From: Bdellovibrionales bacterium
Lineage (GTDB): Bacteria; Bdellovibrionota; Bdellovibrionia; Bdellovibrionales; UBA1609
NCBI GenBank assembly: GCA_965203095.1
Contig: OZ241877.1
Location: 96,001 to 160,000 of the forward strand
DNA length: 64,000 bases
Reading direction: 5' to 3'
Shown: piece after piece, positions 1 to 64,000 of the stretch
Position numbering within the stretch: position 1 is the stretch's first letter
Layout of the letters: each line of letters starts with the position of its first letter
Notes under the pieces: model-generated
What the model was told of the DNA's origin: nothing
Databases searched by the model: none
The model's input: only the letters and a program-made list of their open reading frames with translations
Made by a program: the position numbers and the translations under genes

Positions 1-246
1 TGGCCGAATGACCTCCTCAATGTTTTGCTTTCTGTCAGCGTAAAAGAGCAAGCTTTCCGATAAGGGATTGAGGGCAAAATTTTTTTTAGCCAATAAAAGC
101 TCCCTGACTTTTTCGCCAGCAGGGGTCCCCCCCGGTTCCTTAGTCAGAATAAAATCCTGACCCCTTTTTTTGAGCTGAGCTTGCAAAAGTGAGATTAAAG
201 AGCTTTTGCCTGAACCATCTATCCCCTCAAAAGCTAAAAAAGCCAT
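1..246 (-). CDS. tmk: thymidylate kinase, N-terminal part (runs off window start)
   Basis: Manual translation from ATG at 246: MAFLAFEGIDGSGKSSLI...TKEPGGT...ESLLFYADRKQ, with the dTMP kinase P-loop and EPGG motif. Not in the ORF track. Confidence 0.93.
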   Translation of the reverse strand, partial: MAFLAFEGIDGSGKSSLISLLQAQLKKRGQDFILTKEPGGTPAGEKVRELLLAKKNFALNPLSESLLFYADRKQNIEEVIRP

Positions 247-350
247 AATCTCAGTTTATAAATGAAATTTAGGGCAGAGGCTATGTTAAAAAAGGATTTT
301 TAAAGTTTTTTTTGAAAAAATAGTGATGGCAGAGATAAAAGCTTATCTCC

Positions 351-866
351 TTATTGTTTGATTCTCTCATAAATTAAAAAGGAAAAAGGCTGAGGCTCCG
401 CCTTATCTATCCGGCTGACTTCCTGAAACTGATTCTCTGGTATTTCAGGATAAGAGGCATCCCCCTCATATTCCTTATGGATCCGGGTGATATACAGACG
501 ATCAGTCATACTGAGAGTCTGTTTGTAAATCTCCCCTCCACCGGTGATAAAAATCTCATTTCCATATTTTTTTTGAATTTCCGCCCTTTGGCAATACTTT
601 AAGACCTGATCTATTGAGCTAAAAGAAACCGCCTCCTTATCTTTAAATTTTTTATTTTTTGTTAAAACCACATTCAACCTGTTAGGCAAGGCATGGCCGA
701 TGGAATCAAAAGTTTTTCTGCCCATAATCAAGACCTTATTTTCTGTTGTCTTGTAAAAATATTTCAGATCTTCTGGTATATGCCAGGGGAGTTTGTTGTT
801 TAAACCAATCATATTATTTTTTGAAACGGCCACGATATGGGAAAATGTGAGGCTTTGAGGATTCAT
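351..866 (-). CDS. folA: dihydrofolate reductase
   Basis: IG.NNKLPWHIPEDLKYF, IMGRKTFDSI, LPNRLNVVLT and GGGEIY motifs. Confidence 0.96.
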   Translation of the reverse strand: MNPQSLTFSHIVAVSKNNMIGLNNKLPWHIPEDLKYFYKTTENKVLIMGRKTFDSIGHALPNRLNVVLTKNKKFKDKEAVSFSSIDQVLKYCQRAEIQKKYGNEIFITGGGEIYKQTLSMTDRLYITRIHKEYEGDASYPEIPENQFQEVSRIDKAEPQPFSFLIYERIKQ

Positions 867-883
867 AAATTAACAGGGCAAAG

Positions 884-1201
884 CTAATGAATAGTTTTGT
901 CTTTATTCAAAATGGTATTGTCCACAATATGAAAGTAAGTTCGAACCAAAATTTCAAAATTTTCTGAATCGAGCATACTCAAATAGTTTTGTTTGGCCTT
1001 TATGCTTTTTTTGGAGACCAGTTCGGTAAATACCTTTTGTATTTTTTGCATATTTTTGGAGTCAAAAAAACTTTTTTCCTGTGTGGGATGGCGGAGGATA
1101 TGGGCCAGCTTTTTGTTGTCTTCAAAAAGCCAGTGAATGCCCTTAGTGGATTGATGAAATAAAAATTCTATTTCCTTTAATTGTCGTTTTTCAATTTTCA
1201 T
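884..1201 (-). CDS. hypothetical protein
   Basis: 105-aa ORF with GGAGG SD upstream, co-oriented with folA; no recognisable motif. Confidence 0.7.
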   Translation of the reverse strand: MKIEKRQLKEIEFLFHQSTKGIHWLFEDNKKLAHILRHPTQEKSFFDSKNMQKIQKVFTELVSKKSIKAKQNYLSMLDSENFEILVRTYFHIVDNTILNKDKTIH

Positions 1202-1392
1202 TAGCCCCTCCTGTGAATATCCCTATTTAATTTTTATTCTTTTCTTAGATCAAGGAATAAAAAAGAAAGCGGTCTAAAGGCTGGTTTTTTTCTTGTGCGA
1301 TCTATTAAATTACAAAGGTTTTTCACGAGCGACTAAACAGTCCCCCAGAAAAAACTTGCCCTGAAAGCTCAAAATAGAGTATTGAATAGAGT

Positions 1393-2055
1393 ATGAAGAA
1401 ATTTATTTTAAGAGCTTTAACCGGGCCGGTAAAGGGCCAAAAATTCCCATTAAAAAATGGCCTGCAAATTGGTCGCTTTAAGGGGGATATCTTACTTCAG
1501 GATGAGTTGGTTTCGTCCCTTCATGCAGAAATTTCTGTCAGCTCCAAAGGCAAAATCCTCATCTTTGACAAAGATTCAAAAAATCAAATCATTATGGAAG
1601 ATCAAAGAGTTGTAAAATCTATTTTAAAGCCCGGATCAAAGTTTCAAATCGGACAAACAGAATTTCAGTTAGAGCTTATCCCCGACACTGAGGAGCTTTG
1701 GGCTTTGTTTATTAAAAAAGCTGGAGGGAAAATACAAGATCAGGCCATCCGCCTTCAAGCCTTTGCTCAGGCCATTGAGTTTGTTTTTTTGTCCGGCCCT
1801 CAAGAAGGCCAGACCGGCCAGCTGTTTTATGGGCCGAGGGTTTTTGGAAGTCGATCTTTAGATTTTCCCATTTTTGAAAAAAAAGCTCCAGCAAAAGCCT
1901 TTGCCCTGATCCCTGGGCCTAAAGGTTCTGCTTTTTTTGCCACAAAACATCCTGCCACAGTTCAACTGAATGGGAAAAAAGTAAAAAAAGCCAAAATAAA
2001 AGACGGAGATAAAATTTCAGTAAGAGGTTCCACCTTAAAAATCAATATCAAATAA
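1393..2055 (+). CDS. tandem FHA-domain protein
   Basis: IGR...D..VS..HA FHA motif plus a second degenerate FHA-like half (..NGKKV....IKDGDKI..G). Confidence 0.8.
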   Translation: MKKFILRALTGPVKGQKFPLKNGLQIGRFKGDILLQDELVSSLHAEISVSSKGKILIFDKDSKNQIIMEDQRVVKSILKPGSKFQIGQTEFQLELIPDTEELWALFIKKAGGKIQDQAIRLQAFAQAIEFVFLSGPQEGQTGQLFYGPRVFGSRSLDFPIFEKKAPAKAFALIPGPKGSAFFATKHPATVQLNGKKVKKAKIKDGDKISVRGSTLKINIK

Positions 2056-2162
2056 GGAGTAAGCATCTCCTTATAAAGGGAATACTCCTGTTTTTTTGTG
2101 AAAAGGGAACAGGGGCGACCAGCTTCTTTATCATGAGAGCATCCCGCCCTATACATGCTTTT

Positions 2163-3083
2163 TTAAATCTCAGTATAGGCCGGAATGCGGACATAAGATT
2201 CCTCCCCTTCTAAGGGGACTTTGTCTGTTTTGAATTTTGAGTTCAAATACTTTAAATCATCATAAGGAATACCTAATTCTTTAGATATATAAGATAAAGA
2301 GGAAGGACTCCTAAGAGAGATCAAGTCATACTCTAAAGGCTCTTTGTAATCCAAATTATAAAAACCATAGGCACGGGGTTTGAGGGCAATTTTTTTCATA
2401 GCCATAATTTTAGGAACATAGTTTCTGGTTTCTGGTGGGAGAGCTTTTCGCTGGACCAATCGCCAAAAATTTTTACTCTTGTGCTTTTTAATGGCCCGAA
2501 TCACTCTATTTTCCCCACAATTATACGCGGCCATGCTCAAACGCCAATCACCAAAAATAGCATACAGATCTTTAAGGTACCAAATGGCGGCCCTTGTGGA
2601 TAAATAAACATCCTGCCTCTCATCCACATAAGAATCCACCCGCAAACCATACTGCCTCCCTGTGGGCCGAATAAACTGCCAATAACCCACTGCATTGGCT
2701 GAACTTTTGGCATAAGGGTAAAAACCCGACTCCGCCATAACCATATAAACCAAGTCCTTAGGAAGTCCCTCTTCCTGTAAAATATCCCCCATAAAATAAA
2801 TATATCTGCGAGATCGCTCCAAATATCTCCTCATATCATCCTTTAAGGGCTTTTTTGATAAACGGCTAATCCAATGTTTGACATACGAGTTATTGTCTAT
2901 GGGAAAAGGCTTGTAATCTATTTCTGGCCTATCCTCTGTGTCTACATCAGAGTGAGAGGCTATAAACAAACCACTCAGGTCAGAATAAGGATCTAAAGGC
3001 TCTGCCACCTGCAAAGGGGCACAGGAGATCCCGCAACATAAAAAGAGCACAGTGAGCCACAGTGGGAGAAAAACTCTCATCAA
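2163..3083 (-). CDS. lytic transglycosylase (SLT/MltD-like), probably exported or lipoprotein
   Basis: AESGF, A.GYWQFI, AAYNCGE and ETRNYVPKI motifs; N-terminal signal with Cys. Confidence 0.9.
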   Translation of the reverse strand: MMRVFLPLWLTVLFLCCGISCAPLQVAEPLDPYSDLSGLFIASHSDVDTEDRPEIDYKPFPIDNNSYVKHWISRLSKKPLKDDMRRYLERSRRYIYFMGDILQEEGLPKDLVYMVMAESGFYPYAKSSANAVGYWQFIRPTGRQYGLRVDSYVDERQDVYLSTRAAIWYLKDLYAIFGDWRLSMAAYNCGENRVIRAIKKHKSKNFWRLVQRKALPPETRNYVPKIMAMKKIALKPRAYGFYNLDYKEPLEYDLISLRSPSSLSYISKELGIPYDDLKYLNSKFKTDKVPLEGEESYVRIPAYTEI

Positions 3084-3113
3084 GACTGTAATCGGATTAT
3101 TTTGTAAGTTTTC

Positions 3114-3584
3114 TTAAGACTTTTGTCCGATAAAAGCCGGATTTGGGGCTGAAGACAGGGCAGAGAAGGCTCTCGCATACTGAAGAACCTGGTCTAAAAG
3201 AGAGCCTATGCCATTAGTCCGGCGAAGGCTCAAATACCGACTCAGCTGGAGTTGCTCAATAAATAAGGGGGGATCTTGCAAAATCTCTTGGGCTGTTCTC
3301 TTTGTATAAAATTTAATTATAATAGCTAAAATCCCCTTGGTTATCAGCCCTTCGCTATCCCCCATAAAAATAATCTGACCCGAATCGCCCATTTCCGGTT
3401 TCAGCCATAAAGGGGATTGGCAAGCTTTAATGAGCCACTTATCTTTTTTATCCTCTTCATTAAATTTTTCCAGCTTTTTTCCAAAATCAATAATGGCTCT
3501 ATAATTTTTCTCCCAAGTATTTTCTGGAGGGAAGATTTGCATTATCATTTTGTTTCTGTCTGTCATACTCTGCCACCTTAACAT
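3114..3584 (-). CDS. sufE: SufE-family Fe-S sulfur acceptor (start possibly 3566)
   Basis: W...Y..IIDFGKKL, CQS.LWL, GDS...ITKG, LS..R.NG motifs. Confidence 0.85.
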   Translation of the reverse strand: MLRWQSMTDRNKMIMQIFPPENTWEKNYRAIIDFGKKLEKFNEEDKKDKWLIKACQSPLWLKPEMGDSGQIIFMGDSEGLITKGILAIIIKFYTKRTAQEILQDPPLFIEQLQLSRYLSLRRTNGIGSLLDQVLQYARAFSALSSAPNPAFIGQKS

Positions 3585-3726
3585 GGGCGGGCCAAAAATT
3601 AAATAGTTAACAAGGTTTTTTACGGGGGATTAAATAAAAGCATGATTTTTTAAACAGATTAGGGTATAAAGGATTAAAGGCTTTGCAAGCCTCTTTTAAA
3701 AAAAGTCTGAAATAAGGGAGATCAAA

Positions 3727-4875
3727 ATGATTAAAATTCTCATTGTGGATGATGAACCTGACATAGAGAGCCTTTTTAAACAAAAATTTCGCAAAAAAAT
3801 TCAAAACAGGGAATGGTCCTTTGTTTTTTGTCATAACGGCGAAGAGGCCTTAGAGGCCCTGCAAAAACATGAGGATATGGACCTGGTTTTATCTGATATC
3901 AATATGCCCAAAATGGATGGCTTAAGCCTGTTAGAAAAAATCAAATCCAATCGCTTTGATGTAAAAACAATTATCATTTCAGCTTATGGAGATATGGGAA
4001 ATATCCGAACAGCAATGAATCGCGGGGCTTTTGACTTTATCACTAAACCTATTGATTTTGAGGATGTGGAGCAAACCCTCAACAAAACCATTCAACATGT
4101 GCAAACTCTCCGGCAAGCCTTAGAAAATCAAAACAAGTGGCTTTCCATCCAAAAAGAATTAGAAGTGGCCAAAAAAATACAAAAATCCATTTTGCCCACC
4201 TCCGCCTCCCCTACTCCAAAATGTGATATTTTTTCCCATAATGCTCCAGCTAAAGAAGTGGGAGGGGATTATTACGATCTGTTTCTAATAGATAAAGAAC
4301 ACTTGGCCCTGGTGATAGCGGATGTCTCAGGTAAGGGGATCTCTTCAGCACTATTTGCTGTGGTCAATCAAACTTTAATGAAAAGCACGGCGGGTCAGTT
4401 TCTCTCTCCAAAAAAATGTATTGAATCGGTTAATCTGAATTGTTCAAAAAACAACAGCAACTGCATGTTCGCTACAGTATTTTACGCGATTTTGAATTTG
4501 AAACAAGGGAGTTTAAATTATTGCAATGCAGGCCATCTCAGCCCCTTTAAAATCCAAAAAGGAGGACCACTTGAGGCCCTTCCCCCTACAGGAGATATTC
4601 CTGTAGGTGCTAAAGAAAATTTTGAATTTCACGAAAAAAAGAGCTATTTAAAGCCGGGGGAACGGCTCTTCCTTTACACTGATGGGCTGACTGAGGCCCA
4701 CAACACCAAAAAAGAAGAGTTTGGGGAAAAAAGACTTACGGAAACTTTATCCCAAAGCCAAACTTTGCCTGTTCTCAAAGCAGGGGAAAGTATTTTAAAA
4801 TCTGTAAAAGATTTTTCTAAGGAGGCAGAACCTTATGATGACATCACTTTTGTTTTGGCCGAATATAAAGGCTAA
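3727..4875 (+). CDS. response regulator receiver fused to PP2C/SpoIIE (RsbU-like) phosphatase
   Basis: ILIVDDE/SDINMP/KP receiver; VGGDYYD, ADVSGKG, NAGH, YTDG and DDIT PP2C motifs. Confidence 0.92.
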   Translation: MIKILIVDDEPDIESLFKQKFRKKIQNREWSFVFCHNGEEALEALQKHEDMDLVLSDINMPKMDGLSLLEKIKSNRFDVKTIIISAYGDMGNIRTAMNRGAFDFITKPIDFEDVEQTLNKTIQHVQTLRQALENQNKWLSIQKELEVAKKIQKSILPTSASPTPKCDIFSHNAPAKEVGGDYYDLFLIDKEHLALVIADVSGKGISSALFAVVNQTLMKSTAGQFLSPKKCIESVNLNCSKNNSNCMFATVFYAILNLKQGSLNYCNAGHLSPFKIQKGGPLEALPPTGDIPVGAKENFEFHEKKSYLKPGERLFLYTDGLTEAHNTKKEEFGEKRLTETLSQSQTLPVLKAGESILKSVKDFSKEAEPYDDITFVLAEYKG

Positions 4876-6004
4876 ATTTTTATTGTTTTTGATTGTTTTT
4901 CCTCTCCCTTCTCTATCACAAACCGAAGGAGTGACGAAACACAAGATCTTGTTTGGGCAATCCACTGCATTAACTGGTGCGGCAAAACGACTGGGGATAA
5001 ACATGAGGGCTGGGATTCTCTCCGCCTTTAATGCCGTCAATGAAAAGGGCGGTATCTATGGGAGAAAGCTGGAACTTATCTCCTTAGATGACTCTTATGA
5101 GCCAGAACTCAGTATCAAAAACACCAGAGAGCTTATCAACAAACACAAAGTTTTTGCCCTCATTGGAGCTGTGGGCACGCCCACTTCTAAGGCGGTGGCC
5201 CCTATTGTCTCTGAAGTCTCTATCCCCTATATCGGGCCTTTTACAGGGGCAGAGTTTTTGCGAGATCCCTCACAAAAAAATATTATCAATGTCCGGGCTT
5301 CTTATTTTCAGGAAATTCACAACCTTGTGGAGCGACTGATTGAGGATTTGAACATTAAAAAAATCTCTATCCTCTATCAAGACGACTCTTATGGCCGGGC
5401 CGGGCTGAAGGGGTTAAAAAAAGCCCTCCAAAAAAGAAATATGAAAATCCAATCGATGGGTATTTATTTGAGAAACACCACCGCTGTTAAAACCGCCCTT
5501 TTAGACATTATGGCTGGTCAACCCTCAGCGGTTTTGATTGTTGGAGCTTACCGTCCAGCGGCTACTTTTATCCAACTGGCGGACACTGTGGGCTTTAAAC
5601 CTCTCTTCCTCAGCCTCTCTTTTGTGGGGATTGAGGCCCTTCATGAAGAATTAAAAAATCAGCCCTCTGTAGTGGTGCTCAGCTCAGTAGTTCCCTTCCC
5701 CTTTCGTGCAGACAAGCCTTTAATCAGCCATTACCAAAAGGCCATTAAAAAAAACTTCAATTTTGTGTCCTTAGAGGGCTATCTTGTGGGCCAGCTAACA
5801 GTTATGGCCCTACAAAAGGCCGGACCCCATCTCACCCGCTCTAAATTCATAAAAGCCATTAAAAAAACCAAACATTTCTCTATCCATGACTTTATTTTAG
5901 AATATGGACCTAAAGATAACCAAGGTTCAGATAAAGTCTTTCTCAATGTTATTTCTAAGGGAAAGCTTTTTCCCATATCCAATTTGAAAGATATCCGCCA
6001 ATGA
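4835..6004 (+). CDS. type I periplasmic ligand-binding protein (branched-chain amino acid-binding family); exact start uncertain
   Basis: GQSTALTG, VNEKGGIYGRKLEL..LDD.YEP, IG.VGTPT, NVRASY..E motifs; signal-like N-terminus. Confidence 0.85.
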   Translation: MMTSLLFWPNIKAKFLLFLIVFPLPSLSQTEGVTKHKILFGQSTALTGAAKRLGINMRAGILSAFNAVNEKGGIYGRKLELISLDDSYEPELSIKNTRELINKHKVFALIGAVGTPTSKAVAPIVSEVSIPYIGPFTGAEFLRDPSQKNIINVRASYFQEIHNLVERLIEDLNIKKISILYQDDSYGRAGLKGLKKALQKRNMKIQSMGIYLRNTTAVKTALLDIMAGQPSAVLIVGAYRPAATFIQLADTVGFKPLFLSLSFVGIEALHEELKNQPSVVVLSSVVPFPFRADKPLISHYQKAIKKNFNFVSLEGYLVGQLTVMALQKAGPHLTRSKFIKAIKKTKHFSIHDFILEYGPKDNQGSDKVFLNVISKGKLFPISNLKDIRQ

Positions 6005-8160
6005 ATGAACCCACTGTAAAAACGACAAAACCTAAAAAGAAAAAAAGAGGGATAATGAAAAGCCTCTCCTTTAAGCTCTATGGGATTTTATTGCTTTTTC
6101 TCAGTTTTATCCTCATTGTTAGCCTATTCAGCTGGAGATCTCTTTTAGAAGTTGTGAACATCCAAAAGATCTTGGCCACTAAAAATATCCCTGAGCTTAT
6201 TTTGGCCGGCAATATTGTCCAGCAAAGTGAAAGATTGCTGAAGTCAGCCCCTCAACTGATAGCCAGCCCCTCTGAGGTTTCGGCCAAACAGATTAAAAAG
6301 GAAATCCAACAGGACAGCCAAATTTTACAAGAGCAGTTGAACACTTTTGAAAAGTCCACCTTGGCACAAAATTCTTTAGAGCTACAAGGCTTAGTCCAAA
6401 AAATGACAGACAACCTGAAATTTATAGAACAATCTGTGGGAAGGCAAAGGTCTCTTTTGCAAAAACTCAAAAACATGTCGGATCAAATACGAAAACTCAA
6501 CCTGAGGCTTTACAAAACTCTGGTTGTGGAAATTGACGATAAAACTTTTGCTTTGGCCATTCAAACTCAAGCTATCTCTACCTCCCCTTCCTCCCCTGCA
6601 AAACCAACCTCACAACAGGCTATCCAACTTAAAGACATTCTTCTTTATAAGGAGCTGTTGAGCCTTCAAGCACAAATGAGTATAGCTGTCAATTTATTAA
6701 GGGAAGCGGGGGATCTGTCCAATGCTGATCTCATTCAACCTATAAGAGAGCGATTTTTGGCTTCCATTCAATCCTGTGAAAGATCAGTCCAATCCTTCGC
6801 GGGGGCTTTATCAAGCATCTCAAAGGACATTCAATCCCTCAAACGATTGGGCTTAGGAGAGGGAAAAAACATTTCCCTTTTTGATTTAAAAAAACAAATT
6901 TTAAATATTGAAAAAAAACAAAATCAATATCTTGAAAAAAACAGGGAAATCGCGAGCCAACTTTCAGAAACCATCAAAAACATTCACTTGAACATCAAAG
7001 CCAGTGGGAAAAAGAGCACGGTTCTATTTAAAAAATCCCTTAAGAAAAATCAAACTCTGCTTTTGGCTATCAATATTATCAGCTTGGCCGGCTTTTTTAT
7101 AGCTGTGGTTTTTTTAGTGGCTCCTTTGGCTCGCCGTTTAAACTACCTGGCTAAAAAAATGCAGAGCATGTCCAAAGGGGGCTTAAAGGATAAGGTCAAT
7201 GTCCAAGGGCAAGATGAAACGGCGGATATGGCTCGTGCTCTTGAGGCCCTTCGCCTTTATGCTTTAGAGGCTCAGCGGCTGGGTCTTGTGGAAAAACTGG
7301 CCGGAGAGGTTCAGGAAAAAAACAAAAAACTGGAAGAGACCATAGGCCGGCTGAAAAAAACACAAAGGCAATTAGCCGTTCAAGATAAACTGGCCTCCTT
7401 AGGACAACTCACCGCAGGCATTGCCCATGAGATCAAAAACCCTCTTAATTTCATAAATAATTTTGCTAAAATCTCTCAGGAATTGTTGAAAGAGCTGGAT
7501 TCAGATATTCAAAAAATAAAACCTGAAGGGGATGAAAAGATGAACATTTCCATTCAAGAAAACATGAAGGACATCAAGTCCAATATGGAAAAGATCAGCC
7601 AGCATGGGGATCGGGTGAGCGACATCATTACAGGGATGCTGGAGCACTCTCGCCGAGCCACAGGCCAAAAAGAGCAAGTCAATATCAACCGCTATATGGA
7701 GATTTACTCCAATCTGGCTTTTCATAGCAAAAGAGCCTCTAACTCCTCCTTTAATATGTCATTTAAAAAAGATCTTGATAAAAGTTTAGAGCCTATTACT
7801 GCTGTTCCCCAAGACATCAGCCGGATCATCCTTAACCTTGTGGCCAATGCCTGTGATGCCATAGAGGAAGACAATAAAAAAAACAAAAACTACTGGATAG
7901 AGTTGAAAACCAAAAAAATAGGGAATCAGGTGGAGATAAAAATCCGGGATAACGGAACAGGCATTCCAGAAAATATAAAAGATAAAATTTTTAACCCCTT
8001 TTGGACGACAAAAGAAACGGGGAAAGGCACAGGCTTAGGGCTGTCTCTCACCCATGATATTGTTCTTAAATACGGAGGGGCTTTATCTGTTCAATCAAAG
8101 GAAGGGGAATGGACAGAGTTTATCCTCAGCTTGCCCACAAAAAAAGAACCGGCAACCTAA
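6001..8160 (+). CDS. membrane sensor histidine kinase (large periplasmic helical domain, HAMP, HisKA, HATPase)
   Basis: Two TM segments; AHEIKNPLN H-box, NLVANA N-box, DNGTG and GTGLGL G-boxes; ATGA overlap with upstream gene. Confidence 0.93.
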   Translation: MNEPTVKTTKPKKKKRGIMKSLSFKLYGILLLFLSFILIVSLFSWRSLLEVVNIQKILATKNIPELILAGNIVQQSERLLKSAPQLIASPSEVSAKQIKKEIQQDSQILQEQLNTFEKSTLAQNSLELQGLVQKMTDNLKFIEQSVGRQRSLLQKLKNMSDQIRKLNLRLYKTLVVEIDDKTFALAIQTQAISTSPSSPAKPTSQQAIQLKDILLYKELLSLQAQMSIAVNLLREAGDLSNADLIQPIRERFLASIQSCERSVQSFAGALSSISKDIQSLKRLGLGEGKNISLFDLKKQILNIEKKQNQYLEKNREIASQLSETIKNIHLNIKASGKKSTVLFKKSLKKNQTLLLAINIISLAGFFIAVVFLVAPLARRLNYLAKKMQSMSKGGLKDKVNVQGQDETADMARALEALRLYALEAQRLGLVEKLAGEVQEKNKKLEETIGRLKKTQRQLAVQDKLASLGQLTAGIAHEIKNPLNFINNFAKISQELLKELDSDIQKIKPEGDEKMNISIQENMKDIKSNMEKISQHGDRVSDIITGMLEHSRRATGQKEQVNINRYMEIYSNLAFHSKRASNSSFNMSFKKDLDKSLEPITAVPQDISRIILNLVANACDAIEEDNKKNKNYWIELKTKKIGNQVEIKIRDNGTGIPENIKDKIFNPFWTTKETGKGTGLGLSLTHDIVLKYGGALSVQSKEGEWTEFILSLPTKKEPAT

Positions 8161-8200
8161 AATAAAATGCCCTCATGAAAGCAGGTTCTTATAAAAACTC

Positions 8201-9721
8201 TCACCTTGAAAAAGTGCTTTTGCAACTTGCCGGAACTAAAGAATACTCTTTAAGGATTCGAATCAGACTAACATTAGGCACTTCGGCTAATACAGCAATT
8301 TGCAAAGGGGTTCGCCCTTGTTGATCTTCCACTAAAGGATCGGCCCCCACTCGTAAAAGTATTTCAGCAACTTTGGGATTGGAGTTGAGACGATTGGATA
8401 CAGCTATATGCAAAGCCGTCTCACCATAATGATTGAGGGCATTTAATTGTATTTCACTCAGCCCATAATTTAAAAGAGCACTTATGACCCCCTGATCTGG
8501 ACTTCGAGTCGCTCTATGAAGAGCCGTTTCTCCCTCAGCATCAATAAAACCCGGGAAAGCACGAGCCTCTAACAAAACCCGGACAGTGTAATGGGCTAAG
8601 TCCTTATTGGGACGATGAGGAGGGACAAAGCTGGCCAAATGCAAGGGGGTCCTTTTTTCACTGTCTTTTAAATTGGGATTGGCTCCCCGTGCTAAAAGGG
8701 CAAGAACAATTTCATGATGGCCCTTGTCAACAGCCAAGTGAAGAGGGGTTTCACCCTTTTGGTTTTGAACATTGGGGTCTGCCTCAGAGTCCAAAAGCAA
8801 CTGAACCACCTGGAGATCTCCTCTTATGACAGCTAAAAATAAAGGGCTATCTCCGTTAAATGGGTTTTTGCCTTGGATAAGAGCTTTGTCTTTGTCTAAA
8901 AGAGCCTGAAGAATGGAGACAGGGGCACCTGCCCTTATGGCCTTATGTAAAATATTCCCGTATGAACTTTGAATTTTAGGATCGGCTCCTGCATTGAGTA
9001 AAATTTTAAAAATTTCCAGCCCCGCTTTTGCTGAAAAATCAACTTGAAACAGAGCTGTTTCACCTGTAAAATCCTGAGCATTGATATCCACTTCTGTTTT
9101 TGATAACAAAAGCTTAAGTGCTGTGGAGTTGTATCCTTGGGCGGAATAGTGGAGGACTGTCCGATTCAAACCATCTCTAATCTCAGGGTCTGCCCCTGCA
9201 TTAAGTAAAACTTCCAATGTGTCCTCATGATCCACAGCAATATGCAAAGGGGTTAGCCTCATATCAGAAGTAATATCAGGATTGGCCCCTGCTGACAATA
9301 AAAGCTGAACCACTGGTGCAAAGGGCACAGCATAATGTAAAGGGCTATCTCGAGTTAAGCTCACATCAGATTTTTCCAGATTCTCCTTGAGATTGGGATC
9401 CGCTCCATACTCAAGCAAAATTTTAACTCCCTCTATAGATTTTGAAACAGCATAGTGCAGAGGTTGCAAACCACGATCATCCCTGGCATTGGGATTTGCA
9501 CCCGCCTCTAAAGCTTGCCGGAGGGCTAAAGGACCTTCGGAAATAGAAGAGAACAGAAGATTATCCTTCTCTTCTTGCTCCTTCTGAGCTTTTTCCTTAG
9601 CCTGTTGTTTATCAGAAGCTTTAGGAGTTTTTGAGCTGAAAGCACCTTGAGCAGAAAACACAAAAAATAACAAAATAAAGTATTTCATAAAAATTCGGGG
9701 ACAAATTATCAAAAAAATCAA
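8201..9721 (-). CDS. secreted ankyrin-repeat protein (likely start 9688, MKYFILL)
   Basis: About 12 G.TPLH.A...G....V..LL..GADPN repeats; signal peptide. Confidence 0.92.
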   Translation of the reverse strand: MIFLIICPRIFMKYFILLFFVFSAQGAFSSKTPKASDKQQAKEKAQKEQEEKDNLLFSSISEGPLALRQALEAGANPNARDDRGLQPLHYAVSKSIEGVKILLEYGADPNLKENLEKSDVSLTRDSPLHYAVPFAPVVQLLLSAGANPDITSDMRLTPLHIAVDHEDTLEVLLNAGADPEIRDGLNRTVLHYSAQGYNSTALKLLLSKTEVDINAQDFTGETALFQVDFSAKAGLEIFKILLNAGADPKIQSSYGNILHKAIRAGAPVSILQALLDKDKALIQGKNPFNGDSPLFLAVIRGDLQVVQLLLDSEADPNVQNQKGETPLHLAVDKGHHEIVLALLARGANPNLKDSEKRTPLHLASFVPPHRPNKDLAHYTVRVLLEARAFPGFIDAEGETALHRATRSPDQGVISALLNYGLSEIQLNALNHYGETALHIAVSNRLNSNPKVAEILLRVGADPLVEDQQGRTPLQIAVLAEVPNVSLIRILKEYSLVPASCKSTFSR

Positions 9722-9928
9722 GCTTTTCCAAGATTAAAGGCAAAAAAATGAAAATTTTTCCCTCATAATGGTTGATATTTTTAGACTTTTTCGGGCTGAT
9801 AGACAAAAAAGTTAAGACTTTTTCAAGATAAATAGCGAAAAAGCCAAATAAAGAGAAAAACAGGAGCAGACTTGAAAATTAAGCCCTCCATCAGTATATA
9901 ATATGGATATAGCTCTTTCAAGTAGGAG

Positions 9929-11653
9929 GTGCCTTTGGCGACTTGTATCCCCTCTCATCTTAAAAAATTTATTGTGCCTCAAAACTATAAAAAATATAGC
10001 CATGAGGATCAGGCCCTTTGGCGTTTTGTAATGAGGGGCATAAAACACAACCTGTCCCTTTATGGGCTGAAAGGGGGTTTGAAGGGCTTAGAGCAAACAG
10101 GAATCAGTCAGGATAAAATTCCTAAAATTTCAGATATAGACAGGAATTTAAGAAAATTTGGTTGGCGGGCTGTTTGCATCAGTGGCTTTATCCCTCCCAG
10201 AGCTTTTATGGAGTTTCAAAAATCTAAAATCCTCCCCATCGCTTCGGAGTTAAGGTCTGTCCAACATGTGTTTTATACTCCCGCACCGGATATTATTCAT
10301 GAAGCTGTGGGCCATGTCCCTTTTTTAACCAATCCCTTGTTTTCAAAATTTTTAGAAAAATACGCTCAAACTGTTTTAAAGGCCATCTTCAGCCGGGAGG
10401 ATATGGAAAAATACAAAGCCATTAGAGACCTCAGTGACTTAAAAGAGAACCCGCACTCCAGCCCTCAACAAATCCAAAGGCAAGAGCAAAAGCTAAAGGC
10501 CATCACAAAAAATATGTCTCATGTTAGCGAATCGGCTCGTCTGTCTCGCTTAATATGGTGGACTTCAGAGTATGGGCTTATAGGGAGTTTAAAAAATCCA
10601 AAAATATACGGAGCGGGCCTGATCTCTTCCATAGGAGAATCCCTTCAAATCCAAAAAGTGAAAAAAATAAAGTTGAGTGAAAACTGCTTAAACTACCCCT
10701 TTGATATTACCGATTTCCAGCCCCAACTATTTGTGGCAGAAAGCTTTAAACAGGCCGGACAGGTTTTGGAAAAGATCTCAAAAAAAATGGCTGTTAAAAG
10801 AGGGGGAGCTTATGGGGTGAGGGAGGCTCTTAAATCTCAAACTGTAAATACTGTGGTTTTAAATAGCGGGCTACAAATTTCCGGGATTTTAACTCAGGCC
10901 ATCATTACTAAAAACAATAAAGTCGCTTTTTTAAAATTTTCCGGACCTGTGCAACTCTCCTTTCAAGGTCGGGAGCTTAAAGGCCATGGAAAAGCTTATC
11001 ATAAAGAGGGCTATAGCACAGCTTTAAACTTTCAAGGCCCAAACTCTACTCCTTATTTTTGGACAAAAAGCACTTTGTCCCGCCAAGGTCTACAAATAGG
11101 AAAGAAATCCAACTTGCAGTTTGCAGGGGGGATCCGCCTTACAGGAGAGCTTAAATCCTGCTTGAGACGAAAGGGCCGATGGCTTTTGCTGTCTTTTAAA
11201 AACTGCTTAATAAAAGATGAGAAAAACAAATTATTGTATCATCCCTCTTGGGGGCCTTTTGATTTGGCTGTTGGACCATCGGTAAGCTCTGTTTTTTCTG
11301 GCCCTGCCGACAACAAAGCTTATGGGCTAAAAGATGATTTTGAACCTTCAAAAATCCCTCAAAAATTTGTGAGCAAAAAACAAATAGAGAATTTTAAAAT
11401 TTACAAACAGCTCAATCATATTAAAAATCTGTCTGAAAAGGAGTTAGAGCAACTCATCCATAAACTAAAAACAAAAGACCACTGCTGGCTTATGTTTTTA
11501 GAGCTGTTGCATGCAGTGAGACAGCAAGCTCGCCTTAAAAAAAAGCTTTTGGCCTCTTTAGGCCCGGTGGCTCAAACCCAACTGCAAGGGAAAAAAGTTT
11601 TTCAACTGGGAAAAAAGTTTTATAAAATTAGAGAGAAAAATAGAGGCTTTTAG
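9929..11653 (+). CDS. phhA: aromatic amino acid hydroxylase, long form (phenylalanine 4-monooxygenase-like)
   Basis: YTPAPDIIHEAVGHVP iron-binding motif, WWTSEYGL, YGAGLISSIGES, QPQLFV. Confidence 0.85.
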   Translation: MPLATCIPSHLKKFIVPQNYKKYSHEDQALWRFVMRGIKHNLSLYGLKGGLKGLEQTGISQDKIPKISDIDRNLRKFGWRAVCISGFIPPRAFMEFQKSKILPIASELRSVQHVFYTPAPDIIHEAVGHVPFLTNPLFSKFLEKYAQTVLKAIFSREDMEKYKAIRDLSDLKENPHSSPQQIQRQEQKLKAITKNMSHVSESARLSRLIWWTSEYGLIGSLKNPKIYGAGLISSIGESLQIQKVKKIKLSENCLNYPFDITDFQPQLFVAESFKQAGQVLEKISKKMAVKRGGAYGVREALKSQTVNTVVLNSGLQISGILTQAIITKNNKVAFLKFSGPVQLSFQGRELKGHGKAYHKEGYSTALNFQGPNSTPYFWTKSTLSRQGLQIGKKSNLQFAGGIRLTGELKSCLRRKGRWLLLSFKNCLIKDEKNKLLYHPSWGPFDLAVGPSVSSVFSGPADNKAYGLKDDFEPSKIPQKFVSKKQIENFKIYKQLNHIKNLSEKELEQLIHKLKTKDHCWLMFLELLHAVRQQARLKKKLLASLGPVAQTQLQGKKVFQLGKKFYKIREKNRGF

Positions 11654-11661
11654 GGCTTAAT

Positions 11662-12348
11662 CTAATCTTCTTCAACTTCTTCAAAAAAATGGGCGACCTT
11701 AGAATCTCCTTCATGTTCATGAGAATCTCCTTCATGTTCATGGCAAATCACAGCTCCGACAAATCCCCCTGTCATACCCATTGTCGAAATCAAAACAATA
11801 GGATAGGCAGCAGGAAACATCCTCCCTGTCTCCGCATGTGCAATGTGCATCCCAAAAAAACCAAAAAAGGAGGCAAGAGCTGTTCCTCCGAAAGCCCATC
11901 TAACCCATTCTTTTTTTGCAAGCCTTCCTACAAGGCAACCAATCCCTCCGCCAACTAAAGCTGATCCCCCCGCCCAAGCCAGAAAAGGAATGAGGGCCGT
12001 TTGAGTTCCTTCCAAAATAAAATGATCTTTTAAGTAAGAGTAGTTTTCTTTTTCTATTTCATTGCAGGCCCGGAGATTATGAATAGAGATAGAAGACCTA
12101 AAGTTTTCTGGGATGGTTTTTGAAAAATGGGGGAGTAGGTCTGTTTGATTTCCTTTATCAGTAAAATCAATATAACAAACAGCTTGGCCGTCTTGAATAA
12201 TAACTGCTTTGCTAATGATAGCTTGTTTTGGAGCAAGTTGTTCTATTAGTTCTTTGTTCTGAGATTGAACAATGGGATCAGTGGAGTCTGGCAAGCCGGC
12301 CAACCCCGGCAAGCTCATTAAAAGGATAAGGCTTAATAGTGTTTTCAT
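11662..12348 (-). CDS. hypothetical exported/membrane protein with Gly-rich hydrophobic C-terminal helices
   Basis: Signal peptide, three Gly-rich hydrophobic segments, duplicated HEHEGDS tail. Confidence 0.65.
   Translation of the reverse strand: MKTLLSLILLMSLPGLAGLPDSTDPIVQSQNKELIEQLAPKQAIISKAVIIQDGQAVCYIDFTDKGNQTDLLPHFSKTIPENFRSSISIHNLRACNEIEKENYSYLKDHFILEGTQTALIPFLAWAGGSALVGGGIGCLVGRLAKKEWVRWAFGGTALASFFGFFGMHIAHAETGRMFPAAYPIVLISTMGMTGGFVGAVICHEHEGDSHEHEGDSKVAHFFEEVEED
11701..11742. repeat. 21-bp tandem duplication (2 copies) encoding HEHEGDS
   Basis: agaatctccttcatgttcatg x2. Confidence 0.9.
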
Positions 12349-12554
12349 TGTGTTGGGGTATAGCAGGATTGTCCGGGAAGATAAAGTTTTTTTTAGTCTT
12401 TATGTAAATTTTTCACAAAAAGGGCAGTTTTACCTACCTTTGCCCTGTGCTTCCCCTTTGAGAAGTGTCTGGGCAGGATTGGGCTTGTCTGTCTGCTGTT
12501 TTGTCAATCGTAATAATTGCTTTGTCCAATCTATCTGATAAGGGAATAAATAGA

Positions 12555-12803
12555 TTATTTGTTTTTGCGGGCTTGCTTTGGCTGATCGTGCGAATGGTTT
12601 TTAAAATCATAAAACAGCTGTTTAAGTTCCGCCATATCCTCTGATAGCTTGGCTTGGCCAGCCTCAATCCTGTCTATCCTCTTATCAAGATTAACCTGAT
12701 TAGCCTTAACCGGAACTAAAAGGAGATTAAAGACAATTCCTAAACCTGTCAAAACGGCCACAAAAGCAATAACAGCTTGAAATAATGGAATAAAGGCTTT
12801 CAT
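12555..12803 (-). CDS. small single-TM coiled-coil protein (paralog family)
   Basis: First about 33 aa nearly identical to 12826..13050; C-terminus shared with 13862..14188. Confidence 0.75.
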   Translation of the reverse strand: MKAFIPLFQAVIAFVAVLTGLGIVFNLLLVPVKANQVNLDKRIDRIEAGQAKLSEDMAELKQLFYDFKNHSHDQPKQARKNK

Positions 12804-12825
12804 ACATCCATTATATGGACATTGT

Positions 12826-13050
12826 TTATTTGCCCTTGTGAGCTTGCTTGGGTTTTGGGGGCTGTTTTGGCTGGTTGTGAGATTGATCTTTTAATTCATA
12901 AACCAGCTTTTTTATTTCAACCTGCCCCGCTTTAATGTGCTCTATATCTTTTTTAACCGGAGCTAAAAGAAGATTAAAGACAATTCCTAAACCTGTCAAA
13001 ACGGCCACAAAAGCAATAACAGCTTGAAATAATGGAGTAAAGGCTTTCAT
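12826..13050 (-). CDS. small single-TM coiled-coil protein (paralog family)
   Basis: MKAFTPLFQAVIAFVAVLTGLGIVFNLLL shared N-terminus; promoter directly upstream. Confidence 0.75.
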   Translation of the reverse strand: MKAFTPLFQAVIAFVAVLTGLGIVFNLLLAPVKKDIEHIKAGQVEIKKLVYELKDQSHNQPKQPPKPKQAHKGK

Positions 13051-13056
13051 ACATTC

Positions 13057-13085
13057 ATTGTCAGTCCATTGTCCGGGAATGTCAA
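13057..13085 (-). promoter_or_regulatory. sigma70-type promoter, probably leaderless transcript
   Basis: TTGACA-17 nt-GACAAT, then 6 nt to ATG at 13050. Confidence 0.7.
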
Positions 13086-13194
13086 GCTTTTTTTAAAGTG
13101 CTCAAATATCAGCCAGAATAGGCTTTTTTCCCAGCTGAGGCTTTTGATATAGATATAGATAGAGATTAGAGAGAAAAGCAGAGGGTTCTGAGGC

Positions 13195-13767
13195 TTAATC
13201 CACCCAGTTAATCTTGTCTGTGTTCCATGCTCCTTTTAATTTACCGCGATATTTTGAGTCTACCATCGCTCCTTTCAAGTTTGCCCCTCTGAAGTTAACT
13301 CTGAAGTTAGCCCTCCACCATTTCACCCTTAACAAGTTCCCATTTAACAAGTTAGCCCTCCACCAATTTACATCCCCTGATCTATCCGTCATCCATACCA
13401 GCTTAGCCTCTATCAAGTATGCATGACTTAAGTTCGCTAAATCTAACTTTGCCCAATACAAGACCGCTTTTGTTAAGTTTGCTCCCGTCAAGTTAGCCCC
13501 TTGCAAGTTAGCCCCCGTCAAGTCGGCCAGGGCCAAGTCTGCCCTTGTTAAGTCTGCCCCTCTTAGGTCTGCATTCGTCAACAAAGCCCCTCTCAAGTCC
13601 GCCCCCTCCAATTCTGCCAACTTTAAGTTTGCATGACTTAAGTCCCTCCCCGCTAAGTCTAAGTCTTTTTTCCCTTGTTTTATTTGCTTAATAAGCTCTG
13701 TTTTGCTCAAGATTTTGGCTTGAGCGGGAATTGAGAAACATAAGAAGATAATAATCAGACCTTTCAT
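13195..13767 (-). CDS. secreted pentapeptide-repeat protein
   Basis: A(D/N)L.. repeats; signal peptide ending AQA. Confidence 0.9.
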   Translation of the reverse strand: MKGLIIIFLCFSIPAQAKILSKTELIKQIKQGKKDLDLAGRDLSHANLKLAELEGADLRGALLTNADLRGADLTRADLALADLTGANLQGANLTGANLTKAVLYWAKLDLANLSHAYLIEAKLVWMTDRSGDVNWWRANLLNGNLLRVKWWRANFRVNFRGANLKGAMVDSKYRGKLKGAWNTDKINWVD

Positions 13768-13861
13768 ACTTATCTTATCGGGTTATTGTCCGGGAAACTA
13801 AAGAAAAAAAGAGCCGTAAACTGTGGCCACCGGGAAAAGGCAAATAAAGGGAATAAAGAGA

Positions 13862-14188
13862 CTATTTGTTTTTGCGGGCTTGCTTTGACGGATTGTGAGA
13901 ATGGTTTTTAAAGTCATTTTTAAAGTCATATAACAGCTGTTTTATTTCAGCCTGCCCTGTCTCTAATTTATCCATTCTTATTTCAATCTTAGCTATGTTT
14001 TGTTTTAATGGGTCTATTTTTGCGTTTAAAAGAAAATTTACTCCTACAAGCAAAAAAGACAATGTCACCACAACACAAGATATAGTGATCATTAAAGGAA
14101 CAGAAGGTTTTAAATTCATACTTATTCCTTCAATCTTATTATCATCTGCTATTTGTCCAGTTGTGGCCGGGTTTAATGTTTCAGACAT
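13862..14188 (-). CDS. small single-TM coiled-coil protein (paralog family)
   Basis: TM followed by KIDPLK..I..IE.RMDKLE.GQAEIKQLLYDFKN..KQARKNK; AAGGAG SD. Confidence 0.75.
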   Translation of the reverse strand: MSETLNPATTGQIADDNKIEGISMNLKPSVPLMITISCVVVTLSFLLVGVNFLLNAKIDPLKQNIAKIEIRMDKLETGQAEIKQLLYDFKNDFKNHSHNPSKQARKNK

Positions 14189-14213
14189 GTTAGCTCCTTA
14201 AGGTTATCAATTT

Positions 14214-14316
14214 ATACATCCATTATATGGACATTGGCCGGGAATGTCAAGTTTTTATTTCAAGTGCTCAAATATCAGCCAGAATAGGCTTTTTTTCCAG
14301 CTGAGGCTTTTGATAT
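14214..14316. repeat. about 100-bp intergenic block duplicated at about 13049..13150
   Basis: Shared gggaatgtcaag...aagtgctcaaatatcagccagaataggctttttt.ccagctgaggcttttgatat. Confidence 0.9.
14222..14250 (-). promoter_or_regulatory. consensus sigma70 promoter
   Basis: Perfect TTGACA-17 nt-TATAAT on the minus strand. Confidence 0.8.
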
Positions 14317-14344
14317 TTAAAGATTAGAGAGAAAAATAGAGGGT

Positions 14345-14986
14345 TTAGAGCGTATTCACCCATCTAACTAAGTGCAAGCCCTTAGCTCCCTTAAACAGTT
14401 CCCCCTTCCTGTCTTGATTTCTGTGCTTATATTTTATGCTAATAGTAGCCCCCGCCAAGTCCGCTCCAGTAAAGTCTGTCCGCCAAAAATCTGCAAATCT
14501 CAAGTCTGCCCATAACAATTTAGCTTCTGACAAGTTAGCTAATGTAAAATCCGCCCCTATCATTTTTGCCTCTGTCAAGTCAGCCCCTTCCAAGTCCGCT
14601 TTTCTTAAGAAAGCTCCCTGCTTTTGAGCCTTATGCAAGTTCGCTTCATGTAATCTTGCTCCATTCATTTTCGCACTCCTTAATTTTGCTTCCTCCATTT
14701 GTGCTCGATCAAGGCGTGCCCCTCTTAAGTCTGCCCCCGTAAAGTCTGCTCTCTGAAAATCGGCACCGGTCAAATTTAAATTCTGCATTTGGGCATTTTT
14801 AAAATCACCACCTGGGAAGGTTTTTTTCCCCCTTCTGATTTGTTCAATCAGTTCGCTCCCCCCTTGATAGATCAGTCTTGCTTTGGACTGAGGAGTCCTT
14901 TCCCCTTGAGTTTCTTTTTTGGCAAACTTAAGAGTCCCACAAGACAAAATAAAAGACGATAGAAAAATAAAAAATAGGATTTTCAT
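14345..14986 (-). CDS. pentapeptide-repeat lipoprotein
   Basis: Lipobox ILSC; ADF/ADL/AKL pentapeptide repeats. Confidence 0.9.
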   Translation of the reverse strand: MKILFFIFLSSFILSCGTLKFAKKETQGERTPQSKARLIYQGGSELIEQIRRGKKTFPGGDFKNAQMQNLNLTGADFQRADFTGADLRGARLDRAQMEEAKLRSAKMNGARLHEANLHKAQKQGAFLRKADLEGADLTEAKMIGADFTLANLSEAKLLWADLRFADFWRTDFTGADLAGATISIKYKHRNQDRKGELFKGAKGLHLVRWVNTL

Positions 14987-15014
14987 GGTCCCTTCTTTTA
15001 GGGTTGTTTCCTGT

Positions 15015-17672
15015 TTATCTTATCGGTTGTTTGTCCGGATCTCTTAGTCCTGTTTTCTCAAAACTGGACTTCAGTTCCTTCAATTCTTTTGAGAGGCTGT
15101 CTATTTTTTCATTGGCTGATTTTAGTTCCTTTGTATTGTCTTGAAGTTTTGCAGTGGCTTCTTTTAATTCCTGTTTAGTATTGGCCAGCTCTTTTTTAAA
15201 CTGATCGTCTGTTTTGCTGAGGGCTTTAAACTTTGCCTCTATTGTGGAATTGAGAGTTTTGAATTTTGAGAGCACATCTTTTTTAAAACTTTCTATCTTG
15301 GAATGAAGGGCTTTTATCCCAGCCCACAATGTCCCATAGATAGAGGGCCAGTCCGGGGAAACAGGCTTTCCTTTAAGCTGTAAGCTTTTTGGCAAGTCCT
15401 CCGCTATCACTCCCATTCTTTTCTTTTTAGGAAAATTGTCTTTATCCTTAAAATAATAAGTGAATAGGGGAGTATCTATTATGTCCTTCAAAGCCTTTTC
15501 CATATCATTAAAGGGACGAATATTCTTTTTATAAACTTTGGAGGATCGCCCTGTGCCTTGATATATGCAAGAGCACCTATCCTGCTCCCATGCATGACTG
15601 CTCGCACATCTTGGCTGACAGTGATTACAAGATTCATTCCAAAGATAAGAACAGGACTTACATTCCTGATCCCTAACAGACCAATTGTTTGGGCATCTAT
15701 GGACACACTGTGATCCATCCCATCTGTGAGAGGCTTGACATCTGTTTTTACATTGCGACCCGTCCCAATACTGCTGGGCAGAGCAGGCAGAGACACACTT
15801 TGCCAAAGGGGATGACCAGTTTGGCTTAGCCCCCCCACAGCGGGTCATACAGCGACTCCCATTCCAATAATAGCCGGGCATACATTTATCTTGAAGGGCA
15901 CAGACTTTATTCCCGGCGGAGTTAAATCCTCTGAGAACATCCCCCACTGGACAGGTTTGTTTCCAGCCTGTGCCACCAGTGGCAATACAAACTTTATTCC
16001 CAGAAGTGTCAAATCCTCTAAGAGTTTGGCCAGCTGGACATAACCAGCCTTGAGCTTTTACTTTAACATCTGGGGCTTTGATTTCTATTTTACCCCCCTT
16101 GATATAAGTTCCACCATTGCCAGAGATAGTCTGCCCTGTCCCCCCGGCACCGGCTCCGATAAGAGTATTATAATTCCCGGACACCTTAGCAGTCCGGCCG
16201 GCGGCATGACCTAAAAAGACATTCAAATCCCCAGAGATATAACCGCCTGTAGTTGTCCCATGATTCTTTTTTCCCGCTTCATTCCCTATAAAAACATTTC
16301 CATTAGCACCGGATCTTATATCTGCACTCCGCCCAGCACCATCCCCTAAAAAGAGATTGGTATTCCCTCTCACTGTGGCTTTGTCACCAGCATGATAGCC
16401 AAAAAAATCATTTCCAGTCCCGGACACTGTAGCTTCTTTACCGGCATGATCACCAATAAAATGGTTCTGCCCTCCGCTCACTGTGGCTTTTTTCCCAGCA
16501 TTGTCCCCAAAAAAATGATTGCCTCCAGATGAGATTGTGGCTTCTCTGCCTGAATTAGTGCCAACAAAAGTATTCATTGCCCCTGAAGTTATTTTTGTTT
16601 TATAACCCGCTTGAGAACCAAAAAAATGATGGCCTGTTCCAGGGACTTTTGCTTGATCGCCAGCCCACCTTCCAAAAAACATGTTGCTATTCCCGCTTAC
16701 TTTTGCTCCACTCCCTGATCGTTCCCCTACAAAAGCATTCCATTTCCCGCTCACTGTGGCAAATTGGCCTGTCCCGTGCCCCACAAAAACATTATTGTCC
16801 CCGCTGACATGACTACTTGTGTTTGCTCTCCCCGCCTCACTTCCTATAAAAACATTATAATCAGCCCCAGACCTTACATCTGCATGAAGGCCCGCACCTG
16901 CTCCTAAAAAAAGATTATTAGCCCCAGCGATAGTAGCCGACCTTGCCACATCATTACCAAAAGCCGTTGTGCCTGTGCCACCAAGTGATTGTGTGCTACC
17001 ACATCCAGCAAGGGTTCTTCTGCTCCCAGTTGCCTCCGCTTTATAACAGCGGTTTTTGCCCCCTGTTGTTCCTATTTCAGTGCAAGTGAAATTAGTATAA
17101 GTGCTATTAGGAGCGGACGACCATTCAATGTCTACAGTCAAAAGCCTCCCTCTGATAAAGGTCATCCCTTTTTGAATACCTGGGATAAGCATCCAAGTTT
17201 TTTTACAAGCCCCGCCTGAATAGGTATGAGCAGAAGTCCGACAATCACAGCTCCCACCATTGTCGGCAAGATTACATCTCAAAACAAAAAATCGCGGAAA
17301 AAATCCATAGCGGGAAAATATGTTGTTAGAATCATGAACATCTAAAAGATTTGTGTTGTCTGCTTTTTTTATGATTTGGATCTCTATATGATTATCTTGA
17401 GTCCCCTCCGCTAACTTTGCTTTTTTTGTGGCAGAAGGGGCCGGATATTTATTAGGAGTATTCTGATTGAGCCAGTTCTCTATTGTTTTCTGACAGCTTG
17501 TTTGTGTCCCAAACTGCTCCCAAAAAGCATTCAGTTCCCTTTCCTTATTTATTTTCTGTTGCTGTTGGGCTATCAAGGCCATGTGTTTAGCCATACCCGT
17601 CATGGCTATTACCCCAATAGTGGAGGCCACCACAACACCGGTAATAGAAAAAACCTTTATTGTTAAAAACAA
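15015..17672 (-). CDS. mosaic trimeric fibre/adhesin with C-terminal peptidase S74 intramolecular chaperone; 5' end appears frameshifted
   Basis: Pilin-like hydrophobic N-terminus; many N.F.G..AG repeats; Cys-rich repeats (CP.G..LRGF...GNKVC x2, W(D/N)GS.C x3); SS..YKKNI...MGVIAE S74 signature; coiled-coil tail. Confidence 0.8.
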   Translation of the reverse strand: MFLTIKVFSITGVVVASTIGVIAMTGMAKHMALIAQQQQKINKERELNAFWEQFGTQTSCQKTIENWLNQNTPNKYPAPSATKKAKLAEGTQDNHIEIQIIKKADNTNLLDVHDSNNIFSRYGFFPRFFVLRCNLADNGGSCDCRTSAHTYSGGACKKTWMLIPGIQKGMTFIRGRLLTVDIEWSSAPNSTYTNFTCTEIGTTGGKNRCYKAEATGSRRTLAGCGSTQSLGGTGTTAFGNDVARSATIAGANNLFLGAGAGLHADVRSGADYNVFIGSEAGRANTSSHVSGDNNVFVGHGTGQFATVSGKWNAFVGERSGSGAKVSGNSNMFFGRWAGDQAKVPGTGHHFFGSQAGYKTKITSGAMNTFVGTNSGREATISSGGNHFFGDNAGKKATVSGGQNHFIGDHAGKEATVSGTGNDFFGYHAGDKATVRGNTNLFLGDGAGRSADIRSGANGNVFIGNEAGKKNHGTTTGGYISGDLNVFLGHAAGRTAKVSGNYNTLIGAGAGGTGQTISGNGGTYIKGGKIEIKAPDVKVKAQGWLCPAGQTLRGFDTSGNKVCIATGGTGWKQTCPVGDVLRGFNSAGNKVCALQDKCMPGYYWNGSRCMTRCGGAKPNWSSPLAKCVSACSAQQYWDGSQCKNRCQASHRWDGSQCVHRCPNNWSVRDQECKSCSYLWNESCNHCQPRCASSHAWEQDRCSCIYQGTGRSSKVYKKNIRPFNDMEKALKDIIDTPLFTYYFKDKDNFPKKKRMGVIAEDLPKSLQLKGKPVSPDWPSIYGTLWAGIKALHSKIESFKKDVLSKFKTLNSTIEAKFKALSKTDDQFKKELANTKQELKEATAKLQDNTKELKSANEKIDSLSKELKELKSSFEKTGLRDPDKQPIR

Positions 17673-17724
17673 AAGTTTTTTTATGTTTAAAATGATTTAA
17701 ACTATTGAATTTACAGCATTTTTC

Positions 17725-17742
17725 GGGGGGGGGGGGGGGGGG
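17725..17742. repeat. G18 homopolymer (C18 on the coding strand of the fibre gene)
   Basis: 18 consecutive G in AT-rich DNA. Confidence 0.95.
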
Positions 17743-17931
17743 TAAATTTACCGTCCCGAAATGAAATGGCCTTTGGGCAAAGAAACTAAAGAATATTTGC
17801 CTTTTTATACTGATTTTGTTTGAAAATTCCTGCCTTTTCTACTCTGTTTTGACCGGAAATCTCAAATGTAATCAGTATATTTATTAAAAAAAACCTATCT
17901 TGGTGGGGTTTAGAGCACTTTAAACAAAGGC

Positions 17932-17960
17932 TTGACATTCCCGTCCAATGCCCCGATAAT
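17932..17960 (+). promoter_or_regulatory. sigma70-type promoter related to those at 13057 and 14222
   Basis: TTGACA-ttcccgtccaatgcccc-GATAAT, 6 nt to ATG at 17967. Confidence 0.7.
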
Positions 17961-17966
17961 GAGATT

Positions 17967-18220
17967 ATGTTAAGTTTTTTATCTGTTTTAAATTTTTTAG
18001 GTTTTAAGGCTGAAAATACAGCTCTATTTATTGTTTTGATTTTGTTTTACATAATTTTTAAGCATAAGTTTGAGCTTTTAAATAAGGATATAGGTCACAT
18101 AAAAGAGGCTTTAAGCAACACATAACAGACACAAACAAAAAGATTGATCGGCTGGACAATAAGTTTGATAAGAGAATTGACAAACTTGAGTCTAAAATCG
18201 AGCAGAACTTTAGAAAATAA
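17967..18220 (+). pseudogene. frameshifted small TM/coiled-coil gene
   Basis: 52 codons MLSFLSVLNFLG...IKEALSNT* (stop 18123-18125); -1 frame continues HITDTNKKIDRLDNKFDKRIDKLESKIEQNFRK* to 18220. Confidence 0.6.
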
Positions 18221-18422
18221 CTTCTTTTTCCCTCTGATCTCTGCCTTTTAATGATGTGAAAAATTTACAAAAAACTCTTTTTTTTCTCTATTTCACGGAA
18301 GCCCTATTTTTTACCCTCTTTATGGAGCTAAGTTTGACTTTTAGCTCCCCTTAAGCTTTAAATAGAGAGCCGTCAGACATAAAGTTTTTACTGATTTTTC
18401 CAAACCATGGATAGGAGATTTT

Positions 18423-18896
18423 TTGGAACGAACAGAAATTAAAAATCCAAAAGAGCTTAAACAAGTCTGTAAGAAACTAATAAAAAATATCAAAAGCCCT
18501 CATGTGGTTTTGTTGGAAGGTCCCTTAGCTGTGGGAAAAAGCCTTATGGTGAGTTATATGGCCAGTCAGATGGGCTTTCCGGAACAGGAAATTCACTCCC
18601 CCAGCTTTTCCCTAATTAATGTTTATAAAAAATCCCCACATGATATTTTATATCATGTGGATCTCTTCCGTTTGAAAACAATAGAGGAGGTAGAGAACAT
18701 TGCCTTTTGGGATATTTTTTGCGAGCCGGCCATAGTGTTTATTGAGTGGCCCCAACTTGTTCAAAAACATATCCCCCCTTTATGGAACCAACTCAAAATC
18801 CTGCTGAGCTTTGCCCCTCAAAAAGAATCTCGAATTTTAGAATGGACATTCATCCCTCCCATTCCTCTTAAATCAAAGGGCCGGAGGGCTAATTAG
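18423..18896 (+). CDS. tsaE: tRNA t6A biosynthesis ATPase
   Basis: LLEGPLAVGKS, HSPSFSL, YHVDLFRL and IEWP motifs. Confidence 0.9.
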   Translation: MERTEIKNPKELKQVCKKLIKNIKSPHVVLLEGPLAVGKSLMVSYMASQMGFPEQEIHSPSFSLINVYKKSPHDILYHVDLFRLKTIEEVENIAFWDIFCEPAIVFIEWPQLVQKHIPPLWNQLKILLSFAPQKESRILEWTFIPPIPLKSKGRRAN

Positions 18897-19157
18897 TCGC
18901 CCGTGAAAAAGTCTCAAAAGCTTTTTAGCTCCCGTGAAAACGGGAATCCAAGAATCTCAATTGTTTCCACAAAAATTTATTGAAAAACCTTATTCCTTAG
19001 CTTGTTGTCCAAAGGCCATTCCATGAGGGTCCAAGGTATTGCCGTCCCGAAATGGAATGGTCCTTTGGACAAAAAAAGTTGAAAAGGCTAAAAAATGATT
19101 CTGTCAGCGAAATAATGAACATTTACAGGAATGACAGAGGTTTTTCACGGACGACTA
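18894..19157. mobile_element. MITE-like non-autonomous element (most complete copy of the dispersed repeat family)
   Basis: 17-bp terminal inverted repeats TAGTCGCCCGTGAAAAA / TTTTTCACGGACGACTA (1 mismatch); internal REP palindrome and core hairpin at 19005..19072; no ORF. Confidence 0.7.
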
Positions 19158-19167
19158 AATAATCCAT

Positions 19168-20949
19168 CTATTCATTTTTTTTGGAAAGGAGAAGATCCAA
19201 CTCCAACAAAGCTTTCTCAGGGATAGAGGAAGGGGCTTTAGACATCAGGCAGGATCCATTTGCCGATTTAGGAAAGGCCATGACATCTCTAATGCTTTTA
19301 GCTCCTGTCAAAAGCATGATCAGTCGCTCCACACCCAGGGCAATCCCACCATGTGGAGGAGGGCCATAGTTGAGGGCATGTAAAAAAAAGCCAAACTTCT
19401 CCTCTATATCTGTTGTGCTTAAGCCCAAGGCTAAAAATATCTTTTTCTGAAGTTCAGGATTAAAAATACGAAGACTTCCCCCCGCAAGCTCTTGCCCATT
19501 GCAAACCAAGTCATAAGATCTCACACGGATTTGGGAAAGTTTTTTTAGGGAAAGATCATTTAAAAGCTCTATATCCTCCTCTTTTGGCAAACTAAAAGGG
19601 TGATGGCGAGCACTCCATTTTTTTGTTTCCAGATCCTGTTCAAAATAAGGAAAATCCGTAATCCAAACAAATTTTGTAGAGCCGTTTTGTTTTTGCTCTT
19701 TTCCTATTTGATCCCTAAGCCCCGATAAAATGGTATTGACAACAGATCCCTCCCCACAACTGATAAAACAAAAGCCATCAGCTTTCCCTCCTGCCGATTC
19801 AAAAAGACTTTTGAGCTGAGCCATTTCCACCCATTTTTTTATAGGGGTTTTAAACTCTCCCCCCTTTTTTTGTATCCAAAGTAGCCCGCCTCCCATGGAT
19901 TTTGCTGTTTTCTGCAAATCCTCCCTCTGGCGGATAGAAAATTCCATCTGAGGAGCAAAAAGCCCCTTAGCCAAACCACCATTTTTTAATCCAGACAATA
20001 AAATTTTTAAGCCGGTTTTTTGAATAACAAAGTCCGGAATAATTTTTAACTCTAAAGGGTTCCGGAGATCAGGTTTATCTGTTCCAAAACGATCCATAGC
20101 CTCTTGAAAAGACATACGGGCAAAGCTTGAAATCTCCTCTTGTTTTATCTCTCTCCAAAGGGCCTTTATAGTGTCTTCTGTCAAGTTCTGAATATCCCTT
20201 TCGTCAACAAAACTCATTTCTAAATCCAACTGGCTAAACTCTGGCTGACGGTGGGAACGCAAATCTTCATCCCGAAAACAACGGGCAATTTGAAAATACT
20301 TTTCCCAACCGGCCATCATCAAAAACTGCTTTAAAATTTGTGGGCTTTGTGGGAGAGCATAAAAAAATCCTTTTTGATTTCTGGAAGGGACAAGATAATC
20401 CCTGGCACCTTCCGGTGTGCTTTTGTAAAGGATGGGGGTTTCAATTTCAACAAAAGCCCTGCGGGAAAGCTCTTGCCGAATGATCTCAAGGGCCTTATGG
20501 CGAATTTTTAAATTGTGTTTTAAATCCTCTCGCCTTCTCATATCTAAATAGCGATATTGGAGGGCCAGGGCCTCATTCACTTTGTCCCCCTCACGAAAGG
20601 GAGGAGTTTTAGATGAGGAGAGCAGGTGAGCCTCTTCAGGAATTAACTCCATCTCTCCGGTGGATATTTTTTTGTTTTGTTTATCTTCTGGCCTTTTTTT
20701 GACCTGCCCTTTAACAGACAAAACAGAACCATAGTGAATCTGCTGGACAAACTGCCACTTTTGAGCTTGAGTGTCAAAAGTGACTTGAACCCGCCCACTC
20801 TCATCCTCCATATCAATAAACAAAAGCTGACCATGATCTCTAATCCCTTTGACCCAGGCATTCAGAATGACTGTCTGCCCCTCTAAGCGAGGGCTGATCT
20901 CTCCACAAGTATGAGTGCGTTTTTTTGTTTTATCCCAAAAAGATGGCAT
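19168..20949 (-). CDS. aspS: aspartate--tRNA ligase
   Basis: RTHTCG, STPEGARDYLVPSR, LPQSPQ, RCFRDED.R..RQPEF, GPPPHGGIALG motifs. Confidence 0.97.
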   Translation of the reverse strand: MPSFWDKTKKRTHTCGEISPRLEGQTVILNAWVKGIRDHGQLLFIDMEDESGRVQVTFDTQAQKWQFVQQIHYGSVLSVKGQVKKRPEDKQNKKISTGEMELIPEEAHLLSSSKTPPFREGDKVNEALALQYRYLDMRRREDLKHNLKIRHKALEIIRQELSRRAFVEIETPILYKSTPEGARDYLVPSRNQKGFFYALPQSPQILKQFLMMAGWEKYFQIARCFRDEDLRSHRQPEFSQLDLEMSFVDERDIQNLTEDTIKALWREIKQEEISSFARMSFQEAMDRFGTDKPDLRNPLELKIIPDFVIQKTGLKILLSGLKNGGLAKGLFAPQMEFSIRQREDLQKTAKSMGGGLLWIQKKGGEFKTPIKKWVEMAQLKSLFESAGGKADGFCFISCGEGSVVNTILSGLRDQIGKEQKQNGSTKFVWITDFPYFEQDLETKKWSARHHPFSLPKEEDIELLNDLSLKKLSQIRVRSYDLVCNGQELAGGSLRIFNPELQKKIFLALGLSTTDIEEKFGFFLHALNYGPPPHGGIALGVERLIMLLTGAKSIRDVMAFPKSANGSCLMSKAPSSIPEKALLELDLLLSKKNE

Positions 20950-21060
20950 AGCCTGAAAAGTTTAACTTAAATAAAGACCCTTTATCAAGCAGAATCAAAC
21001 AACAGGGCTTTGTTCTATTTTTTTAAAGTGATACTATAAAAATCACTAAGAGTTTTTATA

Positions 21061-21540
21061 ATGAAATTACAAAAAAATTCTGGCTTTTGGCTTTCACCTA
21101 TAGGCTTTTTAAAAATTGAGCTTAAGGGCCGGAGGCTTTATTCCATATCTTTGGCAAAGGGGGGCCAGGGGAAGTTTCTAAAAAAATCATCCCCTGCTTT
21201 AAGGCAAATAATTCAACAGTTAGAAAAATATTTTGAGGGGGAGTTAAAGAGTTTTGACATCCCTTTATTTGAAAGAGGGACAGATTTTCAAAAAAAAGTA
21301 TGGCAGGCTATCAGAAAAATCCCTTGGGGGGAGACCAAAACCTACCGACAGTTGGCTCTCCAAATAAAAATTCCGGGTGGGGCCAGGGCTGTAGGCAATG
21401 CCTGTGCTAAAAACCCCTTCCTGATTGTCACCCCCTGCCACAGGGTCCTGTCTCAAAAAGCTTATGGAGGATTTGCCTTAGGTTTAAAAGTCAAAAAACA
21501 GCTCTTATTTTTAGAGCAAAATAAAGGCTGTGGGAGATAG
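21061..21540 (+). CDS. ogt: methylated-DNA--protein-cysteine methyltransferase
   Basis: GTDFQKKVW, IPWGET.TY, RAVGNA...NP, PCHRV active site. Confidence 0.92.
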   Translation: MKLQKNSGFWLSPIGFLKIELKGRRLYSISLAKGGQGKFLKKSSPALRQIIQQLEKYFEGELKSFDIPLFERGTDFQKKVWQAIRKIPWGETKTYRQLALQIKIPGGARAVGNACAKNPFLIVTPCHRVLSQKAYGGFALGLKVKKQLLFLEQNKGCGR

Positions 21541-21654
21541 TGCCCGTTTAATCAATAAACCGAACTTTAAAACCAAAGTTTTTGCTTGAATCGCGATTTT
21601 GACACAGGACAGCAAAGCCCTACTAAAAAATCTTAAACACCAATGAATCTAAAA

Positions 21655-21791
21655 TAGTCCCCCATGAACAAAGTATCCTCTTAACTTTTTTTGTCCAAAG
21701 GCCGTTCCATAAGGGTCCAAGGTATTGCCGTCCCGAAATGGGATGGCCTTTGGACAAAAGAGGCTAAAACCAAGTTTTTCACAGGCGACTA
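21655..21791. mobile_element. MITE-like repeat copy with core hairpin 21689..21759
   Basis: TAGTCCCCCATGAA ... TTTTTCACAGGCGACTA ends; core AAGGGTCCAAGGTATTGCCGTCCCGAA. Confidence 0.65.
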
Positions 21792-21806
21792 AACTATATC
21801 AAAAAA

Positions 21807-21893
21807 TGGTGCCCCGGGAGAGACTCGAACTCCCATGAAGTTGCCCTCACTGGATTTTGAGTCCAGCGCGTCTACCAATTCCGCCACCGGGGC
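21807..21893 (-). tRNA. tRNA-Leu (CAA)
   Basis: GCCCCGGTGGCGGAATTGGTAGACGCGCTGGACT-CAA-AATCCAG, long variable arm, GTTCGAGTC, encoded CCA. Confidence 0.96.
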
Positions 21894-21922
21894 CATATCC
21901 CCTATTTCTAAAAAAACTATAA

Positions 21923-22011
21923 TGGTGCGCCTGAAGCGACTTGAACGCTTACACCCACAAAAGGGCACTAGGCCCTCAACCTAGCCTGTCTACCTATTCC
22001 AGCACAGGCGC
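21923..22011 (-). tRNA. tRNA-Leu (GAG)
   Basis: GCGCCTGTGCTGGAATAGGTAGACAGGCTAGGTT-GAG-GGCCTAG, long variable arm, GTTCAAGTC, CCA. Confidence 0.95.
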
Positions 22012-22208
22012 TAACCCTGAAAAACAAACCATGAACCTCAAGCATAAAAAATCCTGATTTAAAAATTTTGTTATTTTTTCTTTGTTTTAAACCCCTTTAT
22101 GTTTTATAGGTATTCATTGCACAGGAGGCAAAAAGCTTTTGCCCTCTGCCTGAATTAACCAGCTTAAAGTGCTATTTAAATATATAATGTTTAAAAAAGA
22201 GGCTCAAC

Positions 22209-22604
22209 TTGTTTTTAAAAAATAATTTTTTGTTAAGGCTTTTTCTCTTTTTTGCACTGTTTCAAAGCCCACTCTCTATAGCCAATCCAGAAGGACAAGC
22301 TCCTCCTTTAGCCCCCTCTGGCCCCAATACCTTAGAAAAGTTTTTCCCCTTCATTATCATTGGCCTTTTATTTTATATTCTGCTCATTCTCCCTCAACAA
22401 AAAAGGCGGAAACGGCACGAGGATTTTTTATCAAAAATTAAACGAGGGGATAAGGTTTTAACTGCCAGTGGGATTTATGGGCAAATTGAGGGCCTTACTG
22501 ATCGCTTTGTCATATTGGAGGTGGACAAAAATGTCCGTATAAGAATTGTCAAATCCCAAATTGCCTCTTTGACCGATGATTCCGACAGTGCAAAGAAAAA
22601 ATGA
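22209..22604 (+). CDS. yajC: preprotein translocase subunit YajC
   Basis: PQQKRRK.H, GDKVLTASGIYG; upstream of secDF. Confidence 0.93.
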   Translation: MFLKNNFLLRLFLFFALFQSPLSIANPEGQAPPLAPSGPNTLEKFFPFIIIGLLFYILLILPQQKRRKRHEDFLSKIKRGDKVLTASGIYGQIEGLTDRFVILEVDKNVRIRIVKSQIASLTDDSDSAKKK

Positions 22605-24298
22605 TTGAAAGTTTAAAAGCTCGTTTTATTATCCTTTTGGCCGGCCTTTTACTGGCCCTAATCTGCTTTGCCCCCAATATTATTTCTATTGAAAAATATC
22701 CTTGGTGGCCTTCTAAAAACAAATTGGTTTATGGCTTAGACATTCAAGGGGGCCTGCACCTGACCTTATCCGCTGATGTGGATGAAATTATTGAAGAGAG
22801 GCTGAGCCGGCAAGGTTCTGAAATTCAAAAAAAACTGAAGAAGGAAGACATCTCAGCCCCATTCACAACCGCTCAGGAGGGAGAGGCTTTTTATCTGCTT
22901 TTTCAACTCAAAAGCTCTGCGGATAGGAAAAAGGCTGAAGAGTGGATACAAAAATCCGATTTTGCCGGGAATTTACAAATTTTACCAACTAAGAAAAAGC
23001 AACTCAAACTGGCTTATTTCAGCTCTCAAGTGAAGAGGCTTAAAGAGCAAGTGATAGCACAATCTATTGAAGTTATCCGCAATCGGATTGACGAGTTTGG
23101 CGTCACAGAACCTATGATCAGTGCCCAAGGTAGTGACCGCATATTGGTCCAACTGCCAGGGATAAAAGACTCTAAAAAAGCCAAAGACCTTATCCAAAGG
23201 ACGGCCCGGCTGGAGCTATCTATTGTGAATGAGGAATTCCCACCGGAAAAGCTTTTTCCCTTAATTGAACAGGCGGAAAAAGCAGGGGGCTACTCCTTGG
23301 AAGAGGGAGGCTTAAGTTATAGGGGCTATATTAAAAAAATCAATAAGGACTTGAAAGGGCAACTTCCGGAAAACTCCTGGATTGTTTTTGAAAAAGCTCC
23401 CGGAGCCACTTCGGTTCAGGCGGGCAAAATCCCTTATCTTATCGATAGGCTCCAAAGTGTTCCAGGGGATCTGTTAGAAGACGCCTCTGTGGCTTTTGAT
23501 CCGGACTTCAATAAGCCTTTGGTCTCCTTCAAATTCCAACCAGAGGGCCGGAAGTTGTTTTCTGACTTGACCGCCCGTTCAATAGGCAAAAGGCTCGCGG
23601 TGATTTTAGACAATGTTTTAAAATCCGCCCCTGTAGTGGAATCCCGGATATCGGACGAGGGCCAAATTTCCCTTGGGGCCGGAAATTACGAAGATCTTTT
23701 AGAAGAGGCTAACCGCATTGCCACCACCTTAAGAACAGGGGCTTTACCTGCCAGCCTTCAGGAATTGGAAGAAAAAACAGTAGGCCCCAGCCTGGGAAAA
23801 GATTCCATTGACAGAGGGAAAAAAGCGGGATGGATCAGTCTGCTCTTAGTGGTTGTTTTTATGTTGCTCTACTACCGGAAGTTGGGCCTGATAGCCAATA
23901 TATCTTTAGCGGCCAACATGTTTTTTTTGCTGTCCTTAATGTCTTCCCTTTCCGCCACATTGACTTTGCCCGGTGTGGCCGGCATCATCCTCACTATCGG
24001 AATGGCAGTGGATGCCAATGTGATCATTTTTGAAAGAATTAAAGAAGAGCTGAGAAAGGGGGCCAGCTTAAAACTATCTGTTCGAGATGGCTTTGGCCAG
24101 GCCTTTTCCGCTATCTTAGACGCGAACATTACAACGGCCATTGTCTGTTTTGTTTTAATTTACTTCAGCTCCGGGCCGGTCAGAGGTTTTGCGGTCACTT
24201 TGTTTTGCGGGATACTCAGTTCGCTTTGGACAGCCGTCTTTTTGTCCCGAACTTTAATGGACTTTTTAATCCTCTATGGGGGCTGGAAAAAGCTTTGA
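22601..24298 (+). CDS. secD: protein translocase subunit SecD
   Basis: GLDIQGG, RIDEFGVTEP, VGPSLG, GMAVDANVIIFERIKEE. Confidence 0.97.
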   Translation: MIESLKARFIILLAGLLLALICFAPNIISIEKYPWWPSKNKLVYGLDIQGGLHLTLSADVDEIIEERLSRQGSEIQKKLKKEDISAPFTTAQEGEAFYLLFQLKSSADRKKAEEWIQKSDFAGNLQILPTKKKQLKLAYFSSQVKRLKEQVIAQSIEVIRNRIDEFGVTEPMISAQGSDRILVQLPGIKDSKKAKDLIQRTARLELSIVNEEFPPEKLFPLIEQAEKAGGYSLEEGGLSYRGYIKKINKDLKGQLPENSWIVFEKAPGATSVQAGKIPYLIDRLQSVPGDLLEDASVAFDPDFNKPLVSFKFQPEGRKLFSDLTARSIGKRLAVILDNVLKSAPVVESRISDEGQISLGAGNYEDLLEEANRIATTLRTGALPASLQELEEKTVGPSLGKDSIDRGKKAGWISLLLVVVFMLLYYRKLGLIANISLAANMFFLLSLMSSLSATLTLPGVAGIILTIGMAVDANVIIFERIKEELRKGASLKLSVRDGFGQAFSAILDANITTAIVCFVLIYFSSGPVRGFAVTLFCGILSSLWTAVFLSRTLMDFLILYGGWKKL

Positions 24299-24307
24299 GA
24301 GTAGAAA

Positions 24308-25240
24308 ATGAAAAAACCAATACTTAAAAAAATACAAATCAATTTCCTGGGGCCGGCTAAGTTTCTCACTCCTCTTTCCGGGGCTCTGTCTTTTGTGTCT
24401 CTTATCACTATAATCATTTTAGGCTTTTCTTATGGGATCGATTTTTCTGGAGGAAATGAAATTCAAGTCCGTTTCCAACAGGCTGTGACCGCTAAACAAA
24501 TTCGAAAAGCCTTAAGCCAAGCTGACATCAAAAAACCTATAGTCCAAAAGTTTGGGTCGGAGGAGGAGTTTCTCATTCGTTTAGAAGTGTCTGAAAATGA
24601 ACGCGAAAATAGTGAGAAACTCAAACTTTTGAGCCATAAGTTGAAAAATATTTTTAAAAATCAAGGTCTTGAGATCCGCAGGACCGATTCCGTAGGCCCA
24701 CAAATTGGAAAAGAGCTGAGGCGAAACGGGATCTTGGCCCTCATCTACAGCCTCTTAATGATATTGATTTACCTTGGACTCCGCTTTGACTCAAAATACG
24801 CCCCCTCAGCTGTGTTTTGCCTGTTTCATGATGCAATGATAACTATGAGTCTTTTTTCTGTTTTCAGATGGGAAGTGAATACCCAAACTTTGGCGGCCAT
24901 TTTAGCTATTGTGGGCTACTCCTTAAACGACACTATTGTCACTTTTGATCGGATTCGTGAAAACCATCAAATTTTAGAAGGCAAAAAATCTTTTTTTGAT
25001 ATATGCAATCAATCTTTAAATGAGGTCTTGTCCCGGACCCTTCTGACCTCTGTCACCACTTTGTTAGCTCTCTCCACTATGTATATTTTTACTTCTGGAG
25101 TCATTAAGGATTTTGCCTTCACCTTAGGCTTAGGTGTTTTGATTGGCACTTATTCCTCTGTTTATATTGCCACTCCTCTTCTTTTGTGGATGAACCAGCT
25201 CCCACTTTTTAAAAAGAAAAGCCCTGCAAAAAAAAGATAA
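24308..25240 (+). CDS. secF: protein translocase subunit SecF
   Basis: GIDFSGG, VGPQIGKEL, GYSLNDTIV.FDRIRE. Confidence 0.97.
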   Translation: MKKPILKKIQINFLGPAKFLTPLSGALSFVSLITIIILGFSYGIDFSGGNEIQVRFQQAVTAKQIRKALSQADIKKPIVQKFGSEEEFLIRLEVSENERENSEKLKLLSHKLKNIFKNQGLEIRRTDSVGPQIGKELRRNGILALIYSLLMILIYLGLRFDSKYAPSAVFCLFHDAMITMSLFSVFRWEVNTQTLAAILAIVGYSLNDTIVTFDRIRENHQILEGKKSFFDICNQSLNEVLSRTLLTSVTTLLALSTMYIFTSGVIKDFAFTLGLGVLIGTYSSVYIATPLLLWMNQLPLFKKKSPAKKR

Positions 25241-25241
25241 A

Positions 25242-25368
25242 TAATCGCCCGTGAAAAACTCTGCCCTTTATCGCATAAGCAAAAGCCAGCGGTGAGGGTC
25301 CAAGGTATTGCCGTCCCGAACAAGCTGGACTTTTGCTTATGCGATCTATCAAATGTAGGCTTTTTCAC
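25242..25368. repeat. MITE-like repeat copy with type-B core hairpin 25270..25345
   Basis: TAATCGCCCGTGAAAAA left end; ATCGCATAAGCAAAAG...core...CTTTTGCTTATGCGAT. Confidence 0.75.
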
Positions 25369-25379
25369 AAAGAATGAAA

Positions 25380-25970
25380 TTATGTTTTTTTTAATTTTTC
25401 GGAAAGGATTTTCCGGAACTCTGCCCATGCTGAAGGAAAGGAGTCATTTATGATTTTATAATCATATTTCCGGCCCTGGGCCATCTCCAAAGCGGAGTTG
25501 GCCAACCGTTTTTTCATCTGCTCTTTAGTATTGGAACCTCTTTTTAAAATTCTTTTCTCCAATTCATTAAGAGAGGGAGGATAAATAAAAATACTCACAC
25601 TGTGAGGGAAAATTTTTTTAATAGCCAAGCCCCCCTGAACATCCACATCTTTAATAACAACCTGCCCTTTTTGCCACAATCTCTCCACCTCTTTTTTAGA
25701 AGTGGCGTAAAGCTCCCCATGCACTTCAGCCCACTCTAAAAACTCCCCTTGATCCCGCCGGCAATAAAAATCCTTTTTAGTAGTGAAGTGATAAAATTCT
25801 CCCTCCTTTTCCCCTTTGCGAGGGAGGCGTGTGGTCCAACTGACTGTGCTGGAAAGCCAAGAAAACTCCTTTAAGCTTTTTCTTAAGAATAAAGTTTTCC
25901 CCACACCGCTGGGGCCGGACAGTATCACAAAAAGACCTTGGGAACTTATAGTTTCACCCAATGTTTTCAA
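25380..25970 (-). CDS. gmk: guanylate kinase
   Basis: SGPSGVGK, TTRLPR.GE, FLEWAEVHG..Y, DVDVQG. Confidence 0.95.
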   Translation of the reverse strand: MKTLGETISSQGLFVILSGPSGVGKTLFLRKSLKEFSWLSSTVSWTTRLPRKGEKEGEFYHFTTKKDFYCRRDQGEFLEWAEVHGELYATSKKEVERLWQKGQVVIKDVDVQGGLAIKKIFPHSVSIFIYPPSLNELEKRILKRGSNTKEQMKKRLANSALEMAQGRKYDYKIINDSFPSAWAEFRKILSEKLKKT

Positions 25971-26011
25971 CCTTTTGACTTTTTAATTTAAGAAAAAAAT
26001 AACTCATGATT

Positions 26012-26863
26012 TTACTCAATGTTTTGAGCTTGCTCTTTAATTTTTTCCAAAACAAACTTCCCTTCAACCACTTTAAGGGTCAGATTAGATAATTGAGATT
26101 TAGAACCCATAGTGTTCATCTCCCTTAAAATTTCCTGAATATAAAAATCCATTTTCCGGCCTATAGGTAAAGGACTGCTCATTATTTTTTTAAAATGAGC
26201 CAAGTGCTCCTTTATACGAATCAACTCTTCGTGAATGTCAAACTTTTCCAACTCCAAAGCCAGATTTTTTGAGAGGGCCTCCTCAGTTTGCCGGCTTTTT
26301 TTTCGCATATACTTGGCTATTTGCTTTTTATTTAATTGCTGAATGCCCTCACAAAGAGATTTAAGCTCCTTTAAACGGGAAAATATGTCTTTTTTTAAAG
26401 CTGAGCCTTCCCTTTTCCTCTCCTGAAGACAGAGGCGAAAGGCTTTTTGAAAGCTCTCTTTAGCCTTTTTCTTCTCCCATTCAGTTAAGGTTTGAGCTTT
26501 TTCCACAAGTTGAATAACCCCCTCTTGAGGAATCAGATCCCTGAGGGTCAAATCATTTTTAAAATTCATCTCTTTAGACATTTGATTGTAAAGGCTCTTC
26601 CATTTTTTAGCCTGAATTTGACTATAACGAGGAGAAATATCTGGCAGAGGTTTTGGGGGGAAGCGATCCATTCGGACCACAAAATAACCCCGCTGGCATT
26701 GTTGGGAAATAATTTTCTTCAACTCCGGCTCTAAAGCCATATAATGCAAAGCTGTGTAAAACTTAACCTCTAAAAACCGGGAGTTGACGGATTTGACACT
26801 GACTTCTAATTCCCAGTCTTTATTGTTTGCTGTCACAGTTCCAAAACCTGTCATACTTTGCAT
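26012..26863 (-). CDS. yicC: YicC/YloC family endoribonuclease
   Basis: SMTGFG, KSVNSRFLE, GRKMDF..QE..RE.NT.GSK, KIKEQAQNIE. Confidence 0.92.
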   Translation of the reverse strand: MQSMTGFGTVTANNKDWELEVSVKSVNSRFLEVKFYTALHYMALEPELKKIISQQCQRGYFVVRMDRFPPKPLPDISPRYSQIQAKKWKSLYNQMSKEMNFKNDLTLRDLIPQEGVIQLVEKAQTLTEWEKKKAKESFQKAFRLCLQERKREGSALKKDIFSRLKELKSLCEGIQQLNKKQIAKYMRKKSRQTEEALSKNLALELEKFDIHEELIRIKEHLAHFKKIMSSPLPIGRKMDFYIQEILREMNTMGSKSQLSNLTLKVVEGKFVLEKIKEQAQNIE

Positions 26864-26876
26864 ATTTTACAATTTA

Positions 26877-27875
26877 TCATTTAAAAAATTTTTTGTAAAG
26901 CTCTAAAGCGGGCTGGTCCCCATCTAACCATAAAATGCTCTTATCCCTTTTAAACCAAGTTTCTTGTTTTTTAAATAAGGCCATAACACTAAATACGATC
27001 TCTTTTAAGAGATCTTCTTTTTTGATTTTCCCCTCTAAATAAAGTAGGCCCTCTTTATAACCCACACTGTGCAATGGGGGCCAGTTTTGAAAGCCTCGGT
27101 TTCTCAAAGACTCAATTTCCTCTATCAAGCCCCTTTTGAGCATGGTTTTTGCTCTTTTTTCTACCCTCTGGAGGACCTGCTCCTTCCTGCTCCGGAAAGC
27201 CACTTTAAAATAAGGCCAATCTAACTTCTGCCCTTGAAACTCCTTTTTGATTTGAGAAAGAGCCTTCCCCTCGCTTTCTATCAAGCTTAAAGCTCGAAAA
27301 ATTCTGTATTTGTCTTTAGGGCTTATTTTTTTAGCACTCTCTGGATCTTTTTTTATCAATTTTTTATAGAGATAGCCATAGCCTTTTTCACTTTGGATTT
27401 CTTTTAATTTTTGAGTCACGGTTTTTGGAACAGGGCGAAGGGGATACATACCCTTTTCTAAAGCCTGAATGTAAAAGCCACTCCCTCCAACAGCAAACAT
27501 TCTTTTAAAGGGTAATTCTTTTTTTAAAATTTTAAGAGCACGCCTTCTAAACTCTCCAGCAGTCCATATTTGAGGAGCTTTTATCTCATCAAAAAGATAA
27601 AAATTTATTGAAGGGTATTTTTTAAAATCCGGCTTGGCTGAGCCAATGTTTAAGTCCTCATAACCTTGAATGCTATCGCAATTTAAAATGCCAGCCGAAA
27701 CTTGGCCGGCCCACTGGATGGCCTTTTCGGTTTTTCCTGTGGCTGTGGGACCAACAACAAAAATGAGAGGGGCCGATTTAAGTGATTCGGCCAAAATCCC
27801 TCTCCAAACGAGATAAAGAATACTGGACAAAAACAGGACGGCCATGCGGGCAAAAACTGGATAAGGGAAAATCAT
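26877..27875 (-). CDS. miaA: tRNA dimethylallyltransferase (true start likely downstream of the ORF start)
   Basis: VGPTATGKT, DSIQ.Y, IGSAKP, VGGSGFY, VGYKE, KKQ.TWF; follows mutL. Confidence 0.93.
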   Translation of the reverse strand: MIFPYPVFARMAVLFLSSILYLVWRGILAESLKSAPLIFVVGPTATGKTEKAIQWAGQVSAGILNCDSIQGYEDLNIGSAKPDFKKYPSINFYLFDEIKAPQIWTAGEFRRRALKILKKELPFKRMFAVGGSGFYIQALEKGMYPLRPVPKTVTQKLKEIQSEKGYGYLYKKLIKKDPESAKKISPKDKYRIFRALSLIESEGKALSQIKKEFQGQKLDWPYFKVAFRSRKEQVLQRVEKRAKTMLKRGLIEEIESLRNRGFQNWPPLHSVGYKEGLLYLEGKIKKEDLLKEIVFSVMALFKKQETWFKRDKSILWLDGDQPALELYKKFFK

Positions 27876-29592
27876 CCATTTGAGTTAAAAGCTCTTCCAT
27901 CTGATTCAGATTTAAAACCTGTCCGGCCCTTATGGCGGAATGGCAGGCCAAAGTGGCACAAAGATCAGAGACGGATTTCTCAAAAGCAAAGCAGTCCCCT
28001 GTTTGAATCCTCTCCTTAGCTAAAAACAACAGGCCCTCCTGCAAGGCCTTTTCCTTTAAAATGGCCGGAGAGGAACTGACAGATAAGGAGTTGGGGCCTA
28101 AAGACTCCAAATGAACACCTAACTTTTCCAATTCCTTGCTCAAATCCAAAAGAGCAGAGGCTTGCCCCTCTTCCAAATCTAAGGGGAAGGGGATCAGATG
28201 GCTTTGAACTTCCACCCCACCACTTTTCCAATGAGAAAAAAGCCTCTCGTAAAGCGACCTTTCGTGAGCGGCATGCTGATCAATAAAAATCAGAGCATTA
28301 TCCGACTGGCAAATAATATAAGTGAGATGAGCCTGAGATAGGATTTGAAGTGAGGCCCAAGAAGACTCCATTGCCCTGTTTTGGCTTTCTCCAATTCCTG
28401 TTTCAGCTGAAGAGGAGGAAAACTCATTTTTTGCTGAAAGAGGAGATAAAGTGGATAAAATCTCTTTAGAATATTCTCTCCGATTTAAGGGGAATTGAGT
28501 TTTTTCAAAATTAAAACCCTTTAATGGCAAGCTCTTGTCTTTAGAAGGGATAGGCTCTGTGATTTTTTTTACCCAAGGGGCTTGCTCTAACTTCTGCCTT
28601 ATAGACGATTCCACAAGTTTAAAAACAACAGAAGAATCTTTAAAACGGATTTCAGACTTAGCGGGGTGGACATTCACATCCACCTCATCCTTAGGACCTT
28701 GCAAACTGATAATGGCCATTGGGTATTCCCCATGCATTAAAAGCCCCCGGTAGGCCGACATTAAACCCGCTTGCAACACTCGCGACTCCACCCATCGGCC
28801 TTGAACAAAAAACCAAACAGCTCTTTTATTTTTGAGCGTGTTATTGGGAGCACCCACAACAGCTTTTAACTTGTAAGCCCCCCTTTGTCCTTCTATAAAA
28901 TACAGGTCTTTTAGGCTAAGAACCTGGCTCACCCTGTCTTTTAAGTTTTTTTGAGGAGGCCAATAAAAAACCAGCTGGCCTTTTTGCAAAATTCGAAAAC
29001 AAATTTCCGGTCGCGAAAGGGCCATAGCCTTTAACATGTTTTTAATTCTTGAGTGTTCCACTCCCTCACTTTTCAAAAACTTAAACCTGGCGGGCACATT
29101 TTCAAATAAGGAACGAACGATCACAGTAGTTCCATTAGCAGAGCCGGAAGATATATCTTCTGTCTCTTTTCCAAAAACTTGGCGAAGGCGAGAGGAAGGT
29201 TGGCCCGGAGCACCGGAGATTAAAGTCAAATCACTCACAGAGGCTATGCTGGCTAAGGCTTCACCCCGGAAACCGTAAGTCTTTAACCGAGACAGATCTC
29301 CTAAATGAGAAATTTTACTTGTTGTGTGGCGAGCTAAAGCCAAAGGCATATCTTCTTTTAAAATCCCAGAACCATTATCCCTCACTTTAACAAAACGTCC
29401 CCCTTGGCCAAAATCTATTTCAATTTCACTGGCTGAGGCATCTAAAGCATTTTCCACCAACTCTTTGATGAGATGGGCGGGCCTTTCCACCACCTCCCCA
29501 GCGGAGATTTGGTTAATGGTCTCTTCTGATAAAACTTTAATTTGTCCCATAATTTTATTAAAAACCCACCTGCAAAGCACAAAGAGGCCCAT
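27778..29592 (-). CDS. mutL: DNA mismatch repair protein MutL (likely start at MGQIKVL, 29550)
   Basis: ISAGEVVERP, KELVENALDA, GFRGEALASI, DQHAAHER, CPHGRP. Confidence 0.97.
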   Translation of the reverse strand: MGLFVLCRWVFNKIMGQIKVLSEETINQISAGEVVERPAHLIKELVENALDASASEIEIDFGQGGRFVKVRDNGSGILKEDMPLALARHTTSKISHLGDLSRLKTYGFRGEALASIASVSDLTLISGAPGQPSSRLRQVFGKETEDISSGSANGTTVIVRSLFENVPARFKFLKSEGVEHSRIKNMLKAMALSRPEICFRILQKGQLVFYWPPQKNLKDRVSQVLSLKDLYFIEGQRGAYKLKAVVGAPNNTLKNKRAVWFFVQGRWVESRVLQAGLMSAYRGLLMHGEYPMAIISLQGPKDEVDVNVHPAKSEIRFKDSSVVFKLVESSIRQKLEQAPWVKKITEPIPSKDKSLPLKGFNFEKTQFPLNRREYSKEILSTLSPLSAKNEFSSSSAETGIGESQNRAMESSWASLQILSQAHLTYIICQSDNALIFIDQHAAHERSLYERLFSHWKSGGVEVQSHLIPFPLDLEEGQASALLDLSKELEKLGVHLESLGPNSLSVSSSPAILKEKALQEGLLFLAKERIQTGDCFAFEKSVSDLCATLACHSAIRAGQVLNLNQMEELLTQMDDFPLSSFCPHGRPVFVQYSLSRLERDFGRIT

Positions 29593-30730
29593 AAAGAAAA
29601 GATCCCTTCCTCAAGCCATATTGAGCCTTAAAACCCAGCCTAAACAAAAATTTATTATAAATGGGGATAACTAAAGAGAGGGCCATGGGGAAGCCATAGT
29701 CCACCTGATCATTTCCCCTTCCCATATTCAGATCTGTATAAACACCTCCCATTGCTAAAAAATGATAATATGAGGATCGAAGTAATGGATAGGCAAACAA
29801 AACATCAAAATAAAAATGCTGAAGGTTTATTGACCCCGATAAATTCAAATCCATATTTAAATAGGAGATCAATGTGTTATAGCCACTGAGTTTTAAACCC
29901 AAATGAATTTTTCTCTGATCCAAAAAATAAAAAGAAGGAGTAAAAAAACTCACAGAAGGGCCAATGTATCTTCTGGTATGGCTACTTTTCCCCTCTTTTA
30001 AGTCTTGAGGCTTTTTTTCTTTCTGCTGATGACGTTGAAGTTTATCCATTAGCTCTATATCTAAGCCACCTTGGGCCATCTGTTTTTTAGCCAGTTTGTA
30101 AGCTGAATGTGGCTTGTATCTTGGACCTTTTTTAATAAATTCAGGAATCACCTCAGCTGTAGAGATATAACCCACAATCTTTTTCTTACGAAAAATCAAA
30201 ATTTTATAAAAAGAACCAAAGTTATGATCTGGGCGAAAAACTTTTTTAGATATGAGAACATGCCGACCCACAAGTAAGGGAAACAGTTTTTTAGAGTCGA
30301 AATCCGGTGCTTCATAAACAAAACTGTTTAAGGCCGATACATAAGCTTTTTGCAGGTGCGGTTTGTATTTTTTAGGAACAAGATATTTTTTACCAGCAGA
30401 TTTTTTTTGAGAGGAAGGGATAGGGCTAACTTTGGCTTTTTGCACAGAAGCTGTTTTTTTACTGGCCAGCCTTCTATCAGAGATTCTTTTTTTAAGGGAT
30501 TTATGTTTTATTTTTTTTATTTGGGATACAAACACCCTTTTTTTCCTCTTAGGGGATCGAGTGTAGCTTATCAAAAAGCTCTCCTGGCCTCTTCTCAACT
30601 TTAAAGAAAATTTATTTTTTGTTTTAATAATAGAGGATATTTTTTGATAAAGCTTTTTGTGAGAGTGAACGGGCTGGCCATTAACTGACAAAACTGTATC
30701 CCCTTCTTTGAGCTTTATTTTCCCTAACAA
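29558..30730 (-). CDS. exported protein with N-terminal PDZ-like domain and C-terminal beta-barrel-like region; frame stays open upstream to 30910
   Basis: GLKISRIPSGSLLGKIKLKEGDTVLSVNGQPV is PDZ-like; amphipathic beta strands ending in Phe. Confidence 0.6.
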   Translation of the reverse strand: MLGKIKLKEGDTVLSVNGQPVHSHKKLYQKISSIIKTKNKFSLKLRRGQESFLISYTRSPKRKKRVFVSQIKKIKHKSLKKRISDRRLASKKTASVQKAKVSPIPSSQKKSAGKKYLVPKKYKPHLQKAYVSALNSFVYEAPDFDSKKLFPLLVGRHVLISKKVFRPDHNFGSFYKILIFRKKKIVGYISTAEVIPEFIKKGPRYKPHSAYKLAKKQMAQGGLDIELMDKLQRHQQKEKKPQDLKEGKSSHTRRYIGPSVSFFTPSFYFLDQRKIHLGLKLSGYNTLISYLNMDLNLSGSINLQHFYFDVLFAYPLLRSSYYHFLAMGGVYTDLNMGRGNDQVDYGFPMALSLVIPIYNKFLFRLGFKAQYGLRKGSFLYGPLCALQVGF

Positions 30731-30870
30731 ACTGCCTGAAGGGATGCGGGAAATTTTTAAACCTCTTGAACTTTTTGAAAGGTTTTTTGAGACAGAAGAT
30801 CTTGTGCGGGGCTGGCTAAAGCTATAAAAACCCCCTACTGACCAGAGGATTAAAAAGAAAATAAAAAAAA

Positions 30871-31431
30871 TTAAAGCCCTGTGCTTCCGAATCCTCCACC
30901 TCCTCTCCCGCTATAGCTTAATTTTTGTCCCTCTATAAATTCTGCCTTAAAAACAGGGCAAAGTGCAAGTTGAGCCACCCGGTCCTGGTCCTTAATTGTA
31001 ATGTTTTTTTTACCTGCATTTAAAACTAAGGTTTTCACCTCCCCACGATAGTCAGAATCAATAGTTCCGGGGCTATTGAGCACAGTGAGACCCTGTTTTA
31101 AAGCCCAGCCACTGCGAGGGCGGGCTTGAAACTCAAATCCTGGAGGAATTTCAAACGACAATCCCGATGGGATTAAAGTTCTTTCCCCGGGCTGTAAAAT
31201 AATGTCCTCTTTCAAACAGGCTCTGAGATCAAAAGCACTGGCCCCTTCACTTTTATATTCGGGAAGTTCCCCTTTAAAATGTTTTAGTTTTTTAACCCTG
31301 ACCAGCAAGCGAGGGATTTTTGCCCTAAAATCTGCTGAAAAATCCTTTTTTTGCCCCTGTCCTCTTTTTTTGGAGAACTTAGGGCTTATCCCTTTTTTAT
31401 TATTGGACTTTTGTTTCCTTGGACGATCCAT
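30871..31431 (-). CDS. dut: dUTP diphosphatase with basic N-terminal extension
   Basis: AFDL, RPRSG, NSPGTIDSDYRGE, R.AQL, RG.GGFGSTG; ATG at 31431 preceded by AGGGAG. The longer ORF-track start lies in repeat DNA. Confidence 0.94.
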   Translation of the reverse strand: MDRPRKQKSNNKKGISPKFSKKRGQGQKKDFSADFRAKIPRLLVRVKKLKHFKGELPEYKSEGASAFDLRACLKEDIILQPGERTLIPSGLSFEIPPGFEFQARPRSGWALKQGLTVLNSPGTIDSDYRGEVKTLVLNAGKKNITIKDQDRVAQLALCPVFKAEFIEGQKLSYSGRGGGGFGSTGL

Positions 31432-31524
31432 AAGCTCCCTCTTTAGTTTATAAAGGAAACAGCAAAATCCGGCTTTTGACAAGTGTTTTTTAAATGCCTT
31501 AAGCTTTAGATATTCCTCCCTGAA

Positions 31525-31926
31525 CCATCTTTGGACCTTCATACTGTAGTCTTTGGGCAAAACACAGTTGAAAAGGTTAAAAAATGATTCTGTCAGCGAA
31601 ATACTGAACATTTATAATTCCCGTGAAAACGGGAATCCATTTTGGACTTTAACCATGAAAAAATCCATATTTGATAGATCGCACAAGCAAAAAGTCCAGC
31701 TTGTTCGGGACGGAAATACCTTGGACCCTCACCGCTGGCTTTTGCTTGTGCGATAAAGAACAGATGTTTTTTTATGCAATTCTTTGATTTCTTTGCCTAA
31801 AGGCCGTCCCATTTCGGGATGGGAATACCTTGGCCCCTCATGGGACGGCCTTTAGGCAAAAGTGATTGAAAAACCTGATGTAAAAGCAGAGAATGAGAAG
31901 GTCTTACTGAGGCTTTTTCACGAGTC
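31525..31926. repeat. cluster of repeat modules: REP palindrome and two core hairpins (31678..31754 type B, 31792..31860 type A, both reverse orientation)
   Basis: TTCGGGA.GG.AATACCTTGG.CCCTC cores inside long inverted repeats; about 48-bp module shared with 19078..19125. Confidence 0.8.
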
Positions 31927-32036
31927 ATTGATTATAGTATTTAAGAAAAATTAAAACTTAAGCCTTGTTTTGTGATTTTCTGTTTAAATATGGATCTTAT
32001 ATGCCGATAATATGTATACTGATGAGTTATTTTAAT

Positions 32037-33404
32037 ATGAAAACCCTTTTCTTTTGTCTGCTTTTCTTTTTATTGAGTTGTATGCAGGGTTCTTCCCCAA
32101 CTACTCCTACTGGTCTCACAGATGCTCCTCCACCCATTGAGAGGAAGTTCCCTAAACGACCAGACCCCATAAAACAAGCAGAATGCAATAAAAAAAGCCG
32201 TAGCAATGTATGTGAGGATAAGAAGGATTGTAAAGATATTTGCGATGATGTGTTTCGCTCTCGTGCGGACAAGAAGGACTGCTACAGGCTTCCGGAAAGC
32301 ATAGTTGCTGAATTTGAAAAATTATTGGAGTTTGTAGAGGATGGGGATGTCCAGGATATAGACCCAGAGATTTTAGATTGTATGTTGGACATTGATGAGA
32401 GGGAGTTTGCCCGTTCGGTTAAAAAGATGAATCGGAGTGAGGCTAAGAGGTTTTTGGTAGCGGTTGCAGACGATGAGTCTTTAGCTGATGTGTTGGAGGG
32501 GGAAGATGATGAGTTTATGATTCTCAAGCAGGTTTTGAATAAGGGGACAGGGAGTAATGATTTGATTGTTCATTTGACTAAGGAGATTGATGATGACAAG
32601 AGTTTTTTTTGGCTATCGGCCGCTGGCAGTGAGAAGGCTTGGGAGTATTTTGATAATTATGTTGGGGATGAATGTGATAGTTCTCCGCCCGATATATGTT
32701 CTTCGGGGGATAATATTCAGGCTTATTGCAATGCCCTTGACGATGACCATATAAACAAGAGGGATTTAGAGGATTTTTTAACTGAGGCGGATCTTTTTGC
32801 TGAGGAATATGAAGAGGATGTGGATGATGCGGATTATTTGTATGAGGTGGATGATACTCCTGGCGACAATTATACAGGAGATTTCCGGGATTGGTGTGAG
32901 GATACAGTTTTATCTCCTAATCGCCCCACCCCTTGCCCTGCTGCTGGGGCAGATCTTCCAGAAAACAAAAAAATAGCAATCACCCTTGTTTCTGCAGGAG
33001 GTGGCTATCCATTGTATCTTAAGAATCATGATCCTTTTTGTGAAATGCAGGGGACCAGCCAATCTCTTTTAGATTTTACTCAAACTTACGGAAGTAGCGA
33101 TCCTTCTAATCAAGACCTTATTTTGATGTTAAGAGATGAAGGTTCTGAAGACGGAAAGATAATAATATTTGATGACGAGTTAAATTACGATTCCAGTAGA
33201 ACCTATTATCTCTACATTGGAAGTGTAAAATATAATTTAAATAATCCAAAGAAATACACTGAAAGTTGTGCTGGTGTCAGCACCACCAGAGATTTTGTCC
33301 AGTGGGACGATTTTATAGAAACAGGATCACTTTCAATTTCAGATAATAATGTTTGGCTGGCCAGTGACAAAAATGCTGATGATTGCAAATATCACAGCCC
33401 TTAA
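32037..33404 (+). CDS. acidic Cys-rich lipoprotein
   Basis: MKTLFFCLLFFLLSC lipobox, Pro/Thr linker, many Cys, very Asp/Glu-rich. Confidence 0.75.
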   Translation: MKTLFFCLLFFLLSCMQGSSPTTPTGLTDAPPPIERKFPKRPDPIKQAECNKKSRSNVCEDKKDCKDICDDVFRSRADKKDCYRLPESIVAEFEKLLEFVEDGDVQDIDPEILDCMLDIDEREFARSVKKMNRSEAKRFLVAVADDESLADVLEGEDDEFMILKQVLNKGTGSNDLIVHLTKEIDDDKSFFWLSAAGSEKAWEYFDNYVGDECDSSPPDICSSGDNIQAYCNALDDDHINKRDLEDFLTEADLFAEEYEEDVDDADYLYEVDDTPGDNYTGDFRDWCEDTVLSPNRPTPCPAAGADLPENKKIAITLVSAGGGYPLYLKNHDPFCEMQGTSQSLLDFTQTYGSSDPSNQDLILMLRDEGSEDGKIIIFDDELNYDSSRTYYLYIGSVKYNLNNPKKYTESCAGVSTTRDFVQWDDFIETGSLSISDNNVWLASDKNADDCKYHSP

Positions 33405-33553
33405 ATAGCCATAAATCTCTTTTTTTGTCCCGTGTAGGCTTTTCGCTTTTAAAAAGCATATTTTTCTCAATCGATTTTGAGTTTTCAAAAAAACCAAATA
33501 AATTTATGGACTTTTTGCCTCAGTCAGCTATAATAAAGCTTTAGGAGGATAAA

Positions 33554-34369
33554 ATGAATTCATCTGATAGGCAAAAAATAGACGAGATTTGGAGCATACT
33601 CAGAGAAACTGCTCGTCGTCAAAAAGAGCGTCAGGAAGAACTGGCCCGAGAGGATAAAAAGCGTCAGGAGGAGATGGCTCAACAAGAGAAAAAACGAAGG
33701 GAAGAGATGGCTCAACAAGAGAAACTGCGTGCTCAACAAGAGAAACTGCGTGCTCAACAAGAGAAACTGCGTGCTCAACAAGAGAAAAAGCAAAGGGAAG
33801 AGATGGCTCAACAAGAGAAAAAACAAAGGGAAGAGATGGCTCAACAAGAGAAAAAACAAAGGGAAGAGATGGCTCAACAAGAGAAAAAACGAAGGGAAGA
33901 GTTTGATCGGCACAGAAGAGAAACTGACCGGCGGATAAGGAAGTTAGATGAGCTTTTCACTTCTCAATGGGGTCGCCTTATGGAAAGCCTTGTGGAAGGG
34001 GATTTGATTAAGGTTTTAGGAGAAAGAGGCGTTAAGATAGAAAATACCTATACCAATCTCAAAAAAGAATATGGGGAAGACCGATACGAATATGACATTA
34101 TCGCGGCCAATGGGGAGGAAGTGGTGGTGATTGAGGTTAAAACCACTTTGAGGGTCAAATATGTCAAGGCTTTTTTAGAGGATGTGCGAAAATTCACTAC
34201 TCGGCGAAAGGTTTATAAGGGCCTTACAATTTATGGTGCGGTGGCTTTTTTGAGGACAGAGGAAGAGGCCAGCCGGTATGCTGAGTCTCAAGGTCTATTT
34301 GTGATAAGGGCGACGGGGTCCAGTGCCAGCATAATCAACAAAGCCACTTTTAAACCCAAACTTTTTTAA
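33554..34369 (+). CDS. coiled-coil repeat protein with C-terminal PD-(D/E)xK nuclease-like domain (DUF3782-like architecture)
   Basis: AGGAGG SD; tandem REEMAQQEKK/RAQQEKL repeats; WG.LME, E.D......VVVIEVK motif. Confidence 0.75.
   Translation: MNSSDRQKIDEIWSILRETARRQKERQEELAREDKKRQEEMAQQEKKRREEMAQQEKLRAQQEKLRAQQEKLRAQQEKKQREEMAQQEKKQREEMAQQEKKQREEMAQQEKKRREEFDRHRRETDRRIRKLDELFTSQWGRLMESLVEGDLIKVLGERGVKIENTYTNLKKEYGEDRYEYDIIAANGEEVVVIEVKTTLRVKYVKAFLEDVRKFTTRRKVYKGLTIYGAVAFLRTEEEASRYAESQGLFVIRATGSSASIINKATFKPKLF
33668..33900. repeat. intragenic VNTR of 33-bp and 21-bp units
   Basis: gctcaacaagagaaactgcgt x3 (33710..33772) embedded among gaagagatggctcaacaagagaaaaa.c.aagg units. Confidence 0.9.
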
Positions 34370-34468
34370 TCTAAAAGCTTGTTTATAAACCATCTTTGAA
34401 AGAGAATATTAAAAAGCCTGTGGAAAAGCAGGAAAAAAACCTTTAAAAACTCCAAAGCAATTTTTATA

Positions 34469-36187
34469 ATGAAAATTCAAATTATGAGCAGGACAAAGAC
34501 AAGTTTTTATTCTTTTTTAAAATTTTACAAAATGCCTCTCCTTTCTGGAGCTCTTTTTGGCTTTAGCTTTATCCCTTTTCCTTTTTTTACTCTATTTGTT
34601 GCTTTGGTTCCGCTATGGCTCTTTATGTATCGGCAAACTTGTTGGAAAAAAATTGTCATAGCCTGTTTTTTATGCCAGATCCTCAGCACTTTTATAGGCT
34701 TTAACTGGATGATTTACACATTCCATAGTTTTGGAGGCATAAATTGGTTTTTAAGCACTATCTTTTTTATCCTCTATTGCTCTGTGAGCAATGTGTTCAT
34801 GATTCTGTCCGGGGCTTTGTGGTTCATTTTGAGCCAAAAATCCAGGCAAAATCTTTCAGCACCTGTAAAGCTTATTTTGCTCCCTTTGATTTTTGCCCTC
34901 TTGCATTCCCTCATCCCCGCTGTTCTCCCTTGGAATATGGGCTATCCATGGCTTTGGGCGGGTCTCCCCGGTGCTCACACTGCGGAGCTTTGGGGTTTTC
35001 GTTTTTTAGGCACTTTATTTTATATCTTCAATCTTTTGTTTTTGATTGCTTATAAGCACTCCCCTTTTTTAAAAATCAAAAAGCCATTCAGAGGCAAAAA
35101 GATCTCACTCCCCTACCCCGACCCTATAGCAAAAAAAGCCTTGTTAGGGATTTTCCTCTTGTTTGCTTTTTTAAACGGATGGGGTTTTTATTTAAAGAAA
35201 AATTTGCCAAAACCAGATCAATCTTTAAATGTTTTGCTGATTCAACCCAATATTGGCTCCATTCCCCTCATAGATCCCAGGCCCTTTAACAGCCCTAAGA
35301 TAAAAGCTTTTCATATTTTAAAAAATCTCACTTACAATGCTCTAAAACAAACAAGGAAGCGATTGCAGAGGGAGGATATTGATTTGGTTATATGGCCCGA
35401 AGGGGCTTATGGCTGGGCTATTGATAAAAACTCAAAAACAGAAAAAAATCTCTCCAAGCTGGCCCAAACCATTAAAATCCCTTTGATCACAGGGGCTATC
35501 ACCAAAGATTATAGACAATACAGCAACTCTCTTGTGCTTTTAGACCGCAAAGGCATTATACTGCCTATTTACGACAAAACAAAACTTTTAGTTTTTGGGG
35601 AGTATTTTCCCCTGATCAATCAATTCCCTTTTTTGAGAAAGCTCTTTCCCTACTTTGGCACCAACCTTAGCCCTGGAAAAAGCCCTCAAGTTCAAGAGAT
35701 AGAATCTGTCCGCTTAGGCTATCAGATCTGCTATGAGTCTCTTTTTGACAGTATCAGTAGGGAATTGGCACAAAAAAAAGCTCAAGTCCTAATCAATATT
35801 ACAAATGACTCCTGGTATGGCCCTTGGCAAGAACCTTACCAACATCTTGTTATGAATTTTGGTAGAGCTATTGAAGTCCGCCGGCCCCTTATTCGTGCCA
35901 CAAATACAGGATATTCCGGGGTCATTCTGGCAGACGGGACAGTGCAAACAAATCAATTGGCCCTTAAGGCTAAGTCCCCCACAACTCAAAAAGTTCAAAA
36001 ACTTTTGCCCATAAACAAGGCTCTTTTTGGCTTGTATCAAGTTCCTTATTACAAAAAACCAAAAAAAACTCTGTTTATGTCCTGGGGTTTTTATTGTAAT
36101 GAGATTTTTTTACTCTTTCTCGCTTTACTTGCTGGGGGGATTCATTTCCTCAAAGTAAAAAGGAAAGGCACAAGCTCTAAGCAATAA
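34469..36187 (+). CDS. lnt: apolipoprotein N-acyltransferase
   Basis: Multi-TM; QPNI, WPE, YDK.KL..FGEY.P, ICYE, TNDSW, RATNTG. Confidence 0.93.
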   Translation: MKIQIMSRTKTSFYSFLKFYKMPLLSGALFGFSFIPFPFFTLFVALVPLWLFMYRQTCWKKIVIACFLCQILSTFIGFNWMIYTFHSFGGINWFLSTIFFILYCSVSNVFMILSGALWFILSQKSRQNLSAPVKLILLPLIFALLHSLIPAVLPWNMGYPWLWAGLPGAHTAELWGFRFLGTLFYIFNLLFLIAYKHSPFLKIKKPFRGKKISLPYPDPIAKKALLGIFLLFAFLNGWGFYLKKNLPKPDQSLNVLLIQPNIGSIPLIDPRPFNSPKIKAFHILKNLTYNALKQTRKRLQREDIDLVIWPEGAYGWAIDKNSKTEKNLSKLAQTIKIPLITGAITKDYRQYSNSLVLLDRKGIILPIYDKTKLLVFGEYFPLINQFPFLRKLFPYFGTNLSPGKSPQVQEIESVRLGYQICYESLFDSISRELAQKKAQVLINITNDSWYGPWQEPYQHLVMNFGRAIEVRRPLIRATNTGYSGVILADGTVQTNQLALKAKSPTTQKVQKLLPINKALFGLYQVPYYKKPKKTLFMSWGFYCNEIFLLFLALLAGGIHFLKVKRKGTSSKQ

Positions 36188-36205
36188 AAATAAAAAATAG
36201 GTTTT

Positions 36206-37582
36206 TTGATTATGCGATCGATTAAAGACAGGCTTTTCCACAGAGGATTATTTATTTATAAAATTTTTATCTCCTTAAAGCTCGCGGTTTTCTCTATTCT
36301 CACTCTGGCCATTTTAACAGGTATCGGCACTTTTATAGAGTCAAAATACAATCAGGAAATAGCCAACAAACTGATCTATCACTCCCTTTGGATGAAAATG
36401 GCTTTTTTGCTTTTAGCCATCAATTTAACAATGGTTTTAATTGATCGCTATCCTTGGAAAAAACATCAAGTGGGATTTGTTCTGGCCCATATTGGGATTT
36501 TAACTTTAATGCTGGGTTTTGTGTTCACTCAATATTTGGGTTTGGACGGAACTCTTCGTTTAAAAGAGGGGGAAAAAAGCTCTTTGGCCAGCATTTCAGG
36601 GATGGAGATCCAGATCCATTCCTCTTATGATGGAGAAAACTGGAGTTTAATTTATGAAAAACCGGTGGATATGCTCTCTTTTCGTCCCTCTGAGAAAAAA
36701 CCTTATCTCATTCAAACTGCTGGAGAAGCATTTATCATCGATCAACACATTCCCTTTGCCTTAGGCCGAGAGATTTTTAAAAACAGTGAAAAAGGGGGGG
36801 AGCCTGCCATTCGCTTTCATCTGTCTGGCCAAACAGCTCAGCTTGTGGAGTGGATGAAGTTAGATATGGGAGAAACAAGCCTTGACCGATCTTTTGGCCC
36901 TGCACTCATCCGCCTCACGAAAAATAAAAACAAAAAAACAGGCAGTAAAGCTCTCATTTTATTTGTGGAAGAGGATAAAATATTTTACTCCCTCCCACGA
37001 ACAAGGAAAAAAGCATTGCGAAAAGGGCAGTCCTTTCCCACAGGATGGATGGATCTTCAGTTTCGCTTGTTGGAGTTTTTTCCTAAAGCACAGAGGGAGT
37101 TTGTGTTTTCAGCAAAGGATCGGCCCTCTTCTAAAACATTAAAAGCCATTCGTATCTCTCACCAGGGGAAAGTGGTTTGGATAGGCCAAAACTCTTATGT
37201 TCGTTTTTTTAAAGAGGATCGAGTTTATGCTGTGGCTTATCGCAACCAAACACATAATTTAACTTTTGATATTGAGCTTGTGGATTTTAAAATGACAACA
37301 TACCCCGCCAGCAGAAAAGCCAAAAGCTATGAAAGCCAAGTTTTAGTGGAAGGTCAAAAGGCTCTTATCTCCATGAACAAACCCTTAAAGCATAAAGGTT
37401 GGACTTTTTATCAATCCAGCTTTGAGTCCTCTCCTGATGGGGCTGAACCTAATATTTCCATTTTATCTGTTAATCGAGATCCGGGAAGAGCTTTAAAATA
37501 CACCGGCTCATTTTTAATTGTTATGGGTTCAAGCCTTCTGTTTTATCGTCGCCGGAAAAAAATGGGGACCACAGCTATTTAA
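36206..37582 (+). CDS. cytochrome c biogenesis ResB/Ccs1-like protein
   Basis: SLKLAV, GTFIES, GFVLAHIG, MNKPL...GWTFYQSS, VNRDPG. Confidence 0.85.
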   Translation: MIMRSIKDRLFHRGLFIYKIFISLKLAVFSILTLAILTGIGTFIESKYNQEIANKLIYHSLWMKMAFLLLAINLTMVLIDRYPWKKHQVGFVLAHIGILTLMLGFVFTQYLGLDGTLRLKEGEKSSLASISGMEIQIHSSYDGENWSLIYEKPVDMLSFRPSEKKPYLIQTAGEAFIIDQHIPFALGREIFKNSEKGGEPAIRFHLSGQTAQLVEWMKLDMGETSLDRSFGPALIRLTKNKNKKTGSKALILFVEEDKIFYSLPRTRKKALRKGQSFPTGWMDLQFRLLEFFPKAQREFVFSAKDRPSSKTLKAIRISHQGKVVWIGQNSYVRFFKEDRVYAVAYRNQTHNLTFDIELVDFKMTTYPASRKAKSYESQVLVEGQKALISMNKPLKHKGWTFYQSSFESSPDGAEPNISILSVNRDPGRALKYTGSFLIVMGSSLLFYRRRKKMGTTAI

Positions 37583-37601
37583 AAATTACTTCCATGGGCA
37601 A

Positions 37602-38606
37602 CTATTTATTGACTTTTACTAATGTTCTTTTCTTGTTGCTCTTAAAAAGGCTATGACAATTAATCATAGTAGCAGAAACAAATAAGGGGAATACAACGAT
37701 TTGTGCTATATTTTCAACAGCAATACTTCTAAACCTCTTGTCATCAAAAAAATTTTCCGTAACGGTAGTGTCTATACCAAAAGATAGAGCGGCAACAATT
37801 TTTGCTATAGCTAATAGAGATGCAATAGATACAAAAGATATACTCACCGTTTTGTAGTCGTCCTTGGTGAAGAGATTTTTTTCATTCACCATTGTTCTAA
37901 GGGCAGAGAGGGCATAAGGGTTTTCCCCTGATTTAGATTTAGCCAGTTGAAGGAGTCGAGAAAGTTTTAAACTATTCGGTAATAACCTTGCCGATGGATT
38001 CCCATAAAGCTCAGGAGTCTGTGAAGGGGACAAATAGTTTTTATCAATATGTTCTATCACCATCCTTGATTTTTTAGTATAAATTCCAGCATAAAGATGG
38101 CGAACAAGATCACGAGCAGAACCTCCTAACAGATCATTAAGAGCTGTTTTCAACTTTTCCCTGTCTTTTAACAAAATGGCCTGGCCAATGGCTGTTTCTT
38201 CCATCTTAGGAATGTTTATCCACTTGCCTCCCAATTCGGGAGTAGAAAAAGGCATATAGCCAGACATTAAAAGCAGTAAAGCCTCTAATTCTCTAGAAAA
38301 CTCTTCTTGATATTTTTTGGTTTTAATTATTTGATGAATAATGCTGTCGCCTCTTTCATCCACATAAGAGATGGCAGTTATAAAATCCTCCACAGGGCCA
38401 TCTAATAGCCAGTTCATCTCTCTGCTGTATTGGCTATAATCTGAATTTTTGACAGCCTCATAAATAAGAGGGGCTTTTGTTAGTTTTTTATGAGCAGTTA
38501 TAGAGTTATATTTATTGAGAAGCTCTTGAAGATCAGCTGGAGACCAGGGGGTCCCCATGCTATGGTAAGAAAAAATCAAAGTTAAAAGTAAAGTTAAAAA
38601 CTTCAT
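37602..38606 (-). CDS. hypothetical exported protein with C-terminal hydrophobic helices
   Basis: Signal peptide; one ankyrin-like DERGDSIIH element; two hydrophobic segments. Confidence 0.65.
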   Translation of the reverse strand: MKFLTLLLTLIFSYHSMGTPWSPADLQELLNKYNSITAHKKLTKAPLIYEAVKNSDYSQYSREMNWLLDGPVEDFITAISYVDERGDSIIHQIIKTKKYQEEFSRELEALLLLMSGYMPFSTPELGGKWINIPKMEETAIGQAILLKDREKLKTALNDLLGGSARDLVRHLYAGIYTKKSRMVIEHIDKNYLSPSQTPELYGNPSARLLPNSLKLSRLLQLAKSKSGENPYALSALRTMVNEKNLFTKDDYKTVSISFVSIASLLAIAKIVAALSFGIDTTVTENFFDDKRFRSIAVENIAQIVVFPLFVSATMINCHSLFKSNKKRTLVKVNK

Positions 38607-38851
38607 ATTTTGAGCCTATATTAAAAATGATTTTTAATTTGTCAAAATAAAAAAAGAGATTTTGTAAATTTTTCACAAAATTTTAAAAAGCTTGAGTGGC
38701 CTCTTAGATACAAGCAGACTTAAAAAAACTTACGCCAGTTGTTTCCGCTAAACCTTTGCCCAAAAACCCACTTTTTCACGGAGCAAATATTTTATAATTT
38801 TTACAACAAAGAATGAAAAATTTACAAAATTCCTGGATGAAAATAAAGCCT

Positions 38852-40189
38852 TTAGCTGTAAGGCTTTATTTTGATGAAATCCTTGATTTTTTGAGAGATT
38901 CGCCGGCTCTTATTTAAAATCTTTTCTTCATCTAAAGTTTTAAGCTCCCTATCTTCCATTAAAACTTGCCCATCACACATGACAAAACTCACTTCACTTC
39001 CTAAAGCACTATAAATTATGTTGGATACCAAATTATAAAAAGGTTGAAAAGATATATGATCAGAATCCAAAGCGATAAGATCCGCTCGCTTTCCCACTGC
39101 AATATTCCCTATTTCCTCAAAAAGCCCCATGGCCTTAGCTCCCCCAATAGTGGCCATAAATAAGATCTGCTGAGCTGTCGGAGACTGATCCCCATATTTT
39201 AAAGCCTGAAGTTTAGCCCCTGTCCCCATCTCTTCAAAAAAATTCAGATTGTTATTAGAGGCCGAACCATCAGTGCCCAAGCCCACGGTTAAGCCTTTTT
39301 CTAAAGCCTCTCCTATAGGGGCTATGCCATTTCCCAATTTCATATTGCTGGATGGGTTATAGGAAAGTGAGGTTTGGCTTTTAGACATGATTTCTAAATC
39401 CCTTGGGCTGACATGAACACAATGGACAAAAAGAGAAGACTTCCCCGTTAGCCCCAAATGATGTAGATATTGAACAGGGCTTTTCTTATATTTTTTTTGG
39501 ATCTCCTCTTGCTCCCACAAGCTTTCAGAAACATGAATAGTTAAAGGCAGGTTTTCCGATTGGGCAAACTCCCCTATTTCAGTTAAGGTTTTGGTATCTA
39601 CTGTGTAAGGGGAATGAGGGGCCAGGCCCACTTGCACACGAGGATTTTTTTTGAATTGATGGCGGAGGGCTAAAGTCTTTTTTTTCCACTCTCGCCAGTC
39701 CTTTTCTAAACTGGGAATGCCCAAAGCCACAATCCCTCTCACCCCCGACTGATCCAAAGTTTCCGCCAGGGCTTGATTGTAAAAATACATATCATAACAG
39801 GTAGTCACACCAGAGCGAATAAGTTCTATTAGGGAAAGCTCTGTTCCTGTCCGGACAAAATCTTCATTTACAAAACGGCTTTCTAAGGGGAATATATAGT
39901 CCTTAAGCCAAACCATTAAAGGCAAATTATCGGCCAAACCCCGGAACAAAGACATAGGCAAATGGGTATGAGTGTTCACAAAACCCGGACATAAGATCTG
40001 CCGGTCAAAATGATAAACCTGCTTGGCTTTTAAAAGTGGGCTTGGCTTTCCCACATATCGGATTTGCCCCTTACTTATAGCAATGGCTTGATCCGATTCC
40101 AAAACAAACCGACTCCCTTTATAAACTAAAATATATTGGCAAAGTAAAAGGCTATCGTATTCCGCTTGTGAATGAGGTTTTTGGTTCAT
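38852..40189 (-). CDS. amidohydrolase, MTA/SAH deaminase (MtaD)-like
   Basis: PGFVNTHTH, PHSPYT, IHVSE, HCVH, GTDGSASNN; AGGAG SD. Confidence 0.88.
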   Translation of the reverse strand: MNQKPHSQAEYDSLLLCQYILVYKGSRFVLESDQAIAISKGQIRYVGKPSPLLKAKQVYHFDRQILCPGFVNTHTHLPMSLFRGLADNLPLMVWLKDYIFPLESRFVNEDFVRTGTELSLIELIRSGVTTCYDMYFYNQALAETLDQSGVRGIVALGIPSLEKDWREWKKKTLALRHQFKKNPRVQVGLAPHSPYTVDTKTLTEIGEFAQSENLPLTIHVSESLWEQEEIQKKYKKSPVQYLHHLGLTGKSSLFVHCVHVSPRDLEIMSKSQTSLSYNPSSNMKLGNGIAPIGEALEKGLTVGLGTDGSASNNNLNFFEEMGTGAKLQALKYGDQSPTAQQILFMATIGGAKAMGLFEEIGNIAVGKRADLIALDSDHISFQPFYNLVSNIIYSALGSEVSFVMCDGQVLMEDRELKTLDEEKILNKSRRISQKIKDFIKIKPYS

Positions 40190-40313
40190 AGTTTCTCCTT
40201 TATTTTCTTCTTTATATATTGTTCCCTCAACTTATGCAACCAGATATGTTGATGAACATTATAATCATCAAATATTTTTTTCATGATTTACTATTTGCCT
40301 GTGCCATTTATTT

Positions 40314-41123
40314 TTAAGGAGATAATTCCGCTGGAGTTGTCCGTTTTTCTTCCTGAAATCTTTTGATAGATAGGTCTAAAAACGGGAGATGCTTATCAAT
40401 ACCGATAAAGGATCTTTTTAAACGATAAGCTGAAATTCCTGTGCTGGAACTTCCTGTAAAAGGATCCAAAACCAAATCTCCTGGTTTTGTGCTGGCCTGT
40501 AAAATTCGGCTTAAAAGTTTTAGAGGTTTTTGTGTGGGATGTTTGCCAGCTGTTTTTTCAGAAGTAGGAGTAGTGTTAATAGCCCAAACCGATCGCATCT
40601 GTTTTTCTGGCTTTTTGATAAAATCCTTCCCCCAAAAACCAAACTTCATATCTTCATAATTAAAAGTGTATTTGGCTTTTTTATCTGGACAAGCCCATAT
40701 TAAAGTTTCATGGCTGGCCGCAAAGCATCTACAACCAATATTGGGCGGAGCGTTGGGTTTATACCAGGCAATATCATTTAAAATTCTATAACCTGCCTTT
40801 TGCAAAGCAAAGCCACACTGGTAAATGGAGTGATAAGTCCCGCTGATCCAAATCGTTCCTTCTGATTTAAGCACTCGGTGGCAAGCCTTTATCCAACTCA
40901 AATGAAAAGCAAAATCCTCATCCAGCCCAGAACTTTGATCCCAATCCCCTTTATGCACATCCACTCGCCGGCCAGAATGAACAGAAAAACCACCATTAGA
41001 TAAATTATAAGGAGGATCGGCAAAAATCATATCTACAGATTTTTCTGGAAGAGATTTTAATATCTCCAAACAACTGCCCTGATAGAGAGAAAAACCATCT
41101 TCTTGATAATAGGGTTCCATCAT
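40314..41123 (-). CDS. beta-class N6-adenine/N4-cytosine DNA methyltransferase (DpnA/CcrM-like), orphan
   Basis: IFADPPY.LSNGG...KGDWD, HPTQKP, VLDPFTGS. Confidence 0.9.
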   Translation of the reverse strand: MMEPYYQEDGFSLYQGSCLEILKSLPEKSVDMIFADPPYNLSNGGFSVHSGRRVDVHKGDWDQSSGLDEDFAFHLSWIKACHRVLKSEGTIWISGTYHSIYQCGFALQKAGYRILNDIAWYKPNAPPNIGCRCFAASHETLIWACPDKKAKYTFNYEDMKFGFWGKDFIKKPEKQMRSVWAINTTPTSEKTAGKHPTQKPLKLLSRILQASTKPGDLVLDPFTGSSSTGISAYRLKRSFIGIDKHLPFLDLSIKRFQEEKRTTPAELSP

Positions 41124-41422
41124 ATTTTTAATGTTTAAAAATTTTTGTTTTCTTTACCCTGTTTTAACCAAAAGCTTCATAATATGATCATTATACCAGA
41201 CTCTTTTTCTAAAATAAATAAGGCTTTTTACTATTTTTTTATATCACACCTTAAAAAAAGTCTACTTTTCCCCCTCAATGATATAATCATATCGCGAAGT
41301 GTCATTTGTTGTTTGACACATCTCCCTCACAATGAATAAAGAGGGGATTATTTTGTGCTTTGTATAAAATTACCAAAGTCTCATTTTTTTAGAAATCTTC
41401 CCTTTTAAAAAAGTAAGAGAGC

Positions 41423-42547
41423 TTAAAAAACAGAATCTCCTCTTTCAACAGAATCTACTAATTCTCTTAATTTTCTGCAATCTCCTTTTAAATATTCTTT
41501 AAAAAAGTCAATACTTTTAGAAGAATTAATCTCAATTTTATCTGGGCTGATTTTTGTTAAACTGACTATTTCATTCATAGATTTAGATCTTTGAAATTGC
41601 TCAATTTTTTTTATAAAAGTCTTCTTTTCGATTTTATCTGGATCAACAATAAGCATTTTTGTATTTAAATCAGAACTTAAATTTTGTATTAAAATATTGT
41701 TAATATATCTATCTTGAAAACTATAACCTACTGTAATAAATACACTTGCTGTTTTTAAAACTTCATTAAAAGCTCCTAAAAGTGATAAAAAAGGATCATA
41801 AGATTGAATCTTTGAACCAGAACCAAAAATAATTAAAGGTTTTTCTTCAGTTATTTCCTGTTTAATAATTTCTTCTTTTTTATCAAAATGCCAGTCAATA
41901 GAACCATGAAGTTTATAAATTTTTATTTTTTCAGGATTTTGTGGATTGTTAAAATCACCCACCCAAAGCTTTTGAGAAAAACCAGTATATACAAGATGTT
42001 CATTTTCATTATTAAAATTTTTCTCAAACATTATATCATAATTAAGAGAAAATATGTTTATATCAAATTGCTCATCCGATTGAGTTAAATTGTCAAACGG
42101 TTCTAAAATATTTTTAGCTTTCTCTTTATCAAACTGTGTCCACTTATGGACAAGCTGATTATATATAAAATCATAAAAATCTTGAAAAATATTTTTGTTT
42201 TCAGCTTCCCACAAAGTAATTTTATTATTCCAGTTCCCTATTAAAGGAGGGGGAACAATATACTCTCTATCTATTATTTGTTGCAATACTAATACAAAAT
42301 CCTCAATATTTGTCACTTCAGACACTTTCGCTTCTGTATCTTTTAAACCGTATTGATATAGAAGGCTTTGTATTATAAAATTGTATATATCAAGAAAGTA
42401 TTTGCTATTTGGCCAAGAAATTTCAGAATCAGATATAGATTCTTTCAGATCAAAAAGCATTTCTTTTGACAAAAAACATCCGGCACCTTTTGATGCTCCT
42501 GCACCAAAAAGAAACACTACCTTTTCAAATAAGTTTTTTAAACTCAT
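41423..42547 (-). CDS. stand-alone SIR2-family (SIR2_2) putative NADase
   Basis: FLFGAGAS, SLNYD, KLHGS, GYSFQD motifs; ATG at 42547 overlaps the Argonaute TGA (ATGA). Confidence 0.9.
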   Translation of the reverse strand: MSLKNLFEKVVFLFGAGASKGAGCFLSKEMLFDLKESISDSEISWPNSKYFLDIYNFIIQSLLYQYGLKDTEAKVSEVTNIEDFVLVLQQIIDREYIVPPPLIGNWNNKITLWEAENKNIFQDFYDFIYNQLVHKWTQFDKEKAKNILEPFDNLTQSDEQFDINIFSLNYDIMFEKNFNNENEHLVYTGFSQKLWVGDFNNPQNPEKIKIYKLHGSIDWHFDKKEEIIKQEITEEKPLIIFGSGSKIQSYDPFLSLLGAFNEVLKTASVFITVGYSFQDRYINNILIQNLSSDLNTKMLIVDPDKIEKKTFIKKIEQFQRSKSMNEIVSLTKISPDKIEINSSKSIDFFKEYLKGDCRKLRELVDSVERGDSVF

Positions 42548-44595
42548 AAAAACCACAATGTTTGTTTTGCAGTCTTTGAATCAGGAAATTTACTGTCACT
42601 AAAATATGGGGTCATTTCAGCTATTTTTTTAGAGTATAAAACTGTTACTGGTTCTGCTTTTTGTTTTACACTAACCCAATACATTCTGGAAAATTGATAA
42701 ATTTGATCTATAAGAAGTTTAATATCTCCTTTTGAGGGCTTTTCCTGACTTGTTTTTGATATTTTTATTTGAATGGGATAAGGGAAATCTCCAATCTTTG
42801 CTCTGGTTATATTTGAGTATCTCTCATTATTACACAGGAGATAGTGCCATTTACTCTTAAGGATAACACAAGTTCCACTGACTGGCATTTTTCCATTATA
42901 AGAAATATCAAACGGGATGTAATCCTTACTTTCTGTAATATGCAAAACAATGTAAGGAATTTTAAGATTTAACTGATTCAGAGTGTTCTCTATTGTTCTG
43001 CTCTCTTTTTTATTCATTTTTTTGTAATAGTGGATAATGATTCTTTTAAAATTATTTATATCTATTTTTGATTTTGATATTTGCAATATAATATCTTTAA
43101 GAAACTTTGAAATATCCTCAATAGAATGAGCTTGTGAAGCATCAAATCGAACAAAAGTTCCATCATTTTTAAATGTCATGGTTGTGCCGATGCAGGTATT
43201 TTGATTCTTTCTAAAGGCTCCTACACCAATAATTAAATCACTTTCTATAGGACGGCTTAACCTCCAAGGGATTCCTCCCAGCTTAGCTAAAACAGCAATC
43301 CCAATATTGGACAAAAAGTAATTAAAGTTTGGTTTGATTATATTATCTCTGTAAATAACTTGAGAAGTGATATTTTCCTTCAATAATAACTCCTTCAATT
43401 TATAATAGATTCCTTTCTTATCGGAATCAAGATCATCTTTTTTGATTCGGGAAATATAAATCCCAACATATTTTATATTTCGATCAAAATCCAATGAAGC
43501 TAATTTCTGTTTGATTTCTGATAAAGGATTCTCTTTTTTAAATTTTATTGTTTTTTCTTTATCAAGATCTATATTTAATTCAACAAATCGAGAAAGCCCG
43601 GGGAAGCCTTTAATTCCTTTTTTAAAGTAAGCATAAAGTTTATTTGCAATATCTTTGTCATCTTCATGAAATATAAAAAAGAAACTATACTGCCTTTGTT
43701 CAACAGGCCGATAGGGGCCATACTCTTTAATTCCATAATAAGGACTAAAGTGAGTTTTGTTCTCACCAAATGTCAACAAATTAGAGTCTCGTTTTGCGTA
43801 TATTATTTGCTCATTGCTAATTGTTTGAAAGCCAGATCTAAAAATGGATATTTTCTCATTTTTATTTATATTAATATTCTTCCCTTTAACATATTTTTCA
43901 TAAAAATCAGAAATCTCATTATAAAACAGAGAATATTTATTTGGTGGTTTATGGAATGGTTTTGACCATCCCTTTTGTGCCAAAAATTCATTACTTACAA
44001 TCGCTTTTGTTTTTTTGGATTCTTTTTCTTCTGGAGTTAATTTATCAAAAGGCTTAACAGTATTTCCCACAAGAGCTTTTTTAATAACACTATGGAAATT
44101 TTTATAAGAACTTAGAGGTTTTTTTGTAGTGTCCTTTTTCCCTAAATAGGAAATGCTGAGATTCCAAAAATTCCCGGCAGAGCAAGCATATTGTTTTTTA
44201 GGGTGGATAATACGGACTTTAAATTTTTTATATGTTATTAAGTCATATCTATTGGATTCATCTTGTTTTTCAAGTAGAACAAGATCACCTATAAAATCCT
44301 TATAAACTATTAATTTTTGTTCTAAAAAATAATTGTAAAAGGATTTTTTTAAAATATATTTAACAACTTTAAAGTTTTCTTTATCAATTTCTATTGGTTC
44401 TGAACCTTTAAATTTTTCTAAAGCCCAATACACTCTCTCATTAAAATCTTTAAATTTATCAGGGTTCAGAAGTTTTTTTGGAATACTGTCATAGTCTTCT
44501 TGATTGTCTTTTGAATAATAAATCATTATCTTTTCAAAAGATAATTCAAAAGGTATCAGGTTAATTGTTAAATTAGAATTCATAGTTTGGCTCAT
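42544..44595 (-). CDS. long prokaryotic Argonaute (MID-PIWI), catalytic tetrad degenerate
   Basis: YYKLK...SQ...AKLGGIPW.L MID 5'-phosphate pocket; PIWI strands IIGVGA and IIHYYK; P.PI.I, QIYQFSRMYW, PVTVLYS; terminal LWFL; 683 aa. Confidence 0.9.
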   Translation of the reverse strand: MSQTMNSNLTINLIPFELSFEKIMIYYSKDNQEDYDSIPKKLLNPDKFKDFNERVYWALEKFKGSEPIEIDKENFKVVKYILKKSFYNYFLEQKLIVYKDFIGDLVLLEKQDESNRYDLITYKKFKVRIIHPKKQYACSAGNFWNLSISYLGKKDTTKKPLSSYKNFHSVIKKALVGNTVKPFDKLTPEEKESKKTKAIVSNEFLAQKGWSKPFHKPPNKYSLFYNEISDFYEKYVKGKNININKNEKISIFRSGFQTISNEQIIYAKRDSNLLTFGENKTHFSPYYGIKEYGPYRPVEQRQYSFFFIFHEDDKDIANKLYAYFKKGIKGFPGLSRFVELNIDLDKEKTIKFKKENPLSEIKQKLASLDFDRNIKYVGIYISRIKKDDLDSDKKGIYYKLKELLLKENITSQVIYRDNIIKPNFNYFLSNIGIAVLAKLGGIPWRLSRPIESDLIIGVGAFRKNQNTCIGTTMTFKNDGTFVRFDASQAHSIEDISKFLKDIILQISKSKIDINNFKRIIIHYYKKMNKKESRTIENTLNQLNLKIPYIVLHITESKDYIPFDISYNGKMPVSGTCVILKSKWHYLLCNNERYSNITRAKIGDFPYPIQIKISKTSQEKPSKGDIKLLIDQIYQFSRMYWVSVKQKAEPVTVLYSKKIAEMTPYFSDSKFPDSKTAKQTLWFL

Positions 44596-44678
44596 TTATT
44601 TTTATTGCCTTTTGTTTTTCATAGTGTCCAACAAGTTATCTATTATAAAATTCAGCATAAGTCTCATAAATTTTATTT

Positions 44679-47330
44679 TTATTGCTTTGTTTTAAAAACT
44701 TTGTTTAGGGAATCTCGCCATTTGTTTTGAAAGATAAGATCAAATGTCATTTTTTTGTCTTGAATTTCAATAGTTCCGGCCCCAAAGGATTTTTGAGAGT
44801 ATTTTGTAAAAAGCTCAAAAAGCTTTCTCTTGTATTCTGTATCAAGGTTTCCCATAAGATGTTGCCCTTTTGTTTCTAAAATGGAAAAAGAGGCATTACC
44901 CTTTTTAGATGACCTGACACAAACTAAAAAATCAGGATAGATTTTATTTTTTTGCCAGCCCTGTAAATACCAATCCTGCTTTTCTATAATCCTATGCCAC
45001 CATTTAATGGCTGAATCCTCGTCCAAATACCAAGCCACTTTTTTTTCCAAATCGTTAAACTTAAACTCCTCTTTGTAAACACTTTCAAACAGAGAAAGTT
45101 GCAAATCCATATTATTTTGCCTTCTCAATACAGGACTTCCTTGGGAAATAAAGAGATTCAAGCTTTCTGCCATTTCCCAATTCAAGTCGGGATCGCCTGC
45201 ACTCACCAGTTTAAATATAATTTCATGATTTTTTAATTTTTCCCTAAAAAGCTTTTCTGTTTTTTGACTGATTTGCTCTTGAATATTATTTCTTAAAAAA
45301 TCCAAAATATAAAATCGGCTCAAATAAACCCGCTCTTTTCCATATTTCCTTTTTAATGAAGAAAGAGCCTTATCCACTATCACACTTGCAGACCAAAGAT
45401 TAGGAACAATGTCAGAAAGCCTTTGACACATAAAACCAAAATCCATATTAAAATCCTCCGGCATATCCTCCTCTTCACTGCCATGGAAAGAAGAGATCAA
45501 TTCCAACTGTTTTTTTATATCCACCTGTGTATGAGATATATCGGGAATTTTCTCATCTAAATTCGGAGTTCGATTTGATTTTAACTTTGAATAATCAATG
45601 TCAAATAGCAAATCTTCCTCATAACTTAACTCCTTTAAGATATTCCCTTTTTTTAAGAGAACTTTTGGCAAAAAGATTTTTAAACCTCTAAAGGGTTTTC
45701 TTCTTCGGATATTCACTTCCCGAACAGGGGGCTTATGATTATCAGGCATTTTTATTTCTCCAGCCAAGCCATCCATTCCTTCGTTTTCTAAGCCTTTTCG
45801 GATTCCCTCCACAGTTTGTTTTGTATCTTGATCCATACAAAGCACATAAGATTGATTTAAAGATTCTATGTTGGTTCTTCTTGTCTCCGGTTGCCTTAAA
45901 ACTCGCCCTATCATTTGCTCAATAGCCAGAGTGGACTTTGTTTTAGATAAAATCGTCAAAATATAAGCAAAGGGGCAATCCCAACCCTCTTTTAAGGCTT
46001 CCTTAGTGATTATGTATTGGACTTTAGAATATTTAGAGAGCAAGTCCTCATTTTTCAACTCGTCCTTTGTGGCAGATTTGACTTTAATTTCCGCAGGATC
46101 CACATTAAAGTTTTTTATCAAATACTCTCGGACATCTTCGGAATGAATAAATTTCTTTTCCCTTTGATCAGCTCCCGTTCTCTCCACCCTGACAAGTAGG
46201 ATAGGACGAATATAGCGACTGTCCTTGGCCTGCAACTTGATGGCATTTTTTGAAAGTTTTTGCAAAATTTCATGACCTTTAGCTAAAGCCTTTTTCCAAT
46301 CCTTATTTTTTAAGTTATAAATGTTAATGGGGAGTTTTATCATTTCCTCTTTTTTTAATTCCCCACCAGATACAGAAACCAAAACATTGCTCTCATGAGA
46401 TTTTTTGTTGGGTGTGGCCGAAAGCTCTAAAATAAACCGAGGATTAAAATCCATTAAGGCTTTTTTTGCCTTTTCTGTATAAGCCCTGTGGCCTTCATCA
46501 ATTACAATTAAAGGTTGAACCAGTTTTAAAACATTGCCCAAACTGTGCTTTAAGGGGATTTTCTTTAAATTTCTGGAAAGGATGGAGGCTTTAAAGCTGT
46601 GAGTGTCAAGGTTAGGACAGATTTCAATCAGTTTTTGACTGCTCTGGTAGTCATCAATTTCCGGAAAAAAATATGGGAATTTTCCGGAATCTTTGAATAT
46701 TCTTAAAGTTTCTTTTGACTGCCTTCCGGCGGATTGAAGCATTAACAACAAGACACATAAATAATTTTCCACATCGGAAGGGTGAAAACTATCGGTTTTT
46801 TGCAGAATTTTAACTTTTCTACCTGAGGCCCGATCCAAAGTCTGCCTGTAAAGGCTTTCTCTGTCAGAAAGAGCTTTTAAAGTTTGTTTGTAAATGGTAT
46901 CACTGGGAACTACCCACAGAACAAGGCCATTGTTTCTTTCAAAAAAATCTGTGTTGATCCTCTCTATACTGCCAGCTCCAAGAATGGTTTTTCCTCCTCC
47001 TGTAGGAACTTTAAGACATATATTAGGGACGGGGCGACAAAGGCCACTCAGTCGATCTTTGTAGAGAGGTGCTGTCTCCCCTATTTTTGTTAAAAAAGAG
47101 GGAAGTCGTTTTTGCCTATTCAGCTCATCCCAGGCTCTCTTGCAAAAATTAAAATCCTCTGAATCCCACTGGACAGGAAGATTATCTTTGTTTCTGATTT
47201 CAGCTAAAGCCAAGGCATTGTGTCGCTTTTCCTTCAAAATATTAAGATAGAACGAAAGCCTTTCAAGAACAGCCTGCTGATAATCTTTTAATTCCACTTT
47301 AAAGTCCTCTGTTTTTTCTAAATTGGTCAC
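44679..47330 (-). CDS. Type III restriction subunit Res (SF2 helicase plus PD-(D/E)xK nuclease)
   Basis: LKDYQ, VPTGGGKT, DEGH, SATP, LKEGWDCP, QMIGRVLR, YPDF...ETKG. Confidence 0.9.
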   Translation of the reverse strand: MTNLEKTEDFKVELKDYQQAVLERLSFYLNILKEKRHNALALAEIRNKDNLPVQWDSEDFNFCKRAWDELNRQKRLPSFLTKIGETAPLYKDRLSGLCRPVPNICLKVPTGGGKTILGAGSIERINTDFFERNNGLVLWVVPSDTIYKQTLKALSDRESLYRQTLDRASGRKVKILQKTDSFHPSDVENYLCVLLLMLQSAGRQSKETLRIFKDSGKFPYFFPEIDDYQSSQKLIEICPNLDTHSFKASILSRNLKKIPLKHSLGNVLKLVQPLIVIDEGHRAYTEKAKKALMDFNPRFILELSATPNKKSHESNVLVSVSGGELKKEEMIKLPINIYNLKNKDWKKALAKGHEILQKLSKNAIKLQAKDSRYIRPILLVRVERTGADQREKKFIHSEDVREYLIKNFNVDPAEIKVKSATKDELKNEDLLSKYSKVQYIITKEALKEGWDCPFAYILTILSKTKSTLAIEQMIGRVLRQPETRRTNIESLNQSYVLCMDQDTKQTVEGIRKGLENEGMDGLAGEIKMPDNHKPPVREVNIRRRKPFRGLKIFLPKVLLKKGNILKELSYEEDLLFDIDYSKLKSNRTPNLDEKIPDISHTQVDIKKQLELISSFHGSEEEDMPEDFNMDFGFMCQRLSDIVPNLWSASVIVDKALSSLKRKYGKERVYLSRFYILDFLRNNIQEQISQKTEKLFREKLKNHEIIFKLVSAGDPDLNWEMAESLNLFISQGSPVLRRQNNMDLQLSLFESVYKEEFKFNDLEKKVAWYLDEDSAIKWWHRIIEKQDWYLQGWQKNKIYPDFLVCVRSSKKGNASFSILETKGQHLMGNLDTEYKRKLFELFTKYSQKSFGAGTIEIQDKKMTFDLIFQNKWRDSLNKVFKTKQ

Positions 47331-47393
47331 CCATGAACATTATACCATAAACAAAAATTCGGTGGTAAGAGTTCAAGGTATTCTCGTCCTGAA

Positions 47394-47569
47394 CAAGATT
47401 TTCTGGATTCCCGCTATCAAAGGAATGACTGTTCTGCAAGATTTTCTGGATTCCCGCTATCAAAGGAATGACTGTTCTGCAAGATTTTCTGGATTCCCGC
47501 TTTCGCGGGAATGACTGTTCTGCAAGATTTTCTGGATTCCCGTTTTCGCGGAAATGACTATTCTGCAAG
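47394..47569. repeat. four tandem 43-bp REP-like units between mod and res
   Basis: caagattttctggattcccgct.tc...ggaatgactgttctg x4, containing a GGATTCCCGC-tttc-GCGGGAATGAC-type palindrome. Confidence 0.92.
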
Positions 47570-47649
47570 TTTTTCTTGATTTCCATTCGCATGGGAATCA
47601 AAAAGTCTAAGGGCTTTTTGGTAAAATAGAAAAAAACACTACCCATTAC

Positions 47650-49308
47650 TTAAATTCCTATAATTTTATAAATGGCAGTGGGAAGTTGGCAAAATTGAAT
47701 ACCGTATTTTTTCTTAAGATTTTTTTGAGTGATATAGCTTGCCGTAGCATAAACCAAGTTGATTTTTTTGGAATTTTTATTGAATTTTTGAACCGCTTCC
47801 GCAAGATCCAAATGCAAGGCACTTTTTTTGCTCATTAAAAAATCCAAATCAGGTTTATATACAAGATGAAAACTGTAATTTTCCGTTTCACCGATAAACC
47901 AAGATGGGCTAATTTTAGGGACAACATTCAAACTTTTTCCTGTTGCCGTGTAAAAAATATATTCCGCCAGTTGTTTGTAGTCGGGAAGTTTGCCCCTTAG
48001 CATATTCTCCGCATTGATTTCATCCCCCAAAGAACAATAAGTAAGGGAACCACCTAAGCCTTTTTTTAGTTTTTTATCCTTGGCTTTTGGGATGCCCTTA
48101 ATCACACGGCGAACCCGCTCCGTCGTGATTTTATCCGCATAATCCTCACACTCAACCAGAATAAATTTGCGATGGCCTCCGTCCTCTTTATTTAAGTCTA
48201 AAACTGCATGAGCTGTCGTGCCAGAACCGGCAAAAGAATCTAAAATAATAGAGTCTTTATCACTTACAATTTTAAACAAACGGATCAGCAAATTAACAGG
48301 CTTGCTATTATTAAAAATTTTTTTACCGAATATTCCTTTTTGCTCATTTGTAGCATCAGTTGTAGTTGCTAAATCATAAAAAATAGTCCGCTCTTTTATT
48401 GTTTTTGTCTGTCCGTTCAATTCATCAAGGTATTCTACTTCATAAGGGGTCCAGAGGTTTTTTCTTTTTTCCCAATGAATATGCTCTTTATCTAAATTCA
48501 CCGGACGGGTCCGCCAGTTGCCGTCCCTTCCATCAGGTGCTTTAGGATAAAAATCTTTGCCATCAGGATCTTTAATGGAATAAAACATTGTTGGACGATC
48601 CTCACGGTAAGCATTAGATCCCCATTTTTCCAACTTTGTAAAACGGCACTTTCTCCCACTTTTAACTTTGTTAAAATATTTTGAGTTGATCTCAATAGTT
48701 CGAAAAATCATGCGAAAACTGTTACTTTTTCGATAGCATAATATATAATCATGCTCTCTGGCAAAATACTCACTGTCTTGACCACCACCTGCTTTTTTTC
48801 GCCAGACTATCTCATTAACAAAATTTTCTTCCCCAAAAATTTCATCCATTATCATTCTCAATCTATGTTGTTCATTGTCATCAATAGAAATAAAAATCAC
48901 TCCATCTTCAGATAGCAATTCCTTTAATAACTGGAGCCTTGGCCACATCATGCAGAGCCATTTGTCATGTCTTTCCTGATCATCTGTTCCAATGCCGTTT
49001 TGTTTTAGCCATTCCTTTATTATGGGACTGTTGACCCTGTCGTTGTATTTCCAGCCTTCGTTTCCGGTGTTATAGGGTGGATCAATATAAATACATTTGA
49101 CTTTCCCGGAGTATCTGGGCAAAAGGGCTTTTAAGGCATGAAGATTGTCTCCATGGATGACTAAATTATCATTTAGACTTAGTGCTGATTTTCCCGTTTT
49201 TTTGTCTGACGAAAGAGATTTTTTTACATCCACTTTAAGTGTTCGGAAAGGAACTCCAAGATGATGAGAATAGATGATGGATTTTCCCTTAAAATCTAAA
49301 AAAGGCAT
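47650..49308 (-). CDS. Type III DNA methyltransferase Mod
   Basis: GDNL.ALKAL, IYIDPPYNTG, FISIDDNE, KP..L, ILDSFAGSGTTAHA; upstream of res. Confidence 0.92.
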   Translation of the reverse strand: MPFLDFKGKSIIYSHHLGVPFRTLKVDVKKSLSSDKKTGKSALSLNDNLVIHGDNLHALKALLPRYSGKVKCIYIDPPYNTGNEGWKYNDRVNSPIIKEWLKQNGIGTDDQERHDKWLCMMWPRLQLLKELLSEDGVIFISIDDNEQHRLRMIMDEIFGEENFVNEIVWRKKAGGGQDSEYFAREHDYILCYRKSNSFRMIFRTIEINSKYFNKVKSGRKCRFTKLEKWGSNAYREDRPTMFYSIKDPDGKDFYPKAPDGRDGNWRTRPVNLDKEHIHWEKRKNLWTPYEVEYLDELNGQTKTIKERTIFYDLATTTDATNEQKGIFGKKIFNNSKPVNLLIRLFKIVSDKDSIILDSFAGSGTTAHAVLDLNKEDGGHRKFILVECEDYADKITTERVRRVIKGIPKAKDKKLKKGLGGSLTYCSLGDEINAENMLRGKLPDYKQLAEYIFYTATGKSLNVVPKISPSWFIGETENYSFHLVYKPDLDFLMSKKSALHLDLAEAVQKFNKNSKKINLVYATASYITQKNLKKKYGIQFCQLPTAIYKIIGI

Positions 49309-49600
49309 ACTTTTCCTTAATAATTATATCCCGTCCCAAACCAGATGGGATTGTGTTTATGCGATCGGTTAAAGACCAGCTTCACGGGCAATTAAATAAT
49401 AACATAATGAAAAGGTAAAGGCAAACATCTATCCTGGTTTTGTCTAAAGTTGTTCTTAAGTTCTTAAGAAATAATGCAATATGTTAATCGCCTTCTTGCA
49501 TCTAATAGGAAATCATAAGTTAAGGCTATAGACTTGGCCTTTGTTGGTCCGCCGACCGTCAAAAGAAAAAAAAGCACTTTTGTCGCCTCATAATGTTAAG

Positions 49601-49674
49601 TGGAGGTGATGGCCGGATTTGAACCGACGTGAGCGGATTTGCAGTCCGCCGCCTAACCCCTCGGCCACATCACC
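49601..49674 (-). tRNA. tRNA-Cys (GCA)
   Basis: GGTGATGTGGCCGAGGGGTTAGGCGGCGGACT-GCA-AATCCGC...GGTTCAAATCC..ATCACCTCCA. Confidence 0.95.
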
Positions 49675-49764
49675 TTATTTTTTCATGCATAGCCCTTTTT
49701 GTTTTTAAAAAAGCCTTGCTATTTATAACATAAGCAAAAGTCCTGTGGCAAGGATTTAAGAGAG

Positions 49765-49975
49765 CTGGATTCCCGCTTTCGCGGGAGCTAAAAAGCCTAC
49801 GGGCTTTTTTAACAGGCTGAGGCTTTTTCATGGGCGACTATGGTAGTGGATTCCCGCTCAATGCGGGAGCTAAAAAGCTTGGGGGGCTTTTTGGCAAACT
49901 AAGCCGTTTTTAAATAAGTTTTTTTGGATTCCCGCTCAAGGAGGCGGGAAAGACTGGCTCGGCGGGAAGGACGGG
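49765..49975. repeat. cluster of REP-like palindromes plus a MITE right end
   Basis: GGATTCCCGC..GCGGGAGCTAAAAAGC x2, a third degenerate copy, and TTTTTCATGGGCGACTA. Confidence 0.75.
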
Positions 49976-51153
49976 ATTGCAGAATCCACCAAAGAGTGAA
50001 ATCCAGGAAAGCTTTTGCTAACACATTCCTCCCCCTTCACAGTCACAGGAACACCTATAGCCTGAGCTAAAGCCCCTGCCATAGCCATACGATGATCTTT
50101 TGCAGAATCAAAAACAAAGGGAGAGACTTTAGGCCATATCTTCCGGCCATGAATGAGGAAAACCTCTTTTTTGATTAAAGACTCTATCCCACAAAGTTTT
50201 AAAAGCTCTTGAGTTTTTTCTATCCGAGGGGATTCTTTAAAAGCCAGATGAGATATATCTTTAAGCTGGCTTGTGCCTTCCGCCTTAGCACACAAAACAG
50301 AAAGCATGGGGAACAGATCAGGTGTTTCTTTTAAACTTATATTTATGGGCTTTAAATTCTCACATTTAGAAACAATTAGTTTTTTGTTTTCAAAGGAAAT
50401 AATAACTCCCATTTCACTTAAAATTTTAGGAAATATATTGTCCGGCTGAAGGCTCACTTCCTCCCAATCTAAAAAAATAGCTTGCCCCTTAATAACAGCA
50501 AAAACAGCTAAGGCAAATAAACAACTTTTGTCTTGCTCTACGGTGTAAGAGCTTTTTTTTAAAATCTGATTTTTTGGAATAAAAAACTCCTGGCCGTTTT
50601 GTTGAACTTCCATGCCCAATTTTTTAACAAAATTCAAAGTCATTTGAAAATAAGAATGAGACACTGCCCCTCGGCTTAAGGAAAAATACAGGTCTTGATC
50701 TAACTTCCAACTGTTTAAAACCAAAGCAGAACTGTATTGGCTGGAGTTTTGAGAGGGGATATGAAGGCCATCGCCTTGCAGTCTCCAACCCTTTGAAGAG
50801 ATGAAAAAGCCATTGTCTCTTTTTTCTACTCGAACAGAAAGTTGAGGCAAAAGGCTTAAAATTTCCTGAAGGGGTCTTTTTAGAAGAGGGGGATCTGCGG
50901 TAAGTAAAAACTCCCCCTTTTCGCGAGACAGGCGAAAGGCTAAAAAACGAAAAGCCGTCCCGCTCAAACCACAGTGAATTTCTTGTTTTTGCTTAAAATT
51001 TTTTATGGCAGAACTCATAATGCGAATATCATCGCAAAGGCTTGTCCCTTGAACGGAAAAGTGAGAGAACCAACTCTTCACAATCAAAGCTCTATTCAAA
51101 AGAGATTTTGAAAGTGGCCCTCGTCCTAAAAAATAAAAATCATCTTGAGACAT
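49936..51153 (-). CDS. aroA: 3-phosphoshikimate 1-carboxyvinyltransferase
   Basis: SKSLLNRAL, G.SGTAFRF, SSQYSSAL, PDLFP, KES.RI, DHRMAM, VSKSFP.F. Confidence 0.9.
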   Translation of the reverse strand: MSQDDFYFLGRGPLSKSLLNRALIVKSWFSHFSVQGTSLCDDIRIMSSAIKNFKQKQEIHCGLSGTAFRFLAFRLSREKGEFLLTADPPLLKRPLQEILSLLPQLSVRVEKRDNGFFISSKGWRLQGDGLHIPSQNSSQYSSALVLNSWKLDQDLYFSLSRGAVSHSYFQMTLNFVKKLGMEVQQNGQEFFIPKNQILKKSSYTVEQDKSCLFALAVFAVIKGQAIFLDWEEVSLQPDNIFPKILSEMGVIISFENKKLIVSKCENLKPINISLKETPDLFPMLSVLCAKAEGTSQLKDISHLAFKESPRIEKTQELLKLCGIESLIKKEVFLIHGRKIWPKVSPFVFDSAKDHRMAMAGALAQAIGVPVTVKGEECVSKSFPGFHSLVDSAIPSFPPSQSFPPP

Positions 51154-51176
51154 TTTATCCTAAAAAAGCTTTGTTC

Positions 51177-52193
51177 TCAAAGAGAGCTGATAAACTTCCT
51201 CCAATCAGAATTTCTCCAGTTGAGATTTCCCGTATTGAAAATATAGGCGGAATCATGGGAAAATTTGTTTATACCTCTAAACTTGATATCCCCTTCAATC
51301 TCTTCTCTCTTTTTTATATCTTTTAAAAAAGAACGGCTATATTTCCCTTGCCATGAGTGGATTGTGTAATGTTTGATTCCTTTTTTCCCTTTATATTTAT
51401 ATTGCTCTGATTGAAAATCCTTTGTTAAGACAAAACCAGCAATATAAGCAGGAATTTTCTCTAAGTTAGGGATAGCATTAAAAAAAGCTCCAGCCTCTTC
51501 TTTTTTAAAATAACCTTTTTCAACCGCTCTTTTTAGCAATTTGTCTTTAAAAACACTTATCTTTTTAAAAAAAGAAAAAATATGACTTTTTTCCAGAATC
51601 AACTGGACCAGAATATGACAATCTGAATGGTGAAATTGAGTTCCCGGAATATCTAACCACATTCCATTTAGGCTTGTCGTTTTTATTCCAATAGTTTTTT
51701 TAGGCTTTCTAAATTTTAAATCTTCCCTCTTTTTAATTTCATAAATATCAGTATGAATAAATTTTTTTAACTCTCCTGCCCTGTGTTCAAGCTTTGATTC
51801 TATATTAAATTTTTCCCATAAAAATTTCTGAAATGCTTTTTCGCCAAGGTAGCCTCTTGTAGTGTCCGCCCATTTTTGATTAAAATCCCTTTGTCTTGAG
51901 CTTCCAAAATCTGTCTCAGCAAAATTCTTTAATGATTTTAATGCATTTAAGCATACCTCCTCATAGTCTGATACTGTTAAAAAAACAGTATTGTTTTTAA
52001 TTCGTTTTTCAATCCATTCCGCACTTTCTTTCTCATTGGCAAATTCTCCTGAAATATAAGATTTTTTATAGAACTTCTCACTATTGAGCTGATTTAAACC
52101 AAGAAGATCAGAAATTTTCTTAACATGATTTTTATTTGGTATCATTTTATAAACCCATTTCCATTTGAGTGGAGTCCGCAAAATCTTCCGCAA
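51177..52193 (-). CDS. putative Type II restriction endonuclease (likely start 52145)
   Basis: Directly downstream of a C5-MTase, AT-rich, G.LGE.AF helix with D...(I)GIK nuclease-like motif. Confidence 0.6.
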   Translation of the reverse strand: MRKILRTPLKWKWVYKMIPNKNHVKKISDLLGLNQLNSEKFYKKSYISGEFANEKESAEWIEKRIKNNTVFLTVSDYEEVCLNALKSLKNFAETDFGSSRQRDFNQKWADTTRGYLGEKAFQKFLWEKFNIESKLEHRAGELKKFIHTDIYEIKKREDLKFRKPKKTIGIKTTSLNGMWLDIPGTQFHHSDCHILVQLILEKSHIFSFFKKISVFKDKLLKRAVEKGYFKKEEAGAFFNAIPNLEKIPAYIAGFVLTKDFQSEQYKYKGKKGIKHYTIHSWQGKYSRSFLKDIKKREEIEGDIKFRGINKFSHDSAYIFNTGNLNWRNSDWRKFISSL

Positions 52194-53274
52194 ATGTTCT
52201 TTCTGTAGAGATATAAGGGTAAGGAATTTTAAATAAAGTTTTTATCATAGACTCAAAAAGAAGACAGGACATTTTTGGCGGGACAGCCATCCCAATCTGC
52301 CTTCTAACACTTCCAATATTCCCCTCAAAAACAAAATCATCAGGGAAGGTTTGAAGTCTGGCCCTTTCTCTGTTAGTCAAGGGGCGATCTTCCTTCCAAT
52401 GATAACCATAAGTCCCACCGCCTCCGCTCCCTGTGATCGTATAAGAGGGTTTATTTTCATCTAATCGTCTATATATATGGCTTAATCGAGTAGCAGAGTG
52501 AATCTTCAAATCCTCTGGCATGTCTGAGTTCCATATATTCTGCCATGGTTTTATATATCTCAGCCGCTCAACAACTTTACCAGAAACCTTTATAAAATCA
52601 TGGTTTCTTTCCGTAGGGCTTATTGGAGGTTGTTCCAAAGCAGTCTTTGCACTGACACAATTCCCAATATGGCTTGGCTGGGGAATGTTGAAAACCAAGT
52701 TCAAATCCCGCCTCACACCGGCAATAATAATCCTATGTCTCATTTGAGGGATACCGTATTCCTCAAACCGATATTTGTGAAATGTCAAATGATAGCCTTT
52801 TCCAGCACTTTGAAGATCATTTAGTATTTTGAGAAAAGCTTTTCCTTTATTTGCACTAAGAATACCTCCCACATTTTCTGCAAGAAAAGCTTTGGGGTTC
52901 CACTGCTTTAAAACCTCTATCCCGTATTTGTATAAAGGGCCGAATTTCCCTTTGACGCCTTTATGCTCTCCAACAATGCTGAAATCATTGCAGGGAAAGC
53001 CATAAGAAAAAATGTCAATAGGGCTTAAAGATCCTATATTTAGAGTTCTGACATCCTGATGGAGCACGAGGGCCAAAGAGGATACATTTTTTTTGTAAGT
53101 CAAGCAACTGTCTCTATCGGAGTCACAAGCCCATTCATGCTTGATTTTATAAATGTTCTTTTTGTCCTCCACAAGGGCTTTTTTAGCCCCTAAGCTCATG
53201 CCCCCTGGACCGCAAAACAGCTCCCCATATTTTAACTGAATTGTCTTTTTCATAGCTGGTTTCTTTATACCCAC
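52147..53274 (-). CDS. DNA (cytosine-5)-methyltransferase (likely start 53253)
   Basis: ELFCGPGG, GFPCNDFS, ENV, PQ.R.R, RE.ARLQTFPDDF, QIGMAVPP. Confidence 0.95.
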   Translation of the reverse strand: MGIKKPAMKKTIQLKYGELFCGPGGMSLGAKKALVEDKKNIYKIKHEWACDSDRDSCLTYKKNVSSLALVLHQDVRTLNIGSLSPIDIFSYGFPCNDFSIVGEHKGVKGKFGPLYKYGIEVLKQWNPKAFLAENVGGILSANKGKAFLKILNDLQSAGKGYHLTFHKYRFEEYGIPQMRHRIIIAGVRRDLNLVFNIPQPSHIGNCVSAKTALEQPPISPTERNHDFIKVSGKVVERLRYIKPWQNIWNSDMPEDLKIHSATRLSHIYRRLDENKPSYTITGSGGGGTYGYHWKEDRPLTNRERARLQTFPDDFVFEGNIGSVRRQIGMAVPPKMSCLLFESMIKTLFKIPYPYISTERTFAEDFADSTQMEMGL

Positions 53275-53277
53275 TTG

Positions 53278-53306
53278 ATCTTAAGTTTTCAAGTGAGGGC
53301 TGTCAA
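53278..53306 (-). promoter_or_regulatory. sigma70 promoter of the C5-MTase
   Basis: TTGACA-17 nt-TAAGAT. Confidence 0.65.
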
Positions 53307-53426
53307 ATGGGTTTGAGAAGAACCTGATCATCTTCCTGTTTTTTTGGATGGGAGGGCTTTTTTTCAAGACGGGAGGACTGCTTTTCTTATCCTAATCCGA
53401 ATAGAAGTTTTTATAGCTAATACTCT

Positions 53427-54461
53427 TTAAAGCAAAAGGTTCTGCCTTTTTGCTTCCTCTAACAACTCGCTTTCCTTAACCGATTTTATAAAAACATCTC
53501 CTGGTTTTTTTATAAAGACAAAATCCAACCGATGATTTTCCCTATGTTTTTTATCTTGTTCGAGTTGTTTTTTAAATAAAGAGCGATTGATCTTAGGGGT
53601 AGATACTGAGGGGATAAGAGTTCGCATTTCCTCAAAAAATTTTTTGCTTATAAACTTTTTTTGAAAACTCCAATTTAAACTAAAAATAAGCCCTCTTAAA
53701 ACGGCTGAACCGTGGGAGAGCTTAGGGCAAAGGGACTCCAAAACATGACCTACAGTATGCCCCAAGTTGAGTTTAGCCCTCAAACCTTGTTTTTCAAAAG
53801 GATCTTGCCGGACGATTTTCATTTTGGCCTGAATGGCTAAAGGGATAAAATGTTCTATCCCCATAAAAGAATCTGCTTTTAGTTTTTTATAAAATCTCCC
53901 TCCCTCAATAAAAGCTATTTTTAAAAGCTCTGCTCTTGCCGACTCTATAAGATGCGGTGGGTTTTGTTTCAACAAACTTTTAACTATAAAAACCGCTTGA
54001 GGGAAATGCCATCCCCCCAAAAGATTTTTTGTATTTTGAAAGTTAATGGCCGTCTTTCCCCCATGGGCCGAATCTATGGCAGAAAGCCATGTCGTGGGGA
54101 AATGAATTACCGGGAGCCCCCTCTTGTAAATCAAAGCCAAAAAGCCAGTGAGATCTATAATGCTCCCACCACCAAAGCTTATAAAAAGTAGTGAACTTCG
54201 GTCAAAATCCCGATTCAAAGATAAAATTTTTTTGATATGTGAGGGAAGATTCTCTAAACTTTTACTTTTTTCCCCAGGACTCAAATAGTAAAACTTAATT
54301 GAGCTTTGCCTCCATCTGTTGAGTGAGGGGTGAGACTTAAACCTCTTGTCACAAAAAACCAAAGCTTGCTTTATCGGAAGTCCCCCAACACGCAGGACTT
54401 TTTGTAAAGGAGGTATATTATTATAAAAAAAAACAGGGTTTAAGGTTTGAGGCCCTTTCAT
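53427..54461 (-). CDS. aroB: 3-dehydroquinate synthase
   Basis: GEKSKS, GGG.IIDLTGF, PTT.L...DS..GGKT, KN..G, LNLGHT.GH..E, HG.AV. Confidence 0.92.
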   Translation of the reverse strand: MKGPQTLNPVFFYNNIPPLQKVLRVGGLPIKQALVFCDKRFKSHPSLNRWRQSSIKFYYLSPGEKSKSLENLPSHIKKILSLNRDFDRSSLLFISFGGGSIIDLTGFLALIYKRGLPVIHFPTTWLSAIDSAHGGKTAINFQNTKNLLGGWHFPQAVFIVKSLLKQNPPHLIESARAELLKIAFIEGGRFYKKLKADSFMGIEHFIPLAIQAKMKIVRQDPFEKQGLRAKLNLGHTVGHVLESLCPKLSHGSAVLRGLIFSLNWSFQKKFISKKFFEEMRTLIPSVSTPKINRSLFKKQLEQDKKHRENHRLDFVFIKKPGDVFIKSVKESELLEEAKRQNLLL

Positions 54462-55708
54462 TCATCAACCCCTATGTCTTTTCTATAGTGCAAACCCTGC
54501 CAAGAGATCTTTTCTGCATGCTGGTAAGCCCTTTTGAGGGCTGATTCTTGAGAATCTCCCACAGCTACAGCACTTAAAACTCTGCCCCCTTTATTCATCC
54601 ATTGGCCCTCTCTTCGAGTTAAAGCACCATGGATAAACCAGCTGTTTTCTGTCTTATAGTAAATTGAACCTTTTATAGGACGGGAGGGAATAGGGCCTTC
54701 AGGGTAATTTTCAGCACACAAAACCACACAGGCAGAGCATAGCTTTTTCCATTTCAGTTGAGGTAAATGATTAGAGGCCACTTGATAAAATAGATCTGCC
54801 CAAGAGCCGTCCAACAAAGGGAGCAAAACTTGAGCTTCTGGATCCCCTAACCGGACATTGTATTCTAAAACCTTAGGAATATTTTTGTTAATCATCAAGC
54901 CCAAATACAAAACACCATTATAGCTTAAGCCTCTTTTTTTTAAACCTTTGAGCGTGGCTTTTATGACTGTGTTTTCAATTCGCTCAACTAAATCAGAAGG
55001 CAAGGCTTGAGGGGCCACTGCCCCCATTCCTCCCGTATTAGGCCCTTTTTGCCCTTCATAAAGCCTTTTATAATCTTTAGCCACAGGGAGAGACTGATAA
55101 GATTCTCCATTACTGATTATAAAAAATGAAAGCTCTTTTCCAGATTGAAAATCCTCTAAAAGAGCTCGTTTTCCGGCAGAACCTAAGCCTTGTTTTTCAA
55201 ACAGGAAATAAGCTCTCTCCTCAAGCTGGGATCGATTTTCACATATAAAAACCCCTTTGCCTCCGGCCAAGCCATCCGCTTTCAAAACGAAAGGGGGAAA
55301 AAAACTTTCCATAGCCTGCAAAGTTTCAGAAACAGAGGACACCACACGATAAGAAGCCGTAGGGATCCCCTGCTCCTTCATAAATTGTTTTGCAAAAATT
55401 TTGCTGGCCTCCAACTGAGCTGACCCAGCCCCAGGGCCAAAAACTTTTAAACCTTTTTTCTTAAGAAAATCAGATAAACCCTCAGCCAAAGGTTTTTCCG
55501 GCCCTATCACTACCAGATCCACTTCTTCCTTTTTTAACCGGAGGGACAAAGCCTCCCGATCATTTAAAAGCTCAGGGGGTAGCCCCACAGTCTCTCGCAA
55601 ACTGCTTCTTTCTGGAAGGCTATAAACTGCACTTACTTTTTTATCCTCTACCAAAGCTTTAACTATGGCGTGCTCCCTCCCTCCCTCTCCTACAACTAAA
55701 ATTTTCAT
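54458..55708 (-). CDS. purD: phosphoribosylamine--glycine ligase
   Basis: G.GGREHA, GPE.PL, LEASK, KADGLAGGKGV, GPNTGGMG, EYNVR.GDPE. Confidence 0.96.
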   Translation of the reverse strand: MKILVVGEGGREHAIVKALVEDKKVSAVYSLPERSSLRETVGLPPELLNDREALSLRLKKEEVDLVVIGPEKPLAEGLSDFLKKKGLKVFGPGAGSAQLEASKIFAKQFMKEQGIPTASYRVVSSVSETLQAMESFFPPFVLKADGLAGGKGVFICENRSQLEERAYFLFEKQGLGSAGKRALLEDFQSGKELSFFIISNGESYQSLPVAKDYKRLYEGQKGPNTGGMGAVAPQALPSDLVERIENTVIKATLKGLKKRGLSYNGVLYLGLMINKNIPKVLEYNVRLGDPEAQVLLPLLDGSWADLFYQVASNHLPQLKWKKLCSACVVLCAENYPEGPIPSRPIKGSIYYKTENSWFIHGALTRREGQWMNKGGRVLSAVAVGDSQESALKRAYQHAEKISWQGLHYRKDIGVDE

Positions 55709-55714
55709 TGTTCA

Positions 55715-55743
55715 ATTATACCTTTATGTTGGATTTTAAGCAA
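55715..55743 (-). promoter_or_regulatory. purD promoter, probably leaderless
   Basis: TTGCTT-17 nt-TATAAT, 6 nt to ATG, no SD. Confidence 0.7.
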
Positions 55744-55949
55744 GACTTTTTCCAGCTTGTTCCCGGAAAAGATACCTTGGACCCTCATGGAATGGCTTTG
55801 GGCAAAAGAAGTTTAAAGGATAGTTTTTGGCTATGGCTACACCTGATATTTCAGTTGGTCTGAGTATAACTCTCTATGAAAAAGCTACATTTATATGGAT
55901 GGCATAAACAAAAATCCAACTTGTTCCCGGGGGACTAAAATAGAACCTA

Positions 55950-56354
55950 TCAAGGGAGAAAAAGATCTTTGGGCCTGTGGGAAGGCCAAACAAAATCTTT
56001 TTTCCCAAAAAATATATATCTTCTTTTAGCAATGAATCGATAAAAAACATTAAAAAACCAAGAAGGGATAAAAGATAAAACCCAACCGTAGCGAGGGTAA
56101 AGTGTCTGAAAAATATTTTTTATGGCCAAACTCTCTTTTAAAACAATGCCCTTTTTTAAAAGGATGATGGATTTTAAATCCTCTTGATCCTCTTTTTTTA
56201 AATGGAGTTGGGCCGTCGAGCCTTGTAAAGGGGCATATAAAAAATAGCTTTGCCTATCCCTTTTAAAAACAAAATGAATAAATCGGCCACAAAGGCCACA
56301 CTGGCCATCAAAAAAAATGATATAGGATTCCCTTATCACCAAACTTTTTTCCAC
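55950..56354 (-). CDS. DCC1-like/DUF393 thiol-disulfide oxidoreductase
   Basis: FFDGQCGLC, APLQG, YR.IA.RRY..FGK. Confidence 0.88.
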   Translation of the reverse strand: MEKSLVIRESYIIFFDGQCGLCGRFIHFVFKRDRQSYFLYAPLQGSTAQLHLKKEDQEDLKSIILLKKGIVLKESLAIKNIFQTLYPRYGWVLSFIPSWFFNVFYRFIAKRRYIFFGKKDFVWPSHRPKDLFLP

Positions 56355-57859
56355 TGGTTTAAAAATCGATTCTGCTTAAAGCCCAAAGAAATCCTTTTTG
56401 TGGCAGGCCACTTTCCCTTTTTAAAAAAATGAATGCAGTCTTCAACAGACAGTGCCTCTGTAGGGGCTGATTTCACTGGAAGAACTTTTTGTGTCATACC
56501 TTTAAAATTAACAAAAGATCCCGTCTTTTCAAAAAAGGATTTCATAGGGATTTGAAAAAAATTCTCCTTAGCTGGCAAAAAAGGATTCCCGGCAAGGCTC
56601 ATCCAAACCAATCGTTCACATTGTGAGAAAAGTTTTGTCTTCTCCTCCATATCTAAGAAAAAATGAAAAAATTCCGGACCCAAAACAAAAAGAAGTGGGA
56701 TATTCTTCTTATTTTTTTCAAACTCTGTAAAAGGCTTTATTTTGGGAAAAATTTTTTTTAAACCCTTAGTGTTGGGGTTTTTATCCCCTCTCAAAAGGAG
56801 GCCATCAAAATCATTCAAAGTTTTTTTATTAGAAATCCAGTGGTAAAAAGAGCTTTTCGGGAAAAAATCCAAAAGAGCCTGATACTCCTCATTGCTGTAT
56901 TGCCCGGTGAGGACAAAGTCTGGACTTAGTTCCTCTAATAAAACTTTAATTTCCTTAAGTGCTCTTTCTGTTTTTAAACGAATCCATCGGGAGTTCTCTC
57001 CCTTTAAAGCCGATCTTATTTTTTTGTTAGCACTTTTATAAAGAGGGCGACCTTTATCACACATCCAATGGCCGTTGATCTCTTTGTTAAAGCGAGGGCG
57101 AACCCGAAAAAGCCCCTCCTCATTGTAATCCACATCAGTATTGCAGGCTGTGGAACAGCCCGGACAGACAGAGGGGGCCGTTTTAAGATACCAAACCCTT
57201 TGCCGGAAACGAAAGTCCTTATGAGTGAGAGCACCCACAGGGCAAATATCCACTGTGTTTATGGAGTAATTATTGTCCAAGGGACGATCTTGAAAAACAC
57301 CAATCTCGCTTCGATCCCCTCGGTTAAAAATTCCTAACTCATGGGTCCGGCTCACCTCATCAGTAAAGCGAACACACCTTGAGCACAAAATGCATCTTTC
57401 TGTATCTAAAACAATTTTAGGGCCTAAATCCACTACTTTTCGTTTTTTGACTTTTGCTTCTGCCATAGAGGAATCATAAGAGCCAAACTTCATATACTGA
57501 TCCTGCAAATCGCACTCGCCAGCCTGATCGCATATAGGGCAATCTAAAGGATGATTGATGAGATGATACTCCAAACCCCAACGAACGGCCTCTTTCACTT
57601 TTTCCGATTGATTGCTAACCCTCATGCCTTCTTGAACTTTGGTGTTGCAGGCAATCGATAGTTTGGAATCCCCTTCAATTTCCACCATACAAAGGCGACA
57701 AACACCCGCTGAACTGAGCCCCGGATGCCAACAGTAGTGACTTATCTCTTGAGCTTGTTTTTTAAAAGCTTCAATGACAAGAGAACCCTCAGGAACTTTT
57801 GTTTCCTGTCCGTTAATTGAGCATTGGATTTGACGAGGCATAATATCTCCTTCCCTCAA
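56336..57859 (-). CDS. nuoG: NADH-quinone oxidoreductase subunit G (short form)
   Basis: CWHP.LS.AG.CRLC.VE, NHPLDCPICDQAGECDLQD, CILCSRCVRF, CPVGAL. Confidence 0.9.
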   Translation of the reverse strand: MREGDIMPRQIQCSINGQETKVPEGSLVIEAFKKQAQEISHYCWHPGLSSAGVCRLCMVEIEGDSKLSIACNTKVQEGMRVSNQSEKVKEAVRWGLEYHLINHPLDCPICDQAGECDLQDQYMKFGSYDSSMAEAKVKKRKVVDLGPKIVLDTERCILCSRCVRFTDEVSRTHELGIFNRGDRSEIGVFQDRPLDNNYSINTVDICPVGALTHKDFRFRQRVWYLKTAPSVCPGCSTACNTDVDYNEEGLFRVRPRFNKEINGHWMCDKGRPLYKSANKKIRSALKGENSRWIRLKTERALKEIKVLLEELSPDFVLTGQYSNEEYQALLDFFPKSSFYHWISNKKTLNDFDGLLLRGDKNPNTKGLKKIFPKIKPFTEFEKNKKNIPLLFVLGPEFFHFFLDMEEKTKLFSQCERLVWMSLAGNPFLPAKENFFQIPMKSFFEKTGSFVNFKGMTQKVLPVKSAPTEALSVEDCIHFFKKGKWPATKRISLGFKQNRFLNQWKKVW

Positions 57860-59142
57860 AGCTTACCAACAGCTGAGGAATATTCTCCGTAAAGCCTTTG
57901 TTCAAACTCTTCCCGAAACTTTGTCACAAAACTAATAGCTGGCATGGCCGCGGCGTCAGATAGAGCACATATTGTTCGCCCCATCATATTTTCTGAAATC
58001 CTTTGGATGAGCTTCCAATCCCCCATAGAGCCTTCCCCACTACAAACTTTTTTTAAAATTTTAGCCAACCAGCCCGTCCCCTCCCGACAAGGCGAACACT
58101 GGCCACAAGATTCATGGTGATAAAAATCCAATATGATGGATAAAATATTCATCATATTTCGAGAATCATCCATAACAATTACAGCCCCTGAGCCTAAAAA
58201 AGTCCCTAACTCATTTAAAGATTCATAATCCAATTGGGATTTTTCCGCCTCTTGGGCTGTTAAAACCGGAACTGAAGAACCTCCAGGAATCACTGCTTTT
58301 AAAACCCGGCCTGGGCGAAAACCTCCTCCTAAATTGTAAATCAGATCCATTAAAGGATAACCCAAAGGCAATTCATAATTCCCTGGCTTTAAAATATCCC
58401 CACTGAGAGAAAAAATTTTAGTTCCTGGTGATTTTTCTGTCCCAAGAGATCGGTAAGCCTTGGCACCATCCCGAATAATAGGCACCACTGCCGATAAAGT
58501 CTCCACATTGTTGACAATAGTGGGACAAGACAAATAGCCCTGAACTGCTGGGAAGGGGGGCTTGAGCTTGGGTTGCCCCTTTTTCCCCTCTAAGGAGGAG
58601 ATCATACCCGTTTCCTCCCCACAAATATAAGCCCCAGCCCCTAAGTAAATATCCATTTCATGCGAAAAAGAAGAACCCATAACTCTCTTGCCTATCAGAC
58701 CTTTTTCACGGGCTGTCTTTAAGGCCTTGAGCAAAGTTTTATAGGCGACTTGATACTCCCCTCGGATGTAGATATAAGATTTATGAGACTGGATGGCGTA
58801 AGCGGATATCAACATACCCTCTATGAGCTGGTGGGGGGCCCGTTCCATCATCATGCGGTCTTTAAAAGTCCCCGGTTCCCCTTCATCCGCATTGCAAAGG
58901 AGATAGCGTGGTTCTTTATTGTCCGGCAAAAAAGACCACTTAAGCCCGGTAGGAAAACCAGCACCACCTCGGCCCCTTAAACCGGATTTTTTAACTTCCG
59001 CAACAATTGCTTCTGGTTTTTGAGAGAGAGCTTTTTTTAAAGTCTGATAGCCTCCTCTCTCCTGATAGCCGGAGAGGCTTTTGTATTTGTCACGATGATA
59101 ATGCTCTGTTAAAAGCTTATGCTCCATTATTCTTCCTCTCAA
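57856..59142 (-). CDS. nuoF: NADH-quinone oxidoreductase subunit F
   Basis: GRGGAGFPTG.KW, NADEGEPG, GAYICGEET, ESCGQC.PCREG. Confidence 0.96.
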   Translation of the reverse strand: MRGRIMEHKLLTEHYHRDKYKSLSGYQERGGYQTLKKALSQKPEAIVAEVKKSGLRGRGGAGFPTGLKWSFLPDNKEPRYLLCNADEGEPGTFKDRMMMERAPHQLIEGMLISAYAIQSHKSYIYIRGEYQVAYKTLLKALKTAREKGLIGKRVMGSSFSHEMDIYLGAGAYICGEETGMISSLEGKKGQPKLKPPFPAVQGYLSCPTIVNNVETLSAVVPIIRDGAKAYRSLGTEKSPGTKIFSLSGDILKPGNYELPLGYPLMDLIYNLGGGFRPGRVLKAVIPGGSSVPVLTAQEAEKSQLDYESLNELGTFLGSGAVIVMDDSRNMMNILSIILDFYHHESCGQCSPCREGTGWLAKILKKVCSGEGSMGDWKLIQRISENMMGRTICALSDAAAMPAISFVTKFREEFEQRLYGEYSSAVGKL

Positions 59143-59230
59143 GAATTACAAGTAAAAGCTTCCCTTTTAAATAAAATGTTTTGCCCCCGCCATAAACAAA
59201 GTTTCATACCCTTTGCTACCTAACAAATCT

Positions 59231-59758
59231 TTACATGCCGTTTTTAACTGACCTGGCTTTGGATTTTAAAAACTGAATGGCCTTTTCTCCTTTAAGCTTG
59301 CCCACATACTCTTCGTTGATCTGAATCACAGGGGCTTCATCACAAGCTCCTAAACACTCCACTTTAGAGATAGTCCAGTTCCCACAGGGGCTTATCTCCC
59401 CTTCTTTCAGGTGAAAAGCCTTGCAGAGATCTTTTATCAACTGCCGACTCCCTTGCAAAGCACAAGACACATTCCCACAAACCTGAACATGAAACTTCCC
59501 CACTGGCTTTTTATTAAACAAAGTATAAAACATTAAAACCTCGTAAATAGGGGCTGGAGGAATCCCCGTCTCCTCACTTAACCAAAGAACAGCTGTGGGA
59601 GAGATCCAACCCTTCTCCTTTTGAATTTGCCAAAGGCAAGGGATGAGGCAAGAGGCTTTAGTCTCATAACGGTGGATCTCTTTTTTGATAAGCTCCCTCC
59701 CCTCTTGAGAAAGGGAAAAGTCTTTTTTATCAGAAGAGGCCAAAGGCAAGACATTCAC
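59231..59758 (-). CDS. nuoE: NADH-quinone oxidoreductase subunit E
   Basis: FYT.F...PVG, VC.NVSC, ECLGAC..AP. Confidence 0.94.
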   Translation of the reverse strand: MNVLPLASSDKKDFSLSQEGRELIKKEIHRYETKASCLIPCLWQIQKEKGWISPTAVLWLSEETGIPPAPIYEVLMFYTLFNKKPVGKFHVQVCGNVSCALQGSRQLIKDLCKAFHLKEGEISPCGNWTISKVECLGACDEAPVIQINEEYVGKLKGEKAIQFLKSKARSVKNGM

Positions 59759-59820
59759 TCCCGTTTTTTTAAGAAACCAGATTTATTTATACAATCCCCT
59801 TTTAAAAATGGCAAGAGAAT

Positions 59821-60039
59821 TAGTCAGTCCTGAAAAAGCCTGCCAAAAAAAACTATTCTTTAGTTTATTTGTCCAAAGGTCACAGCACTTCGCGGGAAAA
59901 ATACCTTGGCCCATCAACACAGGTCTTTGAGTAAAAGTCATTGAAAAGCCTACATTTAATGGATCGCACAAGCAAAAGGTCCAGCTTGTTCGGGACGGCA
60001 ATACCTTGGACCCTCACCGCTGGCTTTTGCTTGTGCGAT
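59821..60039. repeat. MITE-like repeat with degenerate type-A and intact type-B (59963..60039) core hairpins
   Basis: TAGTCAGTCCTGAAAAA left end; TTCGGGACGGCAATACCTTGGACCCTC core. Confidence 0.78.
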
Positions 60040-60055
60040 AAAGAACAAAGCTTTT

Positions 60056-60913
60056 TTAAAAGGCAAAGCCAATCCATCCAGAAACTGTGGGAAAGATCCA
60101 TCCCTTTTGTTTTAAAAATTTTTGAAAACCTTTTTTTTGACTCTCGTTCAATGCCTGGTTAGCAGTGAGTGAGGTTTCAGATAAAATATGACTAAGCAAA
60201 ATTTTAATCAGGCCCACCTCAATATTCAATTTGATTCTCTCAAAAGGAATTTGATAACCAATATGAGCCGTCACATTATAAGTATTGGTTTTTACAGAGT
60301 ATCTTGCTGTTTCGTCAAAACGACCCTGACTTATGATTTTGCTCAGTTGGCCACCAGACAACTCCCCTTTGCCATAGAGAATACGAGAAACCCCTGCCTC
60401 TATATAAGGCCCCCCACCGGATTCTTCTAAATAAGGGGTCCAGGCCAGGCGAAAATCAATATACATAGAATTTTCAAAAGCACTCGCTATAACTTTAGCC
60501 TCCTCCTCACTCAACCAACCCACAGAGGGAGACAGACTCTCAAAAGAATCCAAAAAAAAGTCCGGCATAAAACTAAGCCCTAAACGAGCGTAAAAACTAT
60601 TGGTGAGAAGATATTTTAAATGAAGGCCGAAATTGAGAGGATATTCCAAGCCAAACTCTAAAACACTGTTGTATCTTATGCCTTCTATGGAAGAAATCCT
60701 TTCATTTTCAAAAGAAAAGCCTTCTTCTTCTGATTGATAAGACAATTCCCTATCCTCCTCTTCTTCTAACAATGAAGTCTCAGAGGATGGCGGAACAGGC
60801 CCTTCCGGCCCCTCTTCTGACATCAAGCTTTTCGCAGGCTGAGGCGGAACAAACTCTTCCCCCTCTGCCCAACTCAAAAAACAAAAAATTAAAAAAAATA
60901 AAATAGTCTTCAT
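60056..60913 (-). CDS. hypothetical exported protein, outer-membrane beta-barrel-like
   Basis: Signal peptide, acidic linker, amphipathic strands, terminal WIGFAF. Confidence 0.65.
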   Translation of the reverse strand: MKTILFFLIFCFLSWAEGEEFVPPQPAKSLMSEEGPEGPVPPSSETSLLEEEEDRELSYQSEEEGFSFENERISSIEGIRYNSVLEFGLEYPLNFGLHLKYLLTNSFYARLGLSFMPDFFLDSFESLSPSVGWLSEEEAKVIASAFENSMYIDFRLAWTPYLEESGGGPYIEAGVSRILYGKGELSGGQLSKIISQGRFDETARYSVKTNTYNVTAHIGYQIPFERIKLNIEVGLIKILLSHILSETSLTANQALNESQKKGFQKFLKQKGWIFPTVSGWIGFAF

Positions 60914-61226
60914 AATTTCTTTCCTTTATTTTACAAAATTAAAGGATTCTCTAAGCCAAGAATCCTTAAGAAAACAAGCCTTTAAAATGAATAGTTTTTA
61001 CTTTTTGTCAATAAAATGCATTTTCAAATAAAATCGCATATTTCTTTAAAAATGGAGTTTTTTTGATAAGAAAAAGCTTTTTTTAAAAAAATGACAAAAA
61101 AAGGCAAGAAAAGGCTAAATTTTTAAGGGTTTTTAGCCTGTTTTAAGCCTCTTCTTTTTCAGCTTTAAGCGAATGAATTTTTTTCTCAAAATTTTTAAAC
61201 AAAAGCCAGGATAAGTCACCATAAAC

Positions 61227-62012
61227 TTAGCCTTTTGTTAAGAAATAAAGCCTGACAAAATCCTCAGGTGCAATTTGTTCTGCACGAATGGACTCCGGAA
61301 GATCCAGTTTTTTGAGAGTTTCCTTAGCCTTCTCTTTAAACCCGGGGAACAGTTGTTTAAAAAACATTTTTCTTCTAAAGGCAAAACACTGCTTGAGGAA
61401 TGGCAAAAACATATCCACTGGCAGGGGCTTTTTTCTTTTTTTAATTTGAAACTCTAAAACTGTTCCATCCACTTGAGGACGAGGATAAAAATTGGTTTGA
61501 GAAACATTCATTACCCGCCGGACATTCCAAAAAACTTGAGACATGACAGAAAGCAGGCCATAGCTTTTACTATAGGGGAGAGATAACAAATTGTCGGCCA
61601 ACTCCTTTTGTGTCATGAAAAGCATAGTGAAAATCCGCTCTTTCTGCCGGCAAGCTTTAATGAGCAATGGGCCTGTGATTTCATAAGGCAAATTACCAAA
61701 AATGGTAAATTTTTGAGGTAGCTGGGCCCAGTTAAATTTTAAAATATCTGCACAAAAAACAGTCCAACCCGCCTCTTTCCAATAACGAGCCAATTTTTTG
61801 TCCCTCTCCACAAGGCTCACCTGCTCTTTTTTAAAATGTCGGGTAAGAGCACCGGCCCCAGGCCCTATCTCTACAAAAGGGAGAGGATGAGTCTGAACTC
61901 TATCCACAATTTTTTGAATGATTCTGGGATTGATTAAAAAATTTTGCCCCATTTTTTTAACAGGGAAAAGCTTCTCCTGCTGTAAAAAAAAATGTGTCTG
62001 TTTTTTATTCAC
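61227..62012 (-). CDS. rsmA: 16S rRNA m6,2A dimethyltransferase
   Basis: GQNFL, EIGPG.GALT, GNLPY.IT, YG.LSV, F.P.P.VD. Confidence 0.94.
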   Translation of the reverse strand: MNKKQTHFFLQQEKLFPVKKMGQNFLINPRIIQKIVDRVQTHPLPFVEIGPGAGALTRHFKKEQVSLVERDKKLARYWKEAGWTVFCADILKFNWAQLPQKFTIFGNLPYEITGPLLIKACRQKERIFTMLFMTQKELADNLLSLPYSKSYGLLSVMSQVFWNVRRVMNVSQTNFYPRPQVDGTVLEFQIKKRKKPLPVDMFLPFLKQCFAFRRKMFFKQLFPGFKEKAKETLKKLDLPESIRAEQIAPEDFVRLYFLTKG

Positions 62013-62021
62013 TCCATTATT

Positions 62022-64000
62022 TTATTTCCCAAAGCCTTTTTCAGAAGAATGGCTATTATTTTCCGAAGACAGGCCCTCAAAGAGGCGAGAAGGAGTAGGT
62101 TCTTCATCCCTATCAAAAGCCAAGGGGTATCTATGGTAAGAGGAAAACACCGTTCCTGCGGGAATGAGCCGGCCCATAATTACATTTTCCTTTAAACCCT
62201 CTAATTTATCCATACGAGATTGAACTGCCGCCTCAGTCAAAATGCGAGTGGTCTCTTGAAATGAGGCAGAGGAAAGCCAACTTTTTGTATTCAAAGCGGT
62301 TTTAGTGATCCCTAACAAAATAGGCTTATAACTTATTGTTCGCCCCCCCTCTTGAATGATCTTTTCATTAGCTGTTTTTAAATCCGAAATATCTACCTGC
62401 TCCCCCGCAATGTAATGGCTGTCCCCGGGATCTGTGACTTCAGCTTTTTTTAACATTTGACGAACAATCAACTCAATATGCTTGTCATTGATGGCCACCC
62501 CCTGAAGACGATAAACCTCTTGCACCTCATCCACAAGGTAAGAGGATAGAGCCTTCGGTCCGGACACATTTAAAATATCATGCGGATCCGTAGTTCCATC
62601 CATAAGAGAATCTCCTTTTTTAATAAACTCCCCTTCCCGAACGGAGACAAATTTTCCCTTAGGGAGTAAATACTCCTTTTGCTCCCCCTCTAAAGAGGTG
62701 ACAAGCAGTTTTTGCTTTCCCTTAACATCTTTTCCAAAACTCACATGACCGTCAATCTCTGCAATAATAGAAGGCTCTTTGGGCCGGCGAGCTTCAAACA
62801 ACTCAGCCACACGGGGAAGTCCTCCGGTAATGTCTTTTGTTTTTGTGCTCTCCTTATAAACTTTGGAAATGATATCTCCGGCGTGAATTTTCTCCCCATT
62901 AGAAACCATCAGCTGAGAACCTACCGACATAGCATAAGCCACAGGTAGATCTCTTCCGGGAAAAAGTGCCGGCTGGCCCTTTTCGTCTAAAATGGCCACA
63001 GCACATTTTTGATCCCCTGAGGGAAGTTCTGTAATGACCTTAGTTGTAAATCCCGTCACAGGATCCACCTGATCTATCACATTGGACCCTTCCTCCATAC
63101 CTTGGAATTGAACCACTCCAGACACATCCGCCACAACAATATTAGTGTAAGGATCCCATTCCGCTATCAACTGGCCCTTTTCCACTTTATCTCCCTCATT
63201 AAAATTTAAAACCGCACCGTAGACTAAGGAGAACTTCTCCCTCTCCCGCCCTGTATCATCTAAAAGGACGGCAGAACCGCCACGGTTCATCACTGTCCAT
63301 TTTTTGTCCCGATTTTGAACCCGATGGACATTGTCAAATTTTAAAGTCCCCGGATAGCGGGCCTGATGAACTGACTGCTCTACTGATCGGGATGCCGTTC
63401 CCCCCAAGTGAAAAGTTCTCATAGTGAGCTGAGTGCCCGGTTCACCAATGGACTGAGCGGCAATAATGCCCACAGCTTCGCCAATGTTGACAGTGCGACC
63501 TAAGGCCAAATCTCTTCCATAACATTTCACACAAACACCATTTTTTGTCTGACAGGTGAGGCTGGATCGGATTTTGACTTTATTTATCCCCGCTTGACTG
63601 ATTTTACTAACAGCCTCCTCATCCAGTTCTTGCCCCTGGCAGGCGATGATTTCTGAAGAAAGGGGATCGGTAATTTCCTCCGCAGTGGTCCGGCCCAATA
63701 TTCTTTCAGAAAGAGGCTCTATCACCCCGCCACTCTCCATAAGGGCAGAGATTTCAATAAAATCCTGACTTCCGCAATCCTCTTCTGTGACAATCAAATT
63801 TTGAGAGACATCCACCAGCTTTCTGGTCAGGTATCCGGAGTTGGCTGTCTTTAAGGCAGTGTCTGCCAGCCCTTTCCGGGCACCGTGTGTAGATATAAAA
63901 TATTGAGACACTGTCAAACCCTCACGAAAATTGGCTGTGATAGGTGTTTCAATAATCTCGCCAGAGGGCTTAGCCATTAAACCCCTCATCCCAGAGAGCT
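62022..64000 (-). CDS. rpoC: RNA polymerase beta' subunit, C-terminal part (5' end outside window)
   Basis: [58 protein letters not shown]. Confidence 0.98.

Follow-up and report, generated by a model that had tools for sequence, protein, structure and literature searches.

A BPAS-like Argonaute-SIR2 pair behind a Type III restriction-modification operon in a Bdellovibrionales bacterium

The locus and its closest described systems

PrrC is an abortive-infection nuclease whose gene lies within the EcoprrI Type I locus, and its physical control by the surrounding restriction-modification (RM) system is established. In a classical Type III RM system of the EcoP15I kind, mod and res form an operon. 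Its upstream gene encodes a methyltransferase, Mod, that carries DPPY and FxGxG motifs, and the next gene a restriction subunit, Res, with an SF2 helicase and a C-terminal PD-ExK nuclease. BPAS systems combine a long-B prokaryotic Argonaute (pAgo) with a SIR2_2 protein, bAgaS, as in GbBPAS (Song et al. 2023, Nat Commun, PMC10620215). In the parts of that paper drawn on here, BPAS are described as simple operons of two or three genes, GbBPAS works in E. coli without a partner RM system, and characterised inactive pAgos draw 5′-phosphorylated RNA guides from the transcriptome. AgaPP-associated long-B pAgos reside on mobile elements of Bacteroidota, in which intervening genes are often gained and lost (NAR 2025, PMC11724360). 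The portion of a further source used here lists Type III Res and Type I HsdS orthogroups among the proteins encoded in pAgo 'operons' (PMC6299218).

We analysed a stretch of 64,000 nucleotides from a Bdellovibrionales bacterium (contig OZ241877.1, positions 96,001 to 160,000), referred to as the window. A sequence-only reading of this DNA had described four co-oriented minus-strand genes, mod, res, pAgo and SIR2. All four ORFs are present at the coordinates given below, and the PADLOC run that the same reading called for returned strong matches to MTase_III, REase_III, pAgo and Aga_SIR2. We consider it reasonably probable that the four genes are two complete defence systems with separate histories, lying head to tail, with a foreign BPAS cassette docked behind a resident restriction operon, the two being layered but uncoupled. 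The locus would then be a new example of a known abortive-infection system beside an ordinary Type III RM system, in a little-studied lineage with small genomes.

Gene content of the two modules

Mod (47650-49308, minus strand, 552 aa) matches PADLOC MTase_III (1.8e-167), PDLC03644 over its full length, and Pfam N6_N4_Mtase (2e-39). It appears intact, with the sequences IDPPYNTG and SFAGSGTT, in which we take DPPY and FAGSG to be the DPPY and FxGxG motifs. Res (44679-47330, minus strand, ORF of 883 aa) matches PADLOC REase_III (7.5e-242, protein residues 12-873 on profile positions 1-876 of 883) and Pfam ResIII. Its start is most likely the GTG at 47297, giving 872 aa, as relatives begin MELKDYQ. 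The protein contains PTGGGKT, DEGH, SAT and QMIGRVLRQ (QxxGR), followed by YPDF...ILETKG in a PD...ExK arrangement, presumably the motifs of an SF2 helicase and of a C-terminal PD-ExK nuclease. The locus therefore encodes a Mod with N6/N4 beta-class motifs and, after it, a Res with SF2 and PD-(D/E)xK regions, the same arrangement as in classical Type III systems. It differs from them in the two-gene predicted abortive-infection cassette behind res and in a spacer of ~350 nt, with five host REP copies, that splits mod from res. Against the first reading, mod and res are thus not adjacent, with about 320-350 nt between them. At 47351-47608 a REP-like hairpin element of the host is repeated five times in tandem, each copy being 43 nt long (repeat family D1), and the core of this element occurs 42 times in the genome and 0 times in the reversed control. 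A 115-aa ORF in the spacer (47299-47646) is the translation of these tandem repeats, and Pfam and PADLOC profile searches assigned it to no family.

The Res family is native to this bacterial genus. The window genome has a paralogue elsewhere with 78% identity to the window Res, separated from it by a dS of 0.87. Copies with 73-74% identity are found in three of nine same-genus genomes (G002, G007 and G009), all three of which carry the Res family without any Ago. Identity of the window Mod to the copies compared ranges from 60% to 85.5% at the amino acid level, and the closest Mod is that of the Ago-less G007.

Ago (42544-44595, minus strand, 683 aa) matches the PADLOC pAgo profile PDLC02385 (1.8e-160, protein residues 7-683 on profile positions 2-674 of 674) and Pfam Piwi. 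The likely start is the fifth codon, at 44583, giving 679 aa and matching both the related locus L001, described below, and a 679-aa database form. The AlphaFold model (pLDDT 88.1, pTM 0.83) has RsAgo as its best structural match (E 6e-28, TM 0.64-0.67), over the full length and ~800 aligned columns, and predicts the architecture of a full-length Argonaute (N, PAZ-like, MID and PIWI), not of a short pAgo. The best PDB sequence matches are AfPiwi, EcAgo and RsAgo, all of which we take to be catalytically inactive. At what are presumably the slicer motif positions, GxDV reads G459 (glycine in 140 of 142 relatives) and RDG reads H522-Y523-Y524 (HYY, with the histidine invariant), so that the DEDX slicer residues appear to be lost. 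These features bear out the earlier description of an inactive long Argonaute, here of the long-B type. The MID residues Y397, K401, Q412 and K438 are kept in 140-142 of the 142 relatives and align with the AfPiwi pocket region, which suggests a Y-K-Q-K pocket for a 5′-phosphorylated guide. This Ago is absent from all 60 relatives and all 400 sampled genomes of the phylum, being found only in the window genome, and a metagenome scan returned no Ago above ~48% identity over the full length.

SIR2 (41423-42556, minus strand, ORF of 377 aa) is a bAgaS-like SIR2_2 effector, with matches to PADLOC Aga_SIR2 (6.2e-67) and Pfam SIR2_2. Read from the ATG at 42547, the protein has 374 aa, and this start codon overlaps with the stop codon of Ago in the ATGA that had been noted. 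All 26 partners compared share the NAD-site residues (GAGAS, N172, D174 and H217) without variation, and the site is predicted to be intact; N172 probably corresponds to GbbAgaS N155 and ThsA N112. For each of the eight Ago relatives that are closest (60-78% identity), a SIR2 relative (63-79%) is present on the same contig, as judged by equal contig size, and SIR2 pairing requires 3 changes on a FastTree tree of 142 Agos. SIR2_2 thus lies directly downstream in the same operon and co-evolves with Ago, in a partnership that is strict and stable. The profile matches, the overlap and the stable pairing are all in keeping with the proposed role of SIR2 as a BPAS-type effector of Ago.

The pair resembles GbBPAS in several respects. 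A full-length, predicted slicer-dead Ago lies upstream of and overlaps a SIR2_2 gene, the two proteins co-evolve, the NAD-site asparagine and histidine are kept, and the YKQK 5′-phosphate pocket is as in RNA-guided inactive pAgos. Unlike the simple operons described for BPAS, the predicted pair is without an evident promoter of its own and is placed behind a Type III RM system. The host also differs, being a small-genome bacterium and not a gammaproteobacterium.

The Type III pair would methylate the cell's own DNA and cut unmethylated incoming DNA, with Ago-SIR2 as an AT-rich passenger of foreign composition at the tail of the restriction operon. By analogy with GbBPAS, RsAgo and EcAgo, Ago would load 5′-phosphorylated small RNAs from the transcriptome and would bind and restrain SIR2. 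Sensing of guide-matched invader DNA would then release NAD+ depletion, and the infected cell would stop or die. If the genes are co-transcribed, a single locus would provide restriction first and suicide second. Here we infer the RNA guides, the NADase activity, abortive infection, co-transcription and the order of acquisition. Nothing indicates that Res feeds guides or triggers to Ago. As with PrrC/EcoprrI, a suicide effector accompanies an ATP-dependent RM operon, within or beside it, so that one locus holds two layers of defence. In PrrC/EcoprrI the effector is under physical RM control, whereas the two layers in the window are predicted to be uncoupled.

The res-Ago junction, the flanks and the upstream neighbours

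The AT-rich spacer between res and Ago (44584-44678, minus strand) was previously given as 83 nt, which is correct for the first ATG; it becomes 95 nt if Ago starts at the fifth codon. In L001 the corresponding spacer is only 33 nt. A TATAAT at 44647-44642, put forward as a possible separate promoter for Ago-SIR2, is present but lacks an acceptable -35 hexamer, and scanning the spacer on the minus strand yielded neither a promoter nor a terminator. DNA as AT-rich as this holds many promoter-like sites (42, with 32.7 expected), and the RNA fold of the spacer has a z of -0.31. Transcription probably runs, at least in part, across both systems, as the res-Ago spacer yielded no terminator. The difference in composition remarked on earlier is real: G+C is 0.363 in mod and 0.361 in res and drops to 0.284 in Ago and 0.262 in SIR2, with 0.391 for the window.

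Directly 5′ of the block and on the same strand lies a tRNA-Cys (GCA) gene (49601-49674, minus strand; ARAGORN; Rfam tRNA, 62 bits), the 3′ end of which faces mod. The 3′ end of a tRNA gene in such a position is a typical site of island insertion. The 3′ 23 nt of the tRNA have no second copy anywhere in the window, and a search for an integrase, att repeat or other mobility gene bounding the four-gene block found none. An imperfect direct repeat of 32 nt, with copies at 36204 and 49351 that are 84% identical, was considered as a pair of att sites and rejected, since housekeeping genes lie between the copies. Furthermore, aroA and the amidohydrolase gene are far apart in four same-genus genomes, and therefore no empty site is definable.

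The AgaPP-associated pAgos offer a further comparison, the window Ago being a 32-42% relative of these proteins. AgaPP-type relatives have variable defence cargo, very often Type I or III RM, directly upstream and co-oriented, as at the window. The window locus differs from them in the fixed SIR2 partner of its Ago. An integrase, PrimPol and PriCT helicase are present in many of the 32-42% Ago relatives; among the window ORFs scanned there is no integrase, VirE-N PrimPol (AgaPP) or PriCT helicase. Among relatives, Type I, IIG-like and Type III genes are interchangeable upstream of Ago.

For the Ago-SIR2 pairs themselves, 13 of 24 lineages at 95% dereplication have readable upstream DNA and are informative. 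A lack of enrichment of Type III RM beside homologous pairs had been named as one of two findings that together would refute a four-gene unit, and essentially no enrichment is seen. Type III genes lie upstream in 2 of the 13 (the window and L001), Type I genes in 2 and other genes in 9, and at 70% identity dereplication Type III is reduced to 1 of 11 lineages, as the window and L001 merge. The four genes thus do not co-occur across the Ago-SIR2 relatives. On the same 142-Ago tree, a Type III neighbour upstream requires 11 changes and a Type I neighbour 20, and Ago clusters of >95% identity have Type I, Type III or other genes upstream. The restriction neighbour of Ago-SIR2 is unstable. Restriction genes of some type are nevertheless directly upstream and co-oriented in 5 of the 13 informative lineages, which could reflect selection for linkage rather than mere clustering in defence islands.

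Histories of the two modules and readings of their adjacency

L001 has the same four-gene order, orientation, short spacers and G+C step as the window, in flanks unrelated to those of the window, and its genome is related to the window genome only at family or order level (AspS 48%, NuoF 71% identity). Its mod-res gap is 60 nt, without the repeat array. Nucleotide identity between the two loci is 84.6% for Ago-SIR2 and 75.1% for res. The NG86 dS values are 0.46 for Ago and 0.53 for SIR2, in comparison to 1.79 for Res and 1.41 for Mod, and identity at four-fold degenerate sites is 0.76 and 0.75 in comparison to 0.49 and 0.56. Expressed as identity in excess of chance, this amounts to 0.64 and 0.57 for Ago-SIR2 against 0.30 and 0.40 for mod-res. 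Ago-SIR2 is thus 2-4 fold less diverged synonymously than mod-res, a contrast that the extreme skew of Ago-SIR2 towards AT (GC3 0.16-0.23) may exaggerate, even though the modules remain apart in identity above chance. The central part of Mod has no DNA-level alignment with the L001 Mod. Along the final ~450 nt of res, sliding identity between the loci climbs gradually, without an abrupt step that would mark a recombination breakpoint.

Among the best 120 Res matches listed (down to ~45% identity), and using equal contig size as the criterion, a Res of the window family is absent from the contigs of six among the eight closest Ago-SIR2 relatives. By the same criterion and among the same listed matches, three of nine close-clade Ago-SIR2 members share a contig with this family. 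The third of these contigs (length 741166) probably holds both modules, as Ago P0006 and Res P0157 lie on contigs of equal size. On a quick Res tree, the three Res sharing a contig with Ago are not a clade and the Ago-linked rows require 3 changes. All three rows belong to a single supported clade of 16 rows, and their relative order there matches that of their Agos. The dS contrast and the 3 changes on the Res tree do not fit one evolutionary history for the four genes; Ago-SIR2 and mod-res have discordant histories, of different ages between the window and L001. As a separate observation, both modules recur together in L001 and probably on the third contig, and their adjacency persists or recurs beyond the expectation of pure chance.

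These comparisons also show how, for an Argonaute family, a true partner can be told apart from a habitual neighbour: SIR2 requires 3 changes and matches in divergence, whereas restriction genes require 11-20 changes and have a 2-4 fold older synonymous divergence. Such a separation guards against reading each tight row of defence genes as one machine.

We next weigh the ways in which the adjacency could have arisen. That it is an artefact, with AT-rich foreign DNA wrongly joined to res in a metagenome-assembled genome, might be suspected from the sharp G+C step at the junction and from the two-contig, MAG-like assembly. We give this practically no credence: short DNA contigs from three runs of one sample cross the junction without a difference (a 1803-base contig spanning 43033-44835 with zero differences), and the same junction occurs in L001, a separate assembly. 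Very improbable, in our judgement, is the composite unit proposed in the sequence-only reading, in which the dead Ago would receive guides or targets from Res cleavage or translocation products, with SIR2 as a second line where restriction fails. In its favour, all four genes point the same way and the res-Ago spacer yielded no terminator, L001 has the same order with its short spacer, which fits a single transcript, and PrrC with EcoprrI is a precedent; Type III Res and Type I HsdS are moreover among the pAgo 'operon' proteins in the part of PMC6299218 used here. However, Type III genes are upstream in 2 of 13 lineages and neither Type I nor Type III RM in 9 of 13, and the interchangeability of Types I, IIG-like and III upstream argues against a specific tie to Res. 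The modules also differ in depth of divergence and the Res tree is not congruent, the Ago-linked Res being no clade. Finally, GbBPAS is active in E. coli without RM, and inactive pAgos use 5′-phosphorylated RNA from the transcriptome, according to the portions of PMC10620215 drawn on. A Mod-Res-pAgo-SIR2 functional unit is therefore not supported, and the comparisons favour the fallback of that reading, co-location in a defence island, given the unstable RM neighbour and the discordant divergence.

It is fairly unlikely that the four genes formed a mobile block once and moved as a unit, the modules still working independently and mod-res being later replaced or homogenised by recombination with resident Type III paralogues. 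Such a history would account for the match in gene order, orientation and G+C step between two genomes whose flanks are unrelated, and the multi-copy RM family in these genomes supplies recombination partners. The unalignable centre of Mod and its 60-85.5% amino acid range are as expected for exchanged mod alleles, and the three Ago-linked Res rows fall in one supported clade in the order of their Agos. No recent conversion is visible, however, at a dS of 0.87 between Res and its own-genome paralogue. On the Res tree this history would also require that Ago-SIR2 was lost five times or more, or that several replacements took place, and the bounds of the block lack an integrase, att repeat or other mobility gene. 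Separate systems placed head to tail, with BPAS docked behind the resident operon, thus remain our preferred reading. In line with it, the res tail is a docking place for other cargo. Behind the res paralogue of the window genome lies a different AT-rich cassette, made up of a pentapeptide-repeat gene, low in GC and co-oriented, then a gene for a nucleotidyltransferase and one of 124 aa, and behind the res copy of G002 lies a low-GC HEAT and REase_MTES_1575 gene.

A wider proposal, which we regard as distinctly unlikely, is that BPAS and other AT-rich cassettes for abortive infection dock preferentially, and under selection, at the 3′ tails of restriction operons that depend on ATP, whether Type I, IIG-like or III. 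The cassette would be expressed from the operon and functionally tuned by it. For example, ends or single strands made by restriction might serve as targets of the dead Ago, or loss of restriction might unleash SIR2. The order of res followed by Ago-SIR2 on older RM genes would then reflect repeated docking, not shared descent. If true, this would have consequences for how the assembly and regulation of layered immunity are understood.

The four genes and their junctions

The sequence-only reading had described four minus-strand open reading frames, and all were confirmed at exactly the positions it gave: mod (47650-49308), res (44679-47330), Ago (42544-44595) and SIR2 (41423-42556). Pfam and PADLOC assigned them to a Type III methyltransferase, a Type III restriction subunit, a pAgo and an Argonaute-associated SIR2 (E-values 6e-67 to 7.5e-242). 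Mod contains DPPY and FAGSG motifs, and Res contains the SF2 helicase motifs and a C-terminal PD...ExK motif. The ATGA shared by the Ago stop and the SIR2 start codon was likewise seen. The res-Ago spacer measures the claimed 83 nt to the first ATG, but 95 nt to an alternative start, which is that of L001 (a relative's locus with the same gene order) and of the 679-aa database form. The TATAAT hexamer reported in this spacer is present but lacks an acceptable -35 hexamer. We found no terminator-like hairpin in the spacer, and nothing unusual in its RNA structure (z = -0.31). Ago-SIR2 was expected to be more AT-rich than res, and the G+C values bear this out (Ago 0.28, SIR2 0.26, mod and res 0.36, window 0.39; GC3 0.23 for Ago and 0.16 for SIR2). 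Since short DNA contigs (three runs, one sample) cover 43033-44835 without difference, an assembly artefact at the junction of res with the AT-rich Ago is ruled out.

The earlier view of mod and res needs correction: ~350 nt stand between them. Five tandem 43-nt copies of a REP-like hairpin (47351-47608) fill this spacer, and further copies of the hairpin lie at 49765-49786 and 49924-49945. Its core, GGATTCCCGC-TTTC-GCGGGAAT, occurs 42 times in this genome vs 0 times for the reversed control. The array is absent from the mod-res spacer of L001; it might attenuate or stabilize the mod-res transcript. A 115-aa open reading frame in the spacer is no more than the repeats in translation. Just ahead of res, at 47368-47339, is a promoter-like site (TTACCA-18-TATAAT with TG).

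Ago-SIR2 as a BPAS-type system

Ago and SIR2 form a BPAS-type system, namely a long-B pAgo with a SIR2_2 effector. Ago covers the full length of the PADLOC pAgo profile, and its AlphaFold model (pLDDT 88.1, pTM 0.83) aligns to Argonautes over the whole length, with long-B RsAgo as the top match (E 6e-28, TM 0.64-0.67). The solved proteins closest to it in sequence are AfPiwi, EcAgo (of a BPAN system) and RsAgo. When 142 full-length relatives were aligned, two putative slicer motif positions could be placed, and these read G459 and H522-Y523-Y524. The 5'-phosphate pocket (Y397, K401, Q412, K438) is kept in 140-142 of the 142, and the SIR2 residues GAGAS, N172, D174 and H217 in 26/26 partners. 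For each of the eight database proteins that share 60-78% identity with Ago, a SIR2 relative (63-79%) is found on an equal-sized contig.

The account of GbBPAS by Song et al. (2023, PMC10620215) includes a SIR2_2 protein that is toxic by itself, is restrained by and co-purifies with Ago, and depletes NAD+ upon the presence of an invader plasmid; characterized inactive pAgos are described there as using 5'-P RNA guides against single-stranded DNA targets. By analogy, a GbBPAS-like mechanism is most likely here: Ago would take 5'-P RNA guides against single-stranded DNA and would restrain SIR2 until an invader is sensed, whereupon NAD+ would be depleted.

Restriction systems as partners or neighbours

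To survey upstream genes, we assembled 160 loci around Ago relatives (80 from species genomes, 80 from metagenomes), clustered their 1776 ORFs and used PADLOC to name the 75 most frequent clusters. Of 142 full-length Agos including that of the window, 106 could be scored on the upstream DNA available. Co-oriented and within two genes upstream of Ago were Type I restriction-modification (RM) in 29/106, Type III RM in 18/106 and other genes in 59/106. On a FastTree Ago tree, SIR2 partnership changes 3 times, Type III upstream 11 times and Type I upstream 20 times, and upstream systems differ even among Agos >95% identical. Such near-identical Agos, immediately preceded by Type I, Type III or other systems, are found in L015-L160 (loci of 32-42% Ago relatives), where the gaps to Ago are often -8 to 50 nt. 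Between restriction gene and Ago, these loci often hold small genes (PDC-S05, PDC-S18, PDC-M59B, PD-Lambda-2_B). The RM-linked cases are mostly 32-42% relatives without SIR2, carried on Bacteroidota mobile elements that also encode PrimPol and PriCT. On Bacteroidota elements, defence genes between primase and Ago are often gained and lost (2025, PMC11724360), and the pAgo-operon proteins given by Ryazansky et al. (2018, PMC6299218) already include Type III restriction endonuclease and HsdS orthogroups.

The sequence-only reading had proposed that the Type III RM may be functionally coupled to Ago-SIR2, which predicts enrichment of such systems upstream of Ago-SIR2 pairs. This comparative prediction fails, and coupling is unlikely. 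SIR2-paired Agos form 24 lineages at 95% dereplication, 13 with readable upstream DNA, and Type III RM lies upstream in 2/13 (window, L001). Type I RM does so in another two (L022, where it overlaps Ago by 8 nt, and L083), a co-oriented HTH and two-methyltransferase set in one (L009/L092), and Type I RM on the opposite strand in one (L002); seven of the 13 have no recognized restriction genes upstream.

In L001 the four genes recur in unchanged order and show the same G+C step (spacers 60 and 33 nt), which gave a first impression of transfer as a single unit. Its flanks are unrelated to the window, with IleRS on one side and, on the other, an 880-aa Type IIG/ISP-like methylase-specificity protein (13560-16202; PADLOC REase_MTase_IIG 3.2e-133). 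Because this gene and, ~1.4 kb beyond it, a HEC-09 NYN-domain gene come after the block, the L001 block also lies in a defence island. Its genome is a relative only at the family or order level (AspS 48% and NuoF 71% identity, vs 59-65% and 82-85% for same-genus genomes). Divergence between the loci contradicts single-unit transfer. Ago and SIR2 are 78% and 79% identical in amino acids, with NG86 dS of 0.46 and 0.53, four-fold-site identity of 0.76 and 0.75, and excess over chance of 0.64 and 0.57; the corresponding values are 74%, 1.79, 0.49 and 0.30 for Res, and 60%, 1.41, 0.56 and 0.40 for Mod. Nucleotide identity is 84.6% for Ago-SIR2 and 75.1% for res. From this contrast in dS and identity, the Ago-SIR2 modules appear to share a much more recent ancestor than mod/res. 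Either separate docking events placed the cassette behind homologous res genes, or the restriction half of an old block was replaced, in which case recombination with resident paralogues would have swapped it. The window Mod is closest to that of the Ago-less genome G007 (85.5% in amino acids), and the window Res to its own-genome paralogue (79%, dS 0.87). Sliding identity between the window and L001 revealed no sharp breakpoint.

As a family, Res is native to the host lineage. The same chromosome has another copy elsewhere, at 78% identity, copies at 73-74% occur in 3/9 other same-genus genomes, and about forty database relatives are 57-81% identical; this Ago was found in 0/60 relatives and 0/400 sampled genomes of the phylum. 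Co-location in the close Ago clade was inferred indirectly, from contigs of identical nucleotide size. Among the best 120 Res relatives, only two Ago-carrying contig sizes recur, 2313606 (L001, Res 74%) and 741166 (P0157, Res 69%), placing this Res family on Ago's contig in 3/9 members including the window; the six other contigs could carry a Res <~45% identical. At 832 aa, P0157 is short at its C-terminus, where the ETKG nuclease motif is followed straight away by unrelated residues that end the protein; it might have been clipped by cassette insertion or a frameshift. When 40 Res proteins were placed on a quickly computed maximum-likelihood tree, three changes were needed for the three Ago-linked Res rows, and the window Res groups with Res from contigs without an Ago or SIR2 relative.

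The most likely reading of the four-gene row is a resident Type III RM whose tail received a BPAS cassette by horizontal transfer, with both making up a small islet of layered defence that follows a tRNA gene (tRNA-Cys, immediately 5' of the block). The two are probably read through together and functionally independent. A residual oddity is that in the window and L001 alike the cassette is docked at this one position, behind restriction genes whose divergence is far older. Because of this repetition, and because 5/13 readable BPAS lineages have co-oriented restriction genes ahead of Ago, there is a modest chance that restriction-operon tails are selected docking sites.

Flanking features and other cargo behind res

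A Type II RM (51177-53274; a 375-aa cytosine-5 methylase overlapping a 338-aa REase_II, PADLOC 2.9e-52) is inserted between aroB and aroA, vs a contiguous purD-aroB-aroA in same-genus G002. At 40314-41123, 300 nt beyond SIR2, is a 269-aa CcrM-like N6-adenine methylase; it has no restriction partner close by and might act as an orphan or cell-cycle enzyme. An imperfect 32-nt direct repeat (84% identity) has copies 13.1 kb apart, one at the start of a ResB-like ORF (36204-36235) and one 44-75 nt upstream of the mod ATG (49351-49382); it is probably no att pair, because housekeeping genes are enclosed.

The tail of res hosts other cargo too. Behind the res of the genome's second Type III RM (L186, G000:C1:320000-337000, locus coordinates 6576-12959; Res 78%, Mod 69% identical) come three genes of low GC (0.22-0.28) in the same orientation, for a pentapeptide-repeat protein, a Pol-beta-type nucleotidyltransferase and a 124-aa ORF, followed by YhgA-like transposase and PDC-S29 genes; the three may form a toxin-antitoxin or defence cassette. 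The G002 res copy is followed by a low-GC gene for a 669-aa HEAT and REase_MTES_1575 protein, and the G007 copy by housekeeping genes. In G009, another same-genus genome, one res lies between two Type III methylase genes (L189, locus coordinates 6522-12704), both of whose products are 58% identical to the window Mod.
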